The translations under genes and the position numbers were made by a program. Shown here in pieces: positions 1-60,256 of a DNA stretch of 60,256 nucleotides. Every line of letters begins with the position of its first letter. Within the stretch, counting starts at the first letter, position 1. Source of the stretch: Hydrurus foetidus (taxonomy: Eukaryota); NCBI GenBank assembly GCA_900617105.1, contig UYFQ01000614.1, positions 1-60,256 on the forward strand. Reading direction: 5' to 3'. The notes under the pieces are model-generated. The model was not told the DNA's origin and searched no databases. It was given only the letters and a program-made list of their open reading frames with translations.

Positions 1-566
1 TCGGATTTCTTTCTCAACGTCCTCGAAATCATGTTTATTGCAAGCCATGACATACAGAAGTAATCTTAGCTAGCGGAGCCTAGTCGAATCTTTACTTAAT
101 CTATAATAAAAGCTTATTTTCTTCGCTCCGCTAGCTGGCATTCTTTGTACCAACAATGGTTAACGAATTAAAGTTTACTCCACCAAAATTGGACGAGGAG
201 ATAGCAAATGCGATGGCTATCGCCATTGCGATTAGTAGTCCCATCACTTACTGCGACTTTCGCGATGCAGAGACAATAATGCATGATTTGAGGAGTATAG
301 TGTATGGCTATGTTCGTCGCAATGGCAAAAGTAATCGTTTAAAACAGGCCTTCACAATCCCAAATTTGGTACATTTACAGCTCGGGCTTTCGCTGTATTA
401 ACTACGAGTATACGTCTCAAGAACTTATTCTGTTCTCTTTATTTAGTCCAGAAAGAAAAGTGACTTCTTCCATTATTGACATAGGCAATACAATGCTTAC
501 AAAATGAAAGTTTTGGGTGATGATACCACTGAAGGTAACGAATTAATAGAACTAATTAGGAATAAC

Positions 567-862
567 TGTTGATGGTGGATCAACTGCCAAGAATTGAAAG
601 ACGTGATTCAATTCGGTGAGTTTAAGTTATGACATCAAAGCGATTGCTGCAGGCAAATTGAGTCGATTCATACCATCGGTAATCTGGTGGTGTGTCCATT
701 GTCTGGAGTGGCGATCAGTATGAATGGTTGAAATGAATGGTTGCTACTGTGTTTGCTACTGTGTTCTACATTGTGATGATGAGGTTTAGATTCGAGTGGA
801 AAAGCAGATTGGTTATCGCTGTACTGCGAATGATGCATACGGGTGACTAGTATACATCAACA
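567..862 (-). repeat. 3' LTR of Copia element A (296 bp)
   Basis: On the minus strand, a purine tract GAGAGGGTG is followed by TGTTGATG at 862. The LTR ends CATCAACA at 567, giving an 8-bp terminal inverted repeat. It lies directly after the RNase H ORF. No second copy is in the window. Confidence 0.8.
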
Positions 863-2757
863 CACCCTCTCAATTTGTCTTTGTTGTGTCTGGGACCATG
901 ATGCGCGACGTGCCTTGGGTGTCTGGGAAGCGGTACCTGGGGATGGTGGTGTGTGGACCAGTAGCTGCATCAAAGTTTGGTGCGTATGCACCGGTAGAGC
1001 CTTGGTGAAAAAGTCGGCAAGGTTGTGTTCACCACGACGCCAAATAACTTGGAAGTGACCCTGAGTAACGCGATCTTGGATCCAATGGTAGCGCATGTCA
1101 ATGGATTTGGTTCTTTTGGCCTTCAACGAGTTTGTTGCGAGGCCGACGGAACATTGATTGTCGTACAGCATTAATGTGGGCGCCTGAGGATATCCCATGT
1201 CGTCGAGGACGCGTCGGAGGTATTCTCCTTCTTGAGCTAGCATGAAGAGTGCGGCGTATTCAGCCTCCGCGGCGGATGCGACTACGGAGGGAATGATTGA
1301 GCTGACAGCGTGGATGGCGCCATTGATGTGCTCTGGTTGTCCTTTATTACTTAGGTAACAGATTCCTCCTGCAACGGATCGAGCATTACTGCGTGATAGG
1401 TAGGAGGCATCGACTTGTATGAAAAACGTCATGTCGCAAGCGTGGTAGACCAATTCATTATTGGGATATCTTGAGCAATATTGGAGGAGGCGATCTGCAA
1501 TGTCAGCTACGTCCCGAGTGGGTGACAATTGCAGCGAGGCGAGTAAATTTACGGTGGGTAGAATTGTGGGATCAACGCCTCGTGCGTAGAAAAGAAGGGA
1601 TCCTACGATTTCTTGAATCCGTTTCGCTGCAGCTGATGTAAGCGCGGGAGATACATCCTCCGTTGTAAGCTGGGACCTAGCTCCGCACGAAGGTGGTGTA
1701 TAGATTGAAGGCGACGGGGCACCGCTTGGTTTGCTCGGGTTGAAACGTTCGAGAACCTTGGCGATGTATGCAGGCATACTGAGTGTTACCGTTTTCTGCT
1801 CGCGATTGAATTTAATTGTAAACCCGATGTCGCTCCGGACAAGTCGATTTTCATTTCATATAGTTCGCGGAGGGCCGAGATGAGGTGTTCTGCAGCTGCG
1901 TCTGTGCAGTACTTGACACCGAAATCGTCAACCACCAAGGCGAAGGTGCTACCGTTGGTAGAATGCCGAAAAAGGCAGGGCGTAGATGTCTCATGGTACT
2001 CGTGTTTCGCGAGGTGGCTGATGAGACGCCTCTGGGCTAAGTAACCGGTTTGCGGCAAGCCGTACATCCCTTGGTTGACCTCAAAGAGGATGGAATTGTT
2101 GGTAAGGTACGGTTCTAACAGATGCCTTTTGATAACGGTGTCTGGAATGAGTTTACGCTGTATGCGGATGTACTCAGGGCGAGGTAATGGTGTATTAAGG
2201 TAGTAGTCCTTGATGTCTAGCGTCATCCATTTGTGGTCATCACTGATAACAGACTGAAGCAACAGCTTGACGACGGGCATTGCTGCGGTGTCGGCTGAAG
2301 TTTCTCCTGGATAGTTTATACGATCACCGCCAATGGTACCGCGAACCCGGAAGGGTTTCTTGCCGAGGGAGTCGTACTTTTCTTTTATTTGTGGATTATA
2401 GTAACTTGTATCGCCTCGTCTATCATGTGGCTGATCTTTGCTGTGGATGGGCTTCATTGTCTTCGAGAGGAACAGCCTGTCAAACTCTTCTTTCTCTGCC
2501 TGTCGCCAGTGGGGTTCTTCGTCACCGCGGATAGCTTTAGCATAAGTGAGTTGCGACCCATCTGGTGCGAGGTTACGGGATAACGTGGTTACTGCCGCAG
2601 TTGCTGAAGTTCTGCTGCATGTCAGAGGCAGAACAGGTCTTGTTTTGTATTTTGCGGACATCCTCGGGAATGGTATGTTGGGTGCAACCAATGGTAATTC
2701 CGGCAGGATGTTTTGTTTCATTGGGGACACCAGCGGTTCGGGAGCGTCTGTGGCTGG
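857..2757 (-). pseudogene. Copia A pol remnant, frameshifted near 1830
   Basis: ORFs 1786-2805 and 857-1777 are consecutive parts of RT-RNase H. The reading IDLSGAT resumes as GFTIKFNREQKTVTLSMPAY in another frame, consistent with loss of about 4 nt. Confidence 0.85.
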
Positions 2758-3149
2758 TGTAACAGAGGGAGTACAGAAATTAGGCGAAATAGCCGTAGAT
2801 TCCATTAAAAAAGAGTTACAACAGCTGTGTGATAAGAATGTGTGGGAGGCAGTTCACCTCAACAGTCTTAGTTACGATCAGAGGAAGAGTATCATAACCA
2901 GCAGTATGTTTCTAAAAGATAAGTATACAGCAGACGGTAAATTTGATAAGCTCAAATCTAGATTTGTAGCAGGAGGGCATTTACAAGATAGAAATATACA
3001 TGATAACGGTTCATCACCAACTGTTAGCACCACTAGCGTATTTATTGTTGCTGCAATCGCTGCTAGTGAAAATCGAGCGGTCGCTACGATCGATTTTCCT
3101 GGTGCATTCCTCAACAGCGATATGCCACTAGACGGTGACCATGCAGTGC

Positions 3150-3458
3150 TGTTATAGTTTCCACTATGTATATATCACACGTACGTACGCACGTTGCTCA
3201 CAACCACAAGTTTTTCATTCCAGTTTTCTGTTTCTGATTCTTGGATTGCTTCAATTCGTGATGCACTCGTTGCCTGTCAATCTCACTCACTTTTCATCGC
3301 TTTAAAACTTTAACTGAAACACCTATACCGATACGGCTTCTCTTAGCCATCTCCGCTATTCTGGACTGACTTTCTTGTCAGCTAGAAGATCTTCGTCTCC
3401 TGCTTTCTTGCAGAACGAATCACCGCTTTTCGTCACTTCACGACGTGCAACCGGCATA
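3150..3458 (+). repeat. Gypsy 5' LTR
   Basis: TGTTATAG...CCGGCATA; matches 10344-10652 except at LTR position 8 (G vs C). Confidence 0.95.
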
Positions 3459-3717
3459 AAAGTACTTTTCTCGTTCACGCACTTCGCGCAATCGAAAGAC
3501 GCTTTCCTCGGAAAGTTATTCAGTATCTTATCTCGTAGAGGCCTCGACCAATTTGCACAATTACTCTACTCTGAGAAGATTCGGACATAAAGCTACGCAA
3601 GCTCCGAAGAAGCAAGAGTCAAGAAGTTTTTTTGTGTAAGTCTTTGTTTCCAATCTGAAACTTCCGTCTACAGCCGATCTACAAATTCTCTTTTCCTATA
3701 CTCTGGCTAGAAATTCC

Positions 3718-5373
3718 ATGTCGCTAGAGGATTCTACCAACTCTAAGGATAACAACCCAGCAGTGGATAGTCAACTAGACATGATGCTCATGTTCAAACA
3801 GTTCATGAAGTCAAGCCAAGAAGACAGAATCCGCAACTCAAATGAGTTTACAGAGCTCCGATCAGCGATAGCCTTGATATCCAGAGGATCCCCGCAGATT
3901 TCACTCGATTCACCGATTCCAGATCGAGCCAATGCCAATAGAAGATCTTCAATGTTCTTTGGCAGTCCGTTACCAAAGGAACGCGAATCGACAACGAAAA
4001 CGCAAATACAAGTACTGCAAGCTGACATCATCTATGATAAAGAATTGAAAGTCAGCTCACTGGAAGGACTGCAGTATCTTGCAAAGCAGCTACAACTCTT
4101 TACCTCCAAGTATCCTGGTCGCGAAGTCAGGACTGCACATATGGTTGCCTTCTCGCTGCGCCCTCACGTTATTGCTTCATGGAACTCTTACTGCTTCAAG
4201 GAATCTCAAATCGCGGGATTGGAAGTAAAAGAAATTATGGTTGAGGACTGGTTATCCCTATCCAATGGTCAAGTTCAAGAAATCCTCGTTGAGTCAGCTC
4301 GACCTCGGACGCGAGAACTCTATTCTCGCGAGCTCGTACTCTTTCTTGGCAAAGGCATTCCCCAGACTCCGACAATCAACCCTGAAAACTTTTCGTCCAC
4401 ATTCTATGCGCCTCTGATGAAATCCCTCAATGACCTCCTCCATCTCCACGATTTGCTATCTGAAGAGACAAGCAATCACAGCAACAATAAATCCTCAATG
4501 CCTGTCCCGGGATATGGAACTCGTGATAGCCCTGGCCAGACTCAACTCTGGATCATATCACTCGGCAATCAGAAGGAAGCTGTTCTTCAATGGCTCGGCA
4601 AAGATGAGCTATCCAAGCACAAGACCCTAGCTCCCGCAGTCAAGTTTATTCGCTCTAAACTCATGGAAGGTCGTCTAAACAGCGAGGCTCGGCAAGACTT
4701 TGATTCCAAGCTCACACCCATTCGCTATGAAGACATCAGACATATGCAAGGAGAATCAAACACAAGGCAACAGACGAACTTCAGTTCGAAGCCACAGAGC
4801 AAGCAACACAACAAGATGCCTTTCTCAAGAGACCATCGTCCACTTGATCATTTCTCTGCCATTCATTCCGCTGCACCAGATTCTTCATATCGTACCAGCT
4901 GTGAAGACGACAACTACTTTGATTCCAATGAAGATGGTGACAACACGATCTACGATGAAGACAACAACGACTTCACCGATGACCTCGAGTATTCAACCAT
5001 CTACAAAACGCCGACAAACTTTCAACACGACAATGAGCTATCCGCACTAGAGAATCTATCTTCCCGCAGTGCAATTGCAAGTACATTTCGCGGTTACTGT
5101 AGCGAGCTGTTCGTCTTTGGTTCTTGCCACCGTCGGGACTCAGGATGTACATTAGATCACACTTCATCTGGACAAGAGAAATGCATACACTCCTTCAATC
5201 TACTCGCGAAGAGAGACCTGACTCAGCATGGACAACTTCCGGCATTCAGCAACGCTACCACACCAGAACGATCAGGATCATTTAAACCATCGTTTCCTAC
5301 CTCTCGCCAGGATAGCCGAATTCCGAAACCTTACGTATCCAATCAAGGCATGCGCTCACTCAAGAACAAGTAG
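3718..5373 (+). CDS. gag: Gypsy Gag-like protein with CCCH-type zinc finger
   Basis: 551-aa ORF between the 5' LTR and pol. C-x8-C-x6-C-x3-H at 5098-5160. Ends in a TAG that is in frame with pol. Confidence 0.85.
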   Translation: MSLEDSTNSKDNNPAVDSQLDMMLMFKQFMKSSQEDRIRNSNEFTELRSAIALISRGSPQISLDSPIPDRANANRRSSMFFGSPLPKERESTTKTQIQVLQADIIYDKELKVSSLEGLQYLAKQLQLFTSKYPGREVRTAHMVAFSLRPHVIASWNSYCFKESQIAGLEVKEIMVEDWLSLSNGQVQEILVESARPRTRELYSRELVLFLGKGIPQTPTINPENFSSTFYAPLMKSLNDLLHLHDLLSEETSNHSNNKSSMPVPGYGTRDSPGQTQLWIISLGNQKEAVLQWLGKDELSKHKTLAPAVKFIRSKLMEGRLNSEARQDFDSKLTPIRYEDIRHMQGESNTRQQTNFSSKPQSKQHNKMPFSRDHRPLDHFSAIHSAAPDSSYRTSCEDDNYFDSNEDGDNTIYDEDNNDFTDDLEYSTIYKTPTNFQHDNELSALENLSSRSAIASTFRGYCSELFVFGSCHRRDSGCTLDHTSSGQEKCIHSFNLLAKRDLTQHGQLPAFSNATTPERSGSFKPSFPTSRQDSRIPKPYVSNQGMRSLKNK

Positions 5374-8300
5374 GAGTTTGCAGGACCTTCTCTCACTGCA
5401 ATGCAAGGAGAAGATCATCCTGCCGACAACCCCAAAATATTTGACCCAGACAATACCATATCGACGGCTCTCATTGCTCAACTAGCGTCTGCAATCTCAG
5501 TTGATCCAAAAGACCTGTGCCACCCGTTTATTCGGCCAGGAACAATACGTAGTCCCGACGGATCCTCTACAATTGTTTTCGATAAAGGTCTACTCGACAC
5601 TGGCGCCCAAGGCAGCAACTTCATTTCAGAAGACCTGTACTCGCGTCTGCCGGCCATCATTACCAATTTATCGAGACCCATCGATCGTGTTGTTCGACTA
5701 GGAGACGCACGACACCTCTTCATACAACTTGAGGTACCACTAAATGTCTCCATTACGGACTTCAATGGACAAGACCATGAACACACTCTATGGTACAGCG
5801 TCCTTAAAGAACTTAGCCATGACATCATCATAGGACTTGTTGATCTCATCGGCCCTTTCTACACTCTGTTCGAAAACTCAGTTGCCACATCGCGCCATAT
5901 CGCCAAGTCTCGTGATCTCGGTAGTCACCTATCCGCCTTGACAACGACAATTATGACCTTAGCAACCAACGATCCAACTGACCATATGATGCAGCAAACT
6001 TCTGAGGCAATCAAGTTGGAACACACTGTCTACAAGGATCGGAAACGTTCAATCCAATCCAGCGTGAATACAACTGTTTCTCTCCTTGCTCTACAAGATG
6101 GCTCAACAGTTGAAACACTCCATCATCCTTTGCACGGCAACGTCTATGCTGACGAACGGATGGAAACAAGATACGACATCTTGACCTCACAATTATGCAC
6201 CCCAACCCCAGGTCTTGTCATGACACCGTGGTCCAATCCGATTGATGCACTCGCTCCCGAGGAACTCGATACGCCTGACCCTACCAGTTTCCCGGATGAC
6301 ATACTCGGATATCTCGCTATGACTCCTGAAAGTGCACGCGCAATTTACCGCGTCGATCTCGAGACCCATATCACAACTGAAATGCGAGAGGCTTGCCCGC
6401 ATATAGTAGACCTACTGACATCAGAACTAGCATACGATGTGTTCGTACCGAGCACCTGGACTGGCATACGCATGGATCCATATCATCTCGATACCAAACC
6501 CGGCCTTCCAGATCATATCAAAGCACATGCTCGACCAGTACGTGAAGCACTCTTTGAAGATGCTAGGACAGAATTCAATAGAATGCGGACATATTTCTAC
6601 GAGAAGTCAACGTCACCAATTGCTTCGCCGCTAGTAATTGCTCCCAAAGCCACAGCCCCTTTCATTCGTATCTGTGGCGACTACCGTCCAATTAATCCTT
6701 ACGTGAGCATCCCACAAGAACCGATACCTCATGTGCAGCAATCACTCGCCAAAGCTGCTGGATGGAATGTATTCGTTGATCTAGACATGACTAACTCGTT
6801 CCATCAAATTCCAATCGACATTGCCAGCTCTAATCTCCTATCAGTATCTACACCGTGGGGCTTATTCAGACCAAAATTTTTGCCAGAGGGTGTCGGACCT
6901 GCGTCAGGCATACTGCAGTCAGTAGTACGCCGAGTATTTTCTGACTTCGAACAGTGGATCATCGTAATCTTCGACAACTTTCTGATTCTGGCGTCCGACT
7001 ATGCAGACGCTGCAGACAAGCTGGAGAAAGTGCTCATCCGTTGTCAATTGCATCGGCTCGTACTCAAGATGAAAAAATCATGGATCGGTGCCGCTGTAGT
7101 CACATTTTTTGGCTACGAAGTGAGACCCGGATCTTGGGGTCTCTCCAACAGCCGTAAAGAGGCAATATCCAATATGATCTTCCCAGCAAACCAGAAGCAA
7201 ATGCAAAGCTTCCTAGGTGCTGCCAACTTCTTTCACACTCATATCCCCAATTACGCACAGTGGGCGTCGTGCTTGTATGAATGCACTACAGCATCGTTTG
7301 ATTGGAACCCCTCGACATGGACCAAAGACTACAAAGATCTCTTCGCTATCTTCAAAACCGCGATAACAAATTCTGCAACACTCTACTTCCCGGACTACTC
7401 TCTTCCATGGATCATTCGCTCAGACTCTTCGGATTACGCAGTCGGTGCAGTCCTGTTCCAGGAGTTCGCGGACACGTCAGACAATATTATTCATCAGCCA
7501 ATAGCTTTTGCATCACACAAGTACTCAGGCGCCGCAATCAATTGGGACACGTTCAAACAGGAGGCTTACGCTCTCTACTTTGCAGTGACACAGTTCTCAT
7601 ACTACTTACGTGGCAAACCGTTCGTCATCGAGACCGATCACCGCAACCTAGTTTGGATAGAATCGAGTTTAGTTCCTATTGTTATTCGCTGGCGAGTACT
7701 GTTGCAGAGCTACGTATTCGATATCAAACACATACCTGGCAAGCAGAACATGGTCGCCGACTGGCTATCGCGAATGTACCCTATACCCGTTCCAGTTCTC
7801 ACAGCTATCACAGACTACCCACCTTTAAGCGAAATTTTCGCTGCTGTCCACGGCAATCGCTCCCTGCATCACGGTGCAAAGCGTACGTACACTAAGTTGT
7901 GTTCCCGCTACCCTGGTCATGGCATTCCGATACGTGTTATACAAGACCTTGTATTTGAGTGTCCAATACGTCAGAAAGATCGCATACCTTTACAGCCCAT
8001 CCCTCACGCTGAAGCACGACAAACACTGATGCATCATATTCGCACTATCGGAATGGATCACGTCACAGTGACACCCGCTGATGAGGATGGCTATATCGGA
8101 CTCCTGCTTGTAGTTGAACTTGACACGAAGTTCCCCCAAGCATATCCTGTCAGAGACTACGGTGCACTCACTGTCGCCACCGTGCTATTCAAGCACTATT
8201 GTACGTTCGGTACATACAACGCTATCATATCTGATCCTGGCAGTGCCTTCACTGCAACAGTCGTGCAACATCTCAACACATGGTTCGGCATACCGCATCA

Positions 8301-9141
8301 TATCTCTGTAGTCGGACGACATGAGTCAAACGGAACGGAACATGTCAATGCTCTATTCATCGGCCACCTCCGTCGACTCGTCCACGATCAACGGATGACT
8401 AACCGCTGGGCCTCGGACACAATACTCCCCCTTATCAATCATGCCATGTCGACGATGCCAAATTCCGAAATCGCTGGCTATTCACCGCATGATCTCAAAT
8501 TTGGAACAGTCGATAAGCAGCACTTCCGGTTACCGACAGCTCTGCCTCCTGGAAATTCATACGCGGAATTCATCAATACATTGAATGAGAATTTGTCAAC
8601 AATACGTGCCATTACAAGCCAATATCAACTCGAACTACGTACCAGGCGACAACTTGAGAATCCTGCTGCCAGTCAAAACCTGTATCAAGCCGGTGATCTC
8701 ATACTGTGGAATCCGAGAGAACATTCGAAGTCCTTCAGGTCGTCAAAACTAGCTCCAAAATTACTGGGACCCTTCGTTGTGTTGACTCAGAAGAAGAACG
8801 ATGTTACGTGTGAGCATATACAATCAAAAGAAATTCGTGTGTTTCACGCATCTCGCATCTCTCCCTACATTGGTTCACACACATCAGCAGCAGATGCTAG
8901 TCTACTGGATTCAGAGGAATATATTGTCGAGTCAATAACAGCACATCGAGGATCATGGACATCACTTACCTCACTCGAGTTCCTTGTACACTGGCTTGGA
9001 TATCCAACCGAAGACGACACTTGGGAACCATACCGCAATCTTCGTCATCTTGATGCCCTCCACGAGTACCTGCGAAAAAATAATAAAGAGAGTCTAATAC
9101 CAAATATCCACCGGAACTATTTTCTCCACGATGTATACTGA
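5374..9141 (+). CDS. pol: Gypsy Pol (protease, RT, RNase H, integrase, chromodomain)
   Basis: LLDTGA protease; RICGDYR, DLDMTNSFHQ and IFDN in RT; SDSSDYAVGA, ETDHRNL and ADWLSR in RNase H; GMDH, ISDPG and GTE in integrase; YIVESI..FLVHWLGY..DTWEP chromodomain. The frame is open from directly after the gag TAG; first ATG at 5401. Confidence 0.95.
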   Translation, partial: EFAGPSLTAMQGEDHPADNPKIFDPDNTISTALIAQLASAISVDPKDLCHPFIRPGTIRSPDGSSTIVFDKGLLDTGAQGSNFISEDLYSRLPAIITNLSRPIDRVVRLGDARHLFIQLEVPLNVSITDFNGQDHEHTLWYSVLKELSHDIIIGLVDLIGPFYTLFENSVATSRHIAKSRDLGSHLSALTTTIMTLATNDPTDHMMQQTSEAIKLEHTVYKDRKRSIQSSVNTTVSLLALQDGSTVETLHHPLHGNVYADERMETRYDILTSQLCTPTPGLVMTPWSNPIDALAPEELDTPDPTSFPDDILGYLAMTPESARAIYRVDLETHITTEMREACPHIVDLLTSELAYDVFVPSTWTGIRMDPYHLDTKPGLPDHIKAHARPVREALFEDARTEFNRMRTYFYEKSTSPIASPLVIAPKATAPFIRICGDYRPINPYVSIPQEPIPHVQQSLAKAAGWNVFVDLDMTNSFHQIPIDIASSNLLSVSTPWGLFRPKFLPEGVGPASGILQSVVRRVFSDFEQWIIVIFDNFLILASDYADAADKLEKVLIRCQLHRLVLKMKKSWIGAAVVTFFGYEVRPGSWGLSNSRKEAISNMIFPANQKQMQSFLGAANFFHTHIPNYAQWASCLYECTTASFDWNPSTWTKDYKDLFAIFKTAITNSATLYFPDYSLPWIIRSDSSDYAVGAVLFQEFADTSDNIIHQPIAFASHKYSGAAINWDTFKQEAYALYFAVTQFSYYLRGKPFVIETDHRNLVWIESSLVPIVIRWRVLLQSYVFDIKHIPGKQNMVADWLSRMYPIPVPVLTAITDYPPLSEIFAAVHGNRSLHHGAKRTYTKLCSRYPGHGIPIRVIQDLVFECPIRQKDRIPLQPIPHAEARQTLMHHIRTIGMDHVTVTPADEDGYIGLLLVVELDTKFPQAYPVRDYGALTVATVLFKHYCTFGTYNAIISDPGSAFTATVVQHLNTWFGIPHHISVVGRHESNGTEHVNALFIGHLRRLVHDQRMTNRWASDTILPLINHAMSTMPNSEIAGYSPHDLKFGTVDKQHFRLPTALPPGNSYAEFINTLNENLSTIRAITSQYQLELRTRRQLENPAASQNLYQAGDLILWNPREHSKSFRSSKLAPKLLGPFVVLTQKKNDVTCEHIQSKEIRVFHASRISPYIGSHTSAADASLLDSEEYIVESITAHRGSWTSLTSLEFLVHWLGYPTEDDTWEPYRNLRHLDALHEYLRKNNKESLIPNIHRNYFLHDVY

Positions 9142-9196
9142 TCGTGGCCAGGTATCACAAACTGCTGACCGCTCATTGTAACATGGTACGAGACCA

Positions 9197-9934
9197 CTAT
9201 GTGAGGACGTCCTTAGAAAGTGGGTAACCCCTGCAAAAACAACTATTTAAAAATAATTTCCCCAAAGGGATCGAACCCGAGGGGGGAGTCGAACCCGGAG
9301 GTTGAGGTGCCTTCTTCCACCCCTTCTTGTACAAATCAAAGAAGAAACAATACGTCAAATCAGCCATTTTATCTGCCAAGTTCTCCACAGTAAATTCAAC
9401 ACTACCAGCAGTACACGCATTGTCAAATAATCTCACTCCGTTTTCATCATTACGTATACTGACTGCGTGATCATGCCTGCTGTACCCTGTCGCTTTCTTG
9501 CTATAAGTCTCCACTTTGTCCTCCACGCCTTCCGCTTTCCCTATCCTCTTTAACAAAGCTTTGTGTTCTGCGTTCTTCAACTTTGATTTGCCGAACAAAA
9601 TGTATATACCCTTGTTCGCCAGCACTGTCTTGATCAATGATTTCACGCACCAGCACCTGTCTTTGTCCACTCTGCCTATCACCCTACGGAACTCGAACTT
9701 CAACTTCCTGCCCAACTTCCTATTCTGTACACACGCATGCTTCAAAAAATTCAAAGCGTCATGCGATGATGCTCCGTAATGTAGTTTGCTTGTGACATCG
9801 ACAGCAATTGAATTCTTGTACACATCACCAGCATCACCACCCAATCGAATCCAATCCTGCTTTTCGCTCGACAATGGCAATACCATCGCTGCTGCCAGGC
9901 ATAAATTCTTTGACGGCCTGAAGTCGTCTGTCAT
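9197..9934 (-). CDS. Antisense accessory ORF inside the Gypsy element; putative papain-fold (Josephin/C39-like) cysteine peptidase
   Basis: 245-aa ATG-initiated ORF between pol and the PPT. Motifs NLCLAAAM (C12), HDHAVSIR (H156) and RLFDN (D171). The ORF is directly visible; the function is inferred from motif layout only. Confidence 0.6.
   Translation of the reverse strand: MTDDFRPSKNLCLAAAMVLPLSSEKQDWIRLGGDAGDVYKNSIAVDVTSKLHYGASSHDALNFLKHACVQNRKLGRKLKFEFRRVIGRVDKDRCWCVKSLIKTVLANKGIYILFGKSKLKNAEHKALLKRIGKAEGVEDKVETYSKKATGYSRHDHAVSIRNDENGVRLFDNACTAGSVEFTVENLADKMADLTYCFFFDLYKKGWKKAPQPPGSTPPSGSIPLGKLFLNSCFCRGYPLSKDVLT
9267..9295 (-). promoter_or_regulatory. Two tandem Pol III B-box-like motifs
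   Basis: Minus-strand GGTTCGACTCC (9285-9295) and GGTTCGATCCC (9267-9277), 18 bp apart, with a T5 run about 14 nt downstream. Confidence 0.45.
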
Positions 9935-10112
9935 GTTCTATACTTGTGTTGTGCTTGTCATGTAGTATATATCCTGCACCATCACACAGCCATCAATTTA
10001 TCAATGGTTATCACGGCGGCACCATCAATTTTTAAAAAATCTTTCAGAGCCACACATGCCACCCCACACGACATCCGCAGACGGGGGTTTCGCTTTTCCT
10101 TAAATCTATCTA

Positions 10113-10203
10113 ATGTACACAGCTCAGTGGTAGAGCGCCCACTCTTCACACCCCATATTAGCGCGCCAAGAAGTCTGCGGTTCAAACCCAGCTTTTTCAT
10201 CCA
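10113..10203 (+). ncRNA. tRNA-like / Pol III type-2 promoter unit inside the Gypsy element
   Basis: D-arm AGCTCAGTGGTAGAGCG (10121-10137), B-box GGTTCAAACCC (10179-10189), TTTTT (10193-10197) and CCA (10201-10203). The anticodon and acceptor stems do not pair properly, so this is not a canonical tRNA. Confidence 0.5.
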
Positions 10204-10343
10204 CTTATCGTTTTCGCACTTACTGCACTATGTAGCTTCTTTAGCGGTACATTTCTTCATGCGAACTCTCAGAGATGTAGCAGAAGACTTTGTATTTGTT
10301 TAATTGACATCCACAATTTGACATTTCACCTGGAGAGGGGTGG

Positions 10344-10652
10344 TGTTATACTTTCCACTATGTATATATCACACGTACGTACGCACGTTGCTCACAACCA
10401 CAAGTTTTTCATTCCAGTTTTCTGTTTCTGATTCTTGGATTGCTTCAATTCGTGATGCACTCGTTGCCTGTCAATCTCACTCACTTTTCATCGCTTTAAA
10501 ACTTTAACTGAAACACCTATACCGATACGGCTTCTCTTAGCCATCTCCGCTATTCTGGACTGACTTTCTTGTCAGCTAGAAGATCTTCGTCTCCTGCTTT
10601 CTTGCAGAACGAATCACCGCTTTTCGTCACTTCACGACGTGCAACCGGCATA
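10344..10652 (+). repeat. Gypsy 3' LTR
   Basis: TGTTATAC...CCGGCATA; preceded by the PPT and followed by TSD GTGC. Confidence 0.95.
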
Positions 10653-12369
10653 GTGCTGATGAGACTGAATAAATATTTGACTATCATATTAGTTAGCATT
10701 GACAAGTCTTATCAGAAGTATGTAAATGAAAAAGGAACAGTAGTAGTTAAACTTAAGAAAGCATTATATGGATGTGTAGAGTCAGCTAAGATATGGTATG
10801 ATAAAATATCATCAGATTTAACACAGCTAGGCTATAAGGTAAATCCATCAGGTATATGCGTATTCAATAGGACTGAGCTAGATTCTACTCAGACTACTTT
10901 AGTTATCCATGTTGACGATATGATGATCAACAGTAGGGATGAGAAGCGTATAGATAGTATAATTTCAGAGATAGAAAAACTATACCCAGGCTTAACTAAG
11001 AGTAGAGGTAAAGTGTTGAATTATATAGGTATGACTTTTAACTTTGAGCAGTTAGGCAGAGTTATCATATCCATGGAAGGTTTCATAAAAGACTTGTTAG
11101 ACGATTGCATAGAGATTGTGGGGGTGTCTAGAACACCTGCCGACGATAATCTATTTAAGATCGATCTTAACAGTCCTTTACTGAAAGATAAAGAACGTGA
11201 GAGATTCCACTCTCTAACAGCTAAGTTGTTATATTTAAGTAAGAGAACCAGACCAGACATACTGACATGTATAGCATATCTAACTAAAAGAGTCTTAGAA
11301 CCCAGAATCGACGAGTGGAATAAGTTAGCGCATACTATACGGTATATTAGAGAGACTAGAGCTACGCCGCTGACCCTAGAGGTAGATACTCCTGTTAAGG
11401 TTATAGCCTATATAGATGCATCATACGCTGTACATGCAGATAAGAAGAGTCACACTGGCTGTATTATAACACTAGGTAAGGGAGCAATATATGGTACGAG
11501 TTCGACTCAGAAATTAAATATCACGTCTAGCACAGAGGCAGAATTAGTAGCTATGACTGAAGCAGGTAATCAGGTTTTATGGACTAGGAATTTCCTTATC
11601 CATCAAGAGTATGAGGTAGGTCCAGCTTTAATTTACCAAGATAACCTATCCACAATTCAGTTAGTTAAGAACGGTAGGTCCAACAGTGGGAGAACTAGAC
11701 ACATAGACATCAAGTTTTTCTTCCTGCATGACCGAATTAAATCAGACCATATTATTGTAGCCTACAAGAGTACCAAAGAAATGATTGCAGATTTGCTGAC
11801 CAAGCCACTGCAGGGGAAGCTATTCCAAGAGCTACGTGACCAAGTGCTCAATGTATAAAGAAATTCAGGGGAGTTATTTATTGATTTTGACTTACCCACA
11901 TATAGCGCTTTTTCCAGATAAATTACAAAATAAAAATAAAAATCTGATTTCGCTTTAAATCAACATTTGTTTGATAGGACCGCGAGGGACATCGATAGAC
12001 CGCTTTTGCGACATCGAATGTCGATGTTTTAGTGGATTTAAGGGCACCAACATCGGTTGGATCGAACTCGAGACCGGTCACCAGCTGACGCTGTTTTGAC
12101 GGTTTAGAAATAGTTTTTCTTGAATAATACCTATCCACTCATCCAACCACCCATGTTTTATTTTACACCATATCACGACGAAACTTGTCAATATTAAAAA
12201 ATTCCGTGAAAAATATTTTTAAGAAAATTTACTGTTTACCATACCCTAACACTAAGTTCCCTATCTGAGTGTTGTGTGAAACATTATGAACAATAACCAA
12301 TAAGTATACTATAAAAGCATATGCTAATTAACATATTCACTTATTCAAACAATAACCATCATGGGGGTG

Positions 12370-12748
12370 TGTTGGGATATCCGGATTGGACTAGGATCTT
12401 GTACCCTGTGTGATGTATGATTGTTTTCATGCACGGGTGTACGTACATTCAGCGATAACATTGACCGTAACCCTCGCACTCATGTTATGCTACCTAGATG
12501 TAATCGACAGCATGTTACTGTCGTTTAATCCAACTTACCGAATAGAACGTCTTCTTCTCTTTTGAGCGAGCGTTGCTACGTAGCAGTCGGAAGTGCAGGG
12601 GATCGTTTGGGAACTCGGAAGAAATTCCGTCTAAATCGCCCAGATTTTCCGAAATAATCCAATTTTGGTAGACTTCCACTGTGTACACAAGGACCGGCCT
12701 AATACCATCCCGATCTGTAGCTTTCTTCAGTCCTAACCAAATCAAACA
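12370..12748 (+). repeat. Probable 3' LTR of Copia B
   Basis: PPT-like GGGGGTG precedes TGTTGGGAT at 12370, the same PPT/LTR junction pattern as Copia A and C. The end at AATCAAACA (12748) is tentative because there is no second copy. Confidence 0.55.
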
Positions 12749-12817
12749 CTGAGACTTCTAACGTTCAAAAATTTCTCCAAGCCTGCATGTAGGGGTAAAT
12801 GGCAAAAAATTGTAATC

Positions 12818-15800
12818 ATGATGATTGACGCCAACACAAATGCGACGCCAGCAACCAACGAGACTTACCATCTCGAAATATTTGGGCAATTTTTGAATTT
12901 GAACAATTTCCAGGGAACGCTTTTCGCCCCAACTCGCGGAAAAGTTGCTGTAGCAAATGACAGCTACTTGATCATCTCGGACGGCCTCCGAATGGATAGA
13001 GATTCAGCTGCATATTCAGATGTCACTGATATTAATACGCTAATAGAGTTCAGCGAGTTTTCGGGAAAGCCAACAGCACTATCATGGATTTCCGAGACTT
13101 TGATATGCGTCGGATACGATACGGGAACAGTTGCATGTTTCGATACTCTTGGAAATCTTGTATTCGAAAGAAAGTTCGCGGGTTCTGCTGTTCAAGCCGT
13201 GAGGATGTCAGACGAGAATTCCGCTCTTGACGCTGGCCGTGCGGGTTGCTTGTGGATAATGCATGCAAGGGGGCGCCTGATTTCGGTATCAACCGCTACT
13301 GCTGACTATAACAAAAGGCTTCAATGACATGACATTTAATTTCCTTGCTCTCGCTCAGGTTCCTTTTGAATCGATCACCACCGGATGCGGCGACGATTGC
13401 GCTTCCTTCAAGTTCGTAGAGAATGTGGTCAATGTTAGTGACTTTGTAGTGCCTCCTTTTATTTATCGACGCGGCGTCTTTGACTTGGATGGATCCTTAG
13501 ATGCCACCTATTCTTTGCTTGTAGCGTCTGATTCCGATGCAACTCTGTCCCTGTACAACATTGGGGGCAAGCAGCAGTTTCAGCACTTAGGTAAATTGGG
13601 TAGTTACGTGAAGACTCAGGTAACTTCTGCGATATCAAAGACATTTCAAAACATTTTTAGCTTTGGAAGTGCCTCTCCTTTGAAAGTCAAAGGCGCTCTC
13701 GACAAGCCCCCCACCACTGTGGCTCTTGCGTCCCTCATAGACTTCGAGGATTCAAAACGGAAAGTGCTCAGAATGCGCTTGGACCCATTTGGATCCCTCG
13801 TTGCTGCTTCAGACAACCTAGGTCGTGTAACCTTGTACGATTTGCGGCTGAACGTGGTCATTCGATTGTGGAAGGGGGTCAGGGACGCTCGACTGGCTTG
13901 GAGCTGCAGTGAGAGGGAATCCTCAACATACCTCTCCTTAGCGATATACGCGCCACAATTGGGTTTACTATCATTCTATGGCATGCGGCACGGCCCTTGC
14001 CTCCGCATTGTGCCCATCCCTTCTGGGGCCCAGTGCCAGATATACACCACCGTGTACCCACCCAAATACCCTCACCAAAAGTACGTATTAATTCGAATTT
14101 AAGATATCATCCATCATATCACCAGGAAAAATGTAACATAAAATGTATGAATCACTTGTCGCCAACTGTAGGCACTCGCACCGGCTTGCAACATGCTGTC
14201 TAGCGCGCGGAATGGATGGTAGTGCGCACGACTCAAGTGACGATGAGGCGACAGCGGTGCCAGGGAGTCCGATTGCATCGGAGCCGCATACCATGAAGAT
14301 AAAAGTTATCGTTCTTGACCCGTATGTGCATCAACCTGGTGACCTGGATCCATGTGCATGTACTGCCGGTGCTGGAGCTGGTGTGCGTCAAGAGGACGAA
14401 AAGCCCGCCTCACACTCCACTGGATCGCTTTCCGGCAATGCATTGGATGAGGATGCGTTTCTAACCGAGAAGATCTCACCATCTTTGCCGGTCGAGAGGT
14501 ACGGGATCACTGCGACATCACTTCCTAACGGCTCGTCTGGACCCGACACAGGTCTCGGCAGCAGCCCCTTCCCTGAAGACACACTCTCACTAGGCGACAA
14601 ATACCTTCCACTTCCCCTCCCCCTCTCTTTCCCTCTCTTTCGTCCCCTCTCACCTCCGATGTCTACCACTCGTGGGTCCGAAGATATCGTGAAAACATTT
14701 AGGACCTTCCTCGCAGGAATGAGTCAAGGTCTGGATCTCGGTGTGGGTGCAGGGGAGCGACAAGTGAAAACTGAGGAGTCTCCTGCCTTCAATAAACCGG
14801 ATGAAGACACCCTTCATTACAGAGTGGCAGACTCTGAAAGCTACCTCCTTTCCCTCTTGTCAAGTCTGTCTTCGCTTGACGCTCTGGTGGAGTGCAGCAT
14901 GATGGTGGAGAACCTCGAGCTCACGGGTCATCCTGTGCTTGAACAAAACGGACTGAGCAGGGAGGTCAGCAACACTTTCTCCTTCTCGATCGCCTTTCAC
15001 CGCAGCATCCATCAGACAGTGACTTCAGTCATGGCGAGACAGAGTTCTGCATCAACCCGATCGCTTGATGTCCTTGGAGCCGAGATAGCTTGGAGGGGTC
15101 GGTTGCTAGACGCATACGCGGCTCTGGCGGAGAGGGACCGATGGGCGCCCCCTCCCTCCTCGTCAGATGAGCAGCTGGATGCAGCCGCCGAGCATCCCGT
15201 GAGTCACTATAGCTCTCTGAACACTTCGAGGGCGGAGGCGCTCAGCTGGCTGCACTCCTCCATGAGACAGAGCCAGAGAGAGAGGCAGAGCGGCTTGAAA
15301 GCTGCAGCCGACAAAGAACAGACCTCGCACCGCCCATCTATTTCTTTCACGCTGTTTCGCGCCCTAAATAGAACAACACATCTGCACAGCAAAAAGCTGA
15401 GTAGCGTGTCTGCTGCTGCATCTGATGGACAGTCCGCTGCTCCTGCTGTTAGTGTGACGTATGCGCTACGGAAGCTGCTGGACCTTGGACCCGATTCCGA
15501 GATGGCCACCCTCGAGGTCGATAATTCAGGAATCTACAGCAGTATCGTTCGGAGAGGAGCTGTGGAGCAAGTTGGAGTCGCCGCCAACATTGCACTGCCT
15601 TCATCCGTGCGCTGCGAAGTGTTCGACTTTTTTTCTTCTCCGCTCCTAGCAAGGGACGTGTTCGGTCTCCAGAACTATTCCTCCGCACTGGAGACCATCG
15701 GACTGACCTGCTCTTCCCGCATGCAGCTTGTACTCTCTTGTGCTGCTGTGCACCTCCAATCAGTCAGCAAGAAGGCACTAGTCATCGTCCTCATGTCGGA

Positions 15801-18800
15801 CGTGTCGTCATCGCCTCTACAGAGGTGTCCCTTGCCCTCATGAGAGTGACGCACTGTAATGCACTTGATGGCTCTACTTGTATTCATATATCTCACCCGT
15901 AACATCTCCCCGTATCCTACTTCCTGCTTGTTTCACTAGGTGGCTTCGCGACTCTCTGCTCAACCTCTTCGACGACTACTCAGCTCTCTCGAGCATTAGA
16001 GCCAAATCGGGCAACATGGACATTGACAACGACACGGACGACCCTGCAAGTGTCGCACTATCTCTCTCTCTCTCTCTCGGTGATGAAGTGAGTGCAGAGC
16101 CACCCAGTCCCATGACATCCAAAACCCGATGGTCCATATCCAATCTCGAGGACTCATTGCGGGAAATGTACGAATCAACTGCAGCCAGCAGGGGAACGGA
16201 CCCTGGACCGGACCTAGACCCTGATCAGGAACAAGGACAGGGGCTACCCTCCTTCGACACATTTGCAAGGTACCAACTATAATGCGTCATGCTTCTTTAT
16301 CCTCACCGCTAAGTGATGCATCAGAAACGAAGAGGTGGAAGGGCGGGAGAGATGGAGAGATTAATCGCCACTGACTGATTCTCTTCATCACTTCATCGCA
16401 GATACCTGTTGCGTCGTGCATGGGCAGCAGTACGCGGGTCCACTCACATGGTGCCCATGATGGCCCTGGTCGCGATGGTGAACGAGACCCTCTTGGCTGT
16501 GTCCGATCAGATAGAGCGCAGGTCGTATGGCACCTCGAACCTGAAGACGACTATGTGGGTATGGGAAAATCTATTCCGACAGCTGCGAGTGACGATGGTC
16601 CTCAACAACCACATGGACACTGTTGGAGAAGCTACCCTCGCTGCGAGCATCAAAGATTACAGTCACTTCGCCCGCAGCGATGATCCACGTCGCGGTCAAG
16701 CATCGCGATCGCCTTCGGTCTACCGAGTGCTCGCACTGGACTCCTTAAGCTTTGCAGATAGGGCGGAGGACTCAGTCGCTCATGAGAGTCAGTGCAAAGC
16801 CGTCTACTTGAAGAAGATGCAGCAAATAGAGCAGGCGTCCAAGGCGACATCGACATCACTGTCCAGGAAAGAGAAAGAGAGCGACAGCGTGGCCACCATG
16901 TGGGGCTCAAGTGCCGAATCCAATTGGCGCGAAATGCTGCCTCCAATTCCCTCAACACGCACTGGCCATGGAAGTGGAACGGGTCAGAACAAGAGGATGA
17001 GGGAAAAGGAGAGGGAGAGGGGGGGTGCGAGGCGCAGGCCGCTGCTGCTGCACTTCCCCCTCCACAACCAGCCAACCATACTGAGCGCCTATCGCGCCCT
17101 CGAGCTCAGCCAGAGGTGGGCTCTGAACACTCATCGAGTGGGACTGCTGAGGGCTGCGTGCGAACACATCGTAGAAGTGAGCAACGTCACTAAAGCAGCA
17201 GTGGCGGAGTTCATCATCAAGGAGAGTTTGCTGCGGGTCACGATGCTCCTCGTGCACCGCGATCAGACCCAGCAGCAGCCAACTGCGATCAGGGATGGCA
17301 TTGACGTCTGTGCTTTCTGCAGCGCTGCCATCGACCTTCTGCACATGGTGAGTGCGGGGTCTGCAGAGCTCCAACAGCAGCAGAGCAACACACCCCGTGT
17401 CCCTCCCCCAGCCAAACTGTTCGCATTGCCAGCTGATCAGACTGACCCTCTGCATCAACTCGAGGTGGAGAGCGCTGGGCCTATGTCCACGTGGCCCCCT
17501 GTCGAGGACTCATTCTTGGCAGATCTCGTGGTGATGTTCCACAGGAGAAGCGGATGCGACCTGCCTACGCTGCACCTGCACGAAGCAGTGTTCAGAGTGT
17601 TGCAGTTATGCCACATGCTGCGCCTAGACTCTGATTCCTCTCATCCCTCCTTGCATCAGCATAACAATGGTCATCATCATGGTCAGCAGTCCCGCACATC
17701 AGGATCAGCATCTAGGTCACACTGTAACCCCAATCCCAACCCTACCCCCAACCCCAGCACATGGGTGTCCCGGCTGTTCCAGTCCAGGGATCTTAATGCG
17801 CTTTGCCTCTCCCTCAACCACTGCGGGTCACAAACCGATGCATCGAGAGAAAGGTTTCCCGATTCAGCCCATCATAGCGAGAGATTGAATTTTCTGCGCA
17901 TCTGTTTTACGTCCACAGCTCTAGTGGGGGATTCGGGCGCAGATGACATAGCTGATTTGAACGACCCTGTGGGCAAAGCAACCAGTGCTGGCGAGGGCTG
18001 CATGCTGCTGTCCGACACATCCTCTGTGTCTTCGAGCGACATTCGCCTCAACACCACAACAGTTTGCTATGCACTGTCGGACCTTTGGGGTGTGAGTGTG
18101 CAGGTGTCGAGGATAATTCACCTCGAGTCTCTGTTGGACTTCGATAGAGCTAATCGAACACTAGAGCCCCTCCACCTTCCTCTCCCTCTCCATCCACATT
18201 CCCGCCATGACTTGAGCGGCAGCAGGGACATGGAGATCGAGAACCTTATCCCTCTGGTGAGCCCGTAACAGATCGTTTAATTGATTCGCAATCACTCCAC
18301 CGACCGGATGCTACTCTCAACTGATCAACATGTAGTCATCTTGTCAGTCAGTTAATTTTTCATCTTGTCAACATTTTCTCCATTCCCTTTAATTTATCCT
18401 AGATCGCCAACTGCGCTCTGGTCATTAGGAAATTGATCAGCTCTCTGAGACGCAGGATAGGCAGGGCAGTGCGCATGATGGAAGGGCTGTCTTGCTACGG
18501 CCCCCTACTGGCCATCACTGACTCTGATGCAGTGACCTGGTGCCTGCACTGGGCTGACGAGAAAGCAAACACGGACATGGACATGGAATGGTCCAACACT
18601 CAGTCAGATGAGTTACCGTTGGAAAGAAAAATCACGCACAGAAGCCTCTCTGACGGCAACCGAGACAGCGACAGCAGCGGTACTGTGCGCTTGAGCTTTA
18701 ACCTGGGCTCGACGCGCAACCTCGTGGCACGCATCCACTCTTTGCTAGAGGCGGTCTCTGCGAGGGGGCAGAGAATGACGGACAGCGAAGTGCACTGCCA

Positions 18801-18846
18801 AGCGTTGCTGGCTCTCTGCGACATGCTTGCGAGCCTCAAGGCCTAA
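12818..18846 (+). CDS. RAB3GAP2: Rab3 GTPase-activating protein non-catalytic subunit, about 6 exons
   Basis: SDNLGRVTLYD..VIRLWKGVRDARLAW..LAIYAPQLGLL matches the RAB3GAP2 N-terminal signature. GT-AG introns at 13286-13358 and approximately 14081-14170, 15825-15939, 16270-16401 and 18257-18402 join the ORF pieces. Confidence 0.8.
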
Positions 18847-19749
18847 CCGACAAAGTCACGTACATACTGTACAGTTCCAGTCTCCACACCGGGTAGACAT
18901 CTCTGCTGCAGCACACCCGTAGACGCCACGCACACATTTACATAGTATGAATTACATTAGATAAGCTCCCCCTGTCTGTCTGCACAGTTGAGGTGGACGC
19001 CGCTGTGACTGTTTCCTCGGCGATGCTGTGCAGCACACTCACACACGTACACGTACATACATCGAATGCAAATATTTTGTTAATCCTTCTCCATTCACTA
19101 GAATTGAGATTTCCATCATTCCGTTTGCTTTTCTTGCCTCTGCGCAAAACCAAGTCGACAGTTCGGAGTCATCAGACCGAATTCACAGTACAGTACCGTA
19201 TGCTATGTCCTGTCCTGGTGATGCACAGTGCGGTGCGGACCTTAGATGTGCACCCTCAAGTGCAGTGCAGTGCAGTACATTCTATCGTACTACATTCCAT
19301 CCAACAGATCCATGACCGCGAATGCTCGAACGGTTTGAGGTCGCGGTGGGGATCACTTCATCATTATGTGGGAGATAGTCACGGTTACGTGAAGGAAGTA
19401 GGTACGCAACTCAGAGTCGTTCGGACTCTGAGCTGAAAGCCGAAGTGGTCACGACAGAGCGATCAATGAATGCATTCTTTTTGAGCAAAAGTGCACTCAC
19501 AATCTAAACAGATTGGAATGAGTGGGTCGACACAACACAATAGAACATAATGTAAAACGGTTGAGACGCAGCAGGGCGGAATGCGACAGAAAAGAGAATG
19601 AAACTGCACTCTCATGAATATGCTAAATTGTGACTAGCCACTACAAGACTTGATTGCAAGGATGAGAGGAGAAGTAGTAGTGGTAGGTGCCAGACACAGA
19701 CATGCTTTGCTGCACTGCACTGCACAGCACTGCTGCACGTCATTTCAGG

Positions 19750-22051
19750 TCATGATGTGTTGCTAAGACGGTTGTGAGATTTACTTATTCTGCACCCGCT
19801 GCTGAAGCCATACCTCGAATCATCGTGTGTGTCCCCGTCTCCGTCATCATCAATGTCCATGTCCATGCTCATAAGAGTGTGAGTGTGCATGTTCGCGCCT
19901 CCCAGTCCATCGGATGGCGTGAAACCCATCGCCCCCTCTGAGACGAAGAAAGCAGGTTCCGAGTTATGTTTCTCTCTGTCTCTCTCTCTATCCTTGCCTT
20001 TAGTGTGGTGCGTGTCTCTCCTCGGCTTGGGCTCGTTGAGCTTCGCGAAGAGCACCCTGAGCACCAACTCTTTGTCGGACCAGCTGAGGTCTTTGATGCA
20101 CACGCTGCTCCTGTCCCTCTCCCTCTCTCTAGCTCCTCCTCCAGGTATAAGGCAGCTCTCCCCAGTATCCATGTCCTTGTCCCTGTCTTTGTGCTGCCCC
20201 TCTTGAGCATCCCTCTTGGTCTCCCTCTTGAGGAGGGCGGGTAGACTCAGCATGGAGGAGGACAGCTTGTTCGCCCTTCTTCTCTGACTGGTGCTCGACA
20301 GCTTCTTCTCGTCATCCGCTCCATCCTCCGCCTTCCTTTCCAAGCGTATCGCATCCTTCACCTGAATTTCAAAGAGCATTGGTGAGTCTAAATCATTTCT
20401 AGTATGACCCGTATCGTGACGGTCAGGAGGATGTGCTGCTCTGCTCTGCTCTGTGCACTCTGAAGACTGTGTTACGCCTCGTCTCTTCTCTTCTCTTTCC
20501 ATTAATTGTTATGATTAGTTCCAACTCTTGACCGATGAATTTCAACATCAACATCAGTACGAACCCACACACGGCACTGACAATATTGGCAGTACACTTC
20601 ACCTCGTTGAGCGCCTCCATGAAGAAGAGTTCCGTCTCGGACCTCTGACCCAGGATCCCTGTTGCGAGTGACGTCATGTGCCGCAGCTCCTGGTTCTTGA
20701 TCTTCAACAGACGCCTCAGACCTGAGGGGAAGGGAGGGGTAGAGGCATGTAATGAAGGGCAAACAGTCGATTCACAAGCTTTCACATATTTTAGAGGATA
20801 GGTTGTACTGAGAGATGTCATGTCTTGCCATGCCATGTCATGTCATGCCATGCAGCATGCGGTACCTGCCGAGTCCACTGAGGCCTCTTCCAGATCCTTG
20901 CTCACAGTGTTCTTCAGATCGCGAGCCTGCGCTCTGAACCTGTCTTGATTGGAGGAATGCTGCTCCTGAAGCACCTCGACCCTTCACTCGAATGAGAGGG
21001 AGGCAAGGATACGGTGGGTGAGTCAGTCAGTGAGTTAGATTTGGGAGTTGTCGAGAGTACTGAGCACTATCAGACCAACGCCATTACCTTCTCCTGAGTG
21101 AGGCTATCTCCTTCGTCTTATAGTGGGACTGTCTGGCGTAGTCCAGCTCTTTGTCGGTAAGGATTTCGACTTCTCTGGTAGCGGACTGGAGATTCAGCTG
21201 GAGCGCAGTCTGTGCTGGTTTGATGCAATAAAGCGTATGAGTCGCACATTCTGTTTTCAAAACAAGGGTGCGCCAGAATGCTAATATACAATTCCACGAT
21301 TAAGTGTCCACACCTTCTCCGCCTCTATGTCTGCAGTCATCGTATGAAGAAATTTCAGCTCCTCGTACATGCGGTTGTTATCAGCCAGAATCTTAATTGC
21401 CTCGGCTCCCATAGCCTCCCTAGCTTCAGTCAAAGCTATGTCGCGAAGAACTTCTTTCCGCCTGTCAAGGTCTTTGAATATGTGGGCCTTTTCTTCAAAG
21501 AAGTTTCTCTCTTGGGTCTCCAAGGCCTGAATCTTTGAGGCTTCTTCTTCCTTCAGTCGGAGCTCGAGACCGCGCAAGGTTTGATCGTATGTATCCCTAG
21601 CCTTTCTATAAGCTTCGAAAGTACTCAGATCGTTCTCAGTAGCAATCAGCTTTATTCGCAGATCAGATATGATGTGTTCTGTTCCGAGTCGCAGTTCTGC
21701 CAGATCTCCATCAAATTTGCTCTTTATCTTCTCAGCCTCGAATTTCAATTGAGTGTCGCGTTTGATGAGCTCCTCATTTAGTCTAGCTATGATCTCATCC
21801 TTTATTTCCATCTCACGCTTGAAGTATAAAGCAATCTCATGTGAATCCTTCTCGTTCTTTGAGGTACCATTACGGAGGGTGTTATTGCTTTTCAATAACT
21901 TTTCAATGCGATCACTCAATGCGTCAATTTTCTCGTGATCCAGTTGTCGTGCTATCTGGGATGATTTTGCAACTTTGTCTTCAGCTAATTTGTAAAGTTT
22001 CGCTGCGATTTTTTCATCAGCTATTTTAGCAAGCTTCAACTTTTCGGCCAT
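19750..22051 (-). CDS. BBOF1: Basal body orientation factor 1 / CCDC176-like coiled-coil protein, multi-exon
   Basis: Coiled-coil first exon (EKDSHEIALYFKREM), then QRSETELFFMEALNEVK and IKDLSWSDKELVLRVLFAKLN, which resemble the conserved BBOF1 blocks. About 5 exons. Confidence 0.75.
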
Positions 22052-22396
22052 CGAAAGTTAGAATTTCAGCACAATCTCGACTGCAAGAGTTGGTGATGAC
22101 TCTACGAGCTCACCGATGCTTACGCCACAGATTTCTGAACAAGTCCTGAGCAGTTGTTAGTTGTTAACTACAGAAAGCACGGACGCGCTGACCTGGAAGA
22201 GAAGGACACGAATCCTGTAACCGTCGCCCTTCGCGTGCTGTGAGCTGTGAGCTGTGAACTACTCAAGAGCTCTGATAATATCATTTTGTCAGTTTATCAT
22301 CCAACGATGAATGATTAGAGATCGAGAAGGCCCTGATCGGCCTCGTGGAAATTTCTCGGACGATATGCGGCAATATTGCCATTCTAACATGAGTCA

Positions 22397-25300
22397 ATGT
22401 TAGGCAAAAAAACGAAGAAGAAAACTGGCTTGACTGTTACTAGCATTTCTAAGGATCACTGGAGCATCGGAGGACAGAAATGTAAAGTAGAGGGTACTAA
22501 GCTAGTCGTTACTATTCTCCACGGTAAAGGGTTACTGGCAAGCGATATATACAATGGGAAATCTGATCCAGTTTGCTTCCTCTGGTGTGGCCTTCCGAGC
22601 GACTTCAAGTCAGTTGACAACTTGATGGCAATAACCAGCCAAGTTGAATGCAATAAGGTTGGTATAAAGCGTACAAAAGTTTGTCCGACAACTTTGGAAC
22701 CAATCTGGAATGAGGACATTGTATTTCCTCTCGTCATTAACAACGTGGAATTGTTCTCGCAAATGCGGTGTATCATATACATCCGCGATGAGGATATAAA
22801 TACTGAGGATTGCGTCCGTGAGGAGTTTAGCTTCGATGAGCTGGGAATGTGCGAAATATCTTTAGGCGATATAATCATGAATGGGAAGGTGGGGAAACAA
22901 TCAATTGTCTTCGCTTCGAAACAATTGGACTTGAAATCCTCTCCCAAAATGAAGAAAAATGCTGAGGGTTATGTCAAGGTGACTTGCAGTCTCATATTTG
23001 ATGAAAACGACACTGTGAAGGTGTTCCCTGAGATAGCTAGCGACATTAGGACTCTTGAGGTTTTTTTGCAAAGATACCAGAGACTTCTTCGAGGTGTCTG
23101 CGAAACACCTGTTCTGTTCTGTTCTTCTGTTCTGTTCTGTTCTGATAGTGCATAGCCCATTGACTGATGACTTCCTTCTTCTGCTGCGTCTAACGAGACT
23201 AGCCTATCAGAATCTTCCACTGACTGTTTGCTCGATCCACAATGCTTCTCAGATAATTTCGAGAAGGAGAACGTGTCCAAGAACTCTTGGGGTCGGAATC
23301 ATGGAGGACCCCGAAATATGATCAGTAGAGATAATACAGGCGACATCACTCACAGAAGCACAACCAGAGTGTCTTCTGCGCGGGGCCGATCAGTGCATGC
23401 GCCATCGTCAAGTAGTCCTCTGGACGACTTAATGCCATGTACTGTCGGACGGAGCGAGGAGGATGAGCTGCACTCGATGTTTCTGTCTCTGTCTCAAATC
23501 TCTGGCAGCGATAGCAGACAGTCTACCACCAATGGACAATGTGCCAATGTGCAGAAATCGCTCGAAGATGCAACCGCAAATGGTATGATCCTATACTGAC
23601 TGTACTGCATACTTCATCACAGACGTGCATCTCTGACGCACTTGTACCTGTCGTCACACGACATGACATCACATCACATGACATGACACTGCAGACACAC
23701 CACCGCCGTATACAGAAATGGCTGACGTGCGAATCAATAGCGAGGACGACGGTTATGACGGTGGAGCAGCAGTCACTGTCAGTGCTTCTTTCCCTGTTTC
23801 TATTCCTGTCCCTCTTCCTGTGCTGACATCTGGAGTCCATCGCGATCCGGTAACGAGTGCAGGTACGGACAATAATCGTGTCGGCAGTGATGAGAACAGG
23901 AACAGGAATAGGAATAGGAATAGGAGTAGGAACAGCACCGGGACTGCGGGGGAGGTGAAGAGCTCTGGGGGCAATGGTACTGCTGCTGCGAGGGCGCTCA
24001 GGGGGCATGCGGGCAGGAACATTCCTAAGAACGTTTCCCAGCAGGGCATCGACTTTTTTTCATCGTAAGTCACTGTAATATAATTTTGTTAAGTTTAATT
24101 CACCTTGCTCTCACATGATATACATGTAGTGCAGTCATGGAGAACATCGTGAATGTATAACATGATAAAGGGATAGATGGATAGATATCACAGAGAGAGA
24201 AACTCCGCACTTTACGCTGAATTACATCGCATCATGTTCTGTACACATCTTATCTGGCCGCCACACCCCTCAATCAGATACAGTCCGCTACACGATGCGA
24301 TTGCGAGTTATAGGGAGGGCTGACTTGAGAGCAACGTAATTGTGTTTGTTGAGTACTATTTCTAGCTATTGCGTGACAAACTCTCTCTTCCTTTCTCTCT
24401 TCCCTTGTCCTCTCTGCTATCTATCTATCTGCATGCATGATAGGCTGAGCCAAGAGAGCGTGTTGGAGCTCTCGTCCCTGCTGAGGTCCAAAGAGAATGC
24501 GAGGAGAGAGAGAGGGGGAGGAGGAGATAGAGATGGAGATAGAGGTGAGGGCGGAGACAGTAGCAGCTCCTGCAGGCACAGTAAAGTGTCTACTCTCGAT
24601 ATCCCTGACGTCATCAGTCCAAAGCACTCTGATAGCAGTCGAGGGGGAGAGAGTCTCGCAGCAACAGTGAGTATCATGAACAGCGCTCCCAGTGGGAGAA
24701 GAGTGAAGGCAGTCAGTGCGAGGCCTGATCTCTCAGAGTTCCGTAAGCAGCAGCAATCGCTGAGGAGAGCCAAAGAGGTTCGCTTCTTTGAGTCTAGAGG
24801 CTTGGCAGATCCATTACTAGACAAAGATGAAGACATAGACGTACAGACGCGGCCCCCGTCAAGCCGCACTGACCCTTCACAGAGAGTGGGAGGAAGAGGA
24901 AGACAAGGAGGCAGCAGTAACAGTAGCAGTAGCAGTGAAGGGGTCAGCGTGCCTGATGTGGAGCTCTTTCAAAAAATACCCAATAGCAAGGGGGTGACGA
25001 GAACCATTTTAACTGGAGATCCGTCAAGCGAAACTCATCCTCCACCCAGTACATCCCCCATCCCTACCCCCATTCACAGCCTTCCGAATGGAAGAGCTGA
25101 GATTACCAGTCAAGACGAGACCAGAGACGTCTCTCCCCTGCTCTTTATAGGAGGAGACTGCAGCAATCCAGACCCAGACCGTGAAGATAAAGAGCGAGAG
25201 GCAGAGTCGGTGAGAGTGAGGAGCAGGAAAGCTTCAAGGGTGGTGGTGCGAGAGAACTCGGAATCTCCTCCTCAATATTCCAAAGTCGAGCAGCGAGTCG

Positions 25301-25973
25301 CTTTTGCATCGTCAGTCAACTCGGACACCATGACCAGTGCAACCCAAACTGCAACTGGTAGTGTCCCATGTGGACAGGGACAGAGAGGCAATGTGAACTG
25401 GAGTGCGGTGGAGACACTGCTCGACCGCGATGACGCTGTCAGCGCATTCTCAGTAGTCGTGGAAAGGGGCGAGCTTGAAGATCTAGCACGAGTCATGCAG
25501 CTACTAGGGCCTCGACCACACGTAAGAACACAGCCACTTTGTTCGTTCTTCCGTAACTCATCAACATCTCATGCTGTGGACTTGTCCTTATCTGTGAAAC
25601 AGCTCACTAACTCACTGTCTGTATCGCTTGTATTGGGGCTACTCAGCTGCTCTCAGTGTCGATTAGGAACAGTGTTTACGACGGCATCGCGACTATGCTT
25701 GCGCAGTCGCATGTACTGGATGATAGGCGCAGCAACGAGGTGACAGAGAGATGTCTCTACTGGGTACTGGCTCTTTTCCGCGGCGACAGCTCTCAAGAAG
25801 GTCAGGAGGCCTTTGGGATAAAGAGCCACGGCCATGGCGTCTGTCGACAGGGCTCACTAGGGAGTACCCTCTGCCGACACACTAGGAGAGACATCAGGGA
25901 GTCATTAGAGTCTGTCAGTCTCTATAAGTCGAAAAAGGGTTTGCTAGCCGCTTTGTTACTTCACTACGTCTAA
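22397..25973 (+). CDS. C2-domain protein with long low-complexity region, multi-exon
   Basis: LVVTILHGKGLLASDIYNGKSDP..RTKVCPTTLEPIWNE..IYIRDED..DELG is a C2 signature. Downstream ORF pieces are separated by GT-AG introns. Exon structure and single-gene status are approximate. Confidence 0.65.
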
Positions 25974-26264
25974 CGCGCTGAAAATCAATTATATAGACTT
26001 CCTACTGTCTAGAGCATCTTATCATGCTGAAACATGTAAATGCAAAGTCTCCACATCTTTCTTGATACACACAAGTCAGCGGCGAAACGTTTTGGACTTG
26101 TTGAAGAGGACGCGAAGTCACGTCTGTTTGATGTGAACATATTTCAACGCGCTGGAGTGGGATTTTGATTGAGCATCCTCCATCATGAGTGCAAATTAAT
26201 CGTGAGGTTGGAGCCCAAGAAGGTCGTCCAACGTACTGACTCATTGCACGAGATATAACGAGTG

Positions 26265-26882
26265 TTACGATAACTTCTTGTACATCTCAATCAGACGAAC
26301 ATGTTCGAAGCCCGTCATCACGATACGTGAGAGCTCTGCGTCCCATGGCATTTCGCCGACAATTGTAAATCCTTGTTTTGAATACCATGGAAATAAATCT
26401 TCTCGAAGATTGATGACACCCATCCTCATGGCACATCCGATATTGTCCTTTCTACCTGTTGACCGGCGAATTTCAACTTCTGTCTTCTTCGCAATTTCCC
26501 GAATGTATTCTTCTGCTGCAGCAACCAGTGAATGCCCGATACCCATCCGCTGATGCTCCCGATGAACTGCTACAGCAGAAAACTTTCCCACTATCTGATG
26601 TTGTTCAGTCACATCCTCTGACGGTACCATTTCCCACAAAATGTAGATACTACCACATATTGTCGAACCTTTTTCATCGGTGCTCTTCGAAATCAAAAAT
26701 GCAGAGTTCGTCGCCGAAATCAGATCGAGCACATTGCTCTCAGTGAATCTGTTGACATAACAGCTTTTCTTGAAAAATGCATCAGCTATGTAGGCGTCGT
26801 TTGTACAAGAGACAATCGAGGGAATGTCTTTTATTGTCGCGCAGGAGATCAAATTTCTGATTCGAGTAGATGATCCCTCCAT
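26265..26882 (-). CDS. GNAT-family N-acetyltransferase
   Basis: AVAVHREHQRMGIGHSLVAAAE (motif A) and LFPWYSKQGF (motif B); intronless. Confidence 0.88.
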   Translation of the reverse strand: MEGSSTRIRNLISCATIKDIPSIVSCTNDAYIADAFFKKSCYVNRFTESNVLDLISATNSAFLISKSTDEKGSTICGSIYILWEMVPSEDVTEQHQIVGKFSAVAVHREHQRMGIGHSLVAAAEEYIREIAKKTEVEIRRSTGRKDNIGCAMRMGVINLREDLFPWYSKQGFTIVGEMPWDAELSRIVMTGFEHVRLIEMYKKLS

Positions 26883-27060
26883 AACAATTGCGATTGAGTA
26901 GTGATCTCGGCATCCAACAGGGCACTTCTCAGGGATTGATGCATCATATTACATATTATGCATCATTGATCCCCCTTGCAGGGGTTGCACGATCGTGGGA
27001 CCATTTTCCCGGTTTTTTGATACAGTCAAAATCAGTGACAATATGTCTATTTGATGGGGT

Positions 27061-27720
27061 CTGTTCAGAGCAGAATCTCACAACAGCGATAGCTCGCGCT
27101 GTCAGACGATCAATTGCTCCCGACTAATTCGACCATGGTGAGTTTAGTGCTGTAATTAGTTTTCATTGAAACTGCTCAAAAAAGTAAAAAAAATGGGTTT
27201 CCGCACAGTGCATGCAAACTTTCATCATCATTTTCAGTCATAACTCTACAACCAGAGCGATTAGGAGTGATTTTAAGATAGTTTCTTCTCTAGTTTGGTA
27301 GTAATATTATTCTATGAAAGATGGAGCACTTGAATTGCTTTGGTGAGAAAGCTGATTTTTTGACCCTCCAGTACCAAGCTCTGGCGGTTTCAGAGCCTCT
27401 CTACCAAGTCAGCTTGATCGCCAAAGACTGTCGAATACTTGTTCTTCTCGGATTTTGGGGCTAGAACAGATATTCGACAGTCTTCGGCGATCAAGCTGAC
27501 AGAAGGCTCTGGAAGTGCCAACAGAGGGCATCACTCTCCTGTAAAATCATATCCTGAATATATTACTATCACTATCAAACTAGAGAAGAAACTATCAAAA
27601 TCACTCAATTGAATCATGACAAAATATTAGTTACGCTTCTGCTCGGCTGAACTAATAATCCATGGTAATCGGAGCTGATCGTCTGACAGGCAATATCGCT
27701 ATTGTGAATTCTGTTAAACT
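27061..27720. mobile_element. Foldback/palindromic non-coding element, about 660 bp
   Basis: Nested inverted arms: outer about 27062-27138 vs 27660-27719, middle about 27269-27312 vs 27556-27603, and core 27408-27445 vs 27463-27500 (35/38 complementary). Confidence 0.7.
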
Positions 27721-27860
27721 ATCGTAATTTCATAACCACACTGATTTTGAAAGTATCAAAAAATTTCGCTTACAGCGAACCTATACGAAAATTTTCGCAC
27801 GAAAAGCGACCGAAAAACCGTCGGAAAAGCGACCGAAAATGAAAACCGAGGTTTTTGGAG

Positions 27861-29286
27861 CAAGGGGGTATTAAAAGGAGAGGGGGCGGATCTCGCACTC
27901 AGGCCACCGGAAAAAATTCTCACATGCCCCTCACTCAACATCCAACTACCAGCATTAGCTCAGTCATTGATATCACCGTGGTGCCCCTCAATCATACGTA
28001 CACTGCAGGAAAACTGCAGCAGCTGCTGGGACGATGTAAGTTTCTCTCGATTGATCATGACCTGCGTCGTGATTTGGCAGTGATACTTTGAATGCACGCT
28101 ACATCTTTTGCCTGTAATTGATCGAGGGCACAGAGCGTTTTTGATAATCAACTTTCCGCCATGTGAAATGAAATCTGTGATGCTTCGGCAGATTAATCTC
28201 CTTTGCTTCACGATATCACTCCCGAAATTTCACAGATTTAATCTGGAAATTGAAGTTTTTACGATCATATTCCATTTACTGTCACCATTCTCTGAAGCTC
28301 TACCTCATCCATCGACTAAATGCCAATTACTGCCCCCGACAGGAACGTCCTCTCGTCGCAACAATGCTGGCAGTGACGATGCTGCGCCAAATTGGACTCC
28401 CGTTGCCTTAAATTGAGGCTTGAACTGGGCTACGGGCTCGAATCGATGGCCACCGATATATCGGGACTATTACGTTTGGAAGGTGCCGCCGTCACCGAAT
28501 CTTCCCAAATCTCGGACACATCGACACTTTATAATAGTCCTTCCTTTATTCTGACTAAACTCTCTGCAGGGCTTCGTCTCGCTGGGATTTTACCGCCGAG
28601 GTTGCGTTGCTCAAGAAAAGACGTATTTTAGATAGATAGGCATTTTTTACTTACAGCATGTTTTAAATCATGTAAATTAAAGAACATTTCACTTGAGAAG
28701 TCTCTCAAGCAAATGCGCATGAGATTTGTCTTTGGAGAGGACAGCCTCTCTCAAAAATTGACTCTATGCTGGGATTTTTGTCCGTAAATTTTGGAAGATG
28801 AAACAGCCATTATCTCCATAACAGCTCATCTGCAACGGCCCCCAAATGGTGCAGTCGTTTCATACTCCTAACTCATGGCATATTCTGCCTGTCAGTGGAA
28901 TTCAAACTAATTTTCAGTAGCATTGGTCAGGTCTAGTTTTTGACTGAAAATATGATATCTGCGATTTTGCAACCTCCACACTCGTGGAGCTCATCACTGT
29001 GTTTCCTCGATGCCAAATTTTCTGCGTTTCCTTGAAGGACCGGCGCAATACAAAAATTGAGCGAACTTTGATGGTCAGACTAGTATATAAGGATCATTAA
29101 TGCATGGTGAGTCACGACCTAGCCTAGCAACTCCAAGATGGGCCAAGGAACCTTCCGGGGTAAAAAATGGAAAACGAAACGGGCGACGGGTAGTTCAACT
29201 TTTCGAAAATTGAGTGAGGGGCATGTGAGAATTTTTTCCGGTGGCCTGAGTGCGAGATCCGCCCCCTCTCTCTCTATACCCCCTTG
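27861..29286. mobile_element. Non-autonomous TIR DNA transposon (1.43 kb)
   Basis: TIRs of about 78 bp, CAAGGGGGTAT...CACTCAA (27861-27938 and 29210-29286), with the inner about 60 bp identical. No long ORF and no clear TSD. Confidence 0.85.
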
Positions 29287-30425
29287 ATACATGCGTACAT
29301 GCAATACAGTAGGACTGAAGAATCAGTTGAATACCCACTCGGCAACGCATCCGCACCTATCCGTGCTTTACTCTAGTGCCGCACGAAAATTGTGAATTTT
29401 CCGTGAAGATTTCGATGAAAATTCATGAGGACTTCTGATTCGGAATGCCCGTTATGAGGTCTATGAGAAGACCTACTATCAAGTTTCGGCGTAATTCATT
29501 TCTCCATCTCAAACTGTGGCATATTCTGTTTTGTTTCATTTTGATAATGATCACGACGACATTTCCATTAGTTCATAGTTCATGATTATACTTCACGGGA
29601 ATTTCGAGACGAACAAATCCGTGTGGTCTGTTTTGCAGGATACACGAAATTTAAATTTTAGCACGATACAGACAAAAGAAGACGGAGACGAGAGTTGACT
29701 CAGAGAAAGAAGTCGACCGAAAGTGTAACGAATCACCGCATCAACTTTAGAACCGATTATCCTGAATGAGAAATCCTCACAAGCGATTCAGAAATTTCTA
29801 TAAGCTTTGAATTCGATAAGCTGTAAACGGAGAAGACCATTAAGATGATGACCACTATGCACTATGACCCAGAGGGAGTGTAGGCAATCGAGGGGTAGGC
29901 GGAAATTAGTTACAAGTCAAAGCGAAGAGCTACGAGAACTTCTACGAAGGCTACTTTACGAGGAAGAAAACGATATCGACTGCGGAGACTAATGGGTGCG
30001 GCACGGTGAGAAGAGACAATATATATGCATTGTATCACGGATTCAAGATAATCACTTATTTGTTTGACTTTCATATCAAACGAACTCGTGTTCAGTACAC
30101 AACCGAAGGTTGAAAGTGCTACGAAATTCCATTCTACAAAATAGAATTATTAAGTATAACGTTAATCGTGAGTTGACAGTAATTTTAGGTGAGAATCTGA
30201 AAATCGAAGATTTGAATCCCCATGAATAGCCCTTCTTTTGACTTCCAAATAGAGATCTCTATTTTTTAGAGTTCTTCTTCATCTGCAGTGATAAACAAAA
30301 TGAATAGCCAACCTCAACATTTGAAAAATCCTCAAAGTTGTCATTGAAAACTGAAGTCAATTTCAACGTACTGTACGTGACGCGTGAAGTACTCCATTTT
30401 CTCTGGCTGAAAATAATACCGAAAC

Positions 30426-30817
30426 TCTTGGAATAAGGCTGTCTTTTGGATCCTGGATCCAGTCAAAGCACCTGGATGATAGCAGTGATTCGTTCAGAAT
30501 ACACTTTGCTTTCAGCTAGTCGACCAAGGTCGCTTCAACAGCTCACTCTAGTGTAGGTATAATGGCACACAGCCATATAGTCTCTTTTAATTAGAAGTGC
30601 TCATTGTGTCAAAACATAGCAGTTCATGGCTAGCTATACTAGCTACAGTTGGCTGTTCACTGTCATCATCAGTTGCAACTTTCAGTACAGTTTGAGAGAT
30701 GGTCTCGGGTCTGTGAGCGCTACCCTCGCTCCTCCACTTGGGCTTGAAGTGATATTACCCAAAGGGAATTCCCCCAAAGGGATTGTCCCCATAGGGATAG
30801 CTATGCTATATCCAACA
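30426..30817 (-). repeat. Copia C 3' LTR (392 bp)
   Basis: Direct repeat of 35929-36319 with one extra base in GGGCTTGAAGTG. Confidence 0.95.
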
Positions 30818-30982
30818 CACCCCTAATGTCACAAGCATTCAGGCGGCATATTCATATTTCTTCATAGAAATGTAATCATAAATCGTGTTTGTAACTATGG
30901 TAAGCTATAGTGATCATACAAGTTTTGTTGCTAATAAAAGTTTTAAAAAATAGCTCAACTGTAAGTCAATAATGTGAAGTAC

Positions 30983-33900
30983 TTAATTTCCTAGTATTTT
31001 CTTCACCAACTTGAAAAAAATCGTTCCTTGTAGTGGCTTGGTGTAGTAATCGGATGTCATATCCTCGGTGGGCACGTAGACAATGTTTACGGCACCGATA
31101 CGGATGTAGTCTGAGATCCAGAATTGTCGTACCTCAATAAACCGGGTGGTCTCTGCGGTAGACCGACCTTTTTTCAGCAGCGCGATACATGACTGATTGT
31201 CTTGTTCCAGCCTCACTGGGTGTTTTCCATGTCCTTGGTATGCAATAAAACCAGCAAGCCATAGCGGGATGTTCATTCCGTCGGAAACCGCAATGATCTC
31301 GGACTCCGTACTTGACTTGGAATTCAGCTTCTGGACCTTGGAACTCGAAATAAAATTCCCCACCCCTAATGTGACACACATTCCTGAGGTTGATTTCATT
31401 TGCTCTCTGTTAGCAAATGCAGCATCAATTGATACTGTGACTGTCATTGGCAAAGTGCAACCGAGTCGTAATGGCTTGTCTCTAGTAGCCCTCAGATAGC
31501 ATATGAGCCTATCGAGTTTCTTGTCGTCTTCTGTTGTCGGTGCCTTTACACGTTTGCACAGTTCACCCAACACTAATACAATGTCTGGGCGTGTTCGGTT
31601 CCCCAGGTATAGCGCCGTAGCAACGTCGGTGTGAAAGGTTTTAGCGTCTTTCTCATTCAGGAATTTGCAGTCCAAGGTCCGCTCAAATAGGTGTGGGGCA
31701 CCCGGTGATGATGGGTCTCCGATGAGCTTCATACCGCGTTCGGCATGGCTTTTTTCCCTTGATGATATCAAATCTTGGATCATCCCGATCTGTGTTACCT
31801 TTACAAATCTAGGCTCAGTGTAATCCCACATGCACCCTAGGTACGGTAGAACGCGCTCTTGGGTGGTACGGAATTGGCCGTACGTTTTCAACAAAATCTT
31901 TTCCATGTCAAGAACCGCTTTCTTGTCCACGCATGTCATCTTTAGATCGTCTACGTAGACTAGGATCGTAAATTGGTTGCCTTTGATGTCCTTGTTGAAG
32001 ACGCAAATATCGCGCGGGTTAGCCGTGAAACCATTTGACCGTAGGGTTCCGGCTATCTCGTTGTACCATAGTTTAGCAGACTCAATACACCCGTATAGTG
32101 CTTTGTCCAGTCTCACCACCAACCCTCCATTGTGTCTTCTGAAGGGCGAAAAAGATTTGTCTTGTTTGATGATGGCGTCGGTCACATTCTTATCGATATA
32201 CATATGAAGGATTTTATCCGGTTTATCCATAGGCATGTTGGCGTTGAGGTACGCGGACCCAACGTCCCCGACCATGATGAAACGGTTTTCCGCAGCAGCA
32301 ATCTGTGCAACTGTAAATATAGCAGCTATGCTCGCTGTTGGTGACTCAACTTCATCTGCAGCATAGTCCTCTCTGACTTGTGCACGCCCATCCACACAGA
32401 AGCGCGCCTTGACCTTGTCGATTTGGCGATCGCCATTCGAGTTTAGTGTTGGAAGGTATTTCTCCACAACATTCATGTTCGAACGGAGGATCTTCTTTGT
32501 CTGAGTAGGTGTGAGTTGTTCCATGTGGACTCCTGAAAATGTCCCCTTTGCCAGTAGTGATTTGACCTCTGACTCAATGGCTGCGGTAGCCTTATCCGGG
32601 AAAAGTTTCAGTGCCCGGGTAACTGTCATAAGTGACCAGTCACCCCTAATTCCTTCTTTCTGTGCTGGAATAGGTAGTTTGTCAGCTACTAAGTTGAGTC
32701 GGTCTGGTGCCTTTCGAATTCTCGTCGACTTCTCACGCAATTCAACTGGTGCACTAGGTATGTACGTACGTACTGCGGTGGTAGGTGGTGCCTCTGGTTG
32801 CTCCTCCGGTACCGCTTCAAATGTAGTTTCTGGCCCGGATACTTCGTCGGAAGTCAGATTACTAGTATTTTCAGCACCCGCCGATTCCATTTCACCCCGA
32901 ATCTCAATTTGGTCTTGAGCAATTTGAGGTTCCATCATGGTATGAGGCGTGTCGGTTTCATCCGGGAACACCGGTAAGATTGGAGGTGTAAGTTGAAACG
33001 GGATTGTTGGCACCGGTATTGAAGGTGAATCCATTGTGACAATATCATCGTCGATATCTCCTGTGATGTCTTTATCATGGAAAGTGAATATTGGTTCTTT
33101 CGATGTATGTATCTTGTTCTTCGATGCCCACCCATTTACAGTGGTGCTGACGAGTGGTGGTATCGGTAGCACCACATAGTGGTTGGCCGATATGACGCTC
33201 CTAGTGTCAATGCGCATAAAGGAATGGGTGCCTGTCCCATTCATCTTTGGTTCTAGGTATAGGCATCCAATGGTTCTTGGATCCATGTTGTTGCTAAGCA
33301 CCCTCCCGGTGACTTGGCAGTATGACCCGAATGGTGGTCCAATATCTTTTTTCGTGTCCGCCTTTCTACCAAAGAAAGCTTCAAAAGGGGAAATTCTATC
33401 TGTCCTCGTCGATGAGGGAAAGAGTAGTAACTTCTTCGCAGAGGCTGTCACGAGGTAGGACATGAGTATGTCAGGCAGTAGGTACGGTAGACTGAAGATG
33501 GTACAGCGGATGGTCTCCTTTAGGTGCCTGATCATTCGTTCAATAATATGATCATGTTGCCCTGGACCAACCGCAATCACTTCGACACCCATGGCGTTCA
33601 TGTCGTTGAAAAGTGCAGCGATGCCTCGCTCATTGTCACTTGTAAATTTCACGATTGAAATTCGTCGGGACCCGATGGTGCCGAACATACGCTTGAGGCT
33701 CTGTCTGAGCACCGGCGTTGTAACATTTTCAACACAGCCGACCAAAACAATTCCCAGTGGATGGGTAATTGAAACTAGGAATGGCTGTTTATTTATGAAC
33801 ATGATGTCACAATGCATGTGTTGCGCATCAAAGTTTCGTGTCGTAGTAGGTAGCTGTGGTGGTGGCATAGGCCTCAGCCGAGTAGTGCGTCCTTTGAGTG

Positions 33901-35901
33901 ACGCCGTGTTTGGTCCCCAAATTTCTGTAGCACGTGCGACATCTTCAGGTAAGATGTCGCAGTTGAGAAACGTTCCAGCTCGCAATGCAGAAATGAATTT
34001 CTGATCTGGTGGAAATCCCAAACTCGCTTGCATGCGTCGTGCATCAGCGCTTCTTTGAACTTCGCGTTTCGTGAATTTGGCTTCGTTGGCGTCCGTTGTA
34101 GGCAGTTTTGTAGAGTAAAATATACTTGTAGATGGTGTTTTTACCACTGCCGGATGAGCATATGCATTTCTGCGCTCTGCGGCGTCAGAATATCGCGGCT
34201 CCGGAGGCACCGCCAAATCGGCGACATATAGCCCTCCACGATGTTGGAATTTGTAGGTGCTCTGATCAGTGTGGAGCAGAAATGCATCCTGATCTATCAT
34301 AGAACCCTGGCGAAACTCCCAGTTGTGCCCTTGCAACAGGCAATCGGATGCCGATACGATGGAAAGTCCAGCACGCGGATCAAAATGAACGATGCCAATG
34401 TCACGAAGGTTTCCTGCTTTAGTTACAGTAAGCGAACCATGCAAGCCTTTGAACACAGTAGGAGTGCATGTCGCGATGTCACTCAGAACATCCGCACATG
34501 TAATGATGGTGCCAGTAGCTCCAGTGTCAAAGATGGCTTCGGAGGTACTATGTTGGTTGATGTTACGGTTTGCAGAAAAATCGGTCCGAGGACCGAGGGT
34601 TGCGACTTCCACCGGTGTGGTGGTATAGCACACGCTACAGTGCCTGTCGCCATGTTCATTCTCGTTAACCTCTTGATCCCACATTTGGCCAAAAGCAGTG
34701 TAGACATCTCCTTGAGCACTGGGGTCATCTTCCTCAGTTTGTCTCCTCGCCGACATTGATGTTTTTGGGGCTGAAGGAGGCTCTCCGGCTGCCTTCTTTC
34801 TGCACTCACTAGCACGATGACCTGCTTTTCCACAGTGGTAACAAATCCCACTGAACTTGCCCTCCTTTGTATCTTTAGCAAAGGACACTTTCGGCTCTTT
34901 AATCTTTGCCGGATTGATCTTCTTGGCCTTTTCTTTAGCGGGTGGTTTTTCGCCCTTTGGGGACCGCCCGGTTTCATGAGGTTCTTTGCTGCAAGTGCCG
35001 TTTGGTGAGTCACTATCGCTGATTGTAATGCGCTACCCTTTACCCCACGATGGAATCTAGTCGCTCCGTTGATGGCTTCCATCAGGGTCTTCGGATAAAT
35101 GTCAATCTTGTTGCACTCCAAATAATTGCTGAGATAGTTCTTGTAGTCATGATAGACCTGTGAGGTACTACTCAACCCCTCAATTAGCTTTGTCGCTTGT
35201 TGGACAGCATTTGGAATCTGCGCTTCTGGTACTCCTGTTGCAGCGAGTCGATCGAAAAGCTTGACCGCACGTCGTCCGTACGGTACGATGTCTTCACCCG
35301 TACTCATAGTCAGCGTGTACCAGTCCCGTAGGGCCTGGGACCGCTCAAATTCCTGATTACCATCACATCTTGATGTAACAACTGACTTGATGACTTCAAG
35401 TAGTTTAAGTGGATCGTCGAATTCGACTGCTATGAATTCCGAATTCACTATCAGAATCGCGTTTAGCGATGGTGAACACATGCTCCGAATCAGGCGATAT
35501 GCCGATTCACGATCGTCCATTTGCTTCATTATCCTCTTATTCACCAATGCTCTGTCGGTGTTGATATCATTCATCATCATCTTTGCTCGGTATCCCTTTG
35601 GATCCGAGATTTCGGTGAACGATTCCAGTAATGTGAAGTTCGGCGGCTTGAAGTTGTAAACCTTGTAGGCAGGTTTGATGGTGAGTAGCATTGGGTCGGG
35701 ACAGATGCTCTGAAGGTCCTGAAAGTTGCTCCTCATATACTCTTTCAGTTTCAGCATATTGGCGTCCCATTCTTTCCACCCGTTATGGGTTATCTCAGGC
35801 AAACTTTCTGGCCTCGAGCCATCTGAGATTGCTGAACTTTCGCGCTTTTCACCCTTCTCAGGTTTTGATTGGGCAGCGCTTTTCTCGCCTCGCTGACTCA
35901 T
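30983..35901 (-). CDS. Copia C Gag-Pol polyprotein, broken by one frameshift near 34985
   Basis: Gag ATG at 35901. CYHCGKAGHRASEC knuckle, IFDTGA protease, HCD/SDNE/IERMIR integrase, GDVGSAYL, KALYG and YVDD RT, and IDAAF, STESE and SDYYTKPL RNase H are all in the -1 frame. Confidence 0.9.
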
Positions 35902-35928
35902 TCTGAGCTAGCTAGCGGCTTCTAATTA

Positions 35929-36319
35929 TCTTGGAATAAGGCTGTCTTTTGGATCCTGGATCCAGTCAAAGCACCTGGATGATAGCAGTGATTCGTTCAG
36001 AATACACTTTGCTTTCAGCTAGTCGACCAAGGTCGCTTCAACAGCTCACTCTAGTGTAGGTATAATGGCACACAGCCATATAGTCTCTTTTAATTAGAAG
36101 TGCTCATTGTGTCAAAACATAGCAGTTCATGGCTAGCTATACTAGCTACAGTTGGCTGTTCACTGTCATCATCAGTTGCAACTTTCAGTACAGTTTGAGA
36201 GATGGTCTCGGGTCTGTGAGCGCTACCCTCGCTCCTCCACTTGGGCTTAAGTGATATTACCCAAAGGGAATTCCCCCAAAGGGATTGTCCCCATAGGGAT
36301 AGCTATGCTATATCCAACA
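35929..36319 (-). repeat. Copia C 5' LTR (391 bp)
   Basis: TGTTGGA...TCCAAGA on the minus strand. Confidence 0.95.
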
Positions 36320-36596
36320 GAAACGGTGTCATTTCGGTATATTTGTTCTGAAAGATAGTGTCGTTGGATTTTTTAGGAGCTTTCATTTTCTTTTCATTTT
36401 GGAAAATATCGTTGGCTTTCTAGGCAATATTTTCCAATAAACCATCGAAGAGCCAGCGAAAAGTACCAGATTTGTTGCTCCTCTTGAGTTCGTCGAGAGT
36501 TTCTTCTGGAGGCGCGACGTCAACTAGCCGCTATCTTTGCGCAGTTATATCATCTCGAAGCAGTGAAGTCAACTCGTTTGCTGATATCTGCCCGAC

Positions 36597-39524
36597 ATGT
36601 CTGCCTCAGCATTCTCCGACCAAGCTCGTGGGAGATCTGATAATAATCGTGCCAAAATCTATTACTGCGCCGCGTTGACGGCTCCAAGTACCATGACCGG
36701 CCACATGCAGACTGGCGACATTCTAGTCAGCATCAATGATGTGTCATTGATTAGTGATAGCACACAATCTGAGTCGAAGGAGAGTTCGGAGGCATTCTTT
36801 GATATCATTACCGACGCAATAAAGAATGCCGGGAGTCCAAGAACTGTTAGATTGTTGCGGCCATCTCGAGCGAAAGCGGCTCATTCTTCACCGACACCGT
36901 CCGTTTTCGAAATTCATCTGAACGCGAGTGAAGCTTCATTCTTATTCGACAGATCATTCACGATCCATATTCCGAAATTCACTGTCGGAAAAGTAGCATT
37001 TGGAAAATCATTTGAATCCGCGGGAGGCAGCTTATTCGATGTTGTATTCCCAACTCAAACTTCTCTGGGAATCCGAATTTTCCCGTACAAACTTATTGAT
37101 GCTCACTCGACATCCACAAATCACCAAACCCATCGGGCCCCCAGTCTTGAAGCCGATTACCTGGATTCAGAGGAGGAAATCTTGGACGATGTCGACGTCA
37201 TTGATGACTGTTCTTCTGTATCGTCTACAGCGATGAGGTTGTTCGAGGAAGAAACTCGGGGCACTGCAAACAAATCATCCTCCGAATCAGCAGCCATGGC
37301 CAACATCACAGACTTCTTGTGCCGTCTAGAGACTGAACGAAGCAACAGCAGATCACCAACTAAGCTCTACCAAGCGCAGCAACACACGTCGGAGCAGATC
37401 AGAAGATGGTCTGTCGACTGCGGTGCCTCATCAAAGCAAGGGAAATCAAACGCTCATTCTGCTGGACAATCTGCGAACATTCTGGGAGACGATCACATTG
37501 TGACGGACGCTGGCATTATGTCTGTTGGAGCCCACGGCTCTCTCTTGGAAGTTGGAGATGACTTCATCCCAGTCTCTTCCTCTGTGGAGAGTGGCCACAT
37601 TGCGGAGAACTTCTTCCAAGAAGCTGCTCGAGAGGAGCTAGCTGCTCGGAAGGGAAGGATTTCCAAGTTCGCAGTGGAGGACATGGTGGCCATCATTGAG
37701 TCCAATCGGAGGAAGCACACACCTCTTCGCAGCAGCAGTGTGGCAGCGAGAGGCTCGCCCCTAAAGAAAGCAAAAGCTGTTGCAGGCCTTGACGACTTCA
37801 GTGCAGGGACTCCCAAGACGTTGAAGCCTTCTAGACGCTCACTGCCTGCTCGTATAACACCTTCTAAGTCCGCTATAAGGGTTCCTTCTTACCTCTCCCC
37901 ATCCACTCCATCGCCCACTAGAAGAGGACGGTCACCTCCACGTGGGTACAACGTAGATGACTTAGCGATACATGGGGATGAATCCGCGACAGTGGAGACA
38001 ACCCAACAGGAACTGAAGAGGGTGATGAAAGAAAATGAGAACTTGAGGGCTAAGATGGGATTCATGCAGTGTTCTTTGTCGATTGAGAAGCAGCTCTTGC
38101 AGTACGAGTTGAAGGGGGCCAAGGCGAGACTGCTACTCGCTGAGAAGGAGTTAGAAGAGTCCACCATTGAGCACAAGATGAACGCTATTTCGTTACAGGA
38201 TGATCTGGATCAGTCTATCAAAGACATTGTGTCAGTTATGTTGCAAGAGAAAGAAGACATGACCCATAAATTGCACTTCGCGAGACAGGATATGACAGAT
38301 ATGGAAGTGAGGTATAAAGACAAAATAGAAGCAATTACAGAGGAAAGTGAGAATATTCAGTCAGAGCTAGAAGGACGCAAGGAAGATTGCATTATGCTCA
38401 CAGCAGACATTTTGAATCTACAGGCTGAGAGAGACTGCATGAAATCTTCAACAGTCATGACTGACTTCAGAACTAAAAACACAAACAAAACACAGTCGAA
38501 GGAGCTTACACGGCTACGTGATGCAGAGAAAAATACTAAATCCAAGATGTTCGATTTCATCAGAGACTACGACAGAACAATAGCGACAACTGCGGATCCA
38601 GACGAGGTAGTGTCAGAGTTCCTAAGCGGGAGGGGTATCGCTATTAACCAGAACAGAAGGAAGCACTTTGCTGCCTTGAAGGCTGATAATGCTCGACTGT
38701 ATGATGGATTTGATACGATGCAGGAACTGCTCGAAGTCGAGACTGCTCTGCAGGTGGCTCGTGTTGAGTTGTACACTAAATCTTTAGTGAATAAGCCGGT
38801 TGAGAAAAAAGCCACGCCATCGCCTATCAAAAACAAATTCAAAGTTCTGCTGAATTCTGAATCACCAGCAAAAACAATGCGTCTGGCATCAATCACATCC
38901 AGAGTCAGAGGTGAAGGAAAGTCCAGTATCTCTCCGAGAAAATCAAATACGGCTACTGATGCTAGCGTGATCAGTTCACCAGAGGCGACATCATCTCATT
39001 CTAGTCGGGTACTACGATCAAAAGAAACGAAAAGGGAAAAGGGCAGCAGAAAAACACTCTCCTCAAAAACGGTGCGAAGAGTTAGCAGCGATGAATTGCA
39101 CAATTGTAAAGAAAATCATCAATCCTCGGAATCTGAAGGTTCAAGGTCCGGATCGAATAGTGAGAAAAGCGAGTTTGAGAAAGAGAACACAATTGTAAAA
39201 TCAACAGAAAATAAAGTGTGCGAGAATAATTCTGAATTCGCATCAAATTCAATGAAGAGTTTTAGCTCCCCTACAATGCCTCTCAAGAAATCTATATCGA
39301 CATCCCCTTCATTCATCATAATCACACCGAGGAAAAAGACTCCAACTACCTCCCCAACAAGTCTGCTAAATTCCGGATCTGGGTTCAAAGTCTCTCCTGG
39401 ACTGGAGGCAAGCGGAAACAAATTCGGAGGAACTTTCATTGGATCAAAAAGACCGGATTTGTCCCAGTCGCCTATGGTGACGATATCAGATGATTACCCA
39501 CACAGCTACCCAAGTGTCGAGTAA
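36597..39524 (+). CDS. Protein with N-terminal PDZ-like segment, central coiled coil and Ser-rich tail
   Basis: 975-aa ORF. GHMQTGDILVSINDVSL resembles the PDZ core, and there is a heptad-rich central region. Confidence 0.7.
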   Translation: MSASAFSDQARGRSDNNRAKIYYCAALTAPSTMTGHMQTGDILVSINDVSLISDSTQSESKESSEAFFDIITDAIKNAGSPRTVRLLRPSRAKAAHSSPTPSVFEIHLNASEASFLFDRSFTIHIPKFTVGKVAFGKSFESAGGSLFDVVFPTQTSLGIRIFPYKLIDAHSTSTNHQTHRAPSLEADYLDSEEEILDDVDVIDDCSSVSSTAMRLFEEETRGTANKSSSESAAMANITDFLCRLETERSNSRSPTKLYQAQQHTSEQIRRWSVDCGASSKQGKSNAHSAGQSANILGDDHIVTDAGIMSVGAHGSLLEVGDDFIPVSSSVESGHIAENFFQEAAREELAARKGRISKFAVEDMVAIIESNRRKHTPLRSSSVAARGSPLKKAKAVAGLDDFSAGTPKTLKPSRRSLPARITPSKSAIRVPSYLSPSTPSPTRRGRSPPRGYNVDDLAIHGDESATVETTQQELKRVMKENENLRAKMGFMQCSLSIEKQLLQYELKGAKARLLLAEKELEESTIEHKMNAISLQDDLDQSIKDIVSVMLQEKEDMTHKLHFARQDMTDMEVRYKDKIEAITEESENIQSELEGRKEDCIMLTADILNLQAERDCMKSSTVMTDFRTKNTNKTQSKELTRLRDAEKNTKSKMFDFIRDYDRTIATTADPDEVVSEFLSGRGIAINQNRRKHFAALKADNARLYDGFDTMQELLEVETALQVARVELYTKSLVNKPVEKKATPSPIKNKFKVLLNSESPAKTMRLASITSRVRGEGKSSISPRKSNTATDASVISSPEATSSHSSRVLRSKETKREKGSRKTLSSKTVRRVSSDELHNCKENHQSSESEGSRSGSNSEKSEFEKENTIVKSTENKVCENNSEFASNSMKSFSSPTMPLKKSISTSPSFIIITPRKKTPTTSPTSLLNSGSGFKVSPGLEASGNKFGGTFIGSKRPDLSQSPMVTISDDYPHSYPSVE

Positions 39525-40759
39525 GGGAGTCATTGTGAGTAAGTGATGTGGACAGTCAGGTTGAGAATGGTCGAATTTGACATAGGTGCTTTATTTTGCG
39601 ACATTCACGTGAGGTGTTACACTTTCAGACTTTCTCAGAAACGCTCTTCCAAGGAGACATTTCCTGCTTCAATGCTGAACGTAACTCAGATCGAGGATAT
39701 CCACTCATGCCACACACACAATATTGTCCAAACCTCATCCGAGTTTGTACTGAATAAAATAAATTTGCGGTCTTTCTCAAATATATATTTGAAAATATTC
39801 AGCTATTTAATTCAATCATGCAAACAACTTTATTACCAGTCATTTATATTTATCAAATCAATTAATGAACATTTTGTCAATAATCTGTTCTTCTTCTCCT
39901 TATAGTGTATAATCTAAACACGCATCCTCGTTCCACAATCCTCAACATTATATTCATATTCACTGCCAAATGATTTGAAATAGATTATTGCTATTTTGTG
40001 ATTTTTCTAAGTTTGTTTTTAGAATTCTGTATGAGATAAAAAATAATCAATAGTTCAGTCATGCATATTTTTTTTAATAGGCTTGCTACACGTTTTAAAC
40101 AGCCACAACTTTAAATTCATGCACCACTCAATTTTTTTGTCAACCATATGACCTACTTATTTTAAATATTCTATCCCTCGTCTTATTTTAATTTTTGGAG
40201 AATCTTTTTTTTCTTTTTTTGGGGGGTGCTTTCAAAATGACGAGTGGCAAATTTGCTTCATGCTTATTTTTTTCGCGCCCTGAGTTCAGATTAACGGAAT
40301 AATTGGTGCTATACACAAAGAGTTGTACTGATTCTTTTTCTCTTCCACTATGTCCTCGATATTCTGGCCTTACTGATACATAGTAAATCTAGATGTTCGC
40401 TGAAAAGCGTACGATTATCAGAAAAAACAACCTTGCTGCCTGTGTTAGGTAGGTCGTCATTTGAAGTTTTGAAGTTAAGTTGCCCTCGAGTAAAACCCGT
40501 TACTTCACAGAACCTTCTTCCCACCGCAACACACGCACGTACCGCACTCACTTCACACGACAGTTCCAAGTTCCCCAGTGAGCTCTGTTGTGTTGCAACA
40601 TTTGCCCACTTGCATCGATGGGGTGATTGCGCTCATCAATTCCAAGATTCTTCGGCGCATGTGGTGAGCTGTTGACAAGACCCTGTGTCCCGTGCGCTTC
40701 ATCGAGCTTGAGCTGAAATCATCGACTTCGAAGAATATTTACAACTTGAAGTCTAGGAA

Positions 40760-41577
40760 ATGGCGACGTATTTTTCGTTCATGCTGGTTGCATTAACGTC
40801 ACTAATGGTAGAGACGAACTCGTTTCAACTCTCATCTACGAGATTTCAGGGCAACAGATTCAATCTAGCACCTGTAATGATGTCTCAGTCAAAGGACTCT
40901 CTTGAACCAGTTTCAATTCAGGACATCAGTAGAAGAGGATCTACAGCTGTTCTGCCATTTTTGGCCACTTTGCTGGCAACAGGTCTGGCTGCGCACGCAG
41001 CTGGGACAGGATCTGGCGGATTTCTAACAGAACCAACGGCGGAATTCAAGGATGAGGAGAAGAAGGTGGCTGACTTCAAAGCGCAGCAACAAAAAATCCG
41101 AAAGTCTTGGGACGAAGTTATCGCCAAACTCGAGGCATCAGACAATCCAACAGTCACAGAATCCTCTATAAGAGACTTGACTGCTATCCTCACAAAGTAT
41201 AACTCCGGAATCCCTAGCGGCGTGAAGAAGCTTGAACTGGTTAAAACGATCCGCGCCAAAAAATACGTTATGGTTGGCAAAAAACAGAAAATTTTACCAA
41301 CATGGAGCAAAGAAAGTGAGATTGCTTATCAGGTAACTCTCGTCACTCACGAAATTATTATATCTATCCATAACTTTATCATAGGAAGGTTGCAGATCAT
41401 CCCGAAGCGAAATTGATCTTTCATCTCACTTACTCTTAATGCAGATATTAATTCAGGAGTTCAATCGCCAAGTAACTCCTAACAACAGGGTGAGCAACAC
41501 ATAAACTTTAATTGCTCTTTACTGGCATTTCCTAATGAATCTTTTGCTCCATTTGTTTACAGGAGGCAAGAACATGA
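40760..41577 (+). CDS. Probable plastid (thylakoid lumen) protein, 3 exons
   Basis: Signal peptide ending TNS-F, Ser/Arg-rich transit region, then SRR plus a hydrophobic stretch ending AHA (Tat-like). Introns at about 41333-41444 and 41490-41562. Confidence 0.65.
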
Positions 41578-42382
41578 GAAGTGGATTCAGCGCAACACTC
41601 CTTTTAATACATTCGAGACATTTTTATCTGTAGATTAGAGCACATGATGAATATTTACTCCTATATTTTGTATTAACGATGAAAATATGATTTACACGGT
41701 ATGCTGGGTATTTAATGCTAATGGAAGGGTCTTCATCGAAGTGTTCAAACTCCTTTAAGAACATGAAAGAATCCAACATAAGGCTTCGTAAGGGTGGACT
41801 AGCGCCAGCAGTGTTCTGACTAAGCGCAACAAATCAAAGGTATCATGTTGTGAATGGCTATGCCTACGTGGTCAGGAATCGAGCACTTCATTTCCATCAG
41901 CGCTGTCGATTAGTTTAAAAACACGTCAGCAATATACGAAATGTGACGCAGAATTCAAGTTCGAAGACTTTACGAACAATAGTTGCCGAGGTATATCTCT
42001 TCCATGGGACGGATATATCAGTGATTGAGCTGTTATCTCAAAATTACATAGGTGAGATGTGTAACGTATTTGTCAGAGCCAAACCTGATCAGCAAAATTT
42101 ACGATTATTCAAGAATTCGAGTACGTATGTGCTAAACATCCAATCGTCGGACGGAAATGAAACCAGTACGGTTTCGGTTTTTGAACGCCAATTCTGTGGC
42201 GTTTCGTTGTTTCGTTTCTCTCCCTCAACTTTAGGCGATGGATGGACATTTTTGGACTGTTGTCATCTCAAGCTTTGTGGTGCCAATTCTCGATACAAAT
42301 ATTCGAGAGAGAGATCACTTTATGACTTCATCGTTGGGGGAAAGTTTTGCTTAGAGAGCTCGAAATCCGCGTAGTCGGTTGC

Positions 42383-42760
42383 ATGGAAGAGTTGAATAAC
42401 GAGCTATCAGCGCTGGTGGATATTTTCCCTGAAAATGAGTTCGAGGTTCAACGCAGCGATGATCGTATTGATGTCTCCTTCCCTCTACCCTTCAGACTTG
42501 AATTAAAATTTAGGATAACGATTATTGATTTCGTTAAGTATGACATCACGGTCAGTGTCGTCGAATACGAAGTTCCACTTCTTCAACTTGTGCAAAAAGC
42601 CGCTCAAGCAGCCCGAATTGCAGCGGAAATGTTTCTAGAATACAGAGGGCTGGCGGAGCATAGACATCTCTACAGCGCTCACCAAAGAGGATTGGATGCA
42701 TTCAATAAATGCATATCGTTTGACCGTTGCGAGTCACAACCTCCCGTTATGACTGATTTT
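42383..42760 (+). pseudogene. Truncated duplicate of the RWDD3-like gene (RWD part only)
   Basis: MEELNNELSALVDIF..EHRHLYSAHQRGLDAF aligns with the protein starting at 47066. Similarity ends near 42725-42760 and the C-terminal domain is missing. Confidence 0.65.
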
Positions 42761-44399
42761 GTTCGTCGCAAAATGTCAAATGAAAATTTCGATGCTAAAT
42801 ATACAGCAAAATCACTCCGATCCGATAGATCAGCGAAAAGGAGAATCGCAAAATCCTTGCGCTGTGTAAAAATACCGTCGCAACTGCTAGTATGCACATG
42901 TTGTACACATTAAAAATAATCAATGATATAAGTTCCAGTCTCTTGTTGTAATGCCAATCACATAATTCTGCCACGTAGATATCGGCAGAACGACCAGCAC
43001 AATCCTGATTACATGAAACTGCTTTTGACTGTATGAAACACTTTGAGTCACTTTGACAAGTAAAGCGCGTTTGTCAACGTTACGTGATTATGTCAAAGTT
43101 ACGTGATTACTTATATTTGCTTTTGATTGTCATCGCGTTGTGGGTTACCATTCTTATTTGCGTATGGCACCAAAATAAATTGTATTTTCAATTTCAAACG
43201 ATACCTCGAGGGTATAGAACTTTTACGAGAGTTCTTAGCTAACTATGCCTTGTAAATGGTTAATTTTATCTTATCATAAAACTAAACAGAACCCTTTAGT
43301 GGAATGCAGTAGTTGTTTATCCCAGTATAGTACTCTGGCGCGACTTGATAGCCTTATGTAGGAACATTCAGGTACTGTTTACAACATCACGAGGTCTTTG
43401 AATTTTAGTTTGAAGAAGTTCTCCTCAGATCGCATGTCGCGAGGGTGGTGGTTCGTTTCTGAGAAGAATTCCGAAGGGCCCAACTGTATGAGAATGAGTG
43501 ACATCTCCCTTGTTAATGGAGACGCATATTCAACATTCTTTGGCTTCAGCCCAGGAGCTACTGTCGATGAACATCTTCACATCAGATCTGCTCAAAGCTA
43601 CTCCTGGCATCCTCACTTCATATTTTGAATTCTGCTATTCTGCGTGCTTTCCAATCTTGTGGGTTCAAAACTGTTCTTATTGCTCTTTAAGTGTAGTTGA
43701 CAGCAAGTGCTCTGTCACACAGCTTTCTAAAATACGCAATTATGCAATCATTGTTTTAGTTATCCATAAATCTAAGGTCTAAGGTCCCATCACGACCTTC
43801 ATGCTTCATGAGACTTCGTTAAATCCTCACGATCAACATTGGTTTCAATTGATTGTTTAATAAATTGGGATGAGTACCAACCACTTTCAATCGTGTAAAA
43901 GTCCTACTTCAAATTAATTTTTTACTAGGAGTTAAACTAACTGGTAATTGATGTCATGACGACAGTGGTTTTATTTGACGCTACTGACTGTCGTGCATGA
44001 TCTCTGTGGCATTTCCGATCGTTGAAATGTAGACTGGTGGATTGATTTTGTCGTTTTAAAAGGTGTGTTCAGTGATTCAGAATGTCACGAAAAAAACTAG
44101 TGCGTTTGACCGTGATGCACATACATTTGAACCAGAATTATCGCTTCTCCTCGTGTTGAAACCAGAACAGTCAGGTATCAGTGTAGATGATTCCATTCCA
44201 CAACCATCACATTATTTCCGAGGATGTTGTCTTTTCCTAAGACCAGTCAACTGAAAATTCTTATTCCAGTGGGGGGCACAATCGGCGACGGGGCATAACT
44301 GGCGACGTTTGTATATTGACATTCACGTACTGCTACCAACATTTCTTGCAATAACTTTTTTTTCAGTTCAATAGTCAGCACACTTTAAATCACCTCAGG

Positions 44400-46181
44400 A
44401 TGCACCCGAGGCTTGCGAATCCATGGGGAAAATCCCAAGTAAAATTGGAGGCGAATTCGCTAAACGTTCTGCAAAAGACTTGGTTGATCCATGAGATCAA
44501 ATATCATGGACAGTCTTGTGCCAAACTAGGCGAGAGATACGGCATCGACAGGAAACTTTTGTCGAAATGGGTCCTCAAATACGGTCAGAATACGGCTGTA
44601 ACAACCAGTGCCGGTCGACCACCTCTGTTTACAAAGAGTTGCTTGATTGCTTTGAAGAAAGATTTGAACAGTCAAGCCTATAACGTGAAAAAGGAAGATT
44701 TCGTCAGTACCTTAGTAAAGAAGCGTGTCGAATTAGTCCAAGCGTCGAAGAACATAGCGACCTGTTCTATCGATCCAGTATCTCGTCGCTCTGTGGGGCG
44801 ACGCATGATCGACATGGAGGTCAAATGTGGGAATGCAGAGCAGACAACCGATGCACGGGCAAAGGCTACTGCAGACAAGATCAATGCGATTTCAGTTGCA
44901 GCTGCGCATCACTTAATGATGCCGCTCACTGACCCTCACATCACAATCAACGCAGATGGTACTTCTTACCAGACTGGAGGTGGATTGACGGACCAAGTCG
45001 CTATTGTCTTCGACCCAGAGGAACAGTCTAGGAGAGGTACCCCTCTGAAGGTACTGCCTGTCAAAGGGTCTTCATTGACAGCTTTCTTTGTCAAATTTTA
45101 CTTGTGCATGAACGCGACTGGTGCTACTGCTCCCCCTGTCTATATTGTGGCGGACAACAACATGAAGGAGGGGGCAATTGACTGCTATGAAGTCCCAGGG
45201 CTGGGTATAGGTACCGAGGTAGACAGCTCGGGGTATATCGTATTTGCTAAAACGCGATCTGTCAACGAGTCTTTCTATCGCTGGTGGTTCTTCTCCATTT
45301 ATGTACCTTTCGTGCTGAGGCTAAGAAACAGATATGAGTTGTCAGACGCCATACCTTCTTACTTTACTTTGGATGGAGAGGACGTCCAAATCAAGCCGAT
45401 GCAGTCGGCCGAGGTGCGGTTGGCTTGCAAGGAACTGAATATTGTGATTGGTAAACCGCCCGCCTCAACAACATCAATCACTCAACCTTGCGATGCGGGC
45501 AAGTGTTTCCTCGCTTCGAAGACAAAAAAAAGGCATCTGAAGTCGGTTCAAGAAGTACTCGACGTGGTCATGACGAATCGCATTAAAAAAATTATGAAAA
45601 GTCATGAAGCTAAAGTGGGCAAGACACTACCATCTCATCATGTAAAAGGCATATATGAAGGTGTACAGACTGTCCAATACATCATCTCTACCACTATGAG
45701 GAAGGACACAATCACCCAATCATTTGAGATAGTTGGACAGTACGATCGCAAGACAGGTGGGTGCAATGTGGAACAAGTTTTGAAGCAATGCAAGACGCCC
45801 TTTACAACAGAGGAGGTAACGAAGGTTTGGGAGCATTTACCAAGGTTGTGCAACATATTAAAAACGAAGGGCGAAATACAGGAGAAAGATTATTTACCCC
45901 TGGAGATAGGGGTTATCGAGCCCGGAAAATCTCGCGACGATTTTGTCTTGAATCGCCGGAGATTTCTCTTCCTTACAAATCCTGCCTTCATCGCAGGCGA
46001 AGATAAAAAGCGTGAGGAAAAGCTCGCTCTTGCAGAAGACAAAAAGGAGAAAGCTGTGAAAAGGAAAGTCGCTGCAGAGGAGCGAAAGCTGCAACCACCA
46101 GCCGCGAAAAGGGCGAAGAAGAATCCCGTCACTGTCGCTCCAGATGCTGCTGTTGGTGCTGCTGATGCTGCTGATATTTAG
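44400..46181 (+). CDS. pogo-like DD39D transposase
   Basis: N-terminal HTH with GRPP linker; INADGT, TLDGE and STTSITQPCD catalytic motifs, with 39 residues between the second and third Asp; basic C-terminal tail. Confidence 0.9.
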   Translation: MHPRLANPWGKSQVKLEANSLNVLQKTWLIHEIKYHGQSCAKLGERYGIDRKLLSKWVLKYGQNTAVTTSAGRPPLFTKSCLIALKKDLNSQAYNVKKEDFVSTLVKKRVELVQASKNIATCSIDPVSRRSVGRRMIDMEVKCGNAEQTTDARAKATADKINAISVAAAHHLMMPLTDPHITINADGTSYQTGGGLTDQVAIVFDPEEQSRRGTPLKVLPVKGSSLTAFFVKFYLCMNATGATAPPVYIVADNNMKEGAIDCYEVPGLGIGTEVDSSGYIVFAKTRSVNESFYRWWFFSIYVPFVLRLRNRYELSDAIPSYFTLDGEDVQIKPMQSAEVRLACKELNIVIGKPPASTTSITQPCDAGKCFLASKTKKRHLKSVQEVLDVVMTNRIKKIMKSHEAKVGKTLPSHHVKGIYEGVQTVQYIISTTMRKDTITQSFEIVGQYDRKTGGCNVEQVLKQCKTPFTTEEVTKVWEHLPRLCNILKTKGEIQEKDYLPLEIGVIEPGKSRDDFVLNRRRFLFLTNPAFIAGEDKKREEKLALAEDKKEKAVKRKVAAEERKLQPPAAKRAKKNPVTVAPDAAVGAADAADI

Positions 46182-46202
46182 TACTTTCTTCACATTTGCA
46201 CA

Positions 46203-46721
46203 CTACGACCAATATATGTATGGTTCTTCAATGTAAGGTAAAAATTCTGGAGGTGTCTCATCGTTCAGGAATAGTTCCGGATGTAGCCGTCTTGCATAGC
46301 GTTTTAAACTCCTTCGCGGCACTTTGACATCCCTCCCGTCATTTGCAATCTCTTCCACAGTAGGGGGACACCTTCTGATGCGAGTGGCAGTATACTCGTC
46401 GCTGATTGATTGATTAAGGACTGCCCTATCCGAACAAGCATTATTTTGGATTGATGCACCAATTATTTCATGGCTGATGACATCAAGAACTCGCGGCCGC
46501 CCACTCTTCAACCTTAATGGCAGACCCTTGAGGTGCCGAACAACCATTTTATGTAAGTTTTTCCTGCTGAATGAACACCTCTTGGCAAGACTTGCAACCG
46601 TTTCCACTTTTGAAATCACCAGCTGAACCATCCAGCACTTTTGCTCTAGCGTAGGCTTCGCGATTTTAAAATTACAGTCCAATAGCGGATCATGACCGCC
46701 TAGAACGGCTGCGTCGTTCAT
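46203..46721 (-). CDS. HTH-only paralog of the transposase DNA-binding domain
   Basis: 172 aa. EQKCWM, LAKRCSFSRKNLHK, SGRPRVL and VPRRSLKR are collinear with transposase LQKTWL, LGERYGIDRKLLSK, AGRPPLF and VSRRSVGR. Confidence 0.75.
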   Translation of the reverse strand: MNDAAVLGGHDPLLDCNFKIAKPTLEQKCWMVQLVISKVETVASLAKRCSFSRKNLHKMVVRHLKGLPLRLKSGRPRVLDVISHEIIGASIQNNACSDRAVLNQSISDEYTATRIRRCPPTVEEIANDGRDVKVPRRSLKRYARRLHPELFLNDETPPEFLPYIEEPYIYWS

Positions 46722-47065
46722 GCTGATTTTTGTCGACAGCTGTTGAGATTGTGAAACGAGGTATTCGTGTTAATGATGAGTTGACTCGAGATACAAAATA
46801 TACAAACGTCGCCAGTTATGCCCCGTCGCCGATTGTGCCCCCCACTGGTATTGCGAGTTGTCAGAGGTTGGGGATCGGGTCTCGTTACCCCCACTCAAAT
46901 CTTGTACTTGTTTGTCCAAAAATTTCACCGAGCGTCAGAATTGAAATGCCCGTGCTTACGTCGCAACGGTACACGAACTTCTTAACAGCACCACAATTAC
47001 AAGATCAGTATCAACAAGATCTACTGAAAGGTGCTGAGCTACAGGATAATACAGTTGGAACGGCG

Positions 47066-47911
47066 ATGGAAGAGCTCAAGCTGGAGTTATCCGCTTTGTC
47101 CGCTATTTTCTCAGCGAATGAGTTTGAGGTTATCTGGGGAGATGATTGTCTTGCCGTATCGTTCCCATTGCGATTTAGGCTGGAAATTCAGTTTGTTCTC
47201 ACCATGGGAGAGGAAGACGACTATGATATCCTAGTTCAAATACTTGAATCAGAAACTCCCCCACTGGAGCCCGTTCAAAAAGCAGCCGCAGCTGCCCTAG
47301 CCGCAGCAGAGGAGTTCCTGGCTGGTAGGCTGCCAGGAGAGCACAGACATTTGTACAGCGCTCATCAGAAGGCATTGGACGCTTTTGATGACCGCATATC
47401 CCTGGAGACGAGCCCAAGCTTACTCGACAAGGGATTGGAATCGGGAACATTACCAGAAGAATTTACCCAAAGCGCATGCGGCGGACCTCTTCCGGAGACG
47501 ACGGTCGTCATTCTTGACCACATCAATGACACCAAAAAGTATTATAAGTTGCTTGCAAAGTGGTCCCAACAACTAGACCTGTGTTGCGTTGTTCTGGCGA
47601 AAAGTCCAACAAAAGCGAAGGGCGATCGCGCGAAACACATAGTGCTGATAATCCAGTCGGTAGCCAAGAACACCGAATTTTTACGCAGACTCAGGACTGA
47701 AAATGTCGACGTAAATTTGGCGGGAAAGCCCTGCAAGGAGAGGTGTGCATCAACTATTCTCGTGTCACGGAAGTATGACTATCTCGAAATGAACAGCAGA
47801 TTTCAAATCTTCGACTGCTCCACAGCTGCCGCAGTTGCTCTGCTCAGCGACAAATATAAAGTCCCTGATATTGGCATCTTGGTCCGGAACTTTTGCATGG
47901 GCGTGAAGTAA
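47066..47911 (+). CDS. RWDD3: RWD domain-containing protein 3-like (RSUME-like)
   Basis: ELSALSAIF RWD start; LDHINDTKKYYKLLAKW..LRTENVDVNLAGKPCKER matches the RWDD3 C-terminal domain. Start chosen by alignment to the paralog at 42383; the ATG at 46946 is an alternative. Confidence 0.75.
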   Translation: MEELKLELSALSAIFSANEFEVIWGDDCLAVSFPLRFRLEIQFVLTMGEEDDYDILVQILESETPPLEPVQKAAAAALAAAEEFLAGRLPGEHRHLYSAHQKALDAFDDRISLETSPSLLDKGLESGTLPEEFTQSACGGPLPETTVVILDHINDTKKYYKLLAKWSQQLDLCCVVLAKSPTKAKGDRAKHIVLIIQSVAKNTEFLRRLRTENVDVNLAGKPCKERCASTILVSRKYDYLEMNSRFQIFDCSTAAAVALLSDKYKVPDIGILVRNFCMGVK

Positions 47912-49680
47912 CTCCAAGTAAACATGGCCCGAACACGAGCAGCCTGACGCAGGAGAGCAAATCTTAACAGTATTGCATCTGGAGACGCCGAGCTTTCTAC
48001 TCAATCCGATCTGACTCCGTGCCGATGCTAACACTCTTTTACACCACTACAAGAGCACTAGAATTACAAACATCGCAAGTACACATTCTGAATCTACCTC
48101 ACTCAAATGTCGAAGGTTCCTTCCACGCAGTAACGGCAGAAAACGACATGTACTCAGAAACTTCTCACGAAGTCCATATAATTTTGGCACACTCTCGTCT
48201 TACATTTAACATTTAAATAGATCATAACAGCCTAATTATGGCCGTCTTTAATCGCCGAGGTTCCCAACTTCTGCATGTTTTTCACCTGTTGGCAAGAATC
48301 GTTGAAATCATTTTAGAAGGAAGTGTGGGTTTTTCTGAACTGGTTGTTTTGCTTCACCTACATCATGTCGAGGAATGGGGTGGTATCATCGATTATTGTG
48401 CTAATAGCCATTTGTTTTTCTCAAACAATGTGTTTCACGAGACATTTTTATGAATTACCGCATCTCTTTTACAGAACAATTATTCGTACTAGCTTTAAGA
48501 AAGTAAATAACCCGAATTCTTTTCAACAATTCTTTCTACGCTCTACCAAATAAATGACAGTCAGGACCCCCTCTCACTGCTCAGTGCCGCACCATATCCG
48601 CTCTGTTGCACATACAACAGACTACGTGTACGTGCGTACTTGTTGAAATAAGCATGTGGATATTATCCACTCTTACCCTCATTGTTCCGCGCTGACCCAA
48701 GAACGTACGTCACGAATTATAGTACGGTATCTTATCAACGGAGAGTACTCGGTTCCATGAAATGACTGAATAACTAAATGTGACAGTCTAAAATGAAGAT
48801 TTCAGTTTTGAATGTTTTGATGGCGTATTCCTGTACATTCTTCCGTACGTTAGTATTTACTGTATCTGCATGCCACGGTGATATGGCACAACGTCGCAGT
48901 AGCTGCCTTCGTAACAACTCTCCTGTTATCGCAACTACTCTTTGTTATTTAACATCACCTTGACATGTAGATGCGGTAAATACTGAAGTATATGATTAAA
49001 TATTCAGTAAAAGTAATAATTGCCAGATTCAATGATATCAACCAATCCGCCGTAACAGCGAAACGCGAAGCAAAGTGGGCCGTGCATGTACAAAGAGACA
49101 CGAATATGTTCATCAGAAGTCGTGTTAACGAAAGAAATACAGGTATCACAACAACTTACGAGTGCTCATGCGGATGTGCAATGCGATGCGTCACATTCCC
49201 ATTCCTTTCGGAAGGAGACTTCAGAAATGCGTTTCGAAGGACAAATTTTTTAACAACCCGACCCACGGTGCAGCAACTCACATCTCCGGTATCACTGTGT
49301 GCCTTTACTGGAAGATCGAAATAACTCTTAATCTGGGCATCGTGTAGAGACTTGAGTTGCTGTTCGCTTCGAGAAGATGCATCCCTCAACTGTCTCAATG
49401 CTGTCAGCAATTCTGACGCACCCGCTTCCATCACTAGCACGGCTGTATTAATTCGATTCTCCAAAATATTTTCACATTTTTGAAATCAATCAAAAGATTC
49501 AGGAACATATTATCTCCAATTTAAGGAAACACCGATCCGTAAATTACAGAGCGGAAATATAAAAGAGAAATAAATGTAAGAGTGTCGCCCACAACGAAAT
49601 TCCTAAAAAGCACCACACACGGATCGTAAATAAATGTAATAAATAAACTAAAAATCAGTAATGTAATTCTAGTTTCGAAG

Positions 49681-50968
49681 TTATTTTTTGTATTGATTTC
49701 CGTCAAGCTGTTTATTTCGTCCCGGACCGACATTGGGGCTTTTACCCCCTAATTCGAGGGACCGTCTATACGCTGTCCATATAGCGTCCGCAACAACAGT
49801 GCGAAATCCACCACGCTCTAATTCGTAAAGAGCACTTGCAGTTGTACCCCCAGGTGAAGTTACCTTTTAAGATGAAGGAGTGTAGTTGGTGAACTCTCAC
49901 ACGAGAATGACGCTACAGCTTTCCACAGCAAGGGAAAGGAAAGGAAGCAATGACGAATATAATTCCTTACATTGTTCCTAAGCATTCCAATGGAGCTCTC
50001 AGATTTCATGGCGTATGATGCACTGCCTCGTATTGTTGCGGTAACAAGTTTGACTGCCATGTCCCTTGGGAATCCAAGATGCACTGCTGCATCGATCATT
50101 GCTTCCATGGTCAAAAAGACGTACTAAAAGAAGAGACATATAGAGCGCTCTGTCAGTACAATTTCTGTAATATCTCTGCCGATGCTACTGTCATGAACAG
50201 TGGCGATTGAAATGGTGCGTAGCAGGAATTAAAATCGTGGATAGCAGTGATGATGCACTTGAGTGAGTTGAGTTGAGATTACCGCTGGTCCTGATCCAGA
50301 GACGGCAGTGGCCATATCGATGAGGTTCTCGTCTTTCACCTCTATTTGATCTCCTATCGCGGAAAGAAGGAAACGAGCTTGTTCTGTAGAAGCAGAACGA
50401 TAATCTGATGAGGGGACTCCATGAATTTTTTGGCGGAAATAGATGTAATTAATGCTCATTCAGTACCTACAAGCTCCTGAGGCGTTTCTTTCGTCGCAAC
50501 CCAGACTGTCATCGCCTCCATCACCATCGCAGGTGTGTTCGGCATGCTACGCACTATGTTGTTTGTTTTGAACACATCTCTGAGCTGGTCAATTGTACAT
50601 CCCGCAACAATCGATAAAATGAGTCCTCTTGGAGCAGTATCGATGGAGCTTGCGATTGATTCCACATTCTGAGGCTTCACTGACAGAAGGGTGACATCCG
50701 CATTTTTGATTCCCTCGGCAACGCTGAGACAGCTGCTGACGCCGTAGTTAGATTTGAGGTGCTGAATACGTTGCTCGTTTATATCGTAAACAACTATGTC
50801 GGCCATATTTTGCGTTTTGCATGTGAATAGAGCAGATATGATCGCCTCCGCCATATTCCCGCCACCCAAAACGCACAGTTTCATAGATGGTTGGACTTTA
50901 TCAGAAAGCAATCTTGATGATGCCTGCACTCTCAGTGTCACATGTTGACGAAGAAGTGATTGCAGCAT
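49681..50968 (-). CDS. P5CR: Pyrroline-5-carboxylate reductase, 4 exons
   Basis: [38 protein letters not shown] and VTSPGGTT motifs across GT-AG introns; stop at 49681-49683. Confidence 0.95.
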
Positions 50969-51335
50969 ATTTAATTCTCAGTTGATCAAACGCTATCCCG
51001 ATAAATCTCCACTCGTTGATAGCGGCTCAATTAGGGCCAGATGAGTCCCAAATGATGTTAATACTGATATGCTAGTTGACTTCAAGTTGGGAATATCTGC
51101 AGCAACAACGAAATCCAAACCCTCAATCTGGGATCTGGGTTCTTGTTGAACGGTGTCACCCAAAAGTTCTGAGTTGAGTTTGAACTTTAGAGCGGTGGGG
51201 CTTCCCCGAGATTCGGAGATATGAGATCAACCATCAACCTCCAGCATCGATATCGCATCGATCAAAGAGAGCCAATTGAGTATTCAGTTCCTTCTACCAA
51301 ACTCTTAGGCAGCCTGAACCAGGCAGACCAATCTC

Positions 51336-52179
51336 ATGGCATCCATTTTTCTGCAACTACTCTGTTTCGCCTGCATCCTCCCGTCAAACAATGCCCTTAG
51401 ATTTAATGCCGTTACGAAGCATGCTAAGCGTGATATAAGTCAACATCATCCACCAGTCAGACATTCTTTTGTTCTGCAGGCGAAACGAAGAACAACTCTA
51501 TCAAAGGGACGGGGTGCCACTGGTATTGAAGGAGAAACAAAGGTTGATGCTACGGTTCCCGTTGAGAAGCCTCCAACATTCACTGAACCTCTTGTCCAAT
51601 CGCCACCTCCTCCAATTATATTGGCAGCCAGTGACGATCTCAGCAGTTCAACATCTGCAGTAAAAGGCCGTCAGCTCAGTCAACGCATTCAAGATGATAT
51701 CAGTGATTTCGAGCGGATGGGATCCCTCCGGGAGAAAAAAGTGGAAGAGCCAGAGAATGGCGTTGCGAAAGCGCTGAAGAATGTTTTTGCAGCTGTTTTC
51801 ATTGCAGATTTTTTCGTAGTCATAGTGTTTTTGATATGGTTTCTTGCGGCAGCAGCTATGCAGAAAACGAATCCTTTTCTTCTGGAGAAATTTCAGGTAC
51901 AGGGATACGTTATCCTTTCTTCATCGAAAACACATAGTTTGATGGAATTTTTAACATCCTCGTTGAAACTTTGTGTTATAATGAAGCGCATGAAATCCCA
52001 TGGCATTGCTACAGCTCATCACTGAACTGAGCTATCTTTTTTGTTTGATAATCCATTTGTGACGTGCACAGGACATATTTCAACCCGTTGTGGTGCCATC
52101 TCTGACGGTTCTGATGGTGGGGAGTATGGCTTCAGGAGCGTTGGAGGATCAGGCGAACAAGGCCAAAAGCAAACCATGA
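51336..52179 (+). CDS. Probable plastid-targeted two-helix membrane protein, 2 exons
   Basis: Signal peptide plus basic transit-like region; hydrophobic IADFFVVIVFLIWFLA. An intron at about 51897-52071 joins to DIFQPVVVPSLTVLMVGS. Confidence 0.65.
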
Positions 52180-52619
52180 AGCAGTGGACACCCTTATAAC
52201 AGAGCAGTGTGGTGTGAAAAGCAGTGCGACAACTCTTGAGCTGTGCTGTTCTGCTCAGCCTCTGTCTTCTCATACATGACTCAACCGGTGATTTTTACGC
52301 AATGCCGCTTGGATTTCAGGACTTCTACTTCGCACAGGAGATCACTCTGTGTCTAATCCTCGATGATGTTATCTGTCAGCGAATATGATATGCCTTATGA
52401 TCGACAATCCTACTGAACCAATCTATATCAGTTTCCACTCCAGATTCCATTCTTATTTTACTCTCAACTCTGACTAGCAAAGTATGTAAAACACATCCCT
52501 TCGCACAGGATAAAATAAGTATTAAAATGTTCAGTTATCGCGCCAGCATTTCTATCGGAAGAATTCCATATTTCATTTCGCTTGCGGAACACCGCTGAGG
52601 AAAAGAACATTCCGATTCT

Positions 52620-57542
<4,923 letters not shown>

Positions 57543-57717
57543 TCGTCACAAGCCGCGATCTTCAAAAGGGCAGTCGCGTGGAGGATTCTTCTGAAAACAT
57601 CTCAGTGGAGAGAACAGTAAGACAGCAGCAACTCCAAAACAAAGTTTACTGCTGAGCGCTGGAGCGTTGTTATTTGACGCCATTCTCCTACCTCCTACCT
57701 ACACCAGCGCAAAGCCC

Positions 57718-58002
57718 GGACCCATTGCACGGTCAGCGCATCCATTTCCGTCCAGCACGTACGGTGTTTTAGTATGGTGTTTTTAATTTGTGCGTACGTT
57801 CACTTTCGTCTGTTCTTGGAATTTCGAGGTTTGAAAATCGCAAATCTCAAAATCCGAGACGGAGGTCGGGTAAAGGAGTACTGTACGAATCTATTTCTGT
57901 GATTTCCAGCGTGATCTGATGTAAATTCGTGAAGTTCTGTGTTCCTTAAAATCCTGGACGACCTTGGGCGGGGGTTGGATGCGCTGACCGTGCAAAGGGT
58001 CC
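57718..58002. mobile_element. MITE-like element (285 bp)
   Basis: 27-bp inverted repeats GGACCCWTTGCACGGTCAGCGCATCCA (57718-57744 and 57976-58002) with one mismatch. No convincing TSD. Confidence 0.65.
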
Positions 58003-58256
58003 CCGCAGCCACAATCCACAATCCACTCCTGTTCTACCGTCTATACCGGAAACTTCAATTGCGGCTAACGTGAAGCAAGGGGGTATAAAAGGAGAGGGGG
58101 CGGTTTCGAGACCCATCCCCACTCAAACAAATTCTCACCTCAGTCTCGCTCAATAAATTTGAAGCTGAACTACCTGATATCCTTTGGTAACGTTACATAA
58201 GCACTCACTCAATATTGGTCGATTGTGCTTCATTTGCAGTCCTCTTCCCTCGCACA

Positions 58257-59747
58257 ATGGTCGTGCTTGATCTTGACATATTTCTGAGTGATGGTGGCAT
58301 CTTTAAAACGACCATGCAGGCTCTCTACAGCTGTGACGAATTTTTCCTGCAGCGGCAGCAAGTCTTCACTAACTTTTTTAACAAGTGCATGACAGATCCC
58401 GTCACATCAAATGACGTCATTCAAGTATTATACGGGCTAACTGGTGGCTATCATAGCCTGTACAATTCTTTGGTGACCAAAACGATCGGTCCTCTCGAGA
58501 AAAGACACCGAGCTGGAAAACTCATGGTCCAAAAATATGAGTCGAGTAGAATTCTTCTTATCGATGAATACCTGAAGAAGTTTTCTTGTTTGAGTGGTAC
58601 AAAGGATCATTTGTTGCTGTTGGAAGATGAAACGTCAACCGTTAACAAATTCGAAGAAAGTAACTTATTGTTCTGTATCTTGGAACAATCTCTATACGAC
58701 AATTACTGGAAATGGTTGCATTTTGCTAAAGGAATGGATGTTAATAACTTTATTAAAGAGAGACCGAATGATTCTTCGTATCCTTTTTCTACTACTATGC
58801 TGGATAAGATTTATGATATTACTGGTTACCTGTGCGGAGCGCGACTATTCAATTTACTTCGCTACAATAGACTGAAGAGTGACTACCATTTTGTATTCAC
58901 TGAGTACTACACGCACTCGCGATATCCGAATGGTCATATGGCAGTAGAAGATAAGTTGCCAGCAGGCTATCTATTGTTCCGTCAACACTCAGAAGGACTT
59001 TATTTTGCGAGGGGTGCAAACTTTGAGTTTATTAAGATCATGCAGGCGATTTACATGCAGTGTTTGTCAACAGATGTCCTAATACTGTTCAATTCATCCG
59101 AACCAGTAAAGTTGGTTCATGAACTACTTCTTCATTCAGATTCAGTTCAAAAGGCATTCATGAAGTCATGCTATACAATGCAAGATAATTTTGAAGGTGC
59201 AATGAATTTGGCCGAAGACAAAACACCCGTATGTTATCTATTCCAATTTTTAGTGCAGGGATTTATCAGGGTATATTCGAAGGACATATATCAGCTTCGA
59301 TTATCTAATGTGCTATTAAGCAAAACAGGGGCGTCAGGTATCAGAACCGCATTGTTGACTTTAAGTGCTGATGCTCAAAGTAAAAAATCTATTGCACTTA
59401 AGAAGGGGGTTACAAACAGTAATGATGAGTGTACTGCCTCTATACTCCCTTGCACCAACTCCTGTATATGTGGAAAAAAATTTGCGGCTAAAGGTTGGCT
59501 TGCCAGACATCAGTCATCGTGCACTAAATATCTTGCTCTTGATGAGCCTCTAATTCAAAATGATCCTCTCGATAAGGAATCTGTTGAATTGGATAATTTA
59601 ATTGAATTAGAGGGTTTACAAGATTATGGTGATTTTGACAATAATGCTGATCATCAAAGCGCAACGAACCTTGAGATTAGCTCTGAAGCGATGGAGATTT
59701 CATTTGATTCTCACTTTGTATCCAACATAGTCGAGGAGGACTTGTGA
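58257..59747 (+). CDS. Transposon-associated protein with C-terminal zinc finger
   Basis: About 500-aa intronless ORF (first ATG 58257) with a CICGKKFAAKGWLARHQSSC finger and an acidic tail. Confidence 0.65.
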   Translation: MVVLDLDIFLSDGGIFKTTMQALYSCDEFFLQRQQVFTNFFNKCMTDPVTSNDVIQVLYGLTGGYHSLYNSLVTKTIGPLEKRHRAGKLMVQKYESSRILLIDEYLKKFSCLSGTKDHLLLLEDETSTVNKFEESNLLFCILEQSLYDNYWKWLHFAKGMDVNNFIKERPNDSSYPFSTTMLDKIYDITGYLCGARLFNLLRYNRLKSDYHFVFTEYYTHSRYPNGHMAVEDKLPAGYLLFRQHSEGLYFARGANFEFIKIMQAIYMQCLSTDVLILFNSSEPVKLVHELLLHSDSVQKAFMKSCYTMQDNFEGAMNLAEDKTPVCYLFQFLVQGFIRVYSKDIYQLRLSNVLLSKTGASGIRTALLTLSADAQSKKSIALKKGVTNSNDECTASILPCTNSCICGKKFAAKGWLARHQSSCTKYLALDEPLIQNDPLDKESVELDNLIELEGLQDYGDFDNNADHQSATNLEISSEAMEISFDSHFVSNIVEEDL

Positions 59748-59856
59748 TTGATTTCAGTAATATTTGAATTACATCTTATTATCTCATTTGTATATTTTTT
59801 TGTCACTAAGAAATGGTTTGATATTTTTGTTGGTAGTCATTTTTTTTATGTGATAT

Positions 59857-60256
59857 CTAAAGATGCAAAATACCATCTGTTTGTTTCCATATTAATAAAT
59901 CTTTTTTATTGAAAATAATTTCTTTTCTTTTCCTTGCTTCATCCATGCGTAGTATCGCATAGTCAGTGCATTGGACTCTCGGTTCATTTTTATCATTTGA
60001 TGTTGCAAGGGGCTTGGATATTGGATCGTTTTTATTCATAATTACCGATTCTCTTTTAAGGCACCCACCCGAGTTTCTCTTTTTTCTATTTCTTTCACTA
60101 GTATTAACTTCTTTTATTAAATTTACTTTTGTGCAAGAAGCTGCAGTTGTCCTGTGATCTAATCTGCCGTGACCAATAGCAAGTCTTATTTTCGAGAAAC
60201 CATTCTCAACCAAATCTTGGCTTATTCTTCTAGGTAAGAAGTATACCGAATCGTCA
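59857..60256 (-). CDS. 3' end of a convergent ORF entering from beyond the window
   Basis: Open minus-strand frame ending at 59857, basic and Lys-rich; product not identifiable. Confidence 0.45.
   Translation of the reverse strand, partial: DDSVYFLPRRISQDLVENGFSKIRLAIGHGRLDHRTTAASCTKVNLIKEVNTSERNRKKRNSGGCLKRESVIMNKNDPISKPLATSNDKNEPRVQCTDYAILRMDEARKRKEIIFNKKDLLIWKQTDGILHL

Follow-up and report, generated by a model that had tools for sequence, protein, structure and literature searches.

An antisense gene of a chromodomain gypsy retrotransposon and its predicted papain-like cysteine hydrolase

What might an intact open reading frame (ORF) encode when it lies antisense to gag and pol, in the slot between pol and the 3' LTR of a retrotransposon? 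Some gypsy elements of plants and fungi have antisense ORFs at this position (PMC7264820; PMC11963269; Botrytis preprint), and in rotifers, LTR elements with ORFs of esterase and exonuclease type have been described (PMC5408684). DNA transposons and non-LTR transposons are known to carry peptidases, in the form of VTD, OTU, Ulp1, C19 and Josephin-like domains (PMC9741609, PMC2836005, PMC6431247, PMC8557442). The window considered here, the whole stretch of 60,256 nucleotides that was analysed, contains a gypsy element for which the original prediction proposed an antisense cysteine peptidase of Josephin or papain-like layout. The sequence features on which that proposal was built, namely an intact 245-aa antisense ORF between pol and the polypurine tract (PPT), LTRs that differ at one base, and the translated motifs NLC12LAAAM, KGIYILFG, H156 in HAVSIR and D171 in RLFDN, are all present as described.

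The element and its antisense gene

The element and its parts are as follows.

3145..3149, left target-site duplication AGTGC, inside the reverse transcriptase (RT) of an older copia element
3150-10651, gypsy retrotransposon, whole element
3150..3457, plus strand, 5' LTR, 308 bp, ends TG..AT
3718..5373, plus strand, gag-position ORF, 551 aa, ending in TAG, in frame with pol
5401..9141, plus strand, pol, with DTG protease motif, RT, RNase H, integrase, SH3 and chromodomain
8920-9075, plus strand, chromodomain of pol (aa 1174-1225; PF00385, E 4.9e-10)
9197..9934, minus strand, antisense ORF, 245 aa in the present copy, between pol and the PPT and overlapping neither
9254..9934, minus strand, family form of the antisense ORF, 226 aa plus stop, with the predicted papain-like domain at residues 1-203
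10332..10343, plus strand, PPT
10344..10651, plus strand, 3' LTR, 308 bp
10652..10656, right target-site duplication, after which the host copia RT resumes, to 11858 (PF07727)

This chromodomain gypsy element is a young insertion. A single base differs between the two LTRs, the target-site duplication is 5 bp long, and the empty-site joint from 3144 to 10652 was found in three of four sequencing runs (X1, X19 and X20), with an equivalent joint in the fourth. Pol matches PF00078, PF17917, PF00665 and PF00385 and has the layout of a chromovirus, in which the gypsy order of protease, RT, RNase H, then integrase, is followed by a C-terminal chromodomain; by eye, the latter has the Y-W-Y aromatic cage of group I. 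No Pfam match above cut-off was obtained for the gag-position ORF, whose TAG lies 27 nt upstream of the first ATG of pol (5371-5400) in the same frame, so that read-through of the stop is possible. The termini of the LTRs are TG..AT rather than TG..CA, and a 12-bp perfect palindrome directly follows the 5' LTR (3150-3469) in place of a TGG-type primer site; priming of the element may be unusual.

Mobile DNA is also found elsewhere in the window. The gypsy element sits between nested copia pieces (857-3149 and 10652-11858), in the RT of a plus-strand copia that abuts a minus-strand copia, and 30426-36319 is taken up by a further copia-like element, on the minus strand, whose LTRs are nearly identical and whose gag/pol is split over two overlapping ORFs. 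The segment at 44263-46851 has terminal inverted repeats of 55 bp and two ORFs, one of 593 aa on the plus strand, with no Pfam match, and one of 172 aa on the minus strand; it is likely to be a DNA transposon, and the AT-rich DNA at 58257-59747 holds a 496-aa intronless ORF, again without a Pfam match, which is possibly mobile. Two ORFs near the gypsy element resemble, by eye, ochrophyte plastid-targeted proteins, and together with the freshwater, sediment and glacier runs in which the element occurs they hint at a stramenopile alga, probably of fresh water, as the host.

The element is present in freshwater, sediment and glacier sequencing runs, and sister copies from several studies carry the same antisense ORF in the same place. 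Single contigs spanning the end of pol, the antisense ORF and the start of the LTR were recovered from run X9 and from run X13, the latter an element-sized contig of 7174 nt, and contigs from runs X15 and X1 span the end of pol with most or all of the ORF. In six of seven runs (the seventh having no coverage of the site) a stop stands at codon 227 (9255 A>T), and this indicates that the family protein is one of 226 aa, like homologue P0002, the last 19 residues being an apparent read-through private to the present copy. A family length of 245 aa is thus ruled out by the sister copies. Distant relatives of the protein end near residue 203-212. The family stop codons of pol (9120) and of the antisense ORF (9255), as seen in sister copies, have both been lost from the present copy.

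Conservation of the ORF in sister copies and selection upon it, which the original prediction had named among the ways to judge it, both came out in its favour. Within codons 1-206 we counted 11 synonymous and 5 replacement differences (126:492 sites), giving an approximate pN/pS of 0.12 (P 4e-5) from the best 40 of 96 variant sites. These values support the view that the ORF is a fixed part of the element, apparently under purifying selection. A chance or shadow ORF is ruled out by this excess of synonymous changes together with base shuffling of the 1.2-kb region, in which none of 2000 shuffles yielded an ORF of at least 245 aa and two of 2000 yielded one of at least 206 aa. In several runs, three short pieces recur in contigs that are otherwise dissimilar: a 38-nt piece between pol and the end of the ORF (9172-9209), the His-Asp segment of a diverged subfamily (9391-9454) and the PPT/LTR start (10311-10360). 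Related families coexist in the same samples as the element.

A protein family and its predicted fold

The antisense protein matched no peptidase family in sequence and profile searches of Pfam, NCBIfam and the PDB. It does have many relatives in metagenomes: 24 homologues matched at 50-96% identity, a profile search for relatives gave 68 matches, and 72 of 73 representatives matched the family, P0085 being a repeat artefact that was dropped. Cluster members included, the set comprises 226 metagenomic sequences, of which 155 have at least 140 aa, and these reduce to 43 representatives at below 60% identity. When the Pfam families of 91 family members were inspected, there was no peptidase among the best 25 of 38. 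Fused forms of 498-2000 aa were likewise looked for and none was found, which is weak evidence.

Against this background, the residues that the original prediction had singled out as catalytic hold up well, being among the best-conserved columns of the family.

9899..9901, minus strand, Cys12, putative nucleophile, opening helix 12-18; kept in 14/15 representatives with a residue there
9467..9469, minus strand, His156, putative general base, opening strand 156-163; kept in 42/42
9422..9424, minus strand, Asp171, predicted third triad residue, after strand 166-170; D in 37/40, N in 3/40

The only exception at Cys12 is P0057, which is apparently in the wrong reading frame there, and the other cysteines (C68, C94 and C96) vary across the representatives. 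Asn172 is as conserved as Asp171 (37 of 40). The residue after His156 is Ala in 37 of 41 representatives and Gly in the other four, and is never aromatic. Papain-like enzymes are expected to have an oxyanion Gln five or six residues before the catalytic Cys, and no conserved Gln was found at Cys-5/-6 among the 43 representatives.

An AlphaFold model of residues 1-206 built from 91 sequences (pLDDT 93, pTM 0.89) replaced a first model from 25 close sequences, for which pLDDT was 48 and Z was at most 4.1. In a VIA comparison with 48,161 chains, 46 of the 50 best rows were assigned to papain-fold enzymes, with the whole domain aligned; the four rows left out of this count were 22oc, 8brf, 8ssk and 8ssm. 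A second comparison agreed. The closest structures included VTD (8add; Z 8.3, rmsd 4.4, 151 aligned), C39 of ComA (Z 8.3, rmsd 3.8 over 131; in the second comparison 5xe9, Z 8.5, rmsd 3.7 over 131), staphopain (Z 8.2), M48 (Z 7.7) and Josephin-2 (Z 7.4, rmsd 4.5 over 127), with C39 matches spanning Z 7.7-8.5 overall and Josephins 5.9-7.4. These values need careful interpretation, as the best scores (Z about 8, identity 6-16%) fall in a range that the tool itself calls common. Each score taken singly is middling, but the rows as a whole are uniform. Foldseek returned no match at E <= 0.001, its best row being AvrPphB (E 0.017; VIA Z 5.8), and BFVD likewise gave none. The model has no membrane helix, which rules out an env-like protein.

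Taken together, the fold of the antisense protein is predicted to be papain-like, with a Cys12-His156-Asp171 triad, and this part of the original prediction stands. Its Josephin part does not: no Josephin profile is matched, an aromatic gatekeeper is lacking, and Josephin-2, within about one Z unit of the best rows (8.3-8.5), is only about tied with C39, VTD and staphopain (Z 7.4-8.5). If the model is right, the conserved accessory gene would encode a stand-alone papain-fold cysteine hydrolase, and we consider it very probable that the product is active as such. We regard the ORF as a real gene, and its product as most likely representing a new peptidase family, of over 200 metagenomic sequences and with no Pfam model, in a new kind of carrier.

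Distant members, a possible intron and expression

Of the 226 family sequences, 37 begin at M(Q)M-[NDS]-G, two of these being full-length, and many distant members lack the Cys. The N-terminal extensions of P0049 and P0057 would allow for the Cys motif in another reading frame (matched in 4 and 12 of 500 shuffles, respectively) and, 21 codons beyond the Asn, for a GT donor at the point where some 35 truncated members begin; intronless members continue into the same segment at the putative donor position. The shifted-frame test covered seven proteins, with P0065 showing the motif without a donor and four of the seven giving no match. These comparisons of proteins lead us to propose that some family members have an intron, about 65 nt long.

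The antisense gene would be expressed from its own antisense mRNA, a transcript separate from the genomic RNA, because it is unreadable from the latter and because an intron seems to persist in distant members; only a sense gene would lose its intron by reverse transcription. Put the other way round, an intron kept through reverse transcription would imply a gene antisense to the genomic RNA, and its presence would imply a separate spliced mRNA.

The carriers of distant members may be judged by the size of their contigs. In ten clusters, 16 of 22 contigs longer than 5 kb measure 6.9-7.9 kb, and these come from seven of the ten clusters, down to about 25% identity, with two contigs each in the 5-6 kb and 6-6.9 kb bins; contigs of this size are frequent for clusters at 25-40% identity. 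One LTR plus the internal region of the present element amounts to 7194 bp. This match of contig sizes suggests, indirectly, that related LTR elements carry the antisense gene throughout the family. Searches of metagenome, viral and prokaryote contigs did not yield loci of relatives, and 18 motif loci put forward as relatives were rejected as chance (best HMM E 0.0024, no pol match).

Two further features lie around the antisense ORF.

10120..10197, plus strand, tRNA-like unit with A box, B box and T5, about 190 nt upstream of the antisense ORF and divergent from it
9267..9295, minus strand, two B-box-like motifs in the Pro-rich tail of the antisense ORF, close subfamily only

The 60-kb window contains three exact B-box matches, all in the 3' region of the element, where 0.66 would be expected. 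Neither ARAGORN nor Rfam made a call for the tRNA-like unit, the middle of which varies much among sister copies. The unit is a candidate Pol III/TFIIIC site next to the promoter of the antisense gene.

Possible substrates and relation to known systems

If the protein is an active cysteine hydrolase, its substrate becomes the key question. The homologues are basic proteins (pI about 9-10 in nine of eleven), no signal peptide or membrane helix was seen by eye, and the protein is probably intracellular, possibly nuclear. We suggest that its targets are host proteins, with the cleavage of ubiquitin-like tags as the most probable mode of action: marks of the ubiquitin, NEDD8 or SUMO type would be removed from Gag/Pol, from the integration complex or from silencing factors, and their removal would let the element escape degradation or silencing. 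The same role has been proposed for the VTD and OTU domains of Helitrons and the Ulp1 domains of Ginger and Mutator elements (PMC9741609, PMC2836005). Several of the top fold matches are deubiquitinases, which is in favour of this function, but C39, staphopain and AvrPphB, which are not, match equally well, and the missing aromatic gatekeeper and D-x-H motif also count against it. A prediction of the complex with ubiquitin scored 0.01 in a run made without alignments and without folded controls, a result that weighs on neither side. By analogy with these systems, a ubiquitin or ubiquitin-like isopeptidase is a plausible assignment that falls a little short of probable. The complete picture, in which an old peptidase family occupies the antisense slot of an algal chromodomain LTR lineage, is expressed from its own spliced mRNA and provides the first ubiquitin or ubiquitin-like deconjugase of an LTR retrotransposon, directed against host degradation or silencing, is more tentative and should be taken as a working proposal.

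The alternative that survives best is a site-specific endopeptidase of the C39 or YopT/AvrPphB type, cutting a host silencing or restriction protein rather than ubiquitin-like tags. C39 ties for the best Z (8.3-8.5), AvrPphB comes first in Foldseek, and for homologue P0012 the Atlas points to clusters of C39 and C58 (0.88, short of the tool's 0.9 mark); the conventional Cys-His-Asp order, the Ala after the His and the lack of a gatekeeper also fit such an enzyme. The scores are weak, however, and are tied with those of deubiquitinase folds, and the transposon-borne cysteine peptidases reported so far in the accessible parts of the literature belong to families that cleave ubiquitin or ubiquitin-like proteins (PMC9741609, PMC2836005), so that we view this alternative as rather unlikely.

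It is also conceivable that there is no active enzyme at all: the fold might be a relic within a binding protein, or the region might be kept for antisense RNA or Pol III signals. The tRNA-like A and B boxes flank the antisense ORF, and roles of antisense RNA have been discussed for plant elements (PMC7264820), but the dominance of synonymous changes, the confidently predicted fold and the triad columns, which stay the best conserved across the 43 representatives where identity drops to 25%, make this improbable. The papain fold carries deamidase, acyltransferase and transglutaminase chemistry in other families, and an enzyme of this kind might, for example, modify a ubiquitin-like protein, a histone or an RNAi factor without cutting it. 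The missing oxyanion Gln and gatekeeper and the basic surface would be in keeping with this; the top fold matches are nearly all peptidases, and we consider such chemistry distinctly improbable here. Finally, processing or turnover of the element's own Gag or Pol, a role in Gag turnover having been raised in the original prediction, would accord with the unusual gag ORF but is very improbable because pol retains its own DTG aspartic-protease motif, and the antisense gene would not be made with Gag-Pol from the genomic RNA.

Returning to the deconjugase that we favour, it is instructive to set the protein beside the families that it most resembles. As in Josephins (C86), the Cys is N-terminal and the His and Asp lie on adjacent strands 15 residues apart (16 in bacterial Josephins), a spacing that also occurs in other families and hence is not specific. 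The starts of the alignment ranges place C12 on PcJOS C162 (4->154) and on PaJOS C66 (5->59), assuming no early gap, and both of these are catalytic cysteines (10.1101/2024.07.24.604956). Josephins have an aromatic gatekeeper after the catalytic His, as do conventional deubiquitinases except VTD and ZUFSP (10.1101/2024.07.24.604956). VTD, found in Helitrons and herpesvirus tegument proteins, shares with the antisense protein the papain fold and the thiol chemistry, both predicted for the latter, a transposon as carrier (in Helitrons) and the lack of this gatekeeper, and Helitron VTDs cleave ubiquitin and NEDD8 (PMC9741609). Its active site is flipped, with a D-x-H motif (PMC9741609), whereas in the antisense family the His sits at 156, before the Asp, and positions 171-173 read D-N-G/A/S, with His not among the commonest residues at 173. 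C39 (ComA, PCAT1) and C58 (YopT/AvrPphB) have a similarly small papain-like core in the conventional Cys-His-Asp order, but are bacterial, gave no HMM match and are some 60 residues shorter; C39 is, moreover, fused to an ABC exporter, in contrast to the stand-alone antisense ORF, which has no PF03412 match. Judged by its sequence, the antisense protein is not a member of the Josephin, VTD or C39 families, the missing aromatic gatekeeper setting it apart from the first and the missing D-x-H motif from the second. If a ubiquitin-like tag is indeed cleaved without the usual gatekeeper, this would be a new class of deubiquitinase.

The carriers differ as well. Josephin-like domains occur in retroelements, the Dualen non-LTR and Chlamys Penelope-like elements, but inside the RT polyprotein (PMC8557442), and the Helitron VTD lies inside the RepHel ORF of a DNA transposon (PMC9741609), whereas the present gene is separate, antisense and part of an LTR retrotransposon. 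Ginger1, Mutator and Helitron elements likewise keep ubiquitin or SUMO peptidases (OTU, Ulp1 and C19), but these are of other families, in DNA transposons and mostly fused to the transposase (PMC2836005, PMC6431247). In the mostly open-access literature that was searched, no cysteine peptidase borne by an LTR element was found, and there may be an earlier mention elsewhere. With the enzyme proposed here, the range of transposon-borne cysteine peptidases, known from DNA and non-LTR elements, would come to include LTR retrotransposons.

The closest parallels in position are gene23 of Grande in maize, RIRE2, TRP28 of Retand and brtn of Boty in Botrytis, which are also antisense, between pol and the 3' LTR, fixed in their families and conserved like gag-pol (PMC7264820, PMC11963269). 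The accessible parts of these reviews name no peptidase or clear enzyme among them, and the plant elements concerned are mostly Tat/Retand-type non-chromoviruses, whereas the present element has a chromodomain. The antisense ORFs described in LTR retrotransposons have thus been without a clear enzymatic function (PMC7264820), whereas the present one has a confidently predicted fold, with three named candidate catalytic residues that make the role of an antisense ORF open to testing by a point mutant and standard probes.
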